Positions 1 to 64,000 of a stretch of 64,000 nt of DNA are shown in pieces. This DNA is from Escherichia coli (GTDB lineage Bacteria; Pseudomonadota; Gammaproteobacteria; Enterobacterales; Enterobacteriaceae), in the NCBI RefSeq assembly GCF_003790525.1, contig NZ_CP033635.1. One strand, given 5' to 3'. The notes beneath the pieces are model-generated. The model did no database searches, was not told the origin of the DNA, and saw nothing but the letters and a program-made list of their open reading frames with translations. The translations under genes were made by a program, and so were the position numbers. How positions within the stretch are numbered: position 1 is the first letter of the stretch; the number at the start of each line of letters is the position of its first letter.

Positions 1-187
1 GTACCATATTTGTGGCGAGGACATCATTAAGCCCCAATTCACCGTCCTGTACTTTTTGCACCATAAACGCCATCGCTTCATTGACGGCGAGCTTCGCGCC
101 TTCTCCTCCCTGCGAAACGCTACCTGCGCCATCAGCAAGGAACATCACCAGTAATGGCTGCTGGTCATTTAGCCAGGCAACCTGCAT
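1..187 (-). CDS. yegK: PP2C-like serine/threonine phosphatase, N-terminal part only (gene continues past window start)
   Basis: Minus-strand frame open from ATG (plus 185-187) to the window edge: MQVAWLNDQQPLLVMFLADGAGSVSQGGEGAKLAVNEAMAF...; the DGAGS stretch resembles a PP2C metal-binding motif. Absent from the ORF track because no stop lies inside the window. Sits downstream of yegL as in E. coli. Confidence 0.5.
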   Translation of the reverse strand, partial: MQVAWLNDQQPLLVMFLADGAGSVSQGGEGAKLAVNEAMAFMVQKVQDGELGLNDVLATNMV

Positions 188-264
188 CTGGCAGGCATCC
201 TGACAAGGTAAATCAGCGCTAATGTGCGACGTTCCAACAGCGGATGCATAAACCAGACGCCAGC

Positions 265-924
265 TCACACTGACGTCCAGCCTTTTGGCGCTTCCAGCAC
301 AACTTCCGTTCCCGGCGTGGAGCGGGAAACCGAACGCAGTGAACTGGATAACCAGCTAAACAGTTCGCGGAATTGTAATCCCTGCAGAGACAAAGGCTGA
401 CGGACGCTGATTTGGGCCAGCGTCTTCATATCCGCCCCCTGAACACCGATGGAAAAGAAGGCAAACTTCTTATCTTCTTCCCCCTGAAACACTTTGTTGG
501 CGGCAGCCTGCCACTCATCGGTTGGAGCGCCATCGGTGATCAGGAAAATCCACGGGCGATAATACGAAATACCATTTGCACGATACTCACGTTTCCGCTC
601 CTCTACCATATCCAGGGCTTTGGTAATGGCGGCACCCATTGGTGTATCGCCCTGGGCAAACAGGATGGGCGGGAAAAAATTAGCGGCGCTGGTAAAGGGT
701 TGTTCCACATGCACCGGGCCGAACGTCACAATACCAAGTTCCACTCTTTTTAAGGCCAGCGGGTCGGCAAGCAGCTCATCGCGAAAGGTAACCAATCCGG
801 CGTTAAGTTCATTAATGGGTCTACCGTTCATCGAACCAGAAACATCCAGCAGCAAAATGCAGGGGCAACGTGGTTCCGGGTTACTGGCAAAATCGCTGGT
901 GGCAAACGTGATTTGTTCGCTCAT
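265..924 (-). CDS. yegL: von Willebrand factor A (vWA) domain protein
   Basis: 219-aa ORF; MIDAS-type motif LLLDVSGSM near the N-terminus; position before mdtA matches E. coli yegL. Confidence 0.85.
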
Positions 925-1105
925 AAGAAATCCTTTCTTAGAGAATTATTGAGGTCCGGTATCATACCGATTGCAATAATGAAATAAGAGCAAACGAAGA
1001 AACTTTCAGAATTAGGCCCGGCGGCGCAGAAAATTTTGCTATTCGCCTCGCAAGAACGGAGAGCCGTCGATTGACACTAAGGGCGGAGTGACATAATTTC
1101 AGGAG

Positions 1106-1256
1106 TGAGGGTTAGGGAGAGGTTTCCCCCTCCCCCTGGTGTTCTTAGTAAGCCTGGAAGCTAATCACTAAGAGTATCACCAGTATGATGACGTGCTTCA
1201 TCATAACCCTTTCCTTATTTAAAAGCCCTCTTCTCCGGGAGAGGGTTCCCCGTTTT
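1106..1256 (+). ncRNA. sibA: Sib-type antisense sRNA (antitoxin) fully overlapping the ibs ORF; ends approximate
   Basis: Promoter TTGACA (1071-1076) - 17 bp - TAATTT (1094-1099) on plus strand; GC-rich hairpin plus T-run at about 1225-1256; arrangement antisense to the ibs ORF as known for Sib RNAs. Confidence 0.6.
1145..1204 (-). CDS. ibsA: Ibs-family type I toxin peptide (19 aa, MMKHVIILVILLVISFQAY)
   Basis: Hand translation of the minus strand; matches the Ibs toxin family pattern (MMK + hydrophobic core + FPAY-like end) remembered from E. coli ibsA-E. Confidence 0.75.
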   Translation of the reverse strand: MMKHVIILVILLVISFQAY

Positions 1257-1441
1257 AGCGTCCCGCTGAAATCGTCGGCTTACCTCCTTTCGCCCTGAAT
1301 GCAGTCTATCGCTGACTTGCGGATAAAATAGTTTCAAGTGTGATTATTGCGTAACGACTCGCAAAGAATATTTGCTGGCAGGATCGCAGACTGCAAAGCC
1401 TGCAGATTGACAATCTTATCGTGAAGGCATACTTTCAGGAG

Positions 1442-1584
1442 TGAGGGTAGAGCGGGGTTTCCCCCGCCCTGGTAGTCTTAGTAAGCGGGGAAGCTTATGA
1501 CTAAGAGCACCACGATGATGAGTAGCTTCATCATGACCCTTTCCTTATTTAAGGCCCCTTCCTCGGGAGGGGCTTTCCCGTTTC
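1442..1584 (+). ncRNA. sibB: Sib-type antisense sRNA (antitoxin); ends approximate
   Basis: Promoter TTGACA (1407-1412) - 17 bp - TACTTT (1430-1435); hairpin plus T-run at about 1554-1584. Confidence 0.6.
1478..1534 (-). CDS. ibsB: Ibs-family type I toxin peptide (18 aa, MMKLLIIVVLLVISFPAY)
   Basis: Hand translation of the minus strand; sequence as remembered for E. coli IbsB. Confidence 0.8.
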   Translation of the reverse strand: MMKLLIIVVLLVISFPAY

Positions 1585-1769
1585 AGCGTCCCGCTGAAAT
1601 CTTCGGCTTACCTCCTTTCGCCCTGTATGCAGTCTATCGCTGACTTGCGGATAAAATAGTTTCAAGTGTGATTATTGCGTAACGCCTCGCAAAGAATATT
1701 TGCTGGCAGGATCGCAGACTGCAAAGCCTGCGGATTGACAATCTGACCGTGAAGGCATACTTTCAGGAG

Positions 1770-1903
1770 TGAGGGTTGAGCGGGGTTTCCCCCGCCCTGG
1801 TAGTCTTAGTAAGCCGGGAAGCTTATGACTAAGAGCACCACGATGATGATCCACTTCATCATGACCCTTTCCTTATTTATGGCCCCTTCCTCGGGAGGGG
1901 CTT
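1770..1903 (+). ncRNA. Sib-type antisense sRNA (antitoxin), third copy; ends approximate
   Basis: Promoter TTGACA (1735-1740) - 17 bp - TACTTT (1758-1763); hairpin plus T-run at about 1873-1903. Confidence 0.55.
1806..1862 (-). CDS. Ibs-family type I toxin peptide, third copy (18 aa, MMKWIIIVVLLVISFPAY)
   Basis: Hand translation of the minus strand inside the third repeat unit; same family signature. Confidence 0.75.
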   Translation of the reverse strand: MMKWIIIVVLLVISFPAY

Positions 1904-2069
1904 TCCCGTTTCAGCGTCCCGCTGAAATCGTCGGCTTACCTCCTTTCGCCATGCAAGCAGTCTATCGCTAACGCGTAGATAAAATAGTTTCCTGTGTTAT
2001 TACTGGATGCGTGCTCGCAAATGTGCCCGCCATTCAGACGATTCCCGATAGTGTTTCATAATTCCTCCA

Positions 2070-2087
2070 TTTTTCTCCCTTATTGGC
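2070..2087 (+). promoter_or_regulatory. BaeR box upstream of mdtA
   Basis: TTTTTCTCCCTTATTGGC matches the published BaeR consensus TTTTTCTCCATDATTGGC at 17 of 18 positions, about 55 bp upstream of the mdtA start. Confidence 0.6.
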
Positions 2088-2140
2088 TGGCTACACTAGT
2101 ATCATTCCGCGAAACGTTTCAGGAAGAGAAACTCTTAACG

Positions 2141-3388
2141 ATGAAAGGCAGTTATAAATCCCGTTGGGTAATCGTAATCGTGGTGGTTATCGCCGCCATC
2201 GCCGCATTCTGGTTCTGGCAAGGCCGCAATGACTCCCAGAGTGCAGCCCCAGGGGCGACGAAACAAGCGCAGCAATCGCCAGCGGGTGGTCGCCGTGGTA
2301 TGCGTTCCGGCCCATTAGCCCCGGTTCAGGCGGCGACCGCCGTAGAACAGGCAGTTCCGCGTTACCTCACCGGGCTTGGCACCATTACCGCTGCTAACAC
2401 CGTTACGGTGCGCAGCCGCGTAGATGGTCAGTTGATGGCGTTACATTTCCAGGAAGGCCAGCAGGTCAAAGCAGGCGATTTACTGGCAGAAATTGACCCC
2501 AGCCAGTTCAAAGTTGCATTAGCACAAGCCCAGGGCCAACTGGCAAAAGATAAAGCCACGCTTGCCAACGCCCGCCGTGACCTGGCGCGTTATCAACAAC
2601 TGGTAAAAACCAATCTCGTATCTCGTCAGGAACTGGATGCCCAACAAGCGCTGGTCAGTGAAACCGAAGGCACCATTAAGGCTGATGAAGCAAGCGTCGC
2701 CAGCGCACAGCTGCAACTCGACTGGAGCCGCATCACCGCACCAGTCGATGGTCGCGTTGGTCTCAAGCAGGTTGATGTTGGTAACCAAATCTCCAGTGGT
2801 GATACCACCGGAATTGTGGTGATCACCCAGACGCATCCTATCGATTTGCTCTTTACCCTGCCGGAAAGCGATATCGCTACCGTTGTGCAGGCGCAAAAAG
2901 CCGGAAAACCGCTGGTGGTAGAAGCCTGGGATCGCACCAACTCGAAGAAATTAAGTGAAGGCACGCTGTTAAGTCTCGATAACCAAATCGATGCCACTAC
3001 CGGTACGATTAAAGTGAAAGCACGCTTTAATAATCAGGATGATGCGCTGTTTCCCAATCAGTTTGTTAACGCGCGCATGTTAGTCGACACCGAACAAAAC
3101 GCCGTAGTGATCCCAACAGCCGCCCTGCAAATGGGCAATGAAGGCCATTTTGTCTGGGTACTGAATAGCGAAAACAAGGTCAGCAAACATCTGGTGACGC
3201 CGGGCATTCAGGACAGTCAGAAAGTGGTGATCCGCGCAGGTATTTCTGCGGGCGATCGCGTGGTGACAGACGGCATTGATCGCCTGACCGAAGGGGCGAA
3301 AGTGGAAGTGGTGGAAGCCCAGAGCGCCACCACTCCGGAAGAGAAAGCCACCAGCCGCGAATACGCGAAAAAAGGAGCACGCTCCTGA
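2141..3388 (+). CDS. mdtA: RND efflux membrane fusion protein MdtA (415 aa)
   Basis: ORF 1994-3388 trimmed to ATG at 2141 ([14 protein letters not shown]...); periplasmic adaptor-like sequence; stop overlaps the mdtB start (TGATG). Confidence 0.9.
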
Positions 3389-6300
3389 TGCAGGTGTTAC
3401 CCCCGAGCAGCACAGGCGGCCCGTCGCGCCTGTTTATTATGCGTCCTGTGGCCACCACGCTGCTGATGGTGGCGATCTTACTCGCCGGGATTATCGGTTA
3501 TCGCGCCCTGCCCGTTTCGGCGCTGCCGGAAGTGGACTATCCGACCATTCAGGTGGTCACGCTCTACCCAGGTGCGAGCCCGGATGTCATGACCTCTGCC
3601 GTTACCGCGCCGCTCGAACGCCAGTTCGGGCAGATGTCTGGTCTGAAACAGATGTCGTCGCAAAGTTCCGGCGGTGCGTCAGTTATCACTTTGCAGTTCC
3701 AGCTAACATTACCGCTGGATGTCGCCGAGCAGGAAGTACAGGCCGCGATTAACGCTGCGACCAACTTGTTGCCGAGCGATCTGCCTAACCCGCCGGTTTA
3801 CAGCAAAGTGAACCCGGCAGATCCGCCGATCATGACGCTCGCCGTCACCTCAACAGCCATGCCGATGACGCAAGTGGAAGATATGGTGGAAACCCGCGTC
3901 GCGCAGAAAATCTCGCAGATTTCCGGCGTCGGCCTGGTGACGCTTTCCGGCGGCCAGCGTCCGGCTGTTCGCGTCAAACTTAACGCTCAGGCGATTGCCG
4001 CCCTCGGCCTGACCAGCGAAACCGTGCGCACCGCCATTACCGGCGCTAACGTTAACTCGGCAAAAGGTAGCCTCGACGGCCCTTCCCGCGCGGTTACGCT
4101 TTCCGCGAATGACCAAATGCAATCTGCGGAAGAATATCGCCAGTTGATTATCGCCTACCAGAACGGCGCGCCGATTCGTCTGGGCGATGTCGCAACTGTA
4201 GAGCAAGGTGCAGAAAACAGCTGGCTCGGCGCATGGGCGAACAAAGAACAGGCCATTGTGATGAATGTTCAGCGCCAGCCCGGTGCTAACATTATCTCCA
4301 CCGCCGACAGCATCCGGCAGATGCTGCCACAGCTCACCGAGAGTTTGCCGAAATCGGTGAAGGTGACGGTACTTTCTGACCGTACCACCAATATCCGCGC
4401 ATCTGTCGATGATACTCAGTTTGAATTGATGATGGCTATCGCGCTGGTAGTCATGATTATCTACCTGTTTTTGCGCAATATTCCGGCGACCATCATTCCC
4501 GGTGTTGCCGTGCCGCTGTCGTTAATCGGCACTTTTGCGGTTATGGTGTTTCTCGATTTTTCAATCAATAACCTGACACTGATGGCGTTAACTATCGCCA
4601 CCGGATTCGTGGTCGATGACGCCATCGTGGTGATCGAAAACATTTCCCGCTATATCGAAAAAGGCGAAAAACCGTTGGCGGCGGCGCTCAAGGGCGCAGG
4701 TGAAATCGGCTTTACCATTATCTCGCTGACCTTCTCACTGATTGCGGTGTTGATCCCACTGCTGTTTATGGGCGATATCGTCGGGCGACTGTTCCGCGAA
4801 TTTGCTATTACCCTGGCGGTAGCGATTTTGATCTCAGCGGTGGTGTCGCTGACCCTGACACCGATGATGTGCGCGCGGATGCTCAGCCAGGAGTCGTTGC
4901 GTAAACAGAACCGCTTCTCCCGTGCCTCGGAAAAAATGTTCGACAGGATAATCGCCGCCTATGGTCGTGGACTGGCGAAAGTGCTGAATCATCCGTGGCT
5001 GACCTTAAGCGTGGCACTCAGCACGCTGCTGCTTAGCGTGCTGCTGTGGGTGTTCATTCCGAAAGGTTTCTTCCCGGTACAGGACAATGGCATTATTCAG
5101 GGCACTTTGCAGGCACCGCAATCCAGCTCCTTTGCCAATATGGCCCAGCGACAACGCCAGGTCGCGGACGTGATTTTGCAGGATCCGGCAGTGCAAAGCC
5201 TGACCTCATTTGTTGGCGTTGATGGCACTAACCCGTCGCTGAACAGTGCACGTTTACAAATCAACCTCAAACCGTTGGATGAACGTGATGATCGGGTGCA
5301 AAAAGTCATCGCCCGTCTGCAAACGGCGGTAGATAAAGTGCCGGGCGTCGATCTCTTCCTGCAACCAACGCAGGATCTGACTATTGATACTCAGGTCAGC
5401 CGCACCCAGTACCAGTTTACCTTGCAGGCCACGTCACTGGATGCGCTCAGTACCTGGGTGCCACAGTTGATGGAAAAACTCCAGCAACTGCCACAGCTTT
5501 CTGATGTCTCCAGCGACTGGCAGGACAAAGGGCTGGTGGCGTATGTCAATGTTGATCGCGACAGCGCCAGCCGTCTGGGGATCAGCATGGCGGATGTCGA
5601 TAACGCCCTGTACAACGCGTTTGGTCAGCGGCTGATTTCCACTATTTATACTCAGGCCAACCAGTATCGCGTGGTGCTGGAGCACAACACCGAAAATACC
5701 CCAGGCCTCGCGGCGCTGGATACCATTCGCCTGACCAGCAGCGACGGCGGCGTGGTGCCGCTAAGCTCAATTGCCAAAATTGAGCAGCGTTTTGCGCCGC
5801 TCTCCATCAACCATCTGGATCAGTTCCCGGTAACGACCATCTCCTTTAACGTGCCGGATAACTATTCGCTGGGCGATGCGGTGCAGGCGATTATGGACAC
5901 CGAAAAGACGCTGAATCTGCCGGTGGATATCACCACGCAGTTCCAGGGCAGCACCCTCGCCTTCCAGTCGGCGCTGGGCAGCACTGTCTGGCTGATTGTC
6001 GCGGCGGTGGTGGCGATGTATATCGTGCTCGGCATTCTGTACGAGAGCTTTATTCACCCGATCACCATTCTCTCGACGCTACCCACCGCAGGGGTTGGCG
6101 CACTGCTGGCGTTGCTGATTGCTGGTAGCGAACTGGATGTGATTGCGATTATCGGCATTATTTTGCTGATCGGTATCGTGAAGAAGAACGCCATCATGAT
6201 GATCGACTTCGCGCTGGCTGCCGAGCGCGAGCAAGGCATGTCGCCGCGCGAGGCAATCTACCAGGCTTGTCTGTTGCGTTTTCGTCCGATCCTGATGACC

Positions 6301-6510
6301 ACCCTGGCGGCTCTGCTTGGCGCGCTGCCGCTGATGTTGAGTACCGGGGTCGGCGCGGAACTGCGTCGTCCGTTAGGTATCGGCATGGTCGGCGGCCTGA
6401 TTGTCAGCCAGGTGCTGACGCTGTTCACCACGCCGGTGATTTATCTGCTGTTCGACCGCCTGGCATTGTGGACCAAAAGCCGCTTTGCCCGTCATGAAGA
6501 GGAGGCGTAA
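3388..6510 (+). CDS. mdtB: RND multidrug efflux transporter MdtB (1040 aa)
   Basis: 1040-aa ORF with 12-TM RND architecture, a paralog of the next ORF. Confidence 0.95.
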
Positions 6511-9500
6511 GTGAAGTTTTTTGCCCTCTTCATTTACCGTCCGGTGGCGACGATTTTACTGTCGGTTGCCATTACCCTGTGCGGCATACTGGGCTTCCGT
6601 ATGCTGCCGGTCGCCCCGCTGCCGCAGGTCGATTTTCCGGTGATTATGGTCAGCGCCTCGCTGCCCGGTGCGTCACCAGAAACAATGGCGTCTTCCGTTG
6701 CCACGCCGCTGGAGCGCTCACTTGGGCGCATTGCCGGAGTCAGTGAAATGACCTCCAGCAGTTCGCTCGGCAGCACGCGTATTATTTTGCAGTTTGATTT
6801 TGACCGGGATATCAACGGCGCAGCGCGTGATGTGCAGGCGGCGATCAACGCTGCACAAAGTTTGCTGCCCAGTGGGATGCCCAGCCGCCCGACCTATCGC
6901 AAAGCGAACCCGTCGGATGCGCCAATTATGATCCTCACGCTGACGTCCGATACTTATTCGCAGGGTGAACTGTACGATTTCGCCTCGACGCAGCTGGCTC
7001 CGACGATTTCGCAAATCGACGGTGTTGGTGATGTCGATGTCGGAGGCAGCTCACTGCCCGCCGTACGCGTCGGGCTGAATCCGCAGGCGCTGTTTAATCA
7101 GGGCGTGTCGCTGGACGACGTACGCACCGCCGTCAGCAATGCCAACGTGCGTAAACCGCAGGGCGCGCTGGAAGATGGCACTCACCGCTGGCAGATCCAG
7201 ACCAATGATGAGCTAAAAACCGCCGCTGAATATCAGCCGTTGATTATTCACTACAACAACGGCGGCGCGGTTCGTCTGGGCGATGTGGCGACGGTGACCG
7301 ACTCAGTGCAGGATGTGCGCAACGCCGGGATGACCAACGCCAAACCGGCTATTTTACTGATGATCCGCAAACTGCCGGAAGCCAATATTATCCAGACGGT
7401 TGACAGCATCCGGGCAAAATTACCGGAGTTGCAGGAAACCATTCCGGCGGCGATTGATCTGCAAATTGCCCAGGATCGCTCCCCCACCATTCGCGCCTCG
7501 CTGGAAGAAGTCGAGCAAACGCTGATTATCTCGGTGGCGCTGGTGATTCTGGTGGTGTTTTTATTCCTGCGCTCGGGTCGCGCCACTATTATTCCCGCCG
7601 TTTCGGTGCCGGTTTCGCTGATTGGTACGTTTGCGGCGATGTACCTGTGCGGATTCAGTCTCAATAACCTTTCGTTAATGGCGCTCACCATCGCTACTGG
7701 TTTCGTGGTGGATGACGCCATCGTGGTGCTGGAAAACATTGCACGTCATCTGGAAGCGGGAATGAAACCGTTGCAAGCCGCACTGCAAGGTACTCGCGAA
7801 GTCGGTTTTACGGTGCTGTCGATGAGTCTGTCACTGGTGGCGGTGTTCCTGCCGCTGCTGTTGATGGGCGGATTGCCGGGCCGACTGTTACGCGAATTTG
7901 CCGTGACGCTTTCTGTCGCCATTGGTATATCGTTGCTGGTTTCTCTGACATTAACGCCAATGATGTGTGGCTGGATGCTGAAAGCCAGCAAGCCGCGCGA
8001 GCAAAAGCGACTGCGTGGTTTTGGTCGCATGTTGGTAGCCCTGCAACAAGGCTACGGCAAGTCACTGAAATGGGTGCTCAATCATACCCGTCTGGTGGGC
8101 GTGGTGCTGCTTGGCACCATTGCGCTGAATATCTGGCTGTATATCTCGATCCCGAAAACCTTCTTCCCGGAGCAGGACACTGGCGTGTTGATGGGCGGGA
8201 TTCAGGCGGATCAGAGTATTTCGTTTCAGGCGATGCGCGGTAAGTTGCAGGATTTCATGAAAATTATCCGTGACGATCCGGCAGTGGATAATGTCACCGG
8301 CTTTACAGGCGGTTCGCGAGTGAACAGCGGGATGATGTTTATCACCCTCAAGCCACGCGACGAACGCAGCGAAACGGCGCAGCAAATTATCGACCGTCTG
8401 CGCGTAAAACTGGCGAAAGAACCGGGGGCGAATCTGTTCCTGATGGCGGTACAGGATATTCGCGTTGGTGGGCGTCAGTCGAACGCCAGCTACCAGTACA
8501 CGTTGTTATCCGACGACCTGGCGGCACTGCGAGAATGGGAGCCGAAAATCCGCAAAAAACTGGCGACGTTGCCGGAACTGGCGGACGTGAACTCCGATCA
8601 GCAGGATAACGGCGCGGAGATGAATCTGGTTTACGACCGCGACACCATGGCACGGCTGGGAATCGACGTACAAGCCGCCAACAGTCTGTTAAATAACGCC
8701 TTCGGTCAGCGGCAAATCTCGACCATTTACCAGCCGATGAACCAGTATAAAGTGGTGATGGAAGTGGATCCGCGCTATACCCAGGACATCAGTGCGCTGG
8801 AAAAAATGTTCGTTATCAATAACGAAGGCAAAGCGATCCCGCTGTCGTATTTCGCTAAATGGCAACCGGCGAATGCCCCACTATCGGTGAATCATCAGGG
8901 ATTATCGGCGGCCTCGACCATTTCGTTTAACCTGCCGACCGGAAAATCGCTCTCGGACGCCAGTGCGGCGATCGATCGCGCAATGACCCAGCTTGGTGTG
9001 CCTTCGACGGTGCGCGGCAGTTTTGCCGGCACGGCGCAGGTGTTCCAGGAGACGATGAACTCGCAGGTGATCCTGATTATCGCCGCCATCGCCACGGTGT
9101 ATATCGTGCTGGGTATCCTTTACGAGAGTTACGTACATCCGCTGACGATTCTCTCCACCCTGCCCTCGGCGGGCGTTGGAGCGCTGTTGGCGCTGGAGCT
9201 GTTCAATGCCCCGTTCAGCCTAATCGCCCTGATAGGGATCATGCTTTTAATCGGCATCGTGAAGAAAAACGCCATTATGATGGTCGATTTTGCGCTTGAA
9301 GCCCAACGGCACGGTAACCTGACGCCGCAGGAAGCTATTTTCCAGGCCTGTCTGCTGCGTTTTCGCCCGATTATGATGACTACCCTGGCGGCGCTGTTTG
9401 GTGCGCTGCCGCTGGTATTGTCGGGCGGCGACGGCTCGGAGCTGCGGCAACCCCTGGGGATCACCATTGTCGGCGGACTGGTAATGAGCCAGCTCCTTAC

Positions 9501-9588
9501 GCTGTATACCACGCCGGTGGTGTATCTCTTTTTCGACCGTCTGCGGCTGCGTTTTTCGCGTAAACCTAAACAAACGGTAACCGAGTAA
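6511..9588 (+). CDS. mdtC: RND multidrug efflux transporter MdtC (1025 aa), GTG start
   Basis: 1025-aa ORF immediately after mdtB; RND family. Confidence 0.95.
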
Positions 9589-11004
9589 ATGACAGATCTT
9601 CCCGACAGCACCCGTTGGCAATTGTGGATTGTGGCTTTCGGCTTCTTTATGCAGTCGCTGGACACCACCATCGTAAACACCGCCCTTCCCTCAATGGCGC
9701 AAAGCCTCGGGGAAAGTCCGTTGCATATGCACATGGTCATTGTCTCTTATGTGCTGACCGTGGCGGTGATGCTGCCCGCCAGCGGCTGGCTGGCGGACAA
9801 AGTCGGCGTGCGCAATATTTTCTTTACCGCCATCGTGCTGTTTACTCTCGGTTCACTGTTTTGCGCGCTTTCCGGCACGCTGAACGAACTGTTGCTGGCA
9901 CGCGCGTTACAGGGCGTTGGCGGCGCGATGATGGTGCCGGTCGGCAGATTGACGGTGATGAAAATCGTACCGCGCGAGCAATATATGGCGGCGATGACCT
10001 TTGTCACGTTACCCGGTCAGGTCGGTCCGCTGCTCGGTCCGGCGCTCGGCGGTCTGCTGGTGGAGTACGCATCGTGGCACTGGATCTTTTTGATCAACAT
10101 TCCGGTGGGGATTATCGGTGCGATCGCCACATTGCTGTTAATGCCAAACTACACCATGCAGACGCGGCGCTTTGATCTCTCCGGATTTTTATTGCTGGCG
10201 GTTGGCATGGCGGTATTAACCCTGGCGCTGGACGGCAGTAAAGGTACAGGTTTATCGCCGCTGACGATTGCAGGCCTGGTCGCAGTTGGCGTGGTGGCAC
10301 TGGTGCTTTATCTGCTGCACGCCAGAAATAACAACCGTGCCCTGTTCAGTCTGAAACTGTTCCGTACTCGTACCTTTTCGCTGGGCCTGGCGGGGAGCTT
10401 TGCCGGACGTATTGGCAGTGGCATGTTGCCCTTTATGACACCGGTTTTCCTGCAAATTGGCCTCGGTTTCTCGCCGTTTCATGCCGGACTGATGATGATC
10501 CCGATGGTGCTTGGCAGCATGGGAATGAAGCGAATTGTGGTACAGGTGGTGAATCGCTTTGGTTATCGTCGGGTACTGGTAGCGACCACGCTGGGTCTGT
10601 CGCTGGTCACCCTGTTGTTTATGACTACCGCCCTGCTGGGCTGGTACTACGTTTTGCCGTTCGTCCTGTTTTTACAAGGGATGGTCAACTCGACGCGTTT
10701 CTCCTCCATGAACACCCTGACGCTGAAAGATCTCCCGGACAATCTGGCGAGCAGCGGCAACAGCCTGCTGTCGATGATTATGCAATTGTCGATGAGTATC
10801 GGCGTCACTATCGCCGGGCTGTTGCTGGGACTTTTTGGTTCACAGCATGTCAGCGTCGACAGCGGCACCACACAAACCGTCTTTATGTACACCTGGCTTA
10901 GCATGGCGTTGATCATCGCCCTTCCGGCGTTCATCTTTGCCAGAGTGCCGAACGATACGCATCAAAATGTAGCTATTTCGCGGCGAAAAAGGAGCGCGCA
11001 ATGA
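9589..11004 (+). CDS. mdtD: MFS transporter MdtD (471 aa)
   Basis: 471-aa polytopic membrane protein; start abuts the mdtC stop (TAAATG); stop overlaps the baeS start (ATGA). Confidence 0.9.
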
Positions 11005-12404
11005 AGTTCTGGCGACCCGGTATTACCGGCAAACTGTTTCTGGCGATTTTCGCCACCTGCATTGTCTTGCTGATCAGTATGCACTGGGCGGTGCGTATCA
11101 GTTTTGAGCGTGGCTTTATTGATTACATCAAGCATGGTAATGAACAGCGATTACAACTGTTAAGTGATGCGCTTGGCGAGCAGTATGCGCAGCATGGCAA
11201 CTGGCGCTTCCTGCGCAACAATGATCGCTTTGTCTTTCAGATCCTGCGTTCATTTGAACACGATAATTCGGAAGATAAACCCGGCCCGGGTATGCCACCG
11301 CACGGCTGGCGTACCCAGTTCTGGGTGGTTGATCAAAACAACAAAGTGCTGGTTGGTCCGCGAGCGCCGATTCCACCTGACGGTACACGGCGACCCATTC
11401 TGGTCAACGGTGCGGAAGTTGGCGCGGTGATCGCCTCCCCCGTTGAGCGGTTAACGCGCAATACTGATATCAATTTCGATAAACAACAGCGGCAAACCAG
11501 CTGGTTGATTGTCGCCCTGGCAACGTTACTCGCGGCACTTGCCACTTTTCTGCTGGCGCGCGGTTTACTGGCACCGGTAAAACGACTTGTCGATGGCACG
11601 CACAAACTGGCGGCGGGCGATTTCACTACCCGCGTAACGCCCACCAGTGAAGATGAACTGGGCAAACTGGCGCAAGACTTCAACCAGCTTGCCAGCACAC
11701 TGGAGAAAAACCAGCAAATGCGGCGCGATTTTATGGCCGATATTTCTCACGAACTGCGTACGCCATTAGCGGTGCTGCGCGGTGAACTGGAAGCCATTCA
11801 GGATGGCGTGCGTAAATTCACGCCGGAGACGGTGGCGTCTTTACAGGCGGAGGTCGGTACACTGACCAAACTGGTTGACGATCTCCATCAGTTGTCGATG
11901 TCTGATGAAGGCGCTCTCGCCTATCAAAAAGCACCGGTAGATTTGATCCCACTGCTGGAAGTGGCGGGCGGCGCATTTCGCGAACGATTCGCCAGTCGTG
12001 GCCTGAAACTGCAATTTTCCCTGCCAGACAGTATTACCGTATTTGGCGATCGCGACCGTTTAATGCAGTTATTCAATAACTTACTGGAAAACAGCCTGCG
12101 CTACACTGACAGCGGCGGCAGCCTGCAAATCTCTGCCGGGCAGCGCGACAAAACGGTGCGCCTGACCTTTGCCGACAGTGCGCCAGGTGTCAGTGACGAT
12201 CAGCTACAAAAATTGTTTGAACGTTTTTATCGCACCGAAGGTTCCCGCAACCGTGCCAGCGGCGGTTCCGGGCTGGGGCTGGCGATTTGCCTGAACATTG
12301 TTGAAGCACATAATGGTCGCATTATTGCTGCCCATTCGCCTTTTGGCGGGGTAAGCATTACAGTAGAGTTACCGCTGGAACGGGATTTACAGAGAGAAGT
12401 ATGA
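11001..12404 (+). CDS. baeS: Sensor histidine kinase BaeS (467 aa)
   Basis: Two TM segments, HAMP, H-box (ISHELRTPL) and ATPase G-boxes (GGSGLGLAI). Confidence 0.95.
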
Positions 12405-13123
12405 CCGAGTTACCAATCGACGAAAACACACCGCGTATTTTGATCGTGGAAGATGAACCGAAGCTGGGGCAGTTGCTCATTGATTATCTGCGTGCTGCGA
12501 GCTATGCGCCGACGCTTATCAGCCACGGCGATCAGGTACTGCCGTATGTGCGCCAGACACCACCGGATCTGATCCTGTTAGATCTGATGCTCCCTGGCAC
12601 CTATGGCCTGACGCTGTGCCGGGAAATTCGTCGTTTTTCTGACATTCCGATCGTGATGGTGACGGCAAAAATCGAAGAGATCGATCGCCTGCTGGGGCTG
12701 GAGATTGGCGCAGATGATTATATCTGTAAGCCGTACAGCCCACGGGAAGTGGTAGCGCGCGTCAAAACCATTTTGCGCCGTTGCAAACCGCAGCGCGAGT
12801 TGCAGCAACAGGATGCTGAAAGCCCGTTGATTATCGACGAAGGTCGTTTTCAGGCTTCATGGCGCGGTAAAATGCTTGACCTGACGCCTGCGGAATTTCG
12901 TCTGCTGAAAACGCTCTCTCACGAACCAGGAAAAGTGTTTTCCCGCGAGCAATTGCTCAATCATCTTTATGACGACTACCGCGTAGTAACCGACCGCACC
13001 ATCGACAGCCACATTAAAAACCTGCGCCGCAAGCTGGAATCTCTCGACGCCGAACAGTCATTTATCCGCGCCGTTTATGGCGTCGGTTACCGCTGGGAAG
13101 CCGACGCCTGCCGCATCGTTTAG
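12401..13123 (+). CDS. baeR: OmpR-family response regulator BaeR (240 aa)
   Basis: Receiver domain ([10 protein letters not shown]) plus winged-helix C-terminus; start overlaps the baeS stop. Confidence 0.95.
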
Positions 13124-13313
13124 TTTTAGCGACATTATTTTGTTAGCCGGAGATGGCGTTCAGACCAGATCCGGCAACATTATCCCACGCATGGTCAGCA
13201 AACTGACATTATCTCTCCGCCCTGGCAGGCATCAGAAAATCGCTCATACTTTAATCGGTAAACAGCACCTTTAGATGCTGTTTTCGATACACAATTTCAA
13301 TCAAGGAGTCATT

Positions 13314-13646
13314 ATGGCTGGTTGGTTTGAACTCAGTAAGAGCAGTGATAATCAGTTCCGGTTTGTGCTAAAAGCGGGCAATGGTGAGACTATCCTCACC
13401 AGCGAGCTTTATACCTCAAAAGCCTCTGCGGAAAAGGGCATCGCGTCGGTGCGTAGCAACAGCCCGCAAGAAGAACGCTATGAGAAAAAAACGGCAAGTA
13501 ACGGCAAATTCTATTTCAATCTGAAAGCCGCTAATCATCAAATTATCGGCTCCAGCCAGATGTACGCCACCGCGCAATCTCGTGAAACCGGAATTGCCTC
13601 CGTTAAAGCCAATGGCACAAGCCAGACGGTGAAAGACAATACGTAA
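13314..13646 (+). CDS. yegP: DUF1508/UPF0339 protein YegP (110 aa) with internal tandem duplication
   Basis: ORF 13275-13646 trimmed to ATG at 13314 after GGAG; two repeated halves (FRFVLKAGNGETI...GIASVRSN and KFYFNLKAANHQII...GIASVKAN). Confidence 0.85.
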   Translation: MAGWFELSKSSDNQFRFVLKAGNGETILTSELYTSKASAEKGIASVRSNSPQEERYEKKTASNGKFYFNLKAANHQIIGSSQMYATAQSRETGIASVKANGTSQTVKDNT

Positions 13647-13792
13647 TTACGATGCCGGGCGTGGGTTGTTGGCGTCCGGCGCTTTACCAGATCCCCCCAC
13701 AGCGCTACAATGCCCGCCCTTAAAGTGGGGGCACTCCCCTAACCGCTTCATCAGGTGAAGCGGATCTGACCTGTCATCAGAACGAGAGAATT

Positions 13793-15154
13793 ATGTTTAA
13801 ACCGGAACTCCTTTCCCCGGCGGGAACGCTGAAAAATATGCGTTACGCTTTCGCTTATGGCGCAGATGCTGTTTATGCGGGCCAGCCGCGTTACTCCCTG
13901 CGTGTGCGCAACAACGAATTCAACCACGAAAATCTTCAGCTCGGCATCAATGAAGCCCACGCGCTGGGGAAAAAGTTTTATGTCGTGGTCAACATTGCAC
14001 CGCACAACGCCAAGCTGAAAACCTTTATCCGTGACCTGAAACCGGTGGTGGAAATGGGGCCGGATGCGCTGATTATGTCCGATCCAGGGCTGATTATGCT
14101 GGTGCGTGAGCACTTCCCTGAAATGCCGATCCACCTCTCGGTGCAGGCTAACGCCGTAAACTGGGCGACGGTGAAATTCTGGCAGCAAATGGGCCTGACC
14201 CGCGTGATCCTCTCTCGCGAGCTGTCGCTGGAAGAGATTGAAGAGATCCGCAATCAGGTGCCGGATATGGAGATCGAGATCTTCGTTCACGGCGCACTGT
14301 GCATGGCCTACTCCGGTCGCTGCCTGCTCTCTGGCTATATCAACAAGCGCGATCCGAACCAGGGTACCTGCACCAACGCCTGCCGCTGGGAGTACAACGT
14401 CCAGGAAGGGAAAGAAGATGACGTTGGCAACATCGTACACAAGTACGAGCCGATTCCGGTGCAAAATGTTGAGCCGACGCTGGGTATCGGCGCGCCAACC
14501 GACAAAGTGTTTATGATCGAAGAAGCCCAGCGTCCGGGCGAGTATATGACCGCGTTTGAAGATGAGCACGGCACTTACATCATGAACTCGAAAGATCTGC
14601 GCGCCATCGCCCATGTAGAACGCCTGACCAAAATGGGCGTGCATTCGCTGAAAATCGAAGGCCGTACTAAATCTTTCTACTATTGCGCACGCACCGCACA
14701 GGTTTACCGTAAAGCTATCGATGACGCCGCTGCGGGCAAACCGTTCGATACCAGCCTGCTGGAAACTCTGGAAGGTCTGGCGCATCGTGGCTATACCGAA
14801 GGTTTCCTGCGTCGTCATACTCACGACGATTATCAGAACTACGAATACGGTTATTCAGTTTCTGACCGCCAGCAGTTTGTTGGTGAGTTTACCGGTGAGC
14901 GCAAGGGGGACCTCGCGGCGGTAGCGGTGAAAAATAAATTCTCCGTTGGCGACAGCCTTGAGCTGATGACGCCGCAAGGCAACATTAACTTTACCCTTGA
15001 GCACATGGAAAACGCCAAAGGTGAAGCGATGCCGGTCGCACCAGGCGATGGTTATACTGTGTGGCTCCCGGTCCCGCAGGATCTTGAGCTCAATTACGCT
15101 CTGCTGATGCGTAATTTCTCCGGGGAAACCACGCGTAACCCACACGGTAAGTGA
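13793..15154 (+). CDS. yegQ: Peptidase U32 family protein YegQ/TrhP (453 aa)
   Basis: 453-aa ORF, U32-type sequence with Cys-rich C-terminal half; position after yegP. Confidence 0.9.
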   Translation: MFKPELLSPAGTLKNMRYAFAYGADAVYAGQPRYSLRVRNNEFNHENLQLGINEAHALGKKFYVVVNIAPHNAKLKTFIRDLKPVVEMGPDALIMSDPGLIMLVREHFPEMPIHLSVQANAVNWATVKFWQQMGLTRVILSRELSLEEIEEIRNQVPDMEIEIFVHGALCMAYSGRCLLSGYINKRDPNQGTCTNACRWEYNVQEGKEDDVGNIVHKYEPIPVQNVEPTLGIGAPTDKVFMIEEAQRPGEYMTAFEDEHGTYIMNSKDLRAIAHVERLTKMGVHSLKIEGRTKSFYYCARTAQVYRKAIDDAAAGKPFDTSLLETLEGLAHRGYTEGFLRRHTHDDYQNYEYGYSVSDRQQFVGEFTGERKGDLAAVAVKNKFSVGDSLELMTPQGNINFTLEHMENAKGEAMPVAPGDGYTVWLPVPQDLELNYALLMRNFSGETTRNPHGK

Positions 15155-15238
15155 TTAATTTCGATTATTTTTCCCGGATGGAAAATTCTTAGAAACCGAT
15201 CACATACAGCTGCATTTATTAAGGTTATCATCCGTTTC

Positions 15239-15325
15239 GCTGAAAAACATAACCCATAAAATGCTAGCTGTACCAGGAACCACCTCCTTAGCCTGTGTAA
15301 TCTCCCTTACACGGGCTTATTTTTT
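15239..15325 (+). ncRNA. cyaR: CyaR (RyeE) Hfq-dependent sRNA
   Basis: GCTGAAAAACATAACCCATAAAATGCTAGCTGTACCAGGAACCACCTCCTTAGCCTGTGTAATCTCCCTTACACGGGCTTATTTTTT matches the CyaR sequence as remembered; ends in a hairpin (GTGTAATCTCCCTTACAC) plus T-run; a -10-like TATCAT lies about 8 bp upstream. Confidence 0.8.
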
Positions 15326-15483
15326 ATGCATAAGCCCTATCCCTGGTCACCGTCTTCCATTGACCACATCGATAGAATCTCCCTTCATAGCACGATGCCT
15401 TTCACGTAACGGCATCGTGCTCGCACAGGTTCCGGCTAAGCACAACCAGAACGCACATATTTGACGCTTACCAAAAAATATTC

Positions 15484-15801
15484 TCACTCTCCACATTTGA
15501 ATGTCAGACGAGCGACACCATGTAATCCTACACCTTCTGTCTTCAGCTCAACTATTTGCATTTTTTTGCCCTGAGTAACACAGAAATGGGCTGCATCATT
15601 TTTTACTATATTTTCTGCACCAGATATTCTACCCCTGGCTAAAGAAGCTTCGGCTTCGGTGTAGTATTGGTTATCGAGTTTACGCTGAATATTACTTTTA
15701 TATGCAAGGCCAAATTTACCGATACTTGTCTCATCATTATGCACAGCACAACCAGACATAAGAAAAACACTAATTAATGATATAGCAGCTATTTTATTCA
15801 C
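15484..15801 (-). CDS. yegR: Small lipoprotein-like protein YegR (105 aa, probable GTG start)
   Basis: ORF 15484-15906 trimmed to GTG giving (M)NKIAAISLISVFLMSGCAV..., signal peptide with lipobox LMSGC. Confidence 0.7.
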   Translation of the reverse strand: MNKIAAISLISVFLMSGCAVHNDETSIGKFGLAYKSNIQRKLDNQYYTEAEASLARGRISGAENIVKNDAAHFCVTQGKKMQIVELKTEGVGLHGVARLTFKCGE

Positions 15802-16214
15802 CTCACCTTCCCCCATTAAATACCAACGACACTCTCTAGTGTTTAAGTATAATAATGGCCGATCATTATAATTGAATAGGATTATAATAAATGTTTTGTA
15901 CAACATTTCCTACATAAGTAGGAATTACAGACTCAGAGGCCCTTCCGGGTAACCCTATGGGAGCTTTAATATATTTGGAATAGTATATTGAAGATGCCAC
16001 TGTTTAGTTGAATATTAGATATTTGCTCTTTTTTCAAATTTACCGGTGGCTACCGTTAACATTCACTGCCCCCATTGCAAGCTCCTGGTGGTAACAACTG
16101 AATTACCCATGCTTGAACTGACTTTTTATCCTCCGACTTTCATCCTGTTCTGACTCCACCTTTTGTTTTCTGCTCTACACTATCTACAGACCAATCATAA
16201 AGGCACATACGATC

Positions 16215-17114
16215 ATGGCAGAATTTCCCGCCAGCTTACTGATTCTTAATGGCAAAAGTACTGACAATCTACCCTTGCGCGAAGCAATTATGCTGTTGCG
16301 TGAGGAAGGAATGACGATCCATGTGCGGGTCACCTGGGAGAAAGGTGATGCCGCACGATTTGTAGAGGAGGCCCGGAAGTTGGGCGTCGCAACGGTGATT
16401 GCTGGAGGTGGCGATGGCACCATTAATGAAGTTTCTACGGCGTTGATTCAGTGTGAGGGGGATGACATACCCGCGCTGGGAATTTTACCATTAGGAACCG
16501 CCAATGATTTTGCCACCAGCGTAGGGATTCCTGAGGCACTGGATAAGGCGCTGAAACTGGCAATTGCCGGTGACGCCATTGCGATAGATATGGCGCAGGT
16601 CAACAAACAAACCTGTTTTATTAATATGGCGACAGGCGGATTTGGGACGCGTATTACCACAGAAACGCCGGAAAAATTAAAAGCCGCGCTGGGTAGCGTC
16701 TCTTACATCATTCATGGCTTAATGCGTATGGATACTCTGCAACCGGACCGTTGTGAAATCCGCGGTGAAAACTTTCACTGGCAAGGTGACGCCCTGGTCA
16801 TTGGTATTGGTAACGGGCGTCAGGCCGGTGGCGGTCAGCAATTGTGTCCGAACGCGTTAATTAACGATGGCTTGCTGCAACTGCGCATTTTTACCGGCGA
16901 TGAAATACTTCCGGCTCTCGTATCAACCTTAAAATCTGACGAAGATAACCCGAATATTATCGAAGGCGCTTCGTCGTGGTTTGATATTCAGGCACCACAC
17001 GACATCACCTTTAATCTTGATGGCGAACCGTTGAGTGGGCAAAATTTTCATATTGAAATACTTCCGGCAGCGTTGCGTTGCCGTCTGCCACCAGATTGCC
17101 CGCTTTTACGTTAA
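16215..17114 (+). CDS. yegS: Lipid kinase YegS (diacylglycerol-kinase catalytic-domain family, 299 aa)
   Basis: 299-aa ORF with GGDGT motif ([13 protein letters not shown]). Confidence 0.9.
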
Positions 17115-17187
17115 ATAAAAGCAAGCTCAGAAGCAGGATTAGCAGACCGGCATCATCCCTGGGATCTTCTGCGCTCACCCTTTTTTG

Positions 17188-17841
17188 TTACGCAGCTACG
17201 GCTAACGCTGCCAGTAATTCATTCATCGATAAATATCTTGCACTCGCCGCATTAAAGCAGGTTTGTTGGGCATCTTCTGATACCACAATGGTGTTTATTC
17301 CTGCCGCCTGTGCTGCCTGAAAACCACTCACGCTGTCCTCTATAACCAAACAATCTGCAGCAGACAGTTGCAATTCTCGCAGTGCAGAAAGATAAACTGC
17401 CGGATGGGGTTTCCCATGCTTTTCGTCATCAGCACTACAAATCACCGAAAAATAATGCTGAATATTGAGTTTTGTCAGTACAGCATCGATCACCTGGTAA
17501 GATGAAGAGGTTGCCAGCGCCAGTTGATAGCCACTCCGGCGCAAAAAAAATAACACGTCCTGAACGCCTGGCATCGCTTCGCCCGTCCCGGCAATCAACG
17601 TAGTGATCAGGCGGCGAATCTCACTTTCCAACAGTGCGGGTTCAATGTGTAAATGACAATATTCACACCAGGTTTGGGCAATCTCATCCAGCCTTTTACC
17701 TTTAGTCAGTCTTATACACTCTTCGTCACTGACACATGCGCCCCACCTTGCCAGTGCTCCCTTTTGTGCCTCACGCCATAACCCTTCCGAATCAATGATG
17801 ACGCCGTCCATATCAAAAATGACTGCTTTACAATTAAACAT
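17188..17841 (-). CDS. HAD-superfamily sugar-phosphate phosphatase (217 aa)
   Basis: ORF 17188-17886 trimmed to ATG at 17841 preceded by GAGGAA; HAD motif I FDMDGVIIDS; lies immediately downstream of atlT. Confidence 0.8.
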   Translation of the reverse strand: MFNCKAVIFDMDGVIIDSEGLWREAQKGALARWGACVSDEECIRLTKGKRLDEIAQTWCEYCHLHIEPALLESEIRRLITTLIAGTGEAMPGVQDVLFFLRRSGYQLALATSSSYQVIDAVLTKLNIQHYFSVICSADDEKHGKPHPAVYLSALRELQLSAADCLVIEDSVSGFQAAQAAGINTIVVSEDAQQTCFNAASARYLSMNELLAALAVAA

Positions 17842-17885
17842 TGTTCCTCGCAATAAAGCCTGGCACCACACCAGGCTTGTCGTCA

Positions 17886-19163
17886 TCAGGAAATGGTGGC
17901 GGTCTTCCCTTCACACACTTGCTGATTTGAGAATCCCGGTTGTTCGACGCGAATAAACGGGCAAATAATAAACGCTATCACATACAGGGTGGTGTAAGCG
18001 ATAACCACACCAATAGTACTGAAATAAGGCAGAAGTACCACGGCGATTGCCGGAGCAAGGAAGTTGGACAACCCGGCTGAAAGGTTATAAACCGAAATAG
18101 CTGCTCCTTTATGTTTCGGTTCCAGTGCCGGGAAAACGGCTGCCATCGGTACGAATGCAGCAACAAAGATCCCCAGTGCCACCGCAGGTATCAGCGCCAT
18201 AGCAAAGTTATGACCGAAATGTTGCGGCATGTAGTAGAACGCCAGGCTTGAAAGCGCCATTCCCACGCAACCAAACCAGCGAACAACTTTCATCCAGCCC
18301 ATTTTCTCTGCCAGCACGCCCCAGAATACGTTAGAGAAGATGGTGGTAAAGAAGAAGACTGCCCAGACCTGCAACCACTCAGAGGTGGTAAAGCCCAGCT
18401 CATCAACAAACATCATCGGCATAATTACGGCGAATCCGAATAAAGATAAGGTGTTGATAATGCGAACAATACTGGAAAGCAAAATATTGCGGTTGGTATA
18501 AAGCAAAGTCACCGCACGGCCCAGTTCGCTAAACTTCTCTTTTGTGGTTAGGTTTTGCATATGGCGTGGTGTTTCTACTTTGCGCATAGAAATTAACGCA
18601 ACAGCGCCACCAACCCCACAGAAGGCCAGCGCCAGCCATAATGTTCCCATTTCGCCAATAAGCGGAATGGTAAAACTGGGGATGTAGCTGCCGAATACGC
18701 CGATACCAATAGAGTAAACTGCCCAGAACCAGCCCAGAGCAGCACTGGTGCTGTCACTGCGTACGTTATGGACAATCGCCACAATAAAGGCGTAGAGGAA
18801 CAGCGGATAGGCTAGGCCACGAATACCATAAAACAGCAGGATTAACCCATAGTTCGCCTGCCCCAGACCAAAGACCAGAAACAGCACGTGAAATACGCAC
18901 CACAGCACAAAGCCGATAAACATGGTTTTTTGTGGCGTAATAATTTCGGCAACTACGCCGGAAACCCAGGCGGAAAGCGCTGCCGCCAGGCCATAGAGCG
19001 TAAAGGCAAAGGAGGCTTCTGCAGGCGTGAAACCCAGTGCTTTAATGTAATGCGACAGGAATGCCAGTTCAAAACCGTCTCCGGTCATAAAGATGGCAAT
19101 GGCAATATATCCCCACACCAGATTTAAGGGTAATCCCAGCCATTGTTTATTTGTTAACGACAT
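17886..19163 (-). CDS. atlT: MFS pentitol transporter, D-arabitol operon (425 aa)
   Basis: ORF trimmed to MSLTNKQWLGL...; about 85% identical by eye to the second MFS protein at 26892-28166. Confidence 0.85.
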   Translation of the reverse strand: MSLTNKQWLGLPLNLVWGYIAIAIFMTGDGFELAFLSHYIKALGFTPAEASFAFTLYGLAAALSAWVSGVVAEIITPQKTMFIGFVLWCVFHVLFLVFGLGQANYGLILLFYGIRGLAYPLFLYAFIVAIVHNVRSDSTSAALGWFWAVYSIGIGVFGSYIPSFTIPLIGEMGTLWLALAFCGVGGAVALISMRKVETPRHMQNLTTKEKFSELGRAVTLLYTNRNILLSSIVRIINTLSLFGFAVIMPMMFVDELGFTTSEWLQVWAVFFFTTIFSNVFWGVLAEKMGWMKVVRWFGCVGMALSSLAFYYMPQHFGHNFAMALIPAVALGIFVAAFVPMAAVFPALEPKHKGAAISVYNLSAGLSNFLAPAIAVVLLPYFSTIGVVIAYTTLYVIAFIICPFIRVEQPGFSNQQVCEGKTATIS

Positions 19164-19231
19164 AGTGACCTCGTTTGTAGGATACAAAACGCCGCTCCGG
19201 TGCAAACACCGGAGGGCATTTGTGACAGATG

Positions 19232-20695
19232 TTATTGATTGCGATAGTTCAGGTCGTTGTGATACAGCGCAGTAAACTGCTGATATCGTTGCATCAGCGC
19301 ATTATGACGTTCAGGATCGCTGCGCCAGGTTTTGAAGATTTCAGGTTTTTCACACACTGCCGCCAGTGGTTTTCCCGCAGCAAGACAGGCCAGACGCGCG
19401 GCTCCCAGCGCCCCACCCGTTTCACCGCCTTTATGCGTCACCACTGGCATATCGAGAATATCGGCCAGTAACTGCGCCCAGAATGGACTTCTCGCCCCCC
19501 CACCTACCAGCGAGCATTGCTCAATTGCCGTACCGCTTTCTTGCAGGACTCGCAGCCCATCGGCAATACCAAAGCTGACGCCTTCCAGCACTGCATATCC
19601 CATTAGCGCACGCTGACTGGAGTGTGTCAGCGCCCAGAACAATCCCCGGGCATGAGGATCGTTATGTGGCGTACGTTCACCAGAAAGATACGGGAGGAAC
19701 ATCGGTGCACTGGCTTTGTCTGCATCAGAAAGTTGGGCAATCTCTTCCAGTAACTCTGTTTCCGTTACCCCCACCAGACGGCAGAACCATTGCAGACAAC
19801 TGGCGGCACTGAGCATTACACTCATCTGGTGCCATAAATTCGGTAGTACGTGACAGAAAGCATGGACTGCTGATTGCGGCGCAGGACGATAGGCATCAGT
19901 CACTACAAACAACACCCCGGAAGTTCCCAAAGAAATAAACGCATCTCCGGGAGAAACGGCCCCCACACCAATTGCGCTCACGGCGTTATCGCCACCGCCA
20001 CCAGCAACTACAACCGAAGATGTCAGCCCCCAACGGCTGGCAACTTCAGGGGAAAGAGTGGCAGAAACGTCACAACCTTCCACCAGTTCCGGCATATTCG
20101 CCCGTGTCAGGCCACATTTTTCCAGCAACGAATCTGACCAGTCGCGTTTTTCCACGTCGAGCCACAACGTGCCAGCAGAATCCGACATATCGGAAATCTT
20201 TTGGCCGGTCATTTTGAAACGCAAATAGTCTTTCGGCAGTAAAACGGTGGAAATGCGCGCAAAGTGCTGCGGCTCATGGCGCCGTACCCATAGCAATTTG
20301 GGGGCGGTAAATCCAGGCATCGCCAGGTTTCCCGCTACCTGATGCAACTCTGGTGCGATCTCTTCCAGCTCCGCACACTCCTGCGCACTGCGGGTGTCGT
20401 TCCATAAAATCGCCGGACGAATCGCCTCTCCTTTTTCATCCAACAGGACGGCACCATGCATTTGACCAGAAAGGCCAATGGCTTTGATCGCCTGCCAGTG
20501 GTGACCGCATTTTTCCCGCAGGGTCGACATTAAATATTCCGTCGCTTCCCACCAGGCTTGCGGCGATTGTTCTGACCAGTGTGGATGGGGCCGCTGAATG
20601 GTCAGCGGCGCACTATGGGTGGCAACAATTTCATTGTTTTCATCAATGACCAGCGCCTTAACTTCCGATGTGCCCAGATCGATACCCAGATACAT
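19232..20695 (-). CDS. atlK: FGGY-family kinase, xylulokinase-like (487 aa)
   Basis: N-terminus MYLGIDLGTSEVKA typical of FGGY sugar kinases; AGGAGG before the ATG. Confidence 0.85.
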   Translation of the reverse strand: MYLGIDLGTSEVKALVIDENNEIVATHSAPLTIQRPHPHWSEQSPQAWWEATEYLMSTLREKCGHHWQAIKAIGLSGQMHGAVLLDEKGEAIRPAILWNDTRSAQECAELEEIAPELHQVAGNLAMPGFTAPKLLWVRRHEPQHFARISTVLLPKDYLRFKMTGQKISDMSDSAGTLWLDVEKRDWSDSLLEKCGLTRANMPELVEGCDVSATLSPEVASRWGLTSSVVVAGGGGDNAVSAIGVGAVSPGDAFISLGTSGVLFVVTDAYRPAPQSAVHAFCHVLPNLWHQMSVMLSAASCLQWFCRLVGVTETELLEEIAQLSDADKASAPMFLPYLSGERTPHNDPHARGLFWALTHSSQRALMGYAVLEGVSFGIADGLRVLQESGTAIEQCSLVGGGARSPFWAQLLADILDMPVVTHKGGETGGALGAARLACLAAGKPLAAVCEKPEIFKTWRSDPERHNALMQRYQQFTALYHNDLNYRNQ

Positions 20696-20708
20696 AACCG
20701 CCTCCTGG

Positions 20709-22076
20709 TTAGTTAATTAACGCGTAGACGTCAGCGATTTTTTCGCGCAACAACGCGGCAAAATCTTCACGTTCGGTTAAATCGCCAAACAGCGCTTTAT
20801 CACTGGCATAAACAGCGACGGGATCGGCAGACTGGAACATTGCATGGACAGCTGGTGCATCAAGGATGCCATCCTGATATTCATAGGGCAGTTTGCCGTG
20901 ATGCCATTGCTCCATGAATACGTAAAACAGTGCAGGTAACATGGCGGTGGCATTCGGGCGAACGCCTCGCTGGTAGCACTCTCGCAGTGTGGGGGCAATC
21001 ATCGCCGGAATTTTCGAGAAACCATCCGCAGCGACGCGTTGGTTGGTGTCCTGAATATGTGGATTGGTAAAACGCTTGAGTACAACATCACGGTAGGTTG
21101 GCAAATCGATACCGTTATCGCCCAAGCAAGGAATGACATCTTCCGTCACGTAGCGGTCGGCAATCTGATAGATAAAATCGGTCATTGTGCTTTCGTGGAT
21201 ATATTTTTGACCGATTAACGTACCTGCCCAGGCGATGCAACTGTGTGAAGAGTTAAGAATGCGAATCTTCGCCTCTTCATAGGGGATTACCGACGCCACC
21301 AGTTCGACACCGACCTTCTCCAGTGCCGGACGGACATCACGGAAATTATCTTCCACGACCCACTGGATAAAGGTTTCGCCCATTACCGGCGCTTTATCGG
21401 CAATACCCGTTTGAGCCTTGATCCGTGCCGGAAGTTCTGCTGCCGGACGAGGCGTAATGCGGTCAACCATGGTATTCGGGCAAGTGGTATTTGTACTCAG
21501 CCAGTCGATGACATCCTGTTTGCCAGTTAGCTGGAGAAACTCAACCAGGCCATCATGGAAACGTTCACCATTATGGCGCACGTTATCGCAATTCAGCAGG
21601 GTTAGTGGTCCGGCGTTATTTGCCATACGTGCTTCGAGGATACGGGTAATAACACCGTAAATTGTTTTGCATCCCCCTTTAAGATCTGCCGCTAAATCAG
21701 GATTGTTAACTTCCAGTTTGTGACTGGTATTCAGGTAGTACCCGCCTTCGGTGACGGTGAAAGCAATCACTTTTGTCTTCGGATCTGCCCCTTCAGCAAT
21801 CAGCGGTTGTAAATCTGCCTGCCACGGTATCAACTTCTGAATTGAGGTGATCTCTTCATATTCGCTTACCCCTTCCGGGCTGACGGTTTCCAGCACATAG
21901 CGACCTTTCTGTGCACTGAGTGCCTGTACGACATGTTCAGCATCATTACGAATATTGCCCGCAGCAATGCTCCAGCGTTTATCGCCCATCACCTGCAAAC
22001 GGTGTAGATACCACGCCTGATGTGCGCGATGAAAAGAACCTAACCCGATGTGCAGCCATGTAAATTGTTCGTTCAT
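20709..22076 (-). CDS. atlD: Mannitol-dehydrogenase-family polyol dehydrogenase, D-arabitol 4-dehydrogenase-like (455 aa)
   Basis: ORF 20709-22121 trimmed to [21 protein letters not shown] (Rossmann N-terminus); the start could instead be 15 codons upstream. Confidence 0.8.
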
Positions 22077-22288
22077 TGTTTCGTTCTCCATTGACGTTAT
22101 GGCTGAACTGTAATCGAACATTTGAGTTAATTAAGAGCGTTAGATCACAAAAGAACAATTGACCAAAAAAATTACAAATGACCAAATCAAAGCAATAAAC
22201 TTGCCTCGCGGTAAAGCTATGGCCAAAATGACGCTAATCAGTTGCGGGATTTTCACGATTCCGCACGCCACTTTTGAGGTAGGGAAAC

Positions 22289-23230
22289 GTGAACAAAGAA
22301 GATGACATCAGGCTCGATCAAAAAGTACGGGCGGCATGGATGTACTACATTGCCGGACTTAATCAGAGTGAAATCGCAAGTCAGTTAGGTACTTCACGGC
22401 CAGTGGTTCAACGCCTGATAGCAGCAGCGAAAGACGAAGGGATTGTGTCGATTGGATTGCATCATCCGGTTGCCAACTGTCTCGATTATGCCCAACTGTT
22501 AAAGGAAAAGTACCAATTAACCGACTGCAATATTATGCCGGTTTACAGTATTGAAAGTACGCTCGACAGCGTGACATTTGGCTGTTATCAACTGATGGCG
22601 CGTTACTTACAGGGTGACAAACCGACCATCGTTGGTATTGGTTCTGGCTTAACGTTGAAGAAAACCATTAAACGTATCGATTTTGATAGTCAGAATACCC
22701 GCTGTGTGGCGCTGATTAGCGCCATGAATGAACACGGGCAATGTAACTATTACGACGACGTACCGCTGCTTTTGGCGAGAAAAATTCAGGGAAAATATTA
22801 CCAGTGGCCAGCTCCACGCTATGCTCAGTCCCGCGAAGAGTACCAAATGTGGTCAACCAATCGATTGTTCCGCAACGTCTCTACCGTAGCGCGTGACTCT
22901 GATGTTATTTTCGTGGGTATTGGTGCTTTAGGTCGTCAAAGCCCTATTTTCAAAGATGGCTTTATTGATGAGCAGCAACTGGAAGAGTTAACAGCACGCG
23001 GAGGCGTTGGTGAAATCCTCGGACGCTTTATTGATGCTGAAGGCAATGTTGTGGAAAGCCAGATCAACCAGATGATCACCAGCCATGATATCCGCGAAAG
23101 CAACTGCCCACGTATCGCAGCTGCCTGTGGTGAGGATAAACGTCCGGCGATCCTCGCAGCATTAAAAGGTGGGTGGATCAACGGTCTGGTCACCGATGAA
23201 CACACCGCACGCTGGTTGCTGACACGTTAA
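22289..23230 (+). CDS. atlR: SorC/DeoR-type sugar-binding transcriptional regulator (313 aa)
   Basis: N-terminal HTH (LNQSEIASQLGTSRPVVQRL) plus sugar-binding domain; divergent from atlDKT. Symbol assigned by adjacency only. Confidence 0.75.
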   Translation: MNKEDDIRLDQKVRAAWMYYIAGLNQSEIASQLGTSRPVVQRLIAAAKDEGIVSIGLHHPVANCLDYAQLLKEKYQLTDCNIMPVYSIESTLDSVTFGCYQLMARYLQGDKPTIVGIGSGLTLKKTIKRIDFDSQNTRCVALISAMNEHGQCNYYDDVPLLLARKIQGKYYQWPAPRYAQSREEYQMWSTNRLFRNVSTVARDSDVIFVGIGALGRQSPIFKDGFIDEQQLEELTARGGVGEILGRFIDAEGNVVESQINQMITSHDIRESNCPRIAAACGEDKRPAILAALKGGWINGLVTDEHTARWLLTR

Positions 23231-23232
23231 TC

Positions 23233-24264
23233 TCAGCTGACAACATTCAGGCTCGGAATGAGTTGTGGCGGTATCTCAATGCGACGCAGGGTGGTATCGC
23301 CAGAATCCACAATTTCAAACACTTTTTCGAGCATGGCGGGTACATCCTGACGAACCATATCGATATCGTGCCCGAGCAGAGAAACAAAAGGATCCCAGTC
23401 AAAACACCCCATTGGCGGTTGATTGGCTCCCGTCTGCCCGGTTTGCGCCAGCCAGCGAACCACCCCTTCAAGAGAGATTGTCGAGTTGACGAATAACCCG
23501 TGAAGCGATACTGCAGAGCTTTGGAAGACCTCTTTCAGTAATCCCTCTACGCGAGCAGAAGAGTAGCCGGTAACCAGTTTATGTTCATCCGGTACGGTTA
23601 TCCCCAAAGCCTGATGGGCATCGACAAAACCACATAAACGTTCAGCAGTATTGTTATCGCTTATACGTCCACCGACAAAAGTCAAAGGTGCCAGCTTGCC
23701 ATAGCGTTTCTGGCTGTTGGCTAAAATTCTTTCCGTCAATAATTTCGCCCCCATATAGTTATCAGAAATGATCGACGGCGCCAGTGTTCCCGGCAGATCC
23801 AGATTCAGTGTCGGTACGCCCGCTTGCTGGCACATTTGGGCTATTTTATCCGGTTGAGTCGCTCCGGTAGCAATGACCCAATCCACCTGCCAGGAGAGCA
23901 TGGCGCGAGCAGCCTCAATTTCCAGTTCTGGCTGTCGCCGCGTACAGGTGATGATTGGCAGTAATCCTCTGGCACGCGCCATCTCTTCAAATTTTTCGGC
24001 AATCGATCCAAAGTATCGGTTGTCATATTTCGGCACAATCATGCCAATAACGTTGGATTTTTTACTGCGCAGTAAACTTGCCTGCCGATTAATGGCATAT
24101 CCCTGCTCTTCCGCAATACGGGTGACCTTCTCAGCCAGCTTTGCGCTGATGCGTCGCTTTTTCCAGTTGCCATTCAAAATAGCGCTTACCGCACTGGCAG
24201 AAACGCCGGTTAATTCTGCCAGGTCGTAAATGGTCGTTTTCTTCGTTTTCTCAACGCGTGTCAC
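23233..24264 (-). CDS. rtlR: LacI-family transcriptional repressor (343 aa)
   Basis: LacI-type HTH (TIYDLAELTGVSASAVS) plus periplasmic-binding-like domain; divergent from rtlDKT. Symbol assigned by adjacency only. Confidence 0.75.
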   Translation of the reverse strand: MTRVEKTKKTTIYDLAELTGVSASAVSAILNGNWKKRRISAKLAEKVTRIAEEQGYAINRQASLLRSKKSNVIGMIVPKYDNRYFGSIAEKFEEMARARGLLPIITCTRRQPELEIEAARAMLSWQVDWVIATGATQPDKIAQMCQQAGVPTLNLDLPGTLAPSIISDNYMGAKLLTERILANSQKRYGKLAPLTFVGGRISDNNTAERLCGFVDAHQALGITVPDEHKLVTGYSSARVEGLLKEVFQSSAVSLHGLFVNSTISLEGVVRWLAQTGQTGANQPPMGCFDWDPFVSLLGHDIDMVRQDVPAMLEKVFEIVDSGDTTLRRIEIPPQLIPSLNVVS

Positions 24265-24422
24265 AAATTTGCCTCTTCATTTTGAATGTCTCTTGCTGAG
24301 AATTTAAGCAAGTGCTAGATCTGCTTCATCGATTGAGCAGTTTGCTTCACACGGCAGCTAAATTCCCGTTCAGTGCGTGCAAGCAAACAGAGACTATAAA
24401 TTCGCCCTGGTAAAAGGATTAT

Positions 24423-25175
24423 ATGATGAATCACTCTGTGCCCTCTATGAATACTCCCCTTAATGGCAAAGTTGCAGCTATCACTGGCGCTGCGTCAGGT
24501 ATTGGCCTGCAATGTGCAAAAACGCTGCTCGATGCAGGAGCAAAGGTAGTATTGATTGACCGGGAAGGCGACAAACTGCACAAGATTGTCGCTGAGTTAG
24601 GCGAAAACGCGTACGCGCTGCAACTCGATCTCTTCAATAATCAGCAAGTCGATAACATGCTGGCGGACATTATCGAACTGGCGGGTGGGCTGGATATTTT
24701 TCATGCCAATGCAGGCGCTTATATTGGCGGCCCAGTGGCTGAAGGTGATCCAGATGTCTGGGATCGTGTGTTAAATCTGAATATAAATGCGGCGTTTCGC
24801 TGTGTCCGTGCAGTCCTGCCGCATATGATTGCGCAGAGGTCGGGCGATATAATTTTTACCAGTTCCATCGCGGGCGTCGTTCCGGTTATCTGGGAACCGA
24901 TCTACACCGCGTCCAAATTTGCCGTTCAGGCATTCGTACACACTACCCGCCGCCAGGTTTCTCAATATGGCGTGCGTGTGGGTGCGGTGCTGCCAGGACC
25001 AGTAGTCACTGCCCTGCTTGATGACTGGCCAAAAGCCAAAATGGAAGAAGCCCTGGCAAATGGTAGCCTGATGCAACCGATTGAAGTGGCGGAATCAGTA
25101 TTGTTTATGGTGACCCGCTCGAAAAATGTCACCGTGCGAGATTTAGTGATCCTGCCTGGCAGTGTCGATCTGTAA
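24423..25175 (+). CDS. rtlD: Short-chain dehydrogenase/reductase, ribitol 2-dehydrogenase-like (about 249 aa)
   Basis: SDR motifs TGAASGIG and YTASK; the start may be the second ATG at 24426. Confidence 0.85.
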
Positions 25176-25185
25176 GGGCGCAATC

Positions 25186-26790
25186 ATGACAATAACCAAA
25201 ACCGTTATTGGTGTTGATGTGGGATCAGGCAGTGTCCGCGCCGGGATTTTTGATCTCAACGGATCTCTGCTATCCCATGCCACAGAAAAAATCACGACTA
25301 CGCGGCGCAGCGGAAGCCGCGTGGAACAGTCCAGCCAGGAGATCTGGCAGGCGGTCTGTTCATGTATTCGTAATGCGCTCACTCTGGCAGACGTTTGTGC
25401 ACAAAGTGTGGCAGGCATCGGTTTTGATGCCACCTGTTCTCTGGTGGTACTGGATAAAAACGGTGATCCATTGCCTGTCAGCCCGGAAGGAGATGCAAAG
25501 CAAAATATCATTGTGTGGATGGATCACCGCGCCACCGAACAAGCAGAGCGAATCAATGCCACTCACCATCCGGTGCTGAACTACGTCGGTGGTAAAATTT
25601 CGCCTGAAATGGAAACACCGAAAATTCTCTGGCTGAAAGAAAATATGCCAGAGATCTACGAACGTGCCGGACAATTTTTCGATCTGGCCGATTTTCTGAC
25701 CTGGCGGGCTACCGGTGATTTAGCGCGTTCAGTATGCACTGTTACCTGTAAATGGACGTGGCTGGCACATGAAAATCGCTGGGATCCAGATTATTTCCGC
25801 ACCATTGGCCTTGCAGAGTTAGCGGATGAAGATTTTATTCGCATTGGTCATCATATTGTTTCTCCCGGAACACCTTGTGGAAATGGTTTAACAGCACAAG
25901 CCGCGGCAGAGATGGGATTACTCCCCGGCACACCTGTCGCTGTAGGGTTAATTGATGCTCACGCTGGTGGCATCGGTACGGTTGGCGTAGAAGGTGGAGC
26001 GCTGAACAATCTCGCGTATGTTTTCGGCACTTCTTCATGCACCATGGCATCTACCACTTCTCCCTCGTTTGTACCGGGTGTCTGGGGGCCGTATTACAGT
26101 GCGATGGTTCCAGGTCTGTGGTTAGTTGAAGGCGGGCAAAGTGCTGCGGGAGCAGCTATTGACCAGCTACTTGATTTCCATCCGGCTGTTGAAGAAGCTC
26201 GCGAAATGGCACAACGTGTGAATCAGCCCCTCCCCGTCTGGCTTGCTGATCGAATCCTCGAAAAAACGGCGCAACCATCAGATGCTGTCGCCCTGGCGAA
26301 AGGGCTACACGTGGTGCCGGAATTTCTCGGAAATCGCGCCCCCTTCGCAGATCCTCATGCCAGAGCGGTAATTTGTGGCCTGGGTATGGAGCGAGATCTG
26401 GATAATTTACTCGCCTTGTATATCGCTGGATTATGCGGAATTGGTTATGGTCTGCGCCAAATTCTCGACGCTCAAACAGCGCAGGGAGTAGTGAGTAAAA
26501 ATATCGTTATTAGCGGCGGTGCCGGGCAGCATCCACTGGTACGACAAATTCTGGCAGATACCTGCGGTATTCCGGTCATTACCACGCAATGCTGCGAACC
26601 GGTTTTATTAGGCTCGGCCATTCTTGGTGCTGTCGCCGGAAATATTGCACCTTCTGTTGGCGAAGCGATGCAACAATTCACCCATGTGGATAAATATTAT
26701 TATCCGCAAGAACGCTATCAATCTCTTCATCATCGTCGATATGAGGCCTATAAGCAGTTGCAGCATACTGCAAAATTACTCAGAGACTAA
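25186..26790 (+). CDS. rtlK: FGGY-family kinase, D-ribulokinase-like (534 aa)
   Basis: ORF 25162-26790 trimmed to ATG at 25186 (MTITKTVIGVDVGSGSVRAG...), 10 bp after the rtlD stop. Confidence 0.85.
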   Translation: MTITKTVIGVDVGSGSVRAGIFDLNGSLLSHATEKITTTRRSGSRVEQSSQEIWQAVCSCIRNALTLADVCAQSVAGIGFDATCSLVVLDKNGDPLPVSPEGDAKQNIIVWMDHRATEQAERINATHHPVLNYVGGKISPEMETPKILWLKENMPEIYERAGQFFDLADFLTWRATGDLARSVCTVTCKWTWLAHENRWDPDYFRTIGLAELADEDFIRIGHHIVSPGTPCGNGLTAQAAAEMGLLPGTPVAVGLIDAHAGGIGTVGVEGGALNNLAYVFGTSSCTMASTTSPSFVPGVWGPYYSAMVPGLWLVEGGQSAAGAAIDQLLDFHPAVEEAREMAQRVNQPLPVWLADRILEKTAQPSDAVALAKGLHVVPEFLGNRAPFADPHARAVICGLGMERDLDNLLALYIAGLCGIGYGLRQILDAQTAQGVVSKNIVISGGAGQHPLVRQILADTCGIPVITTQCCEPVLLGSAILGAVAGNIAPSVGEAMQQFTHVDKYYYPQERYQSLHHRRYEAYKQLQHTAKLLRD

Positions 26791-26891
26791 TTAACCAGCC
26801 GCCTGACGCTGTTTTCAGGCAATCACTAATAACGACTCACTCCGGTAATATCCCGGAGTGCATTCATCTGCACCCTAAAAACGAGGTTTAT

Positions 26892-28166
26892 ATGTCCAGA
26901 AATAATAAACAGTGGTTGGGTTTGCCACTGCATCTGATATGGGGATATATCGCCATCGCAGTATTTATGACTGGTGATGGTTTCGAACTCGCATTCTTAT
27001 CGCACTATATTAAATCGTTAGGCTTCACACCTGCGGAAGCCTCTTTTGCCTTTACGCTCTACGGCCTGGCGGCTGCCCTTTCCGCCTGGGTTTCTGGGGT
27101 AGTAGCGGAAATCATCACGCCGCAAAAAACCATGCTGATTGGTTTTGTCCTATGGTGCGTATTCCATGTTCTGTTTCTGGTCTTTGGATTAGGACAGGCA
27201 AACTATGGGTTAATCCTGCTGTTTTACGGGATTCGTGGTTTAGCGTATCCGCTATTTCTCTACTCATTTATCGTCGTTATTATTCATAACGTGCGTAGCG
27301 AAAATTCCAGTTCTGCTCTGGGTTGGTACTGGGCGGTATATTCAGTAGGGATCGGTGTTGCTGGCAGTTATATTCCCAGTTTTACGATACCGATTATGGG
27401 TGAAATGGGAACCTTATGGCTGGCACTGGCGTTCTGCTTTGCTGGCGGTGTCATTGCCATGATCTCCTTGCGTCATGTTAAAACGCCTGGACATATGCAT
27501 AATTTAACTCCCCGTGAGAAGTTTGCAGAATTAAGTCGGGCAGTAACTTTACTTTATACCAACCGCAATATTTTTCTCTCCAGTATTGTGCGCATTATAA
27601 ATACCTTATCGTTATTCGGTTTTGCGGTCATTATGCCAATGATGTTTGTGGATGAACTGGGATTCACCACCTCTGAATGGTTGCAGGTCTGGGCGGCATT
27701 TTTCTTTACCACTATTTTCTCTAATATTTTTTGGGGGATTGTGGCAGAAAAAATGGGCTGGATGCGTGTTATTCGCTGGTTTGGTTGCCTCGGGATGGCA
27801 GCATCAAGTTTAGCGTTTTACTACATGCCGCAATACTTTGGTCACAACTACTGGATGGCAATGATTCCGGCGATTGCTCTGGGAACTTTTGTTGCTGCAT
27901 TTGTGCCGATGGCCGCTGTCTTCCCGGCACTGGAACCAAAACACAAAGGTGCTGCAATCTCGGTTTACAACCTCTCTGCGGGTATGTCTAACTTCCTGGC
28001 TCCGGCAATTGCCGTGGTGTTATTACCGTGGTTTAGCACTATCGGTGTGGTCATTGCCTATACAGCATTGTATCTATTGGCCTTTGTCCTTTGCGCATTC
28101 ATTCGCGTTGAGCAGCCAGGATTCAGTTCTGCGCCAGTGACTGAGAAGGCATTGAATATCTCCTGA
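26892..28166 (+). CDS. rtlT: MFS pentitol transporter, ribitol operon (424 aa)
   Basis: Paralog of atlT (MSRNNKQWLGLPLHLIWGYIAIAVF...). Confidence 0.85.
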   Translation: MSRNNKQWLGLPLHLIWGYIAIAVFMTGDGFELAFLSHYIKSLGFTPAEASFAFTLYGLAAALSAWVSGVVAEIITPQKTMLIGFVLWCVFHVLFLVFGLGQANYGLILLFYGIRGLAYPLFLYSFIVVIIHNVRSENSSSALGWYWAVYSVGIGVAGSYIPSFTIPIMGEMGTLWLALAFCFAGGVIAMISLRHVKTPGHMHNLTPREKFAELSRAVTLLYTNRNIFLSSIVRIINTLSLFGFAVIMPMMFVDELGFTTSEWLQVWAAFFFTTIFSNIFWGIVAEKMGWMRVIRWFGCLGMAASSLAFYYMPQYFGHNYWMAMIPAIALGTFVAAFVPMAAVFPALEPKHKGAAISVYNLSAGMSNFLAPAIAVVLLPWFSTIGVVIAYTALYLLAFVLCAFIRVEQPGFSSAPVTEKALNIS

Positions 28167-28187
28167 AAAACGAAACGCATCAGGCAC

Positions 28188-28215
28188 TCATCCTCTCCCT
28201 CATGGGAGAGGATGA
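28188..28215. terminator. Perfect 12-bp stem / 4-nt loop hairpin between convergent rtlT and fbaB
   Basis: TCATCCTCTCCC-TCAT-GGGAGAGGATGA followed by TTT on the plus strand. Confidence 0.5.
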
Positions 28216-28222
28216 TTTCACA

Positions 28223-29275
28223 TCAGGCAATAGTGACTTTGTTATCGAGATAAACGTCCTGCACGGCGTTAATCAGTTTCACGCCGTCAGCCATCGATTT
28301 CTTAAATGCTTTCCGCCCCAGAATCAGCCCCATTCCGCCTGCGCGTTTGTTGATAACCGCAGTACGCACTGCATCGCTGAGGTCAGTTTCACCGCCCGCA
28401 GCACCGCCGGAGTTTATCAACCCAGCCCGACCCATATAGCAGTTAGCTAACTGATAACGCACCAGATCAATCGGGTTTTCGCTGGTCAATTTGCTGTAAA
28501 CACGATCGTCGGTGTAACCGTAATTAATTGCTTTATAGCCGCCGTTATTTTCCGCCATTTTTTGTTTGACGATATCTGCACCGATGGTTGCCGCCAGATG
28601 GTTTGCCTGACCGGTCAGGTCGGCGGAAACATGGTAATCAACGCCATCTTTCTTAAAGGCGGAGTTACGCAAATAGGCCCACAGCACTGTCACCATACCC
28701 AGCTCGTGCGCACGTTCAAAAGCCGCAGAAATTTCTTCAATCTGGCGACGTGACTCTTCCGAGCCAAAATAGATAGTCGCACCAACCGCAACCGCGCCCA
28801 TGTTGAACGCCTGCTCCACGCTGGCATACAGCGTTTGATCGTAGGTATTCGGGTAACTTAGCGTCTCGTTGTGATTAAGTTTGACGAGGAATGGAATGCG
28901 ATGCGCATAACGCCGCGATACCGACGCCAGCACGCCGTAAGTTGACGCCACACAGTTACAGCCCGCTTCGATCGCCAGTTCAACAATGTTTTTCGGGTCA
29001 AAGTAGAGCGGGTTAGCAGCAAATGAAGCTCCGGCAGAGTGCTCAACGCCCTGGTCAACCGGCAGAATAGAAAGATATCCTGTGCCAGCCAGACGCCCGG
29101 TGTTGTACAACGTCTGCATATTACGTAACACCGCTGGCGGGCGATTATTGTCAATCATTACGCGGTCTACGTAGTCATGTCCGGGGAGATAAAGCTGGTC
29201 AGAAGGAATTGTCATACAACGGTGCTGTAAAAGGTTGTCGGCGTCTTTGCCAAGCAACTGCGCAATATCTGTCAT
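28223..29275 (-). CDS. fbaB: Class I fructose-bisphosphate aldolase FbaB (350 aa)
   Basis: ORF 28223-29347 trimmed to [20 protein letters not shown]..., the FbaB N-terminus as remembered. Confidence 0.9.
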
Positions 29276-29531
29276 TACTATGCTCCCGTAAATTCCGATT
29301 GGATATCGGCTATGGATTGTCCTGGCCCGCCTTTTGCGGGCAATCATAATCCTGGTCGTTACGGGCGAGTTTTTCCATCTTTTGGATGTTTTTTCAGCGT
29401 TTTCTGTTGGCTCGATTCATCAGAAAAAATGTTAGCGCGGTCAAGTTTTCACCGCAAAGGTATTTAAAAGGTATTATTAAGTGGTATTGTCATCGCGTAC
29501 CTTACATTACCTGTCATGAAGGAATTAAAAG

Positions 29532-30809
29532 ATGAAAACAACAGCAAAGCTGTCGTTCATGATGTTTGTTGAATGGTTTATCTGGGGCGCGTGGTTTGTG
29601 CCATTGTGGTTGTGGTTAAGTAAAAGCGGTTTTAGTGCCGGAGAAATTGGCTGGTCGTATGCCTGTACCGCCATTGCGGCGATCCTGTCGCCAATTCTGG
29701 TTGGCTCCATCACTGACCGCTTTTTCTCGGCGCAAAAAGTGCTGGCGGTATTGATGTTCGCAGGCGCGCTGCTGATGTATTTCGCTGCGCAACAGACCAC
29801 TTTTGCCGGGTTCTTTCCGTTACTGCTGGCTTACTCTCTAACCTATATGCCGACCATTGCGCTGACTAACAGCATCGCTTTTGCCAACGTGCCGGATGTG
29901 GAGCGTGATTTCCCGCGCATTCGTGTGATGGGCACTATCGGCTGGATTGCCTCCGGTCTGGCATGTGGTTTCTTGCCGCAAATACTGGGGTATGCCGATA
30001 TCTCACCGACTAACATCCCGCTGCTGATTACCGCCGGAAGTTCTGCTCTGCTCGGTGTGTTTGCGTTTTTCCTGCCCGACACGCCACCAAAAAGCACCGG
30101 CAAAATGGATATTAAAGTCATGCTCGGCCTGGATGCGCTGATCCTGCTGCGCGATAAAAACTTCCTCGTCTTTTTCTTCTGTTCATTCCTGTTTGCGATG
30201 CCACTGGCGTTCTATTACATCTTTGCCAACGGTTATCTGACCGAAGTCGGCATGAAAAATGCCACCGGCTGGATGACGCTCGGCCAGTTCTCTGAAATAT
30301 TCTTTATGCTGGCATTACCGTTTTTCACTAAACGCTTTGGTATCAAAAAGGTATTATTGCTTGGTCTGGTCACCGCTGCGATCCGCTATGGCTTCTTTAT
30401 TTACGGTAGTGCGGATGAATATTTCACCTACGCGTTACTGTTCCTCGGTATTTTGCTTCACGGCGTAAGTTACGATTTTTACTACGTTACCGCTTACATC
30501 TATGTCGATAAAAAAGCCCCCGTGCATATGCGTACCGCCGCGCAGGGGCTGATCACGCTCTGCTGCCAGGGCTTCGGCAGTTTGCTCGGCTATCGTCTTG
30601 GCGGTGTGATGATGGAAAAGATGTTCGCTTATCAGGAACCGGTAAACGGACTGACTTTCAACTGGTCCGGGATGTGGACTTTTGGCGCGGTGATGATTGC
30701 CATTATCGCCGTGCTGTTCATGATTTTTTTCCGCGAATCCGACAACGAAATTACGGCTATCAAGGTCGATGATCGCGATATTGCGTTGACACAAGGGGAA
30801 GTTAAATGA
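29532..30809 (+). CDS. yegT: Nucleoside:H+ symporter-family MFS transporter YegT (425 aa)
   Basis: 12-TM ORF resembling NupG/XapB-type nucleoside permeases; position after fbaB. Confidence 0.85.
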   Translation: MKTTAKLSFMMFVEWFIWGAWFVPLWLWLSKSGFSAGEIGWSYACTAIAAILSPILVGSITDRFFSAQKVLAVLMFAGALLMYFAAQQTTFAGFFPLLLAYSLTYMPTIALTNSIAFANVPDVERDFPRIRVMGTIGWIASGLACGFLPQILGYADISPTNIPLLITAGSSALLGVFAFFLPDTPPKSTGKMDIKVMLGLDALILLRDKNFLVFFFCSFLFAMPLAFYYIFANGYLTEVGMKNATGWMTLGQFSEIFFMLALPFFTKRFGIKKVLLLGLVTAAIRYGFFIYGSADEYFTYALLFLGILLHGVSYDFYYVTAYIYVDKKAPVHMRTAAQGLITLCCQGFGSLLGYRLGGVMMEKMFAYQEPVNGLTFNWSGMWTFGAVMIAIIAVLFMIFFRESDNEITAIKVDDRDIALTQGEVK

Positions 30810-31810
30810 AAACAGAACGTATTCTCGGTGCTCTTTATGGGCAGGCGTTAGGGGATGCGATGGGGATGCCCTCCGAGCTTTGGCCACGCAGCCGCGTTAA
30901 AGCACACTTTGGCTGGATTGACCGTTTTCTTCCTGGACCAAAGGAGAATAACGCGGCCTGTTATTTTAACCGCGCCGAATTCACCGACGATACCTCGATG
31001 GCGCTGTGTCTGGCGGATGCGTTACTGGAACGTGAAGGCAAGATCGATCCGAATCTGATTGGGCGTAATATTCTCGACTGGGCGCTGCGTTTCGACGCCT
31101 TTAACAAAAACGTACTTGGTCCGACCTCGAAGATTGCGCTTAACGCCATTCGCGACGGTAAACCCATTGCTGAACTGGAAAACAACGGCGTGACCAACGG
31201 CGCAGCGATGCGCGTCTCGCCATTAGGTTGTTTGCTTCCGGCGCACGATGTTGATTCCTTTATTGATGATGTGGCGCTGGCGTCCAGCCCGACCCATAAA
31301 TCCGATCTGGCGATTGCAGGCGCGGTAGTCATCGCATGGGCGATTTCTCGTGCCATTGACGGAGAAAGCTGGTCAGCGATTGTAGATTCACTGCCTTCAA
31401 TTGCGCGACATGCACAGCAAAAACGCATCACTACCTTCAGCGCCTCACTGGCAGCACGTCTGGAGATTGCGCTGAAAATTGTGCGCAATGCCGACGGCAC
31501 CGAATCCGCCAGCGAACAGCTTTACCAGGTCGTTGGCGCAGGTACCAGCACTATTGAGTCCGTTCCGTGCGCCATTGCGCTGGTTGAACTGGCACAAACC
31601 GACCCGAATCGCTGCGCCGTCCTGTGCGCTAACCTTGGCGGCGACACAGACACCATCGGCGCTATGGCGACGGCGATTTGCGGCGCGTTGCATGGCGTTA
31701 ACGCTATCGATCCTGCATTAAAGGCGGAACTGGATGCGGTAAATCAGCTTGATTTCAACCGCTATGCCACAGCGCTGGCGAAATATCGTCAACAACGGGA
31801 GGCGGTATGA
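30806..31810 (+). CDS. yegU: ADP-ribosylglycohydrolase-family protein YegU (334 aa)
   Basis: 334-aa ORF; start overlaps the yegT stop (ATGA). Confidence 0.8.
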   Translation: MKTERILGALYGQALGDAMGMPSELWPRSRVKAHFGWIDRFLPGPKENNAACYFNRAEFTDDTSMALCLADALLEREGKIDPNLIGRNILDWALRFDAFNKNVLGPTSKIALNAIRDGKPIAELENNGVTNGAAMRVSPLGCLLPAHDVDSFIDDVALASSPTHKSDLAIAGAVVIAWAISRAIDGESWSAIVDSLPSIARHAQQKRITTFSASLAARLEIALKIVRNADGTESASEQLYQVVGAGTSTIESVPCAIALVELAQTDPNRCAVLCANLGGDTDTIGAMATAICGALHGVNAIDPALKAELDAVNQLDFNRYATALAKYRQQREAV

Positions 31811-32772
31811 GCGGCGCTCGATTACACACGCTGCTGCCTGAATTAACCTCGCGTCAGCCGGTGATGGTCGTCGGCGCGGCGGTCATTGATGTGATCGCCG
31901 ACGCTTATGCCCTCCCCTGGCGTGGGTGCGATATCGAACTGAAGCAGCAGAGCGTTAACGTTGGCGGCTGCGCACTGAATATTGCCGTGGCGTTAAAGCG
32001 CCTCGGCATCGAAGCGGGTAATGCCTTGCCGCTCGGTCAGGGCGTGTGGGCGGAGATTATTCGCAACCGGATGGCGAAAGAGGGGTTAATCAGCCTGATC
32101 GATAACGCCGAAGGCGATAACGGCTGGTGTCTGGCGCTGGTTGAGCCGGATGGCGAACGCACTTTTATGTCATTCAGCGGTGTGGAAAATCAGTGGAATC
32201 GCCAGTGGCTGGCGCGATTAACCGTTGCGCCTGGCAGCCTGCTCTATTTTTCCGGTTATCAACTGGCCTCGCCCTGCGGCGAATTGTTAGTGGAATGGCT
32301 GGAAAAGCTGCAAGACGTGACGCCGTTTATCGATTTTGGCCCACGTATCGGCGATATCCCGGACGCATTACTGGCGCGGATCATGGCCTGTCGACCTTTA
32401 GTATCACTCAATCGTCAAGAGGCTGAGATTGCCGCCGAACGTTTTGCTTTATCCGCAGAGATAACAACACTTGGCAAGCAATGGCAGGAGAAATCTGCCG
32501 CGCCGTTGATCGTTCGTCTCGATAAAGAGGGTGCATGGTATTTCAGCAACGACGCTTCTGGCTGCATTCCGGCATTTCCAACGCAAGTTGTAGACACCAT
32601 TGGGGCGGGCGACAGTCATGCAGGTGGCGTACTTGCCGGGCTGGCCTCTGGTCTGCCACTGGCGGATGCCGTATTACTGGGCAATGCAGTGGCGTCGTGG
32701 GTTGTCGGGCATCGGGGCGGTGATTGTGCGCCAACGCGCGAGGAACTACTCCTCGCACACAAAAACGTATAG
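31807..32772 (+). CDS. yegV: PfkB-family carbohydrate/nucleoside kinase YegV (321 aa)
   Basis: C-terminal PfkB signature DTIGAGDSHAGG; start overlaps the yegU stop. Confidence 0.85.
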   Translation: MSGARLHTLLPELTSRQPVMVVGAAVIDVIADAYALPWRGCDIELKQQSVNVGGCALNIAVALKRLGIEAGNALPLGQGVWAEIIRNRMAKEGLISLIDNAEGDNGWCLALVEPDGERTFMSFSGVENQWNRQWLARLTVAPGSLLYFSGYQLASPCGELLVEWLEKLQDVTPFIDFGPRIGDIPDALLARIMACRPLVSLNRQEAEIAAERFALSAEITTLGKQWQEKSAAPLIVRLDKEGAWYFSNDASGCIPAFPTQVVDTIGAGDSHAGGVLAGLASGLPLADAVLLGNAVASWVVGHRGGDCAPTREELLLAHKNV

Positions 32773-33492
32773 ATCGCTGCGACAGTGGCTAATGCTGTAC
32801 TCAATAGGCCGTTGCTGTTGGTCAAGCGCCACTTGCTTGATCACCAGCACCGGTATTTTGCTATCTAACTGAATATGTGACTGAAACTCGGCATCCGGCA
32901 TCCGGGCGCTAACGCGGGAACGTGTACGTTGTGGGTAAATGTGCTGGCTGCGGAAATAGTCATAAAGTGAAATCCCGATGGCATCAACATCATGAATTAA
33001 ATGCGCCGGAACCCACGATTCCTCAATCGATACCGCTTCTTCATCGACATAGCGAATACGCTTAAGCAAAAAGACATCACTTCCTGCTTCGACCGCCAGC
33101 TGCTGCGCGACTTCTTCGGGACATTTCACGACACGCTTGTTAACCCATAGCGTATCGGGCTTTTTCCCGCGCAATACCACCTGCTGAGAAAAACCTCGCG
33201 CTTCTTTCAACGAGTATTCGAAGATGTTGTTGATCTGCGTGCCGTAACCGCGCGAACGCGTCACCACACCCTCTTCTTCCAGCGCCTGCATCGCCTTGCG
33301 CACCGTAATGCGCGAAACGCCGGTTAACTGACTTAAATCACGCTCACCGGGCAAAATATTGCCATGCTCCAGCACCCCGCTGCGCACGGCATTTTTTACC
33401 GTTTCGGCAAACTTAATATAAAGCGGCGTGTTATCCGCAGCTAAAATACGCTCGTTCAGTTGGGCAATCAGCTGGGTATGCGCTTGTTCCAT
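32746..33492 (-). CDS. yegW: GntR/HutC-family transcriptional regulator YegW (248 aa)
   Basis: N-terminal GntR HTH (LPGERDLSQLTGVSRITVRKAMQAL) plus UTRA-like C-terminus; 3' end overlaps the yegV 3' end by 27 bp. Confidence 0.85.
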   Translation of the reverse strand: MEQAHTQLIAQLNERILAADNTPLYIKFAETVKNAVRSGVLEHGNILPGERDLSQLTGVSRITVRKAMQALEEEGVVTRSRGYGTQINNIFEYSLKEARGFSQQVVLRGKKPDTLWVNKRVVKCPEEVAQQLAVEAGSDVFLLKRIRYVDEEAVSIEESWVPAHLIHDVDAIGISLYDYFRSQHIYPQRTRSRVSARMPDAEFQSHIQLDSKIPVLVIKQVALDQQQRPIEYSISHCRSDLYVFVCEE

Positions 33493-33543
33493 TTGTCTTT
33501 TTCCTGCCAGGGAGTCTGGTGGGAGTATATCACTGCTTCTTAT

Positions 33544-34371
33544 TTAAGGCGTTTCTTTAATCCCATCAACGAATCCCTGCAACTCCTCCACCGTGCCATT
33601 AAACACATTAAAATCCACCGGACCATTGATGCCATCTACCTGTCCACGGTCGGAATGCTGCCAGAAGCGCCAGGCCATTCCGTCATTGTCCGGACGACGT
33701 TGATAATAGTGAGCCACCCACCACGGATATTCATTAAAATAGCCCGCCAGATTCGTGTGATAAAAAACGGCTCCTGAGTAAATAATCGGCTTTTTTCCCG
33801 TGCGTTTTTCTACCATTTTTAGCCACTGACTTACCCGCTTGCGTAATTCTTTTGCCGATAATTTTCCCCGTTCTTCTACGTCCAGCACGGCAGGGAAATC
33901 GCCTTGTGAGAAATCCACCGTTTGCAGAAATAATCGCGCCTGAACTGAAGCGGATACCGACGGGGAGAAATAATGATACGCCCCACGCAGCATGCCATTT
34001 TCGCGGCTTAGTTGCCAGTTACGCGAAAAATAGGGGTCCACCAGCTTTTCGCCTTCCGTCGCCTTAATAAAAGCAAACTGTAAGCGGATACCGTTGTCGC
34101 GCATTTTTGCCACCCGCTGCCAGTCGATCCGCTCCTGCCAGCGCGAAACATCTATTCCGTGAATGGTATAACTGGCAGGAATGCGAATTGCGAAAGATTT
34201 AACCGGGCGATAACCGTAGAAGTGGATGTAGTCTTTAATCTGAACTGCTGTCGAATAGAAAAAATTCACCGTCTGACGCGGATAAATTGCAATGATGGAA
34301 ATTAGCCCAAGAACGCATAATAAAGCGGTGAATTTTTTTCGACTGGTGATTCTCAGCTGCATTGGTTTCAT
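33544..34371 (-). CDS. yegX: Glycoside hydrolase family 25 (lysozyme-like) protein YegX (275 aa)
   Basis: N-terminal TM/signal segment followed by a GH25-like domain (GIDVSRWQ...). Confidence 0.8.
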   Translation of the reverse strand: MKPMQLRITSRKKFTALLCVLGLISIIAIYPRQTVNFFYSTAVQIKDYIHFYGYRPVKSFAIRIPASYTIHGIDVSRWQERIDWQRVAKMRDNGIRLQFAFIKATEGEKLVDPYFSRNWQLSRENGMLRGAYHYFSPSVSASVQARLFLQTVDFSQGDFPAVLDVEERGKLSAKELRKRVSQWLKMVEKRTGKKPIIYSGAVFYHTNLAGYFNEYPWWVAHYYQRRPDNDGMAWRFWQHSDRGQVDGINGPVDFNVFNGTVEELQGFVDGIKETP

Positions 34372-34426
34372 CCCTGAATGTCAGTGCCAAAGACTGACAA
34401 TAACCAAAGCAGCTATAGTACGGTGC

Positions 34427-35227
34427 TCACCACCAGGCGTGGAAGTGGTGAACCGGACCAATACCGTGACCAACTTCCAGCATGTCGGCCTGGGCTAACG
34501 CCGATGAAAGCCAGCTTTTTGCCTCCTGTACGGTGTCAGCCCAGTTTGTATGGCGCGGGCGTAGTGCAGCCAACGCCGCAGAGAGTGTACAACCAGTGCC
34601 GTGGGTGTTTTTGGTCATAATGCGCGGTGCGGTAAACCGTTGTTCACCCTCGCGAGTAAACAGCCAGTCCGGGCTTTGCTCATCATCCAGATGACCACCT
34701 TTCATTAGCACTGCGCCACAGCCCATCGCCAACAGCGATCGCCCTTGTTCCAGCATTTCCTGTTCGTTGCGCGCGTGTGGCGCGTCGAGCAAGGCGGCAG
34801 CTTCGGGCAAGTTTGGCGTTATTAATGAAACCTGTGGCAATAATCGACTGCGCAGCGTAGCAACCGCCGAAGGTGAAAGCAGCGGATCGCCGCTTTTTGC
34901 CAGCATAACAGTGTCGAGTACCACGTTTTGGATCTGATAACGTTGCAACCGTTCTGCCACCGCTTCAACAATATCGGTTTCCGCCAACATACCGATTTTA
35001 GTGGTATCGATTCGCACATCGCTGAACACCGAATCGAGCTGGGCGGCGACAAAATCAGGCTCAATGCGATACACCGACTGTACGCCACGGGTATTTTGCG
35101 CCACCAGTGCAGTAATAACTGAGCAACCATAAGCGCCAAGTGCCGAGAAGGTTTTAAGATCGGCCTGAATCCCCGCACCACCACTCGGATCAGTACCGGC
35201 AATCGTCAGAGCGTTAATTCGTTTCAT
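34427..35227 (-). CDS. thiD: Hydroxymethylpyrimidine/phosphomethylpyrimidine kinase ThiD (266 aa)
   Basis: [31 protein letters not shown]..., the ThiD/PdxK family N-terminus. Confidence 0.9.
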
Positions 35228-36012
35228 GCCTGCACCTCCTGCGTCAATTGCCAGAGCGCATCAAGGAAATGTGGAACAAAACTGCCTGGCCCCTCGCTTC
35301 TGGCGACAGCGCGTTCTCCGGCTTGTTTCATCCAGTGACAGGCAGATGCGACATTTTCCAGCATATCGCCTGGTAAGGCACAACAGGCAGCGACAACCGC
35401 CGATAATGCACAGCCAGTTCCTACCACTTTGGTCATTAACGGATCGCCACCGTGAATACCAATGATACGATGTCCATCGGTAACATAATCCACCTCGCCA
35501 GTGACCACGACGATTGCGCCAGTTTCCCGTGCCAGTGTTTGTGCAGCGGGTATCGCGTTAGCTGCGGCGTCAGTGGTATCCACTCCCCGTCCGCCATTAG
35601 CAATGCCAGCTAATGCCATGATTTCCGAAGCATTACCACGTATCGCTGCCGGTTTAAAAGATAAAAGTTCATGACAAAAATGGCGGCGATAATCGAGCGC
35701 ACCCACCGCTACTGGATCAAGCGTCCAGGGTGTTTGAGAGCTTTTTGCTTGCTCAACGGCAGCACGCATCGCCTGTGCGCGTGGCTGCGTCAGTGTGCCA
35801 ACGTTAATCAACAAGGCACTGGCGATAGCCGCAAACTGACTGGCCTCTTCGGTTTCGATAACCATCGCTGGCGATGCACCGAGCGCCAGCAAGGTATTGG
35901 CGGTAAAGGTTTGCACCACATCATTGGTCATGCAGTGCACAAGAGGGGAATGTTGGTGAAAAAGGTGTAACGCGTGCGCAGATTGCGCTGAACCCAGCAG
36001 GTCGACTTGCAT
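35224..36012 (-). CDS. thiM: Hydroxyethylthiazole kinase ThiM (262 aa)
   Basis: 262-aa ORF overlapping the thiD start; a TPP riboswitch lies immediately upstream. Confidence 0.9.
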
Positions 36013-36039
36013 AGTTTGCTCCTGCCATAACGTGAAGAA

Positions 36040-36145
36040 GCAATGACCTGGTGGTCCGTGACTTCCCTACGCTGGCATTATCCAGATCAGGTGATACGGG
36101 TATTTCTCAGCCTTCACGCAGAAGGGCACCCCGAGTCGTTTGGTT
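36040..36145 (-). ncRNA. TPP (thi-box) riboswitch in the thiMD leader; ends approximate
   Basis: Minus strand reads GGGGTGCCCTTCTGCGTGAAGGCTGAGAAATACCCGTATCACCTGATCTGGATAATGCCAGCGTAGGGAA, containing the conserved CTGAGA and ACCTGATCTGGATAATGCCAGCG elements of the thiM riboswitch. Confidence 0.85.
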
Positions 36146-36234
36146 GCGATGATAAATCGCAGAGGAGGATGGTAATGTCCAGCGCACGCGTTGTAAACGA
36201 GGAAAAACGGCAGTTTTACAATCGCGTTAATAAA

Positions 36235-36507
36235 TTATTTGATATATGAATCCAGCACCTTCAGAACGACATCCAGATCTTCTTCACGTTTTAGCTCATC
36301 CCCCTGGTGAACGATGTGTTCCGTCAGATGACCTTTAATCACTTCCCGCATCAGACCGTTTACCGCGCCACGGATAGCAGCAATCTGTTGTAAAACTGCA
36401 GCGCATTCGTGCGGCTCGTCGAGCATTTTCTTGAGCGCCACGACCTGGCCCTGAATCTTACTGGCACGCGCTTTCAGTTTCTGTTTATCACGGATTGTAT
36501 GAGACAT
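36235..36507 (-). CDS. rcnR: Ni/Co-responsive repressor RcnR (90 aa, RcnR/CsoR family)
   Basis: 90-aa [24 protein letters not shown]... divergent from rcnA. Confidence 0.9.
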
Positions 36508-36555
36508 GGCAACACCTGGTTAACAAGAATATGAAAAATCATAGCACTATTAATC

Positions 36556-36590
36556 TACTGGGGGGTAGTATCAGGTACTGGGGGGGAGTA
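36556..36590. promoter_or_regulatory. Tandem RcnR operator sites (TACT-G6/7-N-AGTA)
   Basis: TACTGGGGGGTAGTA (36556-36570) and TACTGGGGGGGAGTA (36576-36590) in the rcnR-rcnA intergenic region; matches the published RcnR recognition motif. Confidence 0.8.
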
Positions 36591-36627
36591 GAATCAGATT
36601 GCCGAATTAATACTAAGAATTATTATC

Positions 36628-37452
36628 ATGACCGAATTTACAACTCTTCTTCAGCAAGGAAACGCCTGGTTCTTCATCCCCAGCGCCATCTTACTTGGTG
36701 CGCTTCATGGCCTGGAACCAGGGCACTCAAAAACGATGATGGCGGCGTTTATCATCGCCATCAAAGGCACCATTAAACAGGCGGTGATGCTCGGACTGGC
36801 AGCAACCATTTCGCATACCGCGGTGGTCTGGTTGATTGCCTTTGGCGGGATGGTGATCAGTAAGCGCTTTACTGCTCAATCAGCAGAACCGTGGCTCCAG
36901 CTGATTTCCGCAGTGATCATTATTAGCACCGCGTTCTGGATGTTCTGGCGTACCTGGCGCGGCGAACGCAACTGGCTGGAGAATATGCACGGGCATGATT
37001 ATGAGCATCATCATCACGATCACGAAGATCACCACGACCATGGACATCATCACCATCACGAACATGGCGAGTATCAGGATGCCCATGCACGAGCCCATGC
37101 CAATGATATTAAACGACGCTTTGATGGTAGAGAGGTCACCAACTGGCAAATTTTGTTATTTGGCTTAACAGGTGGTCTTATCCCCTGTCCGGCAGCAATT
37201 ACCGTGCTGTTGATTTGCATTCAGTTGAAAGCCCTGACACTGGGCGCAACACTGGTCGTCAGTTTCAGCATTGGCCTGGCGTTAACGCTGGTCACCGTAG
37301 GCGTTGGCGCAGCAATCAGCGTTCAGCAGGTCGCAAAACGCTGGAGCGGATTTAACACTCTCGCTAAACGCGCCCCCTATTTTTCCAGTCTGTTGATTGG
37401 CTTAGTTGGTGTGTATATGGGCGTACATGGCTTCATGGGCATAATGCGATAA
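36628..37452 (+). CDS. rcnA: Nickel/cobalt efflux protein RcnA (274 aa) with His-rich loop
   Basis: Membrane protein with central loop HGHDYEHHHHDHEDHHDHGHHHHHEHGEYQDAHARAH. Confidence 0.9.
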   Translation: MTEFTTLLQQGNAWFFIPSAILLGALHGLEPGHSKTMMAAFIIAIKGTIKQAVMLGLAATISHTAVVWLIAFGGMVISKRFTAQSAEPWLQLISAVIIISTAFWMFWRTWRGERNWLENMHGHDYEHHHHDHEDHHDHGHHHHHEHGEYQDAHARAHANDIKRRFDGREVTNWQILLFGLTGGLIPCPAAITVLLICIQLKALTLGATLVVSFSIGLALTLVTVGVGAAISVQQVAKRWSGFNTLAKRAPYFSSLLIGLVGVYMGVHGFMGIMR

Positions 37453-37670
37453 CTCAATCCTTTAGGCTTGCATGTTATCTTCAGCCCAGGATGATTCTTA
37501 AATCAGCTATTTCCGCTGACTCTCTGCTCGCTAAGGATGCTTTTAGGGCATCCTTTCATTTACACTTTTTACGAAATCATGGGATCACTAACAAAATATC
37601 GCTTGTCAGTTATATTGTATGGCAGGAAAGATATGCGACTGATATTACAGATCCCCAAAGTGGAGAGTTT

Positions 37671-38009
37671 ATGACCATTAAAAATAAGATGTTGCTGGGT
37701 GTGCTTTTGCTGGTTACCAGTGCCGCCTGGGCCGCACCAGCCACCGCGGGTTCGACCAATACCTCGGGAATTTCTAAGTATGAGTTAAGTAGTTTCATTG
37801 CTGACTTTAAGCATTTCAAACCAGGTGATACCGTCCCAGAGATGTACCGCACCGATGAGTACAACATTAAGCAGTGGCAGTTACGTAACCTGCCCGCGCC
37901 TGATGCCGGGACGCACTGGACCTATATGGGTGGCGCGTACGTGTTGATCAGCGACACCGACGGTAAAATCATTAAAGCCTACGACGGTGAGATTTTTTAT
38001 CATCGCTAA
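37671..38009 (+). CDS. rcnB: Periplasmic protein RcnB/YohN (112 aa)
   Basis: ORF 37491-38009 trimmed to ATG at 37671 after GGAGAG; signal peptide MTIKNKMLLGVLLLVTSAAWA. Confidence 0.8.
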   Translation: MTIKNKMLLGVLLLVTSAAWAAPATAGSTNTSGISKYELSSFIADFKHFKPGDTVPEMYRTDEYNIKQWQLRNLPAPDAGTHWTYMGGAYVLISDTDGKIIKAYDGEIFYHR

Positions 38010-38035
38010 AAAAATCCCCCTCATCATGAGGGGGA
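38008..38035. terminator. Bidirectional intrinsic terminator between convergent rcnB and yehA
   Basis: A-run, then TCCCCCTCATCATGAGGGGGA; on the minus strand the hairpin is followed by a T-run. Confidence 0.65.
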
Positions 38036-38090
38036 AATGCAGACACCTTGTTATTTTTTATTATTAGCCACTTGCTCGTCTTGCTTGTTA

Positions 38091-39125
38091 TTAGTCGTAT
38101 TTCACGTTGATTAATGCGGTTGCCTCCAGTGCGCCAGATTTAACTTTGTTTGTATCGTAGACGTAGTAACTGGCTGTTATCGGAATTGAAACCGTTGTAT
38201 CTGTAAGTTTTGACTTTGCCGCAATTTCTTTTAAATTTGTGTATCCTTTGCTGTTATCAGTGATATTTAAAAGTGTGACTGGCGAACCATTACTTTCAAG
38301 AATAAATCCTACGCCATTATCTTCCGCACCTTTCAGTATTGTGTTGCTGTTGGTTAACAAGTCAGAACTTGATAAATACACCTGCATTTTCCGTGATGTT
38401 TGATTTTGTTGACCTAATAAATTTTTACAACGCAGAATAATATCCCCTTTTTTACTATTTATTGTTGCTTTGTTACCTGTGGCTGGTAATTGTGAAACGG
38501 GAATACCCTCTAAAGTAATTAATAAATCGTCCGGTTTGCAGGTTGTGGTTATCGGGTTGTATGACAAGGTCAGATTAAAGGAATAGACACCTGCATTTTG
38601 TGCCAATGCATTTCTATAGCTATTTACACATGCATCCCATGACTTGCCACCTAATAAACACAGTAGAAATTGTACTGCGGCACTCCCGCGTGTCGATGAT
38701 GAAGCACTGGATAATGTCGCAACACCATTAATCATCACTGAACCGCCGCCCCCCGCAGAAACATTCACTTTTGCATTACTGGCCGCAGGTGTCACCGTTA
38801 CCGAATAACCATTGGTGAAACTGGTCTGATTATTTGACAACGTGATGTTATTTTTATTGGTCCATTCAAAATGTAAATTTAATTTAATGGTATCGTTATA
38901 AAGTCCAACAATAATATCCGACGGGCTCATAGGGGTGATAGTATTTGTACTCACGCATGACGAATCATTAAAATTATGCTCATATGTCGCCATTTGTGTT
39001 TGAGTAAGTGCAAAATCCCCCTGAACAACCAAGTTGTGCTGAACAGATAACTCACTATAACATGCCGCATAGCTCACAGGCATAACCATCATCATTAATA
39101 TAAATAGCATTATGCGAATTTCCAT
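38091..39125 (-). CDS. yehA: Fimbrial adhesin-like protein YehA (344 aa)
   Basis: Signal peptide, Ser/Thr/Asn-rich, last gene of a chaperone-usher operon. Confidence 0.85.
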   Translation of the reverse strand: MEIRIMLFILMMMVMPVSYAACYSELSVQHNLVVQGDFALTQTQMATYEHNFNDSSCVSTNTITPMSPSDIIVGLYNDTIKLNLHFEWTNKNNITLSNNQTSFTNGYSVTVTPAASNAKVNVSAGGGGSVMINGVATLSSASSSTRGSAAVQFLLCLLGGKSWDACVNSYRNALAQNAGVYSFNLTLSYNPITTTCKPDDLLITLEGIPVSQLPATGNKATINSKKGDIILRCKNLLGQQNQTSRKMQVYLSSSDLLTNSNTILKGAEDNGVGFILESNGSPVTLLNITDNSKGYTNLKEIAAKSKLTDTTVSIPITASYYVYDTNKVKSGALEATALINVKYD

Positions 39126-39140
39126 AGAACCACCTGACTA

Positions 39141-41621
39141 TTACTGGCAAATATAATTTCTACTTTCATCAATCTCTTTACCGAAGGTGATTGTGCATGA
39201 AAGTCCTTGTTGCTTATCAATTGCTACATTAACCGATGGCGGTACTTCATTGGTGCGAATAAATAACTGGCTTCCCTGACCGACAACGCCAATATTATGA
39301 CCATGGATATCATTGACTTCATAACCAAACATTAATGGTTGCCCATCCGCTCTTAACGCTTTTATAAACCAGGGCTTGCGCTGATCGGTATCAAAATTAA
39401 CCAGTACAACCGCGCCGCGATAAGGGGCGGCAATTTTCCGGTTGCCACGTAATTCTGCTTCGCTATCGCTTTGCGACACATCCAGCATCAGGTGATTTTC
39501 CCGATAAGGTGTCATTCCGTCGTATACCACCACTCCATTACGGTTTGTTGTGCGATATTTTTGCCCATTGACATAAGCATCTTTAATTCCTGGGGCATTC
39601 ATCACAGCAAACGTTTCGGAAAGACGGTTCGCCAGATTAACGCCACCCGACCAGGCGACAATGCCCCCAGAAACACTGGCTCCAGCCTGTCGATAAGTAC
39701 TCGACTGACTATAACTGCCATTCACTGTCGCAACCGGCGCGTTCCAGGTCAAATTCGCCCCAGCTGTCGTTTCATTTCCCTGATGCTGATAACTCAGGTT
39801 GACCCCATAGTTAAACTGATCCCGGCTTCCAACGGTTCCTGATAATCCCGTATTATTTGAGGCAAACCCCTGATCATCAAACGTCGTTGAGTTAGACATA
39901 TATATTTGCCGACGAGGCGTCGTAACGTCATCACCCCAATCAAAGGGAATCGATATAAAAATATTAAATCGTTTCTCTTCATGATGATTCTCGTCATAAG
40001 CCTGGCTTGCCGCGAGGGTATAGCTTATCCGCCGCCAGTTATTGGAATAACTCAACTGATAATCCTTACTGCTGCCGCTACGTCCCCAGTAATCTCGCCA
40101 TAACGTACTTAAGGACACAGAACCCCAGCCTTCTGGCAATGACTGGCTCATATTGGCAGAAAAGCTATTTTTACGGCCAAAATCGTTCTGGTAATAATCG
40201 GCAATGTCATAGACATCGTTTTCATCACAGCGATAATTATCTTTATTGTTTGCCCAAACGTGATCATTAAATGTCCGGTAATCACGCGATGAATAACGCC
40301 AGGCCGCAAGACCAAAACGCGTCGACGTTTGGCTCACAAATTTGTTGTAGGCAATTTGATAACTTTGCCCGTCAAACACATCGCCGTTGTCTTGTTTACT
40401 ATGCGACTTAGTGGCATCGACGGAAATGGCACCAATGCGTGTATTCCAGCCAGTCCCCAAAGTAAACGCGTAATAATTATTCGCGACCATCGAGCCGCCA
40501 TACAGCGTCAATAAATTATTAAAACCATACTGATAACCCACCTGGACAAATTCACTTTGTTTGCTCGCCCCTTCAATATGGCTACGACCCGCCGCAAAAT
40601 CATATTTCGACACGCCGGGTTGCAGCATATTTGGCACCGCTGCATAAGGCACCAGATAGGTGGTTACCGAACCGTCCGCCTCTTTCACGCTGACATCAAG
40701 ATCTGCTCCACCACCGGCCAACTGCAAATCTGTAATCGCGAACGGGCCAGGAGGAACCTCTTTCTGATAAACGACAAAACCATTCTGTTCAATAGTTACC
40801 AGCGCGTTACTCTGAGCAATCCCCTGCACCCGTGGCGTAAAATTTTGTTTCGAGTTAGGCAACATCTGCATATCACGAAACAACCGCACACCTCTGAAGC
40901 GAACAGAATCAAAAATATCGCTTGATGTGTACATATCACCCACGCGAAGCGTGCCGAGAAGTTGGGCAAATCCACGTTCCAGATACAGGGTATTGCTTTT
41001 CCACACCCCTGGATTGTTATTTGTTTTACTGAAACTGGCATCAGAATGCAGTTGCCACCCCAGTAAATTTAACCCGCTGTTAAAACGTACATATGTACTC
41101 TTGTTATTACCCGACGCTTTATAGTCGCTGTAATACTGACTCAGATAATAAGAGGTATAAAACGCATTAATACCCCGCTCCCAGTTTTCCGGTGGAACAT
41201 AGCCACTTTCCAGTTCTTCCACCCAGGCCTGCGGGACACTGAAATCGAGACGAAAAACCCCGATATCCCAGGTATAGCTCCCACCCTGAACAAGTTGCTC
41301 AAATGTTAAACATTGCTTACCGCTGGCGAAGTTATCGCTATTAATGCCTAACCGCTTGATAACTTCTCTTGATAAACATGTTTCTTGCGGGTTGTCTTTA
41401 ACAATAATCTCATATTTCCCGCGCCATTGCTTATTGACATAAATATCGATGTCATACTGCCCCGGTAAGGGTTGATTATCATCAAGACGAATATTTGCAA
41501 CCTGCTGGTCTTTCATTCCACCTATCATAAAATGGGTATCAAAGGTTTCTTCAGCTGCATAAGCTTCAATGCCGAGCAATAACGCTACGATTGCTGATGC
41601 AAGTGGGGTCATTCTCAACAT
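39141..41621 (-). CDS. yehB: Fimbrial outer-membrane usher YehB (826 aa)
   Basis: ORF 39141-41636 trimmed to ATG at 41621 (AGGAG 7 bp upstream); usher-family size and sequence. Confidence 0.9.
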   Translation of the reverse strand: MLRMTPLASAIVALLLGIEAYAAEETFDTHFMIGGMKDQQVANIRLDDNQPLPGQYDIDIYVNKQWRGKYEIIVKDNPQETCLSREVIKRLGINSDNFASGKQCLTFEQLVQGGSYTWDIGVFRLDFSVPQAWVEELESGYVPPENWERGINAFYTSYYLSQYYSDYKASGNNKSTYVRFNSGLNLLGWQLHSDASFSKTNNNPGVWKSNTLYLERGFAQLLGTLRVGDMYTSSDIFDSVRFRGVRLFRDMQMLPNSKQNFTPRVQGIAQSNALVTIEQNGFVVYQKEVPPGPFAITDLQLAGGGADLDVSVKEADGSVTTYLVPYAAVPNMLQPGVSKYDFAAGRSHIEGASKQSEFVQVGYQYGFNNLLTLYGGSMVANNYYAFTLGTGWNTRIGAISVDATKSHSKQDNGDVFDGQSYQIAYNKFVSQTSTRFGLAAWRYSSRDYRTFNDHVWANNKDNYRCDENDVYDIADYYQNDFGRKNSFSANMSQSLPEGWGSVSLSTLWRDYWGRSGSSKDYQLSYSNNWRRISYTLAASQAYDENHHEEKRFNIFISIPFDWGDDVTTPRRQIYMSNSTTFDDQGFASNNTGLSGTVGSRDQFNYGVNLSYQHQGNETTAGANLTWNAPVATVNGSYSQSSTYRQAGASVSGGIVAWSGGVNLANRLSETFAVMNAPGIKDAYVNGQKYRTTNRNGVVVYDGMTPYRENHLMLDVSQSDSEAELRGNRKIAAPYRGAVVLVNFDTDQRKPWFIKALRADGQPLMFGYEVNDIHGHNIGVVGQGSQLFIRTNEVPPSVNVAIDKQQGLSCTITFGKEIDESRNYICQ

Positions 41622-41636
41622 AGGCAGCTCCTGCAA

Positions 41637-42356
41637 TTAAATTTTGTCACTAATATAGTTGCCATGGTCATCGATAATGGTCAGATGCCAGTTATTTGCA
41701 TTATTACTTTTGACATTAACACTCTGACTTTCTAAGGGGGCAATCATAATAGTTTCATAATTGACTTTGACATTATTAGCTTTGACATCCGAAATCGTCA
41801 CCCAATTAGCTGAGTCATTTTTTATCACCAAACCATTGCCACTGCGATTTACCAGCAATTTTTTAAATGTCGCTTTATTTACCGGAGCAATACCCGCTGG
41901 CCGGTAAAACAACTTAATTCTGTTTTGCATCGCAAACTTCAGTGCATTCTTACCTTCTTGCTCTGGACTATTTGGTGGAATATCCAGAACATTCAGATAA
42001 AAAATGCTTTCTTTATTAGTGGGCAGTTTATTCGGCATAATTTTGATTTTTACTTGCTGCCCGGAATTTGCCCCTATTTTTGCCACTGGTGGCGTTAACA
42101 TGAAAGGAACCTGAATTTTTTCTGGTGGTAATGACGTATCGCCATCATCAATCCACGCCTGCAGCAGCGAAGAACGGTTTCCCTGGTTCATCAACTGCAC
42201 CATCACTTCTTTATTTTCTGCCGGGTAAATAATGCGCGTCCCGTAGATAACAATTCCGGCATGTGCAGGAAGGACCATAGAAAAAATGAGTAAAGATAAT
42301 AATCCTTTCATTTTAATGCCTCTTAAATTAAAAGGCCGCCATGGGATAGCGGCCAT
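41637..42356 (-). CDS. yehC: Periplasmic pilus chaperone YehC (239 aa)
   Basis: PapD-like chaperone sequence; the start may be the internal MKGLLSLLIF. Confidence 0.85.
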   Translation of the reverse strand: MAAIPWRPFNLRGIKMKGLLSLLIFSMVLPAHAGIVIYGTRIIYPAENKEVMVQLMNQGNRSSLLQAWIDDGDTSLPPEKIQVPFMLTPPVAKIGANSGQQVKIKIMPNKLPTNKESIFYLNVLDIPPNSPEQEGKNALKFAMQNRIKLFYRPAGIAPVNKATFKKLLVNRSGNGLVIKNDSANWVTISDVKANNVKVNYETIMIAPLESQSVNVKSNNANNWHLTIIDDHGNYISDKI

Positions 42357-42390
42357 GTTTATTACCTGGAGAAACTTACAATTTTATTTA

Positions 42391-42933
42391 TTAATCCTGC
42401 GCCACACGCATAACCAGAGAAGATAACACATCACCTGATTGCACTGAGTTATCTGTCAGTTTCAGGTATTTTGCTTTAAACGGAATAGCATATTGACCTT
42501 CCGCTGTTTTATAACTCTCAATGTTAAAAGGTGCAGAAACATCCAGGACATCGCTGTTATCACCTAAATAGAGATAGTAACCCACGGTATCGTTGCTACT
42601 GGCTATCGCCTTATCGTTACCGGTTATTTTATCGTTGGTAATCAACGAGAGTTTTACACCAGCAACTTCTTTCGGGCAGCTAATTTTTAACATGCTGCTG
42701 GTTACACCGACTGCATCATCATAGGTAGAATATTTAGCTTTACCTTCAAAGACACTGGTTGGTACAGTCGGCATATTAATACTTACTGAATCACCACCCG
42801 CTTCGAATTTACACGGAGATTCTGCAATATTCCCCTTAATAGTTAATGTTCCGGTATCAACGTCTGCAGCAAATACTCCAGCGCTCATAAAAAAAGAAGA
42901 AAAGACAGCGGCAGCAATAATTGAACGTTTCAT
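42391..42933 (-). CDS. yehD: Fimbrial major subunit-like protein YehD (180 aa)
   Basis: Signal peptide MKRSIIAAAVFSSFFMSAGVFA and fimbrial subunit fold features. Confidence 0.85.
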   Translation of the reverse strand: MKRSIIAAAVFSSFFMSAGVFAADVDTGTLTIKGNIAESPCKFEAGGDSVSINMPTVPTSVFEGKAKYSTYDDAVGVTSSMLKISCPKEVAGVKLSLITNDKITGNDKAIASSNDTVGYYLYLGDNSDVLDVSAPFNIESYKTAEGQYAIPFKAKYLKLTDNSVQSGDVLSSLVMRVAQD

Positions 42934-43154
42934 AATATGTTCCTTAATAAAATTTTATTTTTGGTTGTTAAGAGTCTGTATCTCTTGGAAACAAATTTCT
43001 CACATCAAAAAAGTTGCCGCAATGTAAACACATTGTTTTATTGATTTAAAACAAATTAACCATTGCAATATAAATACAAAAAACATTTAAGAGTATTAAC
43101 TATTTATCGCATCTATCAATTAATGTAGATTTATGTAAATGGTATTGTTGATAT

Positions 43155-43194
43155 CAATAAAAAAGCCGAAATCATTTATATAAATGATTTCGGC
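43155..43194 (-). terminator. Intrinsic terminator downstream of yehE
   Basis: Perfect inverted repeat GCCGAAATCATTT-ATAT-AAATGATTTCGGC (43165-43194) followed on the minus strand by a T-run. Confidence 0.7.
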
Positions 43195-43226
43195 TTTCTA
43201 AATGCAATTAAAATCAGGTTGCCAAA

Positions 43227-43508
43227 TTAATCGTAGCGATTTAACACGATTCGACGTTTGCTATCGCTACCTGCAACAACCACTTCTGTCGTTACACCTT
43301 TGACGGGCGAAGAAAACAGATGACGGGTGTCAACATTATACGTTAACTGACCACAATGCTGTTGAGGTTGACCATTAACCATAGCCATACTGCATGTTGG
43401 GGGACTGATCCTGCCATTAATCGCTAATGTGGCAGTCTCTGAAGAGAATGCGGGAGAAGCCAATCCATAGGCAAGAAAAATAATTCCTGACAGCCAATAC
43501 TTATTCAT
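43227..43508 (-). CDS. yehE: Small secreted protein YehE (93 aa)
   Basis: Signal peptide MNKYWLSGIIFLAYGLASPAFS; position between yehD and mrp. Confidence 0.75.
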   Translation of the reverse strand: MNKYWLSGIIFLAYGLASPAFSSETATLAINGRISPPTCSMAMVNGQPQQHCGQLTYNVDTRHLFSSPVKGVTTEVVVAGSDSKRRIVLNRYD

Positions 43509-43770
43509 TGAACGTTATCCCTGTAGTAAAGGTTATGCCTGGATAGAATGAGTGCATAACAAACTATAGCTGTACATCCACTACACAGCCACGAAGGATG
43601 ATAATGAAGCATTGCCTGTATGATCAATCGACTTTGTAGAGTTTCGGACGAAGGTCCGCAGAATATTCGCAGTATTAAATAAGTGTTCATTAATGCGGCA
43701 AAAACTAATACACCGCATCAATGTAACATCTCTGCGGTGTATGAAGAATAACCAGAATGGTTAATAGGCG

Positions 43771-44880
43771 TTAGACCGCGCGGAAGGAAATCTCGCCTGG
43801 AATGACTTCACCCTGCCAGTAGAGCTGAGCTGCAACGCGGTCAGCCAGCTGGCGGTAGATAGCGGTAAATTCGCTCTCCGGACGGCTGATAACCGTTGGC
43901 GTACCTTTATCGAGATCCTCACGTAAGGAGATGTGTAACGGCATCTGCCCCAGCAGCTGTGTATGGTATTTTTCAGCCAGTTTCTCTGCACCACCGGTAC
44001 CGAAAATCGGTTCATGGTGACCACAGTTACTGCAAATATGCACACTCATGTTCTCGACAATACCGAGCACCGGAACCTCGACTTTCTCGAACATCACAAT
44101 GCCTTTTTTCGCATCGATCAGCGCGATGTCCTGCGGGGTGGTGACCACGACTGCACCGGTTACTGGAATGTTTTGCGCCAGCGTCAATTGAATGTCACCG
44201 GTGCCTGGCGGCATATCAAGCACCAGATAGTCGAGATCCGGCCACAAGGTTTCCTGCAACATCTGCATTAACGCCTTGCTCGCCATCGGTCCACGCCACA
44301 CCATCGCATTGTCGTCAGTGACCAGATAACCAATTGAATTGGTTGCCAGGCCATGAGACATAATCGGTGCCATATGGGTACCGTCCGGCGAAGTTGGACG
44401 CTGATTTTCTGCGCCCAACATTGTTGGGATTGATGGGCCGTAGATATCGGCGTCCAGAATGCCGACTTTCGCCCCTTCTGCCGCCAGCGCCAGTGCCAGG
44501 TTTACCGCCGTGGACGATTTACCCACGCCGCCTTTACCGGAACTCACCGCGATAATGTTCTTCACACCGTTAATTCCCGGCTGATTCTTCACGCGTTTCA
44601 GAGTGGCTATGTTATGCGACAGTTTCCAGTCGATAGCTTTCGCCCCGGTGATGCGCAGCAGTTCGGCGCTACATTGCTCTTTTAACTCTTCGAACGCGCT
44701 ATGCCAGACAAACGGCATAACCAGTTCCACATGCAACGTGTCGTCCATCCAGGCGACATGGTGCAACGCTTTCAGCGTGGTGAGGTTATGCTTCAGGGTT
44801 GGGTGCTGAAAATTGGCCAGTGTCCCGGCGACCATTGCGCGCAAGGCTTCTGGTGATTTGGCCTGGGATTGTTCGTTCAT
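43771..44880 (-). CDS. mrp: Fe-S cluster carrier ATPase Mrp/ApbC (369 aa)
   Basis: ORF trimmed to MNEQSQAKSPEAL (AGGAG upstream); P-loop GKGGVGKS and CxxC motif. Confidence 0.9.
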   Translation of the reverse strand: MNEQSQAKSPEALRAMVAGTLANFQHPTLKHNLTTLKALHHVAWMDDTLHVELVMPFVWHSAFEELKEQCSAELLRITGAKAIDWKLSHNIATLKRVKNQPGINGVKNIIAVSSGKGGVGKSSTAVNLALALAAEGAKVGILDADIYGPSIPTMLGAENQRPTSPDGTHMAPIMSHGLATNSIGYLVTDDNAMVWRGPMASKALMQMLQETLWPDLDYLVLDMPPGTGDIQLTLAQNIPVTGAVVVTTPQDIALIDAKKGIVMFEKVEVPVLGIVENMSVHICSNCGHHEPIFGTGGAEKLAEKYHTQLLGQMPLHISLREDLDKGTPTVISRPESEFTAIYRQLADRVAAQLYWQGEVIPGEISFRAV

Positions 44881-45011
44881 CCCGACTCCTTTTTTGTATA
44901 GATAAACCATCAGCTGATAGTTTACCTGAAGAATATAGAGAAGTACTTACTTAACATTTTCCCATTTGGTACTATCTAACCCCTTTTCACTATTAAGAAG
45001 TAATGCCTACT

Positions 45012-47045
45012 ATGACTCAAGTCGCGAAGAAAATTCTGGTGACGTGCGCACTGCCGTACGCTAACGGCTCAATCCACCTCGGCCATATGCTGGAGCACAT
45101 CCAGGCTGATGTCTGGGTCCGTTACCAGCGAATGCGCGGCCACGAGGTCAACTTCATCTGCGCCGACGATGCCCACGGTACACCGATCATGCTGAAAGCT
45201 CAGCAGCTTGGTATCACCCCGGAGCAGATGATTGGCGAAATGAGTCAGGAGCATCAGACTGATTTCGCAGGCTTTAACATCAGCTATGACAACTATCACT
45301 CGACGCACAGCGAAGAGAACCGCCAGTTGTCAGAACTTATCTACTCTCGCCTGAAAGAAAACGGTTTTATTAAAAACCGCACCATCTCTCAGCTGTACGA
45401 TCCGGAAAAAGGCATGTTCCTGCCGGACCGTTTTGTGAAAGGCACCTGCCCGAAATGTAAATCCCCGGATCAATACGGCGATAACTGCGAAGTCTGCGGC
45501 GCGACCTACAGCCCGACTGAACTGATCGAGCCGAAATCGGTGGTTTCTGGCGCTACGCCGGTAATGCGTGATTCTGAACACTTCTTCTTTGATCTGCCCT
45601 CTTTCAGCGAAATGTTGCAGGCATGGACCCGCAGCGGTGCGTTGCAGGAGCAGGTGGCAAATAAAATGCAGGAGTGGTTTGAATCTGGCCTGCAACAGTG
45701 GGATATCTCCCGCGACGCCCCTTACTTCGGTTTTGAAATTCCGAACGCGCCGGGCAAATATTTCTACGTCTGGCTGGACGCACCGATTGGCTACATGGGT
45801 TCTTTCAAGAATCTGTGCGACAAGCGCGGCGACAGCGTAAGCTTCGATGAATACTGGAAGAAAGACTCCACCGCCGAGCTGTACCACTTCATCGGTAAAG
45901 ATATTGTTTACTTCCACAGCCTGTTCTGGCCTGCCATGCTGGAAGGCAGCAACTTCCGCAAGCCGTCCAACCTGTTTGTTCATGGCTATGTGACGGTGAA
46001 CGGCGCAAAGATGTCCAAGTCTCGCGGCACCTTTATTAAAGCCAGCACCTGGCTGAATCATTTTGACGCAGACAGCCTGCGTTACTACTACACTGCGAAA
46101 CTCTCTTCGCGCATTGATGATATCGATCTCAACCTGGAAGATTTCGTTCAGCGTGTGAATGCCGATATCGTTAACAAAGTGGTTAACCTGGCCTCCCGTA
46201 ATGCGGGCTTTATCAACAAGCGTTTTGACGGCGTGCTGGCAAGCGAACTGGCTGACCCGCAGTTGTACAAAACCTTCACTGATGCCGCTGAAGTGATTGG
46301 TGAAGCGTGGGAAAGCCGTGAATTTGGTAAAGCCGTGCGCGAAATCATGGCGCTGGCTGATCTGGCTAACCGCTATGTCGATGAACAGGCTCCGTGGGTG
46401 GTGGCGAAACAGGAAGGCCGCGATGCCGACCTGCAGGCAATTTGCTCAATGGGCATCAACCTGTTCCGCGTGCTGATGACTTACCTGAAGCCGGTACTGC
46501 CGAAACTGACCGAGCGTGCAGAAGCATTCCTCAATACGGAACTGACCTGGGATGGTATCCAGCAACCGCTGCTGGGCCACAAAGTGAATCCGTTCAAGGC
46601 GCTGTATAACCGCATCGATATGAGGCAGGTTGAAGCACTGGTGGAAGCCTCTAAAGAAGAAGTAAAAGCCGCTGCCGCGCCGGTAACTGGCCCGCTGGCA
46701 GATGATCCGATTCAGGAAACCATCACCTTTGACGACTTCGCTAAAGTTGACCTGCGCGTGGCGCTGATTGAAAACGCAGAGTTTGTTGAAGGTTCTGACA
46801 AACTGCTGCGCCTGACGCTGGATCTCGGCGGTGAAAAACGCAATGTCTTCTCCGGTATTCGTTCTGCTTACCCGGATCCGCAGGCACTGATTGGTCGTCA
46901 CACCATTATGGTGGCTAACCTGGCACCACGTAAAATGCGCTTCGGTATCTCTGAAGGCATGGTGATGGCTGCCGGTCCTGGCGGGAAAGATATTTTCCTG
47001 CTAAGCCCGGATGCCGGTGCTAAACCGGGTCATCAGGTGAAATAA
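45012..47045 (+). CDS. metG: Methionyl-tRNA synthetase MetG (677 aa)
   Basis: [29 protein letters not shown]... with KMSKS motif and zinc knuckles (CPKC...CEVC). Confidence 0.95.
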
Positions 47046-47054
47046 TCCCCCTTC

Positions 47055-47086
47055 AAGGCGCTGCATCGACAGCGCCTTTTCTTTAT
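47055..47086 (+). terminator. Intrinsic terminator of metG
   Basis: AAGGCGCTG-CATCGA-CAGCGCCTT followed by TTTCTTTAT. Confidence 0.75.
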
Positions 47087-48715
47087 AAATTCCTAAAGTT
47101 GTTTTCTTGCGATTTTGTCTCTCTCTAACCCGCATAAATACTGGTAGCATCTGCATTCAACTGGATAAAATTACAGGGATGCAGAATGAGACACTTTATC
47201 TATCAGGACGAAAAATCACATAAATTCAGGGCAGTTGAGCAACAGGGAAACGAGTTGCATATCAGTTGGGGAAAAGTTGGCACCAAAGGGCAAAGCCAGA
47301 TAAAAAGTTTTTCAGATGCTGCGGCAGCGGCAAAAGCGGAGCTTAAGCTGATTGCGGAGAAGGTGAAGAAGGGGTATGTGGAGCAAGCGAAGGATAATTC
47401 TTTGCAACCTTCCCAAACGGTAACGGGCTCTCTCAAGGTAGCGGACTTATCCACCATTATTCAGGAACAACCCTCTTTCGTAGCAGAAACCCGTGCGCCT
47501 GACAAAAATACAGATGCTGTTTTACCGTGGCTGGCGAAAGATATTGCTGTCGTTTTTCCGCCCGAAGTTGTACACACCACGTTAAGTCATCGCCGCTTTC
47601 CCGGAGTTCCTGTTCAGCAAGCAGACAAATTGCCCCAATTACGTCGCTTAGCCTGTAGTGTGTCGCAACGGGATAATAAAACAGCCACATTTGACTTCAG
47701 CGCCTGTTCTTTAGAATGGCAAAACACCGTCGCCCAGGCGATCAGTCAGATCGACGGCCTGAAAACAACACAGTTACCATCACCAGTAATGGCTGTACTC
47801 ACGGCACTTGAAATGAAATGCACAAGATATAAAGTGCGTGAGGATGTTATGGATCAGATCGTCCAGGAAGGCGGTCTGGAATATGCTACTGATGTAATAA
47901 TACACCTTCAACAGATTGATATTGAATGGGATTATGCGAATAATGTCATTATTATTCTGCCGTCTGGCATTGCACCTAGCTACTTGGAGCAATATTCCAG
48001 ATTTGAATGACGCCTACGTAAACATTTATCACTGACGGAAGAGTCTCTCTGGCAAAAATGTGCACAAAAACTTATTGCCGCAATTCCACATATTCCAGAA
48101 TGGCGGCAACCATTAATTGCTTTGTTATTACCCGAAAAACCAGAAATTGCACATGAAATTGCCCAGCGTCTACTGGGGCAAAAAAAATTACCCTCGCTTG
48201 AGTGGTTAAAAATAGTGGCGACTGATGAGCACATTCTTGCCTCATTAGAAAAATATCACGAACCATATGCCATTTTTGATGATTACTATTGTGGTGCGAT
48301 ATGGTCAGCCACCGTATTACAGGAGCAAGGTGTTGCAGCCCTGCCCCGATTTGCTCCCTATGCCGCAAGTGACTACTGCGCCGATGTGTTGCGTCATATC
48401 AATCATCCGTTCGCATTGACACTGCTTATACGTGTAGCCGGGCAAACTAAACGCTGTCACGATCGGATGACGAAAGCCATTGCTGCGTTCCCACATGCAG
48501 CAATGGCGGCACTGACGGAACTTCTTGGGCAAAAAGAAGAGAACAGTTGGCGCATTATGCTAATGACAATGCTTATCTCACAACCAGCACTGGCAGAACA
48601 GGTCATTCCCTGGCTCTCGACACCCGCAGTTGCCGTACTGAAATCATGCCAGCAACAACTGACACAGCCCTCAAACCATGCCAGCGCCGATCTACTGCCA
48701 GCCGTAGTAGTCTCC

Positions 48716-50054
48716 CATAAGCGCTAACTTAAGGGTTGTGGTATTACGCCTGATATGATTTAACGTGCCGATGAATTACTCTCACGATAACTGGTCAGCA
48801 ATTCTGGCCCATATTGGTAAGCCCGAAGAACTGGATACTTCGGCACGTAATGCCGGGGCTCTAACCCGCCGCCGCGAAATTCGTGATGCTGCAACTCTGC
48901 TACGTCTGGGGCTGGCTTACGGCCCCGGGGGGATGTCATTACGTGAAGTCACTGCATGGGCTCAGCTCCATGACGTTGCAACATTATCTGACGTGGCTCT
49001 CCTGAAGCGGCTGCGGAATGCCGCCGACTGGTTTGGCATACTTGCCGCACAAACACTTGCTGTACGCGCCGCAGTTACGGGTTGTACAAGCGGAAAGAGA
49101 TTGCGTCTTGTCGATGGAACAGCAATCAGTGCGCCCGGGGGCGGCAGCGCTGAATGGCGACTACATATGGGATATGATCCTCATACCTGTCAGTTCACTG
49201 ATTTTGAGCTAACCGACAGCAGAGACGCTGAACGGCTGGACCGATTTGCGCAAACGGCAGACGAGATACGCATTGCTGACCGGGGATTCGGTTCGCGTCC
49301 CGAATGTATCCGCTCACTTGCTTTTGGAGAAGCTGATTATATCGTCCGGGTTCACTGGCGAGGATTGCGCTGGTTAACTGCAGAAGGAATGCGCTTTGAC
49401 ATGATGGGTTTTCTGCGCGGGCTGGATTGCGGTAAGAACGGTGAAACCACTGTAATGATAGGCAATTCAGGTAATAAAAAAGCCGGAGCTCCCTTTCCGG
49501 CACGTCTCATTGCCGTATCACTTCCTCCCGAAAAAGCATTAATCAGTAAAACCCGACTGCTCAGCGAGAATCGTCGAAAAGGACGAGTAGTTCAGGCGGA
49601 AACGCTGGAAGCAGCGGGCCATGTGCTATTGCTAACATCATTACCGGAAGATGAATATTCAGCAGAGCAAGTGGCTGATTGTTACCGTCTGCGATGGCAA
49701 ATTGAACTGGCTTTTAAGCGGCTCAAAAGTTTGCTGCACCTGGATGCTTTGCGTGCAAAGGAACCTGAACTCGCGAAAGCGTGGATATTTGCTAATCTAC
49801 TCGCCGCATTTTTAATTGACGACATAATCCAGCCATCGCTGGATTTCCCCCCCAGAAGTGCCGGATCCGAAAAGAAGAACTAACTCGTTGTGGAGAATAA
49901 CAAAAATGGTCATCTGGAGCTTACAGGTGGCCATTCGTGGGACAGTATCCCTGACAGCCTACAAAACGCAATTGAAGAACGCGAGGCATCGTCTTAACGA
50001 GGCACCGAGGCGTCGCATTCTTCAGATGGTTCAACCCTTAAGTTAGCGCTTATG
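48716..50054 (+). mobile_element. IS186 (IS4 family), about 1339 bp, with perfect 23-bp terminal inverted repeats and 10-bp target-site duplication
   Basis: Left end CATAAGCGCTAACTTAAGGGTTG (48716-48738), right end CAACCCTTAAGTTAGCGCTTATG (50032-50054); direct repeats AGTAGTCTCC at 48706-48715 and 50055-50064. Confidence 0.9.
48771..49883 (+). CDS. IS186 transposase (DDE, IS4 family; about 370 aa)
   Basis: MNYSHDNWSAILAHIGKPEELDTSARNAGALTRRREIRDAATLLRLGLAYGPGG..., the IS186 transposase as remembered; the ORF track starts two codons earlier at GTG 48765. Confidence 0.85.
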   Translation: MNYSHDNWSAILAHIGKPEELDTSARNAGALTRRREIRDAATLLRLGLAYGPGGMSLREVTAWAQLHDVATLSDVALLKRLRNAADWFGILAAQTLAVRAAVTGCTSGKRLRLVDGTAISAPGGGSAEWRLHMGYDPHTCQFTDFELTDSRDAERLDRFAQTADEIRIADRGFGSRPECIRSLAFGEADYIVRVHWRGLRWLTAEGMRFDMMGFLRGLDCGKNGETTVMIGNSGNKKAGAPFPARLIAVSLPPEKALISKTRLLSENRRKGRVVQAETLEAAGHVLLLTSLPEDEYSAEQVADCYRLRWQIELAFKRLKSLLHLDALRAKEPELAKAWIFANLLAAFLIDDIIQPSLDFPPRSAGSEKKN

Positions 50055-52338
50055 AGTAGTCTCCCCTCCCTGGCTTTCGAAAAAGAAAAAATCGCCGATT
50101 CCGGTGCTGGATTTAGCGCCATTAGGCATTGAGCCAATCTGTTATCTGACAGAAGAAATCAGTAATCAACTTTTGGCGAAATATATCTGGTATTCAAAAC
50201 ACATCACGGTTAGCCATGAAGAAAGTACTACCAACCTGTTGGCAAGGATGGGTTTTCAACGACGGATCGCTGGTACATATATTAAAGCTCCCGAAGCGGT
50301 AGTTGAGGCATGGCTAAATGAAGATTATTCAACCTTACTAAGTGAATTTAAGGTGTTTCATTCACCTACCGGGCATTATTGGCAGTTGGGGATTTTGACA
50401 ACATTGCCGCTGGAGAAAGCAGTAAAAGCATGGAATGCCCTTACCCTATCTCCACATACCGATACCGAATACTCCATGTTACATTTTGGACTCAAAGGGT
50501 TACCTGGGTTAGTAAACTCACTTGCACGCTATCCACAAGAAGCCTTGCCCATCACGAATTACTTCGCAGCGAGTGAGCTGGCTCCTGCCGTCGCCCGTGC
50601 CTTCAACAAACTGAAAACGCTACGCGAAAACGCCCGTAGCTGGCTGTTGAAATACCCGGAACATGCCCTTACCGGCCTGCTGCCTGCGGCGCTCGGCAAA
50701 GCCGGTGAAGCACAGGATAACGCCCGCGCTGCCTTGCGTATGCTTACCGAAAACGGTCATCAGCCATTACTGCAAGAAATCGCCCGACGTTATAACCAGC
50801 CGGAAGTAACCGATGCGGTGAACGCTCTGCTTGCGCTCGATCCCTTAGATAATCACCCGACAAAAATCCCCACTCTTCCGGCCTTTTATCAGCCATCGCT
50901 CTGGACGCGCCCGGTATTAAAAGCAAATGCCCAATCACTGCCAGATAGCGCCCTCCTCCACCTCGGTGAAATGCTCCGCTTCCCTCAGGAAGAGGCTCTG
51001 TATCCGGGATTATTGCAGGTGAAAGACGTCTGTTCCGCCGACTCACTGGCGGGATTTGCCTGGGATCTGTTTACCGCCTGGCAGACCGCTGGCGCGCCGT
51101 CGAAAGAGAGTTGGGCGTTCACTGCGTTAGGCGTTCTCGGTAACGATGACACCGCCCGCAAACTGACGCCATTAATACGCGCCTGGCCTGGTGAATCCCA
51201 GCATAAACGCGCCACCGTTGGGTTGGATATTCTCGCTGCTATCGGTAGTGATATCGCCCTTATGCAGCTTAACGGCATCGCCCAGAAACTGAAATTCAAA
51301 GCATTACAGGAGCGGGCAAAAGAAAAAATTGCCGACATTGCCGAGAGCCGCGAACTCACGGTGGCGGAGCTTGAAGATCGGTTAGCACCGGATCTCGGTC
51401 TGGATGATAACGGTTCGCTGCTGCTGGATTTTGGCCCACGGCAGTTCACCGTCAGCTTTGATGAAACCTTAAAACCGTTTGTGCGTGATGTTTCCGGCAG
51501 CCGCCTGAAAGACCTGCCCAAACCGAACAAAAGCGATGATGAAACGCGGGCGAACGATGCGGTTAACCGCTACAAATTGCTGAAAAAAGATGCGCGTACC
51601 ATCGCCGCCCAGCAGGTAGCAAGGCTGGAATCCGCCATGTGCCTGCGCCGCCGCTGGTCGCTGGAAAACTTCCAGCTCTTCCTGGTTGAGCATCCGCTGG
51701 TTCGTCACTTAACCCGCCGTCTGATTTGGGGCGTTTATAGCGCCGAAAACCAGCTACTGGCTTGCTTTCGCGTAGCAGAAGATAACAGCTCCAGCACCGC
51801 TGACGATGATCTTTTCACCCTGCCGGAAGGCGATATCTCTATCGGCACTCCTCACGTTCTGGAAATATCACCAACGGATGCTGCCGCCTTTGGTCAGCTT
51901 TTTGCCGACTACGAACTGCTACCACCGTTCCGCCAGCTCGACCGTAACAGCTACGCCCTGACAGAAGCCGAGCGCAATGCCAGTGAACTGACCCGCTGGG
52001 CAGGCAGAAAATGCCCGAGTGGTCGGGTCATGGGGCTGGCGAATAAAGGCTGGATAAAGGGCGAACCACAGGATGGAGGCTGGATCGGATGGATGATCAA
52101 ACCTTTGGGTCGCTGGTCGTTAATCATGGAAATCGATGAAGGCTTTGCGGTAGGCATGTCGCCAGCCGAACTCAGCGCTGAGCAGCTCTTAAGCAAGCTG
52201 TGGCTATGGGAAGGCAAAGCAGAAAGATATGGCTGGGGGAGTAATTCAACACAGGAAGCGCAGTTCTCCGTAATCGATGCCATCACCGCCAGCGAGCTAA
52301 TTAACGATATTGAAGCCCTGTTTGAATAAGGAAAGAGC

Positions 52339-55300
52339 ATGGACAAGGAATTACCGTGGCTGGCGGATAACGCCCAACTGGAACTGAAATATAAAAAAGG
52401 CAAAACGCCGCTCAGTCATCGTCGCTGGCCGGGCGAACCAGTGTCCGTTATCACTGGAAGTCTCATCCAGACATTGGGTGATGAATTGCTACAAAAAGCT
52501 GAGAAGAAAAAAAACATTGTCTGGCGTTATGAGAATTTTTCACTGGAGTGGCAGTCCGCCATCACGCAGGCCATCAACTTGATCGGCGAACACAAACCCT
52601 CAATCCCGGCCCGGACAATGGCGGCGCTAGCCTGTATCGCGCAAAATGACAGCCAACAGTTGCTCGACGAAATCGTCCAACAAGAGGGGCTGGAATATGC
52701 GACTGAGGTGGTGATTGCACGCCAGTTTATTGCGCGGTGTTATGAGAGTGATCCTCTGGTAGTGACATTGCAGTATCAGGACGAGGATTATGGCTATGGT
52801 TATCGCTCAGAAACCTATAACGAATTCGATCTCCGACTGCGTAAGCATCTCTCTCTGGCAGAGGAAAGCTGCTGGCAGCGTTGCGCCGACAAACTCATTG
52901 CCGCACTACCAGGAATAACCAAAGTTCGCCGCCCTTTTATTGCGCTGATCCTCCCGGAAAAACCAGAAATAGCCAATGAGTTGGTAGGCCTTGAATGCCC
53001 GCGAACTCATTTTCATTCTAAGGAGTGGTTAAAAGTTGTTGCTAATGACCCCACAGCGGTGAGAAAACTCGAACACTACTGGAGCCAGGATATATTTAGC
53101 GATCGAGAAGCCAGCTACATGTCGCATGAAAACCACTTCGGCTACGCGGCCTGCGCCGCCCTTTTGCGCGAACAAGGACTGGCAGCCATTCCGCGCCTCG
53201 CGATGTATGCCCATAAAGAAGATTGCGGCAGTCTGCTGGTACAAATTAACCATCCGCAAGTCATCCGCACCTTGCTACTGGTGGCTGATAAAAACAAACC
53301 CAGCCTGCAACGTGTAGCTAAATACCATAAAAACTTCCCCCATGCGACGCTCGCCGCACTGGCAGAACTGCTGGCGTTAACAGAACCACCAGCCCGCCCT
53401 GGTTATCCAATCATCGAAGACAAAAAGCTGCCTGCACAGCAAAAAGCACGCGATGAATACTGGCGTACGCTGTTACAAACGCTGATGGCATCGCAGCCAC
53501 AACTGGCAGCAGAAGTGATGCCGTGGTTAAGTACTCAACCCCAGTCAGTGCTGAAGAGTTATTTATCGGCACCGCCCAAACCGGTTATTGATGGCACCGA
53601 TAACAGCAATCTGCCAGAAATCCTCGTTTCACCACCGTGGCGTAGTAAGAAAAAAATGACAGCTCCACGTCTTGATTTGGCACCGCTCGAATTAACTCCG
53701 CAAGTTTACTGGCAACCAGGCGAACAAGAGAGGCTTGCCGCCACTGAGCCTGCCCGTTATTTCAGCACGGAATCTCTTGCGCAACGCATGGAACAAAAAA
53801 GTGGACGAGTTGTATTACAGGAACTGGGTTTTGGGGATGATGTATGGCTGTTTCTGAATTATATACTCCCCGGAAAACTGGATGCTGCACGCAATTCACT
53901 CTTGTTCAGTGGCATTACTACCAGGGGCGGGTTGAAGAGATCCTGAATGGCTGGAACTCCCCGGAAGCACAATTAGCAGAACAGGCGCTCCGCAGCGGTC
54001 ACATAGAAGCGTTAATTAACATATGGGAAAATGACAACTACTCACATTATCGTCCGGAAAAGAGTGTCTGGAACCTGTATTTATTGGCACAGTTGCCGCG
54101 TGAGATGGCTTTGACCTTCTGGCTGCGTATCAATGAGAAAAAGCATCTGTTCGCGGGTGAGGACTATTTTCTCAGTATCCTCGGATTGGATGCGCTACCA
54201 GGTCTGCTGTTGGCTTTTTCACATCGTCCAAAAGAAACATTTCCGTTAATTTTAAATTTTGGCGCAACAGAACTGGCGCTGCCTGTTGCCCACGTCTGGC
54301 GACGTTTCGCGGCGCAGCGTGATCTGGCTCGCCAGTGGATTTTACAATGGCCGGAACATACGGCTAGTGCACTTATCCCTCTTGTCTTTACCAAACCCAG
54401 CGATAATAGCGAAGCCGCATTACTTGCCCTGCGTTTACTGTACGAACAGGGACATGGCGAATTGCTACAAACCGTGGCAAACCGCTGGCAGCGTACAGAT
54501 GTATGGTCTGCCCTGGAGCAGTTGCTTAAACAGGGTCCAATGGACATTTACCCGGCACGCATTCCAAAAGCCCCTGATTTCTGGCATCCGCAAATGTGGT
54601 CCAGGCCGCGCCTTATCACTAATAATCAAACTGTTACCAATGACGCTCTGGAAATTATCGGCGAAATGCTGCGCTTTACCCAGGGGGGACGTTTTTATAG
54701 CGGGCTGGAACAACTGAAAACGTTCTGCCAGCCACAAACGCTGGCAGCTTTTGCCTGGGATCTCTTCACTGCGTGGCAACAAGCTGGTGCCCCCGCAAAA
54801 GACAACTGGGCATTTCTGGCGTTAAGTCTCTTTGGTGACGAAAGCACGGCACGGGATCTGACGACACAGATCCTCGCCTGGCCACAAGAAGGCAAATCTG
54901 CCCGTGCTGTCAGCGGCCTGAACATCCTTACCCTGATGAATAATGATATGGCGCTGATACAGCTGCATCATATATCGCAACGGGCTAAATCCCGCCCCTT
55001 ACGTGATAACGCGGCGGAATTTCTTCAGGTGGTCGCAGAAAATCGCGGGCTAAGCCAGGAAGAGCTAGCGGACAGATTAGTCCCAACCCTGGGCCTTGAT
55101 GATCCGCAGGCGTTGAGTTTTGATTTTGGTCCCCGGCAGTTTACCGTTCGCTTCGATGAAAATCTCAACCCGGTTATCTTTGATCAGCAAAACGTTCGCC
55201 AGAAAAGCGTTCCCCGTTTGCGCGCCGATGACGATCAACTGAAAGCGCCCGAGGCACTGGCCCGACTAAAAGGGCTAAAAAAAGATGCTACTCAGGTGAG

Positions 55301-55970
55301 CAAAAACCTGCTCCCGCGTCTTGAAACGGCCCTACGTACCACCCGACGCTGGTCGCTGGCAGATTTTCATTCTCTGTTTGTTAATCATCCCTTTACCCGT
55401 CTGGTTACCCAGCGATTAATATGGGGGGTTTATCCGGCAAATGAACCGCGTTGTTTACTCAAAGCCTTTCGTGTGGCCGCAGAGGGGGAGTTCTGCAATG
55501 CGCAAGATGAGCCAATTGACCTGCCTGCGGACGCTCTGATTGGCATTGCCCACCCGTTAGAAATGACAGCAGAAATGCGCAGTGAATTTGCACAGCTTTT
55601 TGCCGATTACGAAATTATGCCGCCTTTTCGCCAGTTGTCGCGCCGCACGGTGCTGCTCACACCTGACGAGTCAACCAGTAACAGCCTGACTCGCTGGGAA
55701 GGTAAATCCGCTACCGTTGGGCAACTTATGGGAATGCGATACAAAGGCTGGGAGTCAGGCTATGAGGACGCATTTGTCTATAACCTGGGTGAGTACCGGC
55801 TGGTCCTTAAGTTTTCACCCGGTTTTAACCACTACAATGTTGATAGCAAAGCGCTAATGAGCTTCCGTTCTCTTCGAGTGTACCGTGACAATAAATCCGT
55901 CACTTTTGCCGAACTTGATGTGTTTGATTTGAGTGAGGCGTTAAGCGCACCTGACGTCATTTTCCATTAA
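52339..55970 (+). pseudogene. yehI: yehI-like DUF4132 large protein gene with an apparent -1 frameshift inside 53844-53946
   Basis: Two overlapping ORFs (52339-53946 in frame 1, 53844-55970 in frame 0); total span 3632 nt is one nt short of an intact 1210-codon gene; both halves are colinear with the molR paralog. Confidence 0.7.
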
Positions 55971-56030
55971 AACACAGCGGGCAGTGATGCAACTGCCCGT
56001 TATCAACACGACTTACCAGCGGGGAAAGCG

Positions 56031-56348
56031 ATGATCGTGCAAAAAGAGCTGGTTGCTATTTACGATTATGAGGTCCCTGTACCTGAAGATCCGTTTTCCT
56101 TCAGACTTGAGATCCATAAATGCTCTGAATTATTTACAGGTTCCGTCTATCGACTGGAGCGATTCCGGCTACGTCCAACATTTCATCAACGTGATCGAGA
56201 AGATGCTGACCCGCTAATAAATGATGCGTTGATTTATATAAGAGATGAGTGTATTGATGAGCGGAAATTACGAGGTGAATCACCTGAAACTGTAATAGCA
56301 ATTTTTAATCGTGAACTACAGAATATATTCAACCAAGAAATAGAATAA
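56031..56348 (+). CDS. yehK: Small uncharacterized protein YehK (105 aa)
   Basis: 105-aa ORF with no recognizable domain, followed by an intrinsic terminator. Confidence 0.7.
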   Translation: MIVQKELVAIYDYEVPVPEDPFSFRLEIHKCSELFTGSVYRLERFRLRPTFHQRDREDADPLINDALIYIRDECIDERKLRGESPETVIAIFNRELQNIFNQEIE

Positions 56349-56516
56349 TATACTCTAAATAATTCAAATTGGTCCGATCCGGCGCAACGTCCCAATGGCC
56401 TGGATTATAAATCTCATTATCTTAATTGCAACGGGGTCCAGCCGTGGTTATAATTCGTTCGTTGGAACACGATGTTGCACAGGCTGTGGTGTTAGGCCTG
56501 AAAATAGTAAATAAAA

Positions 56517-56546
56517 GAACCTGCCTCACCAGCAGGTTTTTTTATT
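56517..56546 (+). terminator. Intrinsic terminator downstream of yehK
   Basis: CCTGC-CTCACCA-GCAGG followed by TTTTTTT. Confidence 0.75.
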
Positions 56547-56654
56547 TACTGTGATCTGCTTTCCAGATATTTTTCGCTCAAACAACTAATGCGCCAAACA
56601 TTTATTGCGCGTAAAATATCGTTTATTTCATTAATACATTTCAGGGATGAATAT

Positions 56655-57743
56655 ATGTCACCGCAGAATAATCATCTGCAGCGTCCGCCTGCTGCTGTGT
56701 TATACGCCGATGAACTGGCAAAATTAAAACAAAATGATAACGCACCTTGCCCGCCCGGTTGGCAGTTAAGTTTGCCTGCGGCCCGTGCTTTTATCCTTGG
56801 CGACGAAGCGCAAAATATCAGCCGTAAAGTGGTGATTAGCCCCTCCGCTGTCGAACGTATGTTAGTCACTCTTGCTACCGGCCGCGGTTTGATGTTGGTG
56901 GGGGAACCGGGTACCGCAAAATCTCTTCTTTCTGAATTACTGGCAACCGCTATTAGCGGCGATGCCGGGTTAACCATCCAGGGCGGGGCATCTACCACCG
57001 AAGATCAAATCAAGTATGGCTGGAACTACGCCCTGCTTATCAATCATGGTCCGTCAACGGAAGCGCTGGTCCCTGCCCCGCTTTATCAGGAAATGCGCGA
57101 CGGCAAAATCGTCCGTTTCGAAGAGATAACGCGTACACCGCTGGAAGTGCAGGACTGTCTGTTAGGTATGCTTTCTGACAGGGTGATGACGGTGCCGGAA
57201 CTCACTGGTGAAGCCAGTCAGCTCTATGCGCGAGAAGGCTTTAATATTATTGCCACTGCCAATACCCGCGATCGCGGCGTCAATGAAATGAGTGCTGCGC
57301 TAAAGCGTCGCTTCGATTTTGAAACGGTTTTTCCGATTATGGATTTCGCCCAGGAGTTGGAACTGGTCGCCAGTGCTTCGGCGCGTTTGCTGGCCCATAG
57401 CGGTATTCCGCATAAAGTGCCTGACGCGGTACTGGAATTACTGGTCCGCACCTTCCGCGATCTGCGTGCCAACGGCGAAAAGAAAACGTCAATGGATACA
57501 CTGACAGCGATTATGTCCACCGCTGAAGCCGTGAACGTGGCCCATGCTGTGGGCGTCCGCGCCTGGTTTTTAGCGAATCGCGCGGGGGAGCCTGCCGACC
57601 TGGTGGAATGTATTGCCGGAACCATCGTCAAAGATAACGAAGAAGATCGCGCGCGTCTGCGCCGTTACTTCGAACAGCGTGTCGCCACACATAAAGAAGC
57701 TCACTGGCAGGCTTATTATCAAGCCCGCCACCGCCTGCCGTGA
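56655..57743 (+). CDS. yehL: MoxR-like AAA+ ATPase YehL (362 aa)
   Basis: ORF 56589-57743 trimmed to ATG at 56655 (MSPQNNHLQRP...); Walker A GEPGTAKS, Walker B-like FNIIATAN. Confidence 0.85.
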   Translation: MSPQNNHLQRPPAAVLYADELAKLKQNDNAPCPPGWQLSLPAARAFILGDEAQNISRKVVISPSAVERMLVTLATGRGLMLVGEPGTAKSLLSELLATAISGDAGLTIQGGASTTEDQIKYGWNYALLINHGPSTEALVPAPLYQEMRDGKIVRFEEITRTPLEVQDCLLGMLSDRVMTVPELTGEASQLYAREGFNIIATANTRDRGVNEMSAALKRRFDFETVFPIMDFAQELELVASASARLLAHSGIPHKVPDAVLELLVRTFRDLRANGEKKTSMDTLTAIMSTAEAVNVAHAVGVRAWFLANRAGEPADLVECIAGTIVKDNEEDRARLRRYFEQRVATHKEAHWQAYYQARHRLP

Positions 57744-57753
57744 GGAAAGATGC

Positions 57754-60033
57754 ATGAGCGAGCCGTTAATTGTCGGCATCCGGCATCATAGTCCGGCCTG
57801 CGCCCGGCTGGTGAAATCGTTAATCGAAAGCCAGCGGCCACGATACGTGTTGATTGAAGGCCCGGCTGATTTTAATGACCGGGTAGACGAACTGTTTTTA
57901 GCCCACCAGCTTCCGGTAGCTATTTACAGTTATTGCCAGTATCAGGACGGTGCAGCCCCCGGGCGTGGTGCCTGGACGCCATTTGCTGAATTTTCGCCGG
58001 AGTGGCAGGCGCTACAAGCCGCACGTCGCATTCAGGCACAAACTTACTTCATCGATTTGCCTTGCTGGGCGCAGAGTGAAGAAGAGGACGATTCGCCTGA
58101 TACGCAAGATGAAAGCCAGGCCTTACTGCTGCGTGCCACCCGCATGGATAACAGCGATACCCTGTGGGATCACTTGTTCGAAGATGAAAGCCAGCAAACT
58201 GCATTACCCTCTGCGCTGGCGCACTATTTTGCCCAACTGCGGGGCGACGCCTCCGGCGATGCGCTCAATCGTCAGCGCGAAGCCTTTATGGCCCGCTGGA
58301 TTGGATGGGCGATGCAGCAAAATAATGGCGACGTGTTAGTTGTCTGCGGTGGCTGGCACGCTCCGGCACTGGCAAAGATGTGGCGCGAATGCCCTCAGAA
58401 AATTAACAAGCCAGAATTGCCCTCGCTGGCAGATGCCGTTACAGGTTGTTATCTCACACCCTACAGTGAAAAGCGCCTTGATGTGCTGGCAGGATACCTT
58501 TCAGGAATGCCTGCCCCGGTATGGCAAAACTGGTGCTGGCAGTGGGGCTTGCAGAAGGCCGGTGAACAACTGCTAAAAACTATCCTTACCCGTTTGCGCC
58601 AGCACAAATTGCCCGCTTCTACCGCGGATATGGCTGCCGCTCATCTGCATGCGATGGCGCTGGCACAGTTGCGCGGTCATACACTACCGTTACGCACTGA
58701 CTGGCTGGATGCCATAGCAGGCTCGCTGATTAAAGAAGCCCTGAACGCGCCGTTGCCGTGGAGCTATCGCGGCGTTATTCATCCCGATACCGATCCGATT
58801 CTGCTAACGTTGATAGACACATTAGCGGGTGACGGATTCGGTAAACTTGCCCCTTCTACGCCACAACCGCCTCTGCCAAAAGATGTCACCTGCGAACTGG
58901 AACGTACCGCAATCTCCCTTCCGGCGGAGCTTACCTTAAATCGCTTTACCCCCGATGGGCTGGCGCAAAGTCAGGTGTTACATCGGCTGGCAATACTGGA
59001 GATCCCTGGGATTGTACGCCAGCAGGGAAGTACACTGACACTTGCAGGCAACGGTGAAGAACGCTGGAAATTAACCCGCCCGCTTAGCCAGCATGCGGCA
59101 TTGATTGAGGCCGCCTGTTTTGGTGCCACACTCCAGGAAGCCGCACGCAATAAATTAGAAGCCGATATGCTGGACGCGGGCGGAATCGGCAGTATCACCA
59201 CATGTCTTAGCCAGGCGGCGTTAGCGGGTCTGGCGTCCTTCAGTCAACAATTACTGGAGCAACTCACACTATTAATCGCCCAGGAAAATCAATTTGCCGA
59301 AATGGGCCAGGCGCTGGAAGTGCTTTATGCCTTATGGCGGCTGGATGAAATTAGCGGTATGCAAGGCGCGCAGATATTACAAACGACGTTATGCGCGACT
59401 ATCGATCGCACGCTGTGGCTGTGTGAATCTAACGGCAGACCGGATGAAAAGGAGTTTCACGCTCACCTGCATAGCTGGCAAGCGCTTTGCCATATTCTGC
59501 GCGATCTACATAGCGGCGTTAATTTACCCGGCGTTTCTCTTTCTGCGGCGGTAGCCTTACTGGAGCGACGCAGTCAGGCAATTCATGCCCCGGCGCTGGA
59601 TCGCGGCGCGGCTCTTGGCGCACTAATGCGTCTGGAACATCCCAACGCCAGTGCCGAAGCGGCGCTGACGATGCTGGCGCAGTTATCCCCGGCACAATCT
59701 GGTGAGGCGCTGCACGGTTTGCTGGCGCTGGCCCGCCATCAACTGGCCTGTCAGCCGGCATTTATCGCCGGTTTCAGCAGTCATTTAAATCAACTGAGTG
59801 AAGCCGATTTTATTAACGCCCTGCCCGATTTACGCGCGGCGATGGCCTGGCTACCACCACTAGAACGCGGGACGCTGGCGCATCAGGTGCTTGAGCATTA
59901 TCAACTGGCGCAACTTCCCGTTTCGGCGCTGCAAATGCCGTTGCATTGTCCACCACAGGCCATTGCACATCATCAACAACTCGAACAGCAGGCACTGGCA
60001 TCGCTGCAAAACTGGGGAGTTTTCCATGTCTGA
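57754..60033 (+). CDS. yehM: Large uncharacterized protein YehM (759 aa)
   Basis: ORF 57613-60033 trimmed to ATG at 57754 after GAGGAAAG, 10 bp after the yehL stop; no motif I can name. Confidence 0.8.
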   Translation: MSEPLIVGIRHHSPACARLVKSLIESQRPRYVLIEGPADFNDRVDELFLAHQLPVAIYSYCQYQDGAAPGRGAWTPFAEFSPEWQALQAARRIQAQTYFIDLPCWAQSEEEDDSPDTQDESQALLLRATRMDNSDTLWDHLFEDESQQTALPSALAHYFAQLRGDASGDALNRQREAFMARWIGWAMQQNNGDVLVVCGGWHAPALAKMWRECPQKINKPELPSLADAVTGCYLTPYSEKRLDVLAGYLSGMPAPVWQNWCWQWGLQKAGEQLLKTILTRLRQHKLPASTADMAAAHLHAMALAQLRGHTLPLRTDWLDAIAGSLIKEALNAPLPWSYRGVIHPDTDPILLTLIDTLAGDGFGKLAPSTPQPPLPKDVTCELERTAISLPAELTLNRFTPDGLAQSQVLHRLAILEIPGIVRQQGSTLTLAGNGEERWKLTRPLSQHAALIEAACFGATLQEAARNKLEADMLDAGGIGSITTCLSQAALAGLASFSQQLLEQLTLLIAQENQFAEMGQALEVLYALWRLDEISGMQGAQILQTTLCATIDRTLWLCESNGRPDEKEFHAHLHSWQALCHILRDLHSGVNLPGVSLSAAVALLERRSQAIHAPALDRGAALGALMRLEHPNASAEAALTMLAQLSPAQSGEALHGLLALARHQLACQPAFIAGFSSHLNQLSEADFINALPDLRAAMAWLPPLERGTLAHQVLEHYQLAQLPVSALQMPLHCPPQAIAHHQQLEQQALASLQNWGVFHV

Positions 60034-61162
60034 ACTGAACGATCTTCTGACCACCCGTGAGCTACAACGCTGGCGATTAATTCTTGGCGAAGCGGCAGAA
60101 ACGACGCTTTGTGGGCTGGATGACAACGCCCGGCAGATAGACCACGCGCTGGAGTGGCTGTATGGGCGCGATCCTGAACGGCTCCAGCGTGGTGAACGTT
60201 CCGGTGGATTAGGTGGCTCAAATCTCACCACCCCTGAGTGGATCAACAGTATTCACACGCTGTTTCCGCAGCAGGTGATTGAGCGGCTGGAAAGCGATGC
60301 CGTGCTGCGCTACGGCATTGAAGATGTGGTGACGAATCTCGACGTGCTGGAACGTATGCAGCCTTCTGAAAGCCTGCTACGCGCTGTTTTGCACACCAAA
60401 CATCTGATGAACCCCGAAGTACTGGCTGCCGCCCGCCGGATAGTGTGCCAGGTTGTTGAAGAAATTATGGCTCGACTGGCAAAGGAAGTTCGTCAGGCTT
60501 TTTCTGGTGTCCGCGATCGCCGTCGCCGTTCATTTATTCCACTGGCGCGAAACTTTGATTTCAAAAGTACTCTGCGCGCCAACCTGCAACACTGGCACCC
60601 GCAACACGGCAAGTTGTATATCGAATCCCCCCGCTTTAACAGCCGCATTAAACGCCAAAGCGAACAATGGCAACTGGTCTTACTGGTTGATCAAAGCGGA
60701 TCGATGGTTGACTCGGTGATCCACTCTGCGGTGATGGCGGCCTGTTTATGGCAGTTACCCGGCATTCGTACCCATCTGGTGGCGTTTGACACCAGCGTCG
60801 TTGATCTCACGGCAGACGTTGCTGATCCGGTAGAGTTATTAATGAAAGTACAACTGGGCGGCGGGACCAATATCGCCAGTGCCGTGGAGTATGGTCGGCA
60901 ACTTATTGAACAACCAGCAAAAAGCGTCATTATCCTCGTGAGCGATTTCTATGAAGGGGGTTCATCATCATTGCTGACGCATCAGGTGAAAAAGTGTGTC
61001 CAGAGCGGCGTCAAAGTGCTGGGACTGGCGGCGCTCGATAGCACCGCAACACCTTGCTATGACCGCGATATGGCCCAGGCGCTGGTTAATGTCGGCGCAC
61101 AAATAGCTGCCATGACACCGGGCGAACTGGCGGCCTGGCTTGCGGAGAATCTTCAGTCATGA
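60026..61162 (+). CDS. yehP: vWA-domain protein YehP (378 aa)
   Basis: ORF 59891-61162 trimmed to ATG at 60026 (MSELNDLLTT...), overlapping the yehM stop by 8 nt; MIDAS motif LVDQSGSM. Confidence 0.85.
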   Translation: MSELNDLLTTRELQRWRLILGEAAETTLCGLDDNARQIDHALEWLYGRDPERLQRGERSGGLGGSNLTTPEWINSIHTLFPQQVIERLESDAVLRYGIEDVVTNLDVLERMQPSESLLRAVLHTKHLMNPEVLAAARRIVCQVVEEIMARLAKEVRQAFSGVRDRRRRSFIPLARNFDFKSTLRANLQHWHPQHGKLYIESPRFNSRIKRQSEQWQLVLLVDQSGSMVDSVIHSAVMAACLWQLPGIRTHLVAFDTSVVDLTADVADPVELLMKVQLGGGTNIASAVEYGRQLIEQPAKSVIILVSDFYEGGSSSLLTHQVKKCVQSGVKVLGLAALDSTATPCYDRDMAQALVNVGAQIAAMTPGELAAWLAENLQS

Positions 61163-63159
61163 ATTCACTACGTCCGGAATTATTAGAACTGACGCCGCAG
61201 GCCCTGACGGCGTTAAGCAATGCCGGTTTTGTTAAACGCAGTCTTAAGGAACTGGAAAATGGCAACGTCCCGGAAATCAGCCATAAGAACGGCGCTTTAA
61301 TCGCCACCTTCAGTGACGGTGTCCGTACCCAGCTGGCGAACGGTCAGGCACTGAAAGAGGCTCAATGCAGCTGCGGGGCCAACGGTATGTGCCGTCATCG
61401 CGTGATGCTGGTGTTAAGTTATCAACGACTTTGTGCCACCACTCAGTCTACGGAAAAAGAAGAAGAGTGGGATCCGGCAATCTGGCTGGAAGAACTGGCT
61501 ACCCTTCCCGATGCTACCCGCAAACGCGCACAGGCGCTGGTCGCTAAAGGCATCACCATTGAGTTGTTCTGTGCGCCGGGTGAAATTCCCTCTGCCCGCT
61601 TACCGATGAGCGATGTGCGTTTTTATTCCCGCAGCAGTATTCGTTTCGCCCGTTGTGATTGTATTGAAGGCACACTTTGCGAACATGTCGTACTGGCGGT
61701 ACAGGCCTTCGTCGAGGCCAAAGCGCAGCAAGTAGAATTTAACCATTTAATCTGGCAGATGCGCAGCGAACACGTCACATCATCTGACGATCCGTTTGCC
61801 AGCGAAGAAGGCAACGCGTGTCGTCAATATGTTCAGCAATTAAGCCAGACATTATGGCTTGGCGGCATCAGCCAGCCGCTCATCCATTACGAGGCAGCAT
61901 TCAACCGCGCATTGCAGGCGGCAGAGACCTGCAACTGGCGCTGGGTGAGTGAATCGCTACGGCAACTGCGCGCCAGCGTTGATGCCTTCCACGCCCGCGC
62001 CAGCCACTATAATGCCGGAGAATGCTTACATCAGCTTGCGGCATTAAACAGTCGATTAAATTGCGCACAAGAGATGGCCCGGCGCGACAGTATTGGTGAA
62101 GTTCCTCCTGTGCCGTGGCGCACGGTCGTTGGCTCTGGCATTGCCGGAGAAGCAAAGCTTGATCATCTGCGGCTGGTGTCTTTAGGTATGCGTTGCTGGC
62201 AGGATATTGAGCATTATGGTTTACGCATCTGGTTTACCGATCCCGACACCGGCAGTATTTTGCACCTTTCGCGCAGTTGGCCGCGAAGTGAACAGGAAAA
62301 CTCACCGGCAGCTACGCGTCGGCTGTTTAGTTTTCAGGCTGGCGCACTGGCGGGCGGGCAAATTGTTTCACAAGCAGCAAAACGCAGTGCCGATGGCGAG
62401 CTGCTGTTAGCTACCCGCAACCGCTTAAGCAGCGTTGTGCCGCTGTCGCCTGATGCCTGGCAAATGTTGAGCGCGCCGTTACGCCAGCCGGGCATTGTGG
62501 CTTTGCGGGAATATTTACGCCAGCGTCCCCCCGCCTGCATACGGCCTCTTAATCAGGTCGATAACTTATTTATTCTGCCGGTCGCTGAGTGTATTTCGCT
62601 CGGTTGGGACAGCAGCCGCCAGACGCTGGATGCGCAGGTCATTAGCGGCGAAGGGGAAGATAATGTGCTGACGTTATCATTACCAGCCTCAGCCAGCGCA
62701 CCTTATGCCGTTGAACGCATGGCGGCGCTTTTGCAACAAACAGACGACCCCGTGTGTCTGGTTTCTGGCTTTGTCAGTTTTGTTGAAGGGCAATTGACAC
62801 TGGAACCACGGGTGATGATGACAAAAACCCGTGCCTGGGCGCTGGACGCAGAAACTACGCCTGTGGCACCGCTACCTTCTGCCAGCGTTTTGCCTGTGCC
62901 GTCTACTGCTCATCAGTTGCTGATACGCTGCCAGGCGTTACTTATTCAACTGCTCCATAACGGCTGGCACTATCAGGAACAGAGTGCTATTGGTCAGGCA
63001 GAGTTGCTGGCGAATGACCTCACCGCGGTGGGTTTTTATCGGCTGGCACATGTGTTGGGACAATTTCGTAATACAGAAAGCGAGGCACGGGTAGAAGCAA
63101 TGAATAACGGTGTTTTGCTTTGCGAACAATTATTCCCCATGCTTCAGCAACAAGGATGA
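61159..63159 (+). CDS. yehQ: SWIM zinc-finger-like protein YehQ (666-aa ORF)
   Basis: Start overlaps the yehP stop (ATGA); two CxC...CxH motifs (CSCGANGMCRHRV and CDCIEGTLCEHVV) typical of SWIM fingers. Confidence 0.8.
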   Translation: MNSLRPELLELTPQALTALSNAGFVKRSLKELENGNVPEISHKNGALIATFSDGVRTQLANGQALKEAQCSCGANGMCRHRVMLVLSYQRLCATTQSTEKEEEWDPAIWLEELATLPDATRKRAQALVAKGITIELFCAPGEIPSARLPMSDVRFYSRSSIRFARCDCIEGTLCEHVVLAVQAFVEAKAQQVEFNHLIWQMRSEHVTSSDDPFASEEGNACRQYVQQLSQTLWLGGISQPLIHYEAAFNRALQAAETCNWRWVSESLRQLRASVDAFHARASHYNAGECLHQLAALNSRLNCAQEMARRDSIGEVPPVPWRTVVGSGIAGEAKLDHLRLVSLGMRCWQDIEHYGLRIWFTDPDTGSILHLSRSWPRSEQENSPAATRRLFSFQAGALAGGQIVSQAAKRSADGELLLATRNRLSSVVPLSPDAWQMLSAPLRQPGIVALREYLRQRPPACIRPLNQVDNLFILPVAECISLGWDSSRQTLDAQVISGEGEDNVLTLSLPASASAPYAVERMAALLQQTDDPVCLVSGFVSFVEGQLTLEPRVMMTKTRAWALDAETTPVAPLPSASVLPVPSTAHQLLIRCQALLIQLLHNGWHYQEQSAIGQAELLANDLTAVGFYRLAHVLGQFRNTESEARVEAMNNGVLLCEQLFPMLQQQG

Positions 63160-63283
63160 AATAGTGTTTTTTACTAAGAGTTCTACTCCAGTTCCGGACT
63201 GCTCACGCCACGGTATTAGGCATATCCTATATAGCCCCTGGTGAGAGTCACCAGTTCCTTGATTAAATAAAATGGAGTTTTAC

Positions 63284-63745
63284 ATGAAGGCTTTCAATAA
63301 GCTGTTTTCCCTCGTTGTTGCATCTGTTCTGGTTTTCTCTCTTGCTGGCTGCGGTGACAAAGAAGAATCGAAGAAATTCAGCGCCAATCTGAACGGCACT
63401 GAAATTGCCATTACCTATGTCTACAAAGGTGACAAGGTGCTTAAGCAATCTTCTGAAACCAAAATTCAATTTGCCTCCATTGGTGCAACCACCAAAGAAG
63501 ATGCTGCCAAGACACTTGAGCCGTTAAGCGCCAAATACAAAAACATCGCGGGTGTTGAAGAAAAATTAACCTATACCGATACCTACGCGCAGGAAAACGT
63601 GACTATCGATATGGAAAAAGTGGATTTTAAAGCCCTGCAGGGTATTTCAGGAATCAACGTTTCTGCTGAAGATGCCAAAAAAGGTATCACTATGGCGCAA
63701 ATGGAACTGGTGATGAAAGCCGCTGGTTTTAAAGAAGTGAAATAA
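63284..63745 (+). CDS. yehR: Lipoprotein YehR (153 aa)
   Basis: ORF 63272-63745 trimmed to MKAFNKLFSLVVASVLVFSLAGC with lipobox LAGC. Confidence 0.85.
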   Translation: MKAFNKLFSLVVASVLVFSLAGCGDKEESKKFSANLNGTEIAITYVYKGDKVLKQSSETKIQFASIGATTKEDAAKTLEPLSAKYKNIAGVEEKLTYTDTYAQENVTIDMEKVDFKALQGISGINVSAEDAKKGITMAQMELVMKAAGFKEVK

Positions 63746-63749
63746 TCGG

Positions 63750-63786
63750 TTGGCGGTCATGCTCTAAACATGACCGCCAATTTTTT
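63750..63786 (+). terminator. Intrinsic terminator of yehR
   Basis: TTGGCGGTCATG-CTCTAAA-CATGACCGCCAA followed by TTTTTT; overlaps the stop of the convergent yehS ORF. Confidence 0.8.
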
Positions 63787-64000
63787 AGCCTTTTTTCACA
63801 TGCTGGCGCGCTGCCAGTCCACGCAGAAAATAACGTAAAAATTGATCGCCGCATTCGCGGAAGTTTTTATGATCCGGTGCGCGCATCATCGCTGTAATTT
63901 CCGGCATCGAAACGCGGAACTGCTGTTCGGTGAGGATAGCCAGAATGTCATCGGTTTTCAGCGAAAACGCGATGCGTAATTTTTTCAGCACGATGTTGTT
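63785..64000 (-). CDS. yehS: C-terminal part of YehS-like protein (gene continues past window end)
   Basis: Minus-strand frame open from the window edge to the stop at 63785-63787 (...LKKLRIAFSLKTDDILAILTEQQF...). Confidence 0.6.
   Translation of the reverse strand, partial: NNIVLKKLRIAFSLKTDDILAILTEQQFRVSMPEITAMMRAPDHKNFRECGDQFLRYFLRGLAARQHVKKG

Follow-up and report, generated by a model that had tools for sequence, protein, structure and literature searches.

yehLMPQ of Escherichia coli as the intact core of a conserved five-component MoxR–vWA system with disrupted DUF4132 genes

Introduction

Which proteins belong together at the yeh locus of Escherichia coli, and what could they do as a unit? 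Here we analysed a window of 64,000 nucleotides (contig NZ_CP033635.1, assembly GCF_003790525.1), in which a first-pass annotation had placed yehK and four tightly coupled genes beside two DUF4132 paralogues and had read them as one NTP-driven multi-protein system. We find that yehLMPQ is the intact core of a widely conserved, uncharacterised five-protein ATP-driven machine. Our search of the literature returned no experiment on what any one of these five proteins does.

Results

Gene content and operon layout

The four coupled genes correspond to yehL, yehM, yehP and yehQ of E. coli, and 5401 of 5426 complete genomes of the species have the locus, at a fixed chromosomal site. All four ORFs are full length in the window, with all catalytic residues intact:

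56655..57743, plus strand: yehL, MoxR-class AAA+ ATPase (AAA_5; named YehL subfamily)
57754..60033, plus strand: yehM, DUF5682 protein with a predicted N-terminal TIKI/TraB-like hydrolase-type domain (~residues 1-240) and a C-terminal helical solenoid
60026..61162, plus strand: yehP, CoxE-type vWA protein with a complete MIDAS site
61159..63159, plus strand: yehQ, SWIM zinc-finger protein

The tight coupling described earlier stands, with a gap of 10 bp between yehL and yehM, an overlap of 8 nt between yehM and yehP, and an ATGA overlap between yehP and yehQ. An ORF starting at 56589 was rejected as an over-extension of yehL, whose start is at 56655.

YehL contains the GEPGTAKS motif and matches Pfam AAA_5 (7.9e-35), bearing out its earlier description as a MoxR-like ATPase, and its match to Pfam bpMoxR is marginal (0.0024). 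All 84 of 84 homologues retain Walker A (GEPGTAKS), Walker B (RFEEITR), sensor-1 N203 and the Arg-finger residues R218/R219; the Walker B motif reads FEE, where the usual form is DE. Among solved relatives, midasin AAA modules and MoxR (2r44) come closest. YehL represents one of seven named MoxR subfamilies and is the second MoxR protein of E. coli K-12 (PMC3893208), and the general MoxR/vWA mechanism has been described (PMC9976466). The vWA/MIDAS assignment of YehP likewise holds, with the DQSGSM motif present, a match to Pfam VWA_CoxE (2e-72), and the MIDAS residues D222, S224, S226, T281 and D307 kept in 81-82 of 82 homologues; additionally, there is a weak match to the cobaltochelatase-subunit family. 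Natural fusions of YehM and YehP are found in distant lineages (P0229, P0261, P0168), which could be single-base assembly errors because yehM and yehP overlap.

YehM had been described as a 759-aa protein with no recognizable motif; instead, it matches Pfam DUF5682 (8e-98) and has a predicted TIKI/TraB-type fold. In the structure model (pLDDT 92.9, high confidence), an N-terminal TIKI/TraB/ChaN/erythromycin-esterase fold is predicted, followed by a helical solenoid. Both histidines, the glutamate and the two glycines of the second motif in GxxH…E…GxxH are invariant, and each of the motif residues falls inside a predicted beta-strand or immediately follows one (5-9, 31-37, 194-199), a placement that agrees with the published TIKI His/Glu active site near the core beta-strands (PMC6254334). 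The putative TIKI assignment comes from fold and motif only, as the Pfam TraB model gave no match to YehM and profile searches found no PDB sequence relative. The modelled fold and the invariant residues predict a hydrolase, and with its apparently active GxxH…E…GxxH site YehM is probably a peptidase or esterase; some TIKI-fold proteins, such as ChaN, are non-enzymatic, and PMT is without the motif (PMC6254334).

Upon examining YehQ, for which two SWIM-like fingers had been proposed, we found both CxCx5CxH signatures, with Pfam SWIM matches that are weak (1.3e-3 and 0.21). Of 73 homologues, 72 retain finger 1 (C70, C72, C78, H80) and 33 retain finger 2 (C166-H176), which is lineage-specific. 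The remaining ~480 aa contain no further Pfam domain in 29 members or 120 homologues, and no sequence relative of YehQ with a solved structure was found. The core of the earlier observation, namely the four genes, their junctions and their motifs, is fully confirmed, and three peripheral statements, on YehM, yehK and the DUF4132 paralogues, are not.

Conservation of the five-component unit

We compared 84 loci from four phyla (Proteobacteria, Myxococcota, Actinobacteria and Acidobacteriota), across which the L-M-P-Q order and its tight spacing recur. The pattern consists of one to three DUF4132 genes, often WGR-fused, followed by L, M, P and Q, with D-L-M-P-Q being the order in ~75 of the 84 loci and LMPQ-D the order in Burkholderia. 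The median estimated gaps are 15 bp (L-M), 14 bp (M-P), 2 bp (P-Q) and 66 bp (D-L), and in some Actinobacteria the DUF4132 stop codon overlaps the predicted yehL ORF start. Pfam-annotated contexts in Variovorax, Serratia and Klebsiella are consistent with a DUF4132 and LMPQ unit. Beyond these, no gene family within 5 kb is conserved, and the most frequent one occurs at 10 of 82 loci. From the recurring DUF4132-LMPQ order and the lack of another conserved family nearby it follows that the unit has five components, and the DUF4132 genes are its fifth obligatory component and not mere neighbours. The proposal of a single NTP-driven system is strongly supported by gene order, invariant catalytic motifs and the M-P fusions, while its boundaries change, with yehK out and DUF4132 in, and the earlier interpretation overall is supported in part.

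The DUF4132 proteins are ~1200-1400 aa long, often with an N-terminal WGR domain; the DUF4132 domain was present in 51 of 51 and WGR in 32 of 51, and in about one third of loci WGR is missing from all DUF4132 genes. Modelling gives an alpha-solenoid, in which the C-terminal region is conserved and has invariant D, H, R and E residues. This generic solenoid, with no enzyme-like fold match, speaks against a maturation or cofactor-insertion chaperone (CoxD/CoxE-, NorQ/NorD-, CbbQ/CbbO- or CobS/CobT/CobN-like), in which DUF4132 would be the client or substrate-binding subunit and YehM a ChaN-like metal or tetrapyrrole binder and no hydrolase, and no gene for a metabolic enzyme or cofactor pathway is conserved nearby. 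We consider such a chaperone very unlikely, although all well-studied MoxR-vWA pairs act in this way, YehP falls in the CoxE vWA family with its weak cobaltochelatase-subunit match, the haem-binding protein ChaN ranks second among the structural matches of YehM, and the invariant His, Asp and Glu of the DUF4132 C-terminal region could bind metal. The set of an AAA_5 ATPase, a vWA protein and a ~140-kDa protein presumably also resembles CobS-CobT-CobN.

Disruption of the DUF4132 genes and the yehK/orz insert

The two DUF4132 paralogues of about 1200 aa that had been described as lying upstream are not intact ORFs, as both molR and yehI are disrupted, and an AT-rich insert follows them:

47186..52329, plus strand: molR pseudogene, WGR and DUF4132 paralogue 1, with a stop at codon 275 and an IS insertion
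48706..50054, plus strand: insertion sequence inside molR, 1349 bp, IS4 family, IS186-like in size
52339..55970, plus strand: yehI pseudogene, DUF4132 paralogue 2, with a 1-bp deletion near 53901 causing a frameshift
56031..56348, plus strand: yehK, 105-aa ORF inside the AT-rich insert, outside the conserved module
56468..56543, plus strand: orphan OrzO-P type I antitoxin sRNA gene (Rfam RF02083, 99.9 bits vs a gathering score of 60), outside the module

The N-terminal ORF of molR (274 codons, 47186-48010) keeps the WGR region, and the remainder is disrupted; the NCBIfam match of this fragment covers residues 2-78, in the region to which the WGR domain of Klebsiella MolR aligns. By tblastn, residues 1-483 of Klebsiella MolR align to 47186-48715 and residues 428-1239 to 49891-52326. 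The stop at codon 275 is common to strain TUM9803, alignment to whose molR set the boundaries of the insertion sequence; its transposase ORF (48765-49883) matches NCBIfam transpos_IS4_1 with 133 bits vs a cutoff of 115. In yehI, the deletion was placed by comparison with the intact O157:H7 gene and splits the frame into two ORFs (52339-53946 and 53844-55970). A 61-base segment spanning the deletion is matched at 99% identity or more by 2 of 4208 E. coli records, with no pseudogene flag for yehI among the matches listed, and because at most 2 of the 4208 records share the deletion, it is either very recent or a sequencing error. O157:H7 has three DUF4132 genes at the locus, two of them pseudogenes.

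Between yehI and yehL, the proposed membership of yehK in the system did not hold up, as yehK occurs at 1 of the 84 loci, being confined among them to E. coli and absent from Klebsiella and Serratia. Nor is it coupled to yehL, from which it is separated by a 306-bp AT-rich spacer with an sRNA gene, its own promoter-like site and a terminator-like hairpin. The GC content of yehK is 40% vs 53-58% for yehLMPQ, and no PADLOC family, NCBIfam family or phage match was found for it. A promoter-like site lies at 56426-56454, ahead of the orz gene, whose end is a hairpin with a T run after it; the scan placed this hairpin on the minus strand (56538-56518), and the plus-strand form with its T run was read from the sequence. 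No Zor toxin ORF is present beside it, and at the same position O157:H7 carries zorO, zorP and two Orz copies.

These lesions raise the possibility, which we regard as real but doubtful, that the locus is a decaying relic in this strain, with yehLMPQ lacking a current function, its DUF4132 partners dead and its transcription silenced by H-NS as reported for K-12. The molR stop codon and IS insertion, the yehI frameshift, and the yehK/orz insert, which uncouples yehLMPQ from the SOS-controlled promoter, would all fit such decay. Furthermore, H-NS reportedly binds upstream of yehL, and hns/stpA mutants are reported to show derepressed yehL and yehM, which counts towards silencing. Likewise, O157:H7 F6294 carries yehM as a pseudogene, several clusters of truncated YehM exist in E. 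coli, and the single paper found to name all four genes concerns the genome-reduced strain DGF-298. A relic is harder to reconcile with LMPQ ORFs that have kept their full length and catalytic residues, with the rarity of the yehI deletion and the intact yehI of O157:H7, and with the 274-codon WGR-containing MolR fragment, which could still be produced under LexA control.

Regulation and a probable link to DNA damage

The SOS-controlled promoter lies at the start of the array:

47161..47176, plus strand: LexA (SOS) box CTGGATAAAATTACAG, 10 bp upstream of the molR start codon

The same LexA box precedes molR of Klebsiella grimontii, and a published table of LexA-regulated genes whose SOS box is known includes molR (PMC6590174, Table 1). 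The box was seen only in Escherichia and Klebsiella and is absent from the other proteobacterial loci, and Cheo-box-like sites at the actinobacterial loci were unconvincing. In Deinococcus, DdrO/IrrE control extends to a DUF4132 protein (DRA0166) and a WGR protein (DR2173), both of which increase upon mitomycin C treatment, a parallel at the level of the protein families. The molR promoter is also reported to be activated by BglJ-RcsB. Among the stress, envelope and invader roles suggested earlier, none is shown, and the evidence points to DNA damage (the molR LexA box and the Deinococcus RDR regulon) and not to the envelope. Because LexA controls molR, the first DUF4132 gene, in enterobacteria, deployment of the system after DNA damage is the most likely reading. 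LexA/DdrO control, together with WGR and SWIM domains, would be unexpected for a metabolic maturation factor; the old label "molybdate metabolism regulator" is without support, and the Deinococcus molybdate-metabolism genes moeA and moeB are not differentially expressed upon DdrO depletion.

SOS control would respond to prophage induction too, and the invader role deserves separate consideration as an anti-phage or conflict "thresholding" system, in which the DUF4132/WGR proteins would sense an invader (e.g. foreign DNA ends), the MoxR-vWA pair would act as an ATP-dependent switch, and YehM would be a TIKI-type protease effector damaging the cell or the invader. We judge this unlikely. It shares the logic of MoxR-vWA conflict systems (PMC7159879), TIKI-fold toxins are known (RRSP and HopBA1), the copy number of the sensor-like DUF4132 genes varies from 1 to 3 per locus, and the phyletic spread is patchy, rich in Actinobacteria and Myxococcota and with varied genomic contexts. 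Pseudogenisation is frequent in E. coli, and the locus adjoins a type I toxin-antitoxin hotspot, but its fixed site in E. coli is unlike that of typical accessory defence islands. Moreover, no PADLOC model matched any of the six protein types scanned, and VMAP, iSTAND, FtsH and beta-propeller third components were not found in Pfam, NCBIfam and PADLOC scans, nor is there a variable effector domain. In the few flanks read for gene content we saw housekeeping genes (metG, recJ, cytochrome bc1), no flanking family recurs across loci, and neither these flanks nor PADLOC lent support to phage defence. Few plasmids carry the module (39 of 72,556 records) and next to no phages do, with phage records giving no full-length match.

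Discussion

The explanation we favour, tentatively, is that a MoxR–vWA remodeller gates a TIKI-type hydrolase and the DUF4132 proteins serve as client or sensor, with an SOS link through molR and a local copy that is probably incomplete. It starts from the membership, gene order, catalytic-residue conservation and fold assignments of the five components observed in this analysis. If the system works as NorQ/NorD, CbbQ/CbbO and RavA/ViaA do, a YehL hexamer would bind YehP, whose MIDAS site would grip an acidic residue of the client, and ATP hydrolysis would remodel that client. The system-specific partners would be YehM, a probable peptidase or esterase sometimes fused to YehP, together with YehQ and the DUF4132 solenoids, which may serve as client, substrate receptor or sensor. 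From the dead DUF4132 genes, the yehK/orz insert and the reported H-NS binding and hns/stpA derepression, the five-component system is probably incomplete in this strain.

Among known systems, the MoxR/vWA pairs (RavA-ViaA, NorQ-NorD, CbbQ-CbbO, CoxD-CoxE) are alike in having an intact AAA_5/MoxR ATPase in the same tight operon as a complete-MIDAS vWA protein, here two genes downstream, whereas the yeh locus adds three obligatory partners (the DUF5682 protein YehM with its predicted TIKI fold, the SWIM protein YehQ and the DUF4132 solenoids) and its vWA protein is sometimes fused to YehM. The MoxR-vWA "ternary" conflict systems (Kaur, Burroughs, Iyer and Aravind 2020; PMC7159879) similarly combine a MoxR-vWA couple with extra conserved proteins able to sense or execute and have a patchy distribution rich in Actinobacteria and Myxococcota, but the yeh locus is without VMAP, iSTAND, FtsH, beta-propeller or variable effector domains, and the terms YehL, YehP, SWIM and WGR are absent from that paper. 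Compared with the TIKI/TraB/PrgY/GumN/ChaN/erythromycin-esterase superfamily, YehM has no sequence-level match to Pfam TraB or any PDB chain, and its domain is fused to a ~500-aa helical solenoid within a MoxR-vWA operon. The SOS box of molR and the DNA-damage-induced DUF4132 and WGR proteins of Deinococcus recall the LexA regulon and the DdrO/IrrE radiation-desiccation regulon, although LexA control is known for the first gene of the array only and yehLMPQ of E. coli is set apart by the insert. Finally, midasin/Rea1 is a single polypeptide of ~5000 aa acting on pre-60S ribosomes, whereas the yeh parts are separate proteins with no ribosome-assembly link; nevertheless, both would combine an AAA_5 motor with a client-gripping MIDAS domain, and the AAA modules of midasin are the best solved sequence relatives of YehL.

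A conserved five-component unit that excludes yehK

We found that the unit to which yehL, yehM, yehP and yehQ belong consists of five parts, namely DUF4132, YehL, YehM, YehP and YehQ, not of four or six, and that yehK lies outside it. The window is chromosomal DNA of E. coli. The 7.1-kb interval carrying these yeh genes has a match in 5401 of 5426 complete E. coli genomes, in which they are annotated as yehK, yehL, yehM, yehP and yehQ. The genes of the window are:

56031-56348, yehK, open reading frame
56655-57743, yehL, AAA_5, MoxR-class ATPase
57754-60033, yehM, DUF5682
60026-61162, yehP, VWA_CoxE
61159-63159, yehQ, SWIM (weak Pfam match)

The tight coupling of the last four genes described in the first-pass annotation holds, with a 10-bp gap between yehL and yehM, an 8-nt overlap between yehM and yehP and an ATGA overlap between yehP and yehQ. 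Its inclusion of yehK in the candidate system does not, as a 306-bp spacer precedes yehL and YehK was found at one of 84 loci, that of E. coli itself.

These 84 loci comprise 80 with YehM relatives, one genome per species, and four others, and they were annotated with iterated profiles from the E. coli and Klebsiella proteins. YehL, YehM and YehP are present in 83-84 of them and YehQ in about 75, and one to three DUF4132 genes accompany the set at about 75 of the 84, nearly always in the same orientation and immediately before it; in Burkholderia they immediately follow it. With loci from Gamma- and Betaproteobacteria, Myxococcota, Actinobacteria and Acidobacteriota, the yehLMPQ set is co-conserved in four phyla, well beyond the Enterobacteriaceae in which its neighbourhood had been proposed for checking. 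Estimated median gaps are 15 bp (yehL-yehM), 14 bp (yehM-yehP), 2 bp (yehP-yehQ) and 66 bp (DUF4132-yehL), and in some Actinobacteria the stop codon of the DUF4132 ORF overlaps the predicted start of the yehL ORF. When the remaining ORFs up to 5 kb away were clustered, the most widespread family reached no more than 10 of 82 loci. Independent gene calls and precomputed Pfam matches for Variovorax, Serratia and Klebsiella agree with this annotation.

Composition also separates yehK from the unit, the G+C content of yehK and the spacer being 40-42% versus 53-58% for yehLMPQ. Klebsiella has no yehK, and its yehI and yehL genes are 77 bp apart. A Variovorax ORF of 145 aa (8387-8824 of that locus) lies between the DUF4132 gene, whose stop codon it overlaps, and the yehL homologue. 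Its position is yehK-like; a YehK search over a set including this ORF matched E. coli only, and the ORF has no Pfam or PADLOC match.

The length of the yehK-yehL spacer differs between E. coli strains; in O157:H7 it is 1240 bp, with zorO and zorP (29 codons each) and two Orz copies. The corresponding features are:

56426-56454, promoter-like site of the Orz gene (window)
56468-56543, plus strand, OrzO-P antitoxin sRNA gene (window; Rfam score 99.9 bits, gathering score 60)
1659-1748, minus strand, zorO (O157:H7 locus L085)
2268-2357, minus strand, zorP (O157:H7 locus L085)

At its end the Orz gene of the window has a hairpin and, after it, a T run. The divergent 29-aa Zor toxin ORF that would make up a zor-orz locus was not found in the window and, since a single Orz occurs there without a toxin ORF, the gene is by its sequence an orphan antitoxin gene.

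An ATPase and a MIDAS protein with intact sites

Pfam confirmed the AAA+ and vWA assignments previously made from the sequence alone, YehL matching AAA_5 at 7.9e-35 and YehP matching VWA_CoxE at 2e-72. In YehL the Walker A motif GEPGTAKS, the Walker B motif RFEEITR, the sensor-1 residue N203 and R218/R219 are each conserved in 84 of 84 homologues, and the protein thus has the Walker A, acidic Walker B, sensor-1 Asn and arginine finger of a MoxR AAA_5 ATPase. The partner expected of such an ATPase is also there, with the vWA gene yehP two genes downstream of yehL at 83 of 84 loci. By sequence, the solved structures nearest to YehL are those of midasin AAA modules and of a MoxR protein. In its Walker B motif (window about 57111-57131) YehL has Glu-Glu, invariant in 84/84 homologues. 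The usual form is Asp-Glu, and RFEEITR may mark out the YehL subfamily. A MoxR subfamily is named after YehL, which E. coli K-12 has as its second MoxR protein (PMC3893208).

YehP combines the vWA fold with the MIDAS pattern DxSxS…T…D, its residues D222, S224, S226, T281 and D307 being conserved in 81-82 of 82 homologues. Inside yehP, at 60884-60899, we also observe an exact copy of the 16-nt cassette GTGGAGTATGGTCGGC, which was prone to +1 frameshifting in reporter assays (PMC2790909). A frameshift at GTGGAGTATGGTCGGC would cut YehP short before the last MIDAS Asp, D307.

YehM as a candidate TIKI-type hydrolase

YehM, initially described as having no recognizable motif, matches DUF5682 at 8e-98, the sole Pfam family reported for it, and shows a TIKI-type fold and motifs. 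In an alignment of 67 diverse homologues R10, H11, E35, H51, E83, D101, G199, G200 and H202 are invariant, as are R163 and R175. Two GxxH motifs and a Glu can be recognized in G8-x-x-H11, E35 and G199-x-x-H202 (G8 was read in the window and consensus sequences only). The AlphaFold2 model of YehM has a mean pLDDT of 92.9 and places these motif residues in, or immediately after, strands 5-9, 31-37 and 194-199. The N-terminal domain is modelled as an alpha/beta fold with a parallel beta-sheet core, as in TraB, ChaN, Ere, HopBA1 and RRSP, and is followed by about 500 residues predicted to form a helical solenoid.

The TIKI superfamily is defined by catalytic His/Glu residues, which come from two GxxH motifs and a Glu, and by a conserved basic residue (PMC6254334). 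Positions in the YehM sequence and model would supply both the His/Glu and the basic residue. The Pfam family model TraB_PrgY_gumN did not match YehM, and sequence and profile searches of the PDB found no chain related to it. By fold and motif only, the N-terminal domain appears to be of the TIKI/TraB/ChaN/erythromycin-esterase type, and YehM is probably a hydrolase with H11, E35 and H202 as candidate catalytic residues. Full-length YehM-YehP fusion proteins are present in distant lineages; because yehM and yehP overlap, these could also be explained by single-base assembly errors.

YehQ carries one conserved SWIM finger

The two SWIM-like fingers attributed to YehQ are both present in the window, with the CxCxnCxH signature, yet the Pfam matches are weak (1.3e-3 and 0.21) and the fingers differ in conservation. 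Of 73 homologues, 72 conserve the first (C70, C72, C78, H80) but only 33 the second. No Pfam domain other than SWIM was found in 29 YehQ homologues and 120 more from a profile search, and the C-terminal 480 or so residues received no family assignment in those scans. Searched against the PDB by sequence and by profile, YehQ gave no meaningful match. A domain common to DUF4132 and either YehQ or YehM was sought by profile-profile comparison, and none was found.

DUF4132 genes are conserved as a family and disrupted in the window

Two DUF4132 paralogs, molR and yehI, do lie directly upstream of the yeh genes as had been reported; neither is intact in the window. The disruption of molR involves:

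47186, start of molR, which is interrupted by a stop at codon 275 and by an IS insertion
48706-50054, IS4-family element in molR (1349 bp, IS186-like in size), with a transposase ORF at 48765-49883

The insertion is not found in TUM9803, otherwise the closest genome. A residual N-terminal MolR ORF of 274 codons (47186-48010) retains the WGR region. In yehI, a 1-bp deletion near 53901 shifts the frame. Only two of 4208 E. coli records, one of them TUM9803, are at least 99% identical to a 61-base window across this deletion, so that it is shared by two at most; because it is so rare, we consider that it arose very recently or is a sequencing error. Relative to O157:H7, yehI also has an in-frame 3-bp insertion at 54886-54888. 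As an intact DUF4132 gene is absent, the copy of the system in this strain is possibly incomplete, a reading we hold with some doubt and with which others are still compatible.

Across the family, the DUF4132 domain was found in 51 of 51 proteins tested and an N-terminal WGR domain in 32 of these; at about a third of the loci, no DUF4132 copy carries WGR. The most conserved part is the C-terminal stretch of about 400 residues, with invariant Asp, His, Arg and Glu. Klebsiella YehI is modelled as an alpha-solenoid (pLDDT 85.9), and fold searches with DUF4132 gave matches of a generic HEAT-like kind plus a single small alpha/beta domain resembling an uncharacterised protein. We rejected "molybdate metabolism regulator" as a description of MolR, having found no support for it.

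O157:H7 F6294 has three tandem DUF4132 genes, of which only yehI is intact, the others being broken by a frameshift in one case and an internal stop in the other, and the yehM of this strain is a pseudogene with an internal stop (loci L086, 154-9901, and L085, from 3889 onward). The comparison shows that different parts of the system, as judged from their reading frames, have decayed in different E. coli lineages. In an ST131 sublineage the blaCTX-M-15 transposon TnMB1860 is inserted in the DUF4132 region beside metG (PMC9334617), a further sign that the metG/DUF4132 region tolerates disruption.

DNA-damage regulation converges on DUF4132 and WGR proteins

Upstream of molR we found one regulatory site:

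47161-47176, LexA box CTGGATAAAATTACAG, 10 bp before the molR ATG

The site CTGGATAAAATTACAG has one mismatch to the CTGT-N8-ACAG type and an AT-rich spacer. The gene molR has a known SOS box and its place in the LexA regulon is established (PMC6590174); we assign LexA control to molR only, its inducibility being taken from the same literature (PMC6590174). Because the LexA box and the ORF with the WGR region remain in the window, the 274-codon MolR fragment could still be made upon SOS induction. A LexA box is also found upstream of Klebsiella molR, and a scan of the 84 loci found none upstream of DUF4132 genes in the other proteobacterial and actinobacterial loci. GAAC-N4-GTTC sites in Lentzea were considered as Cheo boxes and not counted, as they fall inside the coding sequence of related species. 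In Deinococcus radiodurans, DRA0166 (DUF4132) and DR2173 (WGR) belong to the DdrO/IrrE regulon and are upregulated after mitomycin C (PMC8533742). LexA and DdrO control thus converge on DUF4132 and WGR proteins. Other inputs have been described, with BglJ-RcsB activating the molR promoter (PMC3950696) and H-NS binding the intergenic region upstream of yehL, hns/stpA mutants derepressing yehL and yehM (PMC3686432).

A possible role in conflict or defence

We considered whether the module is an anti-phage or conflict system of the MoxR-vWA type, which would suit its patchy distribution and varying genomic context, the variable DUF4132 copy number and the frequent E. coli pseudogenes, including two broken DUF4132 genes out of three and a broken yehM in O157:H7 F6294. 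However, no PADLOC-DB v2 model was matched by any module protein, with zero families for YehK, YehL, YehM, YehP, YehQ and the Klebsiella MolR and YehI, which gives no reason to class the locus with a known defence system. The module is also chromosomal: of 72,556 plasmid records 39 have it, and most of those 39 are replicons of very large size or chromosomes under a wrong label. A search of 50,697 phage records gave one weak partial match (YehM) and nothing for YehK; the few flanks read for gene content hold housekeeping genes. Near-perfect PHROG matches exist for YehK, YehM, YehP, YehQ and the DUF4132 proteins (families 36295, 30700, 33984, 31592, 29006 and 20839), YehM being in two pieces, pseudogene-like. 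We rejected a phage origin for these matches, direct searches of phage genomes having found nothing comparable; since the families match the E. coli proteins end to end, they are probably host chromosome carried in a prophage record.

The four MoxR-vWA ternary systems of Kaur et al. (2020) are moreover defined by variable effector domains and by other third components, each being VMAP, FtsH, an inactive STAND NTPase or a beta-propeller fused to vWA. The yeh module instead has DUF5682, SWIM and DUF4132 partners, and no VMAP, STAND, FtsH, beta-propeller or effector domain was found in Pfam, NCBIfam and PADLOC scans of its proteins; the terms YehL, YehP, SWIM and WGR are absent from that paper. 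Overall, we regard a defence role as unlikely.

Proposed mechanism and comparison with known systems

The reading we favour, at somewhat under an even chance, is a MoxR-vWA remodeller with YehM as its hydrolase and DUF4132 and YehQ as partners, deployed in enterobacteria after DNA damage. Reasoning from NorQ/NorD and further MoxR-vWA couples (PMC9976466), we infer that a YehL hexamer would bind YehP, whose MIDAS would grip an acidic residue of a client that ATP hydrolysis then remodels. The hydrolytic activity of YehM would be controlled or delivered by this YehL-YehP switch, with the DUF4132 solenoids and YehQ serving as client, receptor or sensor. A cofactor-insertion role, as for CoxDE or CobNST, is less likely than the post-damage remodeller, and we judge it quite improbable.

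The system is of some weight, as yehLMPQ, molR and yehI take up about 14 kb of the chromosome of nearly every E. coli strain and the unit spans four phyla. Literature searches found no functional study of yehLMPQ, molR or yehI, gene-name queries returning mostly author-initial noise. The genes, the domain labels and the named YehL subfamily were already known; the literature searched does not define the system by five components, exclude yehK from it, assign DUF5682 to the TIKI type and name candidate catalytic residues, or bring LexA and DdrO control together on DUF4132/WGR. Concrete handles are offered by what the analysis shows: a membership of five parts, ATPase and MIDAS sites that are intact, a TIKI-type fold with conserved His/Glu (candidate residues H11, E35 and H202 of YehM) and the SOS box of the entry gene molR. 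Because it has no intact DUF4132 partner, the copy in the window is a poor choice for experiments, which would do better with Klebsiella, Serratia or an E. coli whose yehI is intact. If the DNA-damage reading is true, the module would be a new class of MoxR-vWA machine in the SOS response, and WGR and SWIM domains would gain a bacterial context.

A more specific and quite improbable proposal is that the five proteins form a DNA-damage-triggered protein-removal machine. The WGR-DUF4132 solenoids and the SWIM protein would recognise damaged DNA or proteins trapped on it, the YehL-YehP motor would extract or unfold the target, and TIKI-type YehM would then cleave it. The WGR domain of PARP1 recognises breaks. 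A variant in which invading or prophage DNA, not chromosomal damage, is the trigger is also allowed by the evidence. At DNA lesions eukaryotes use an AAA+ segregase together with a protease dedicated to them, and such a removal machine would be a bacterial counterpart of that pairing.
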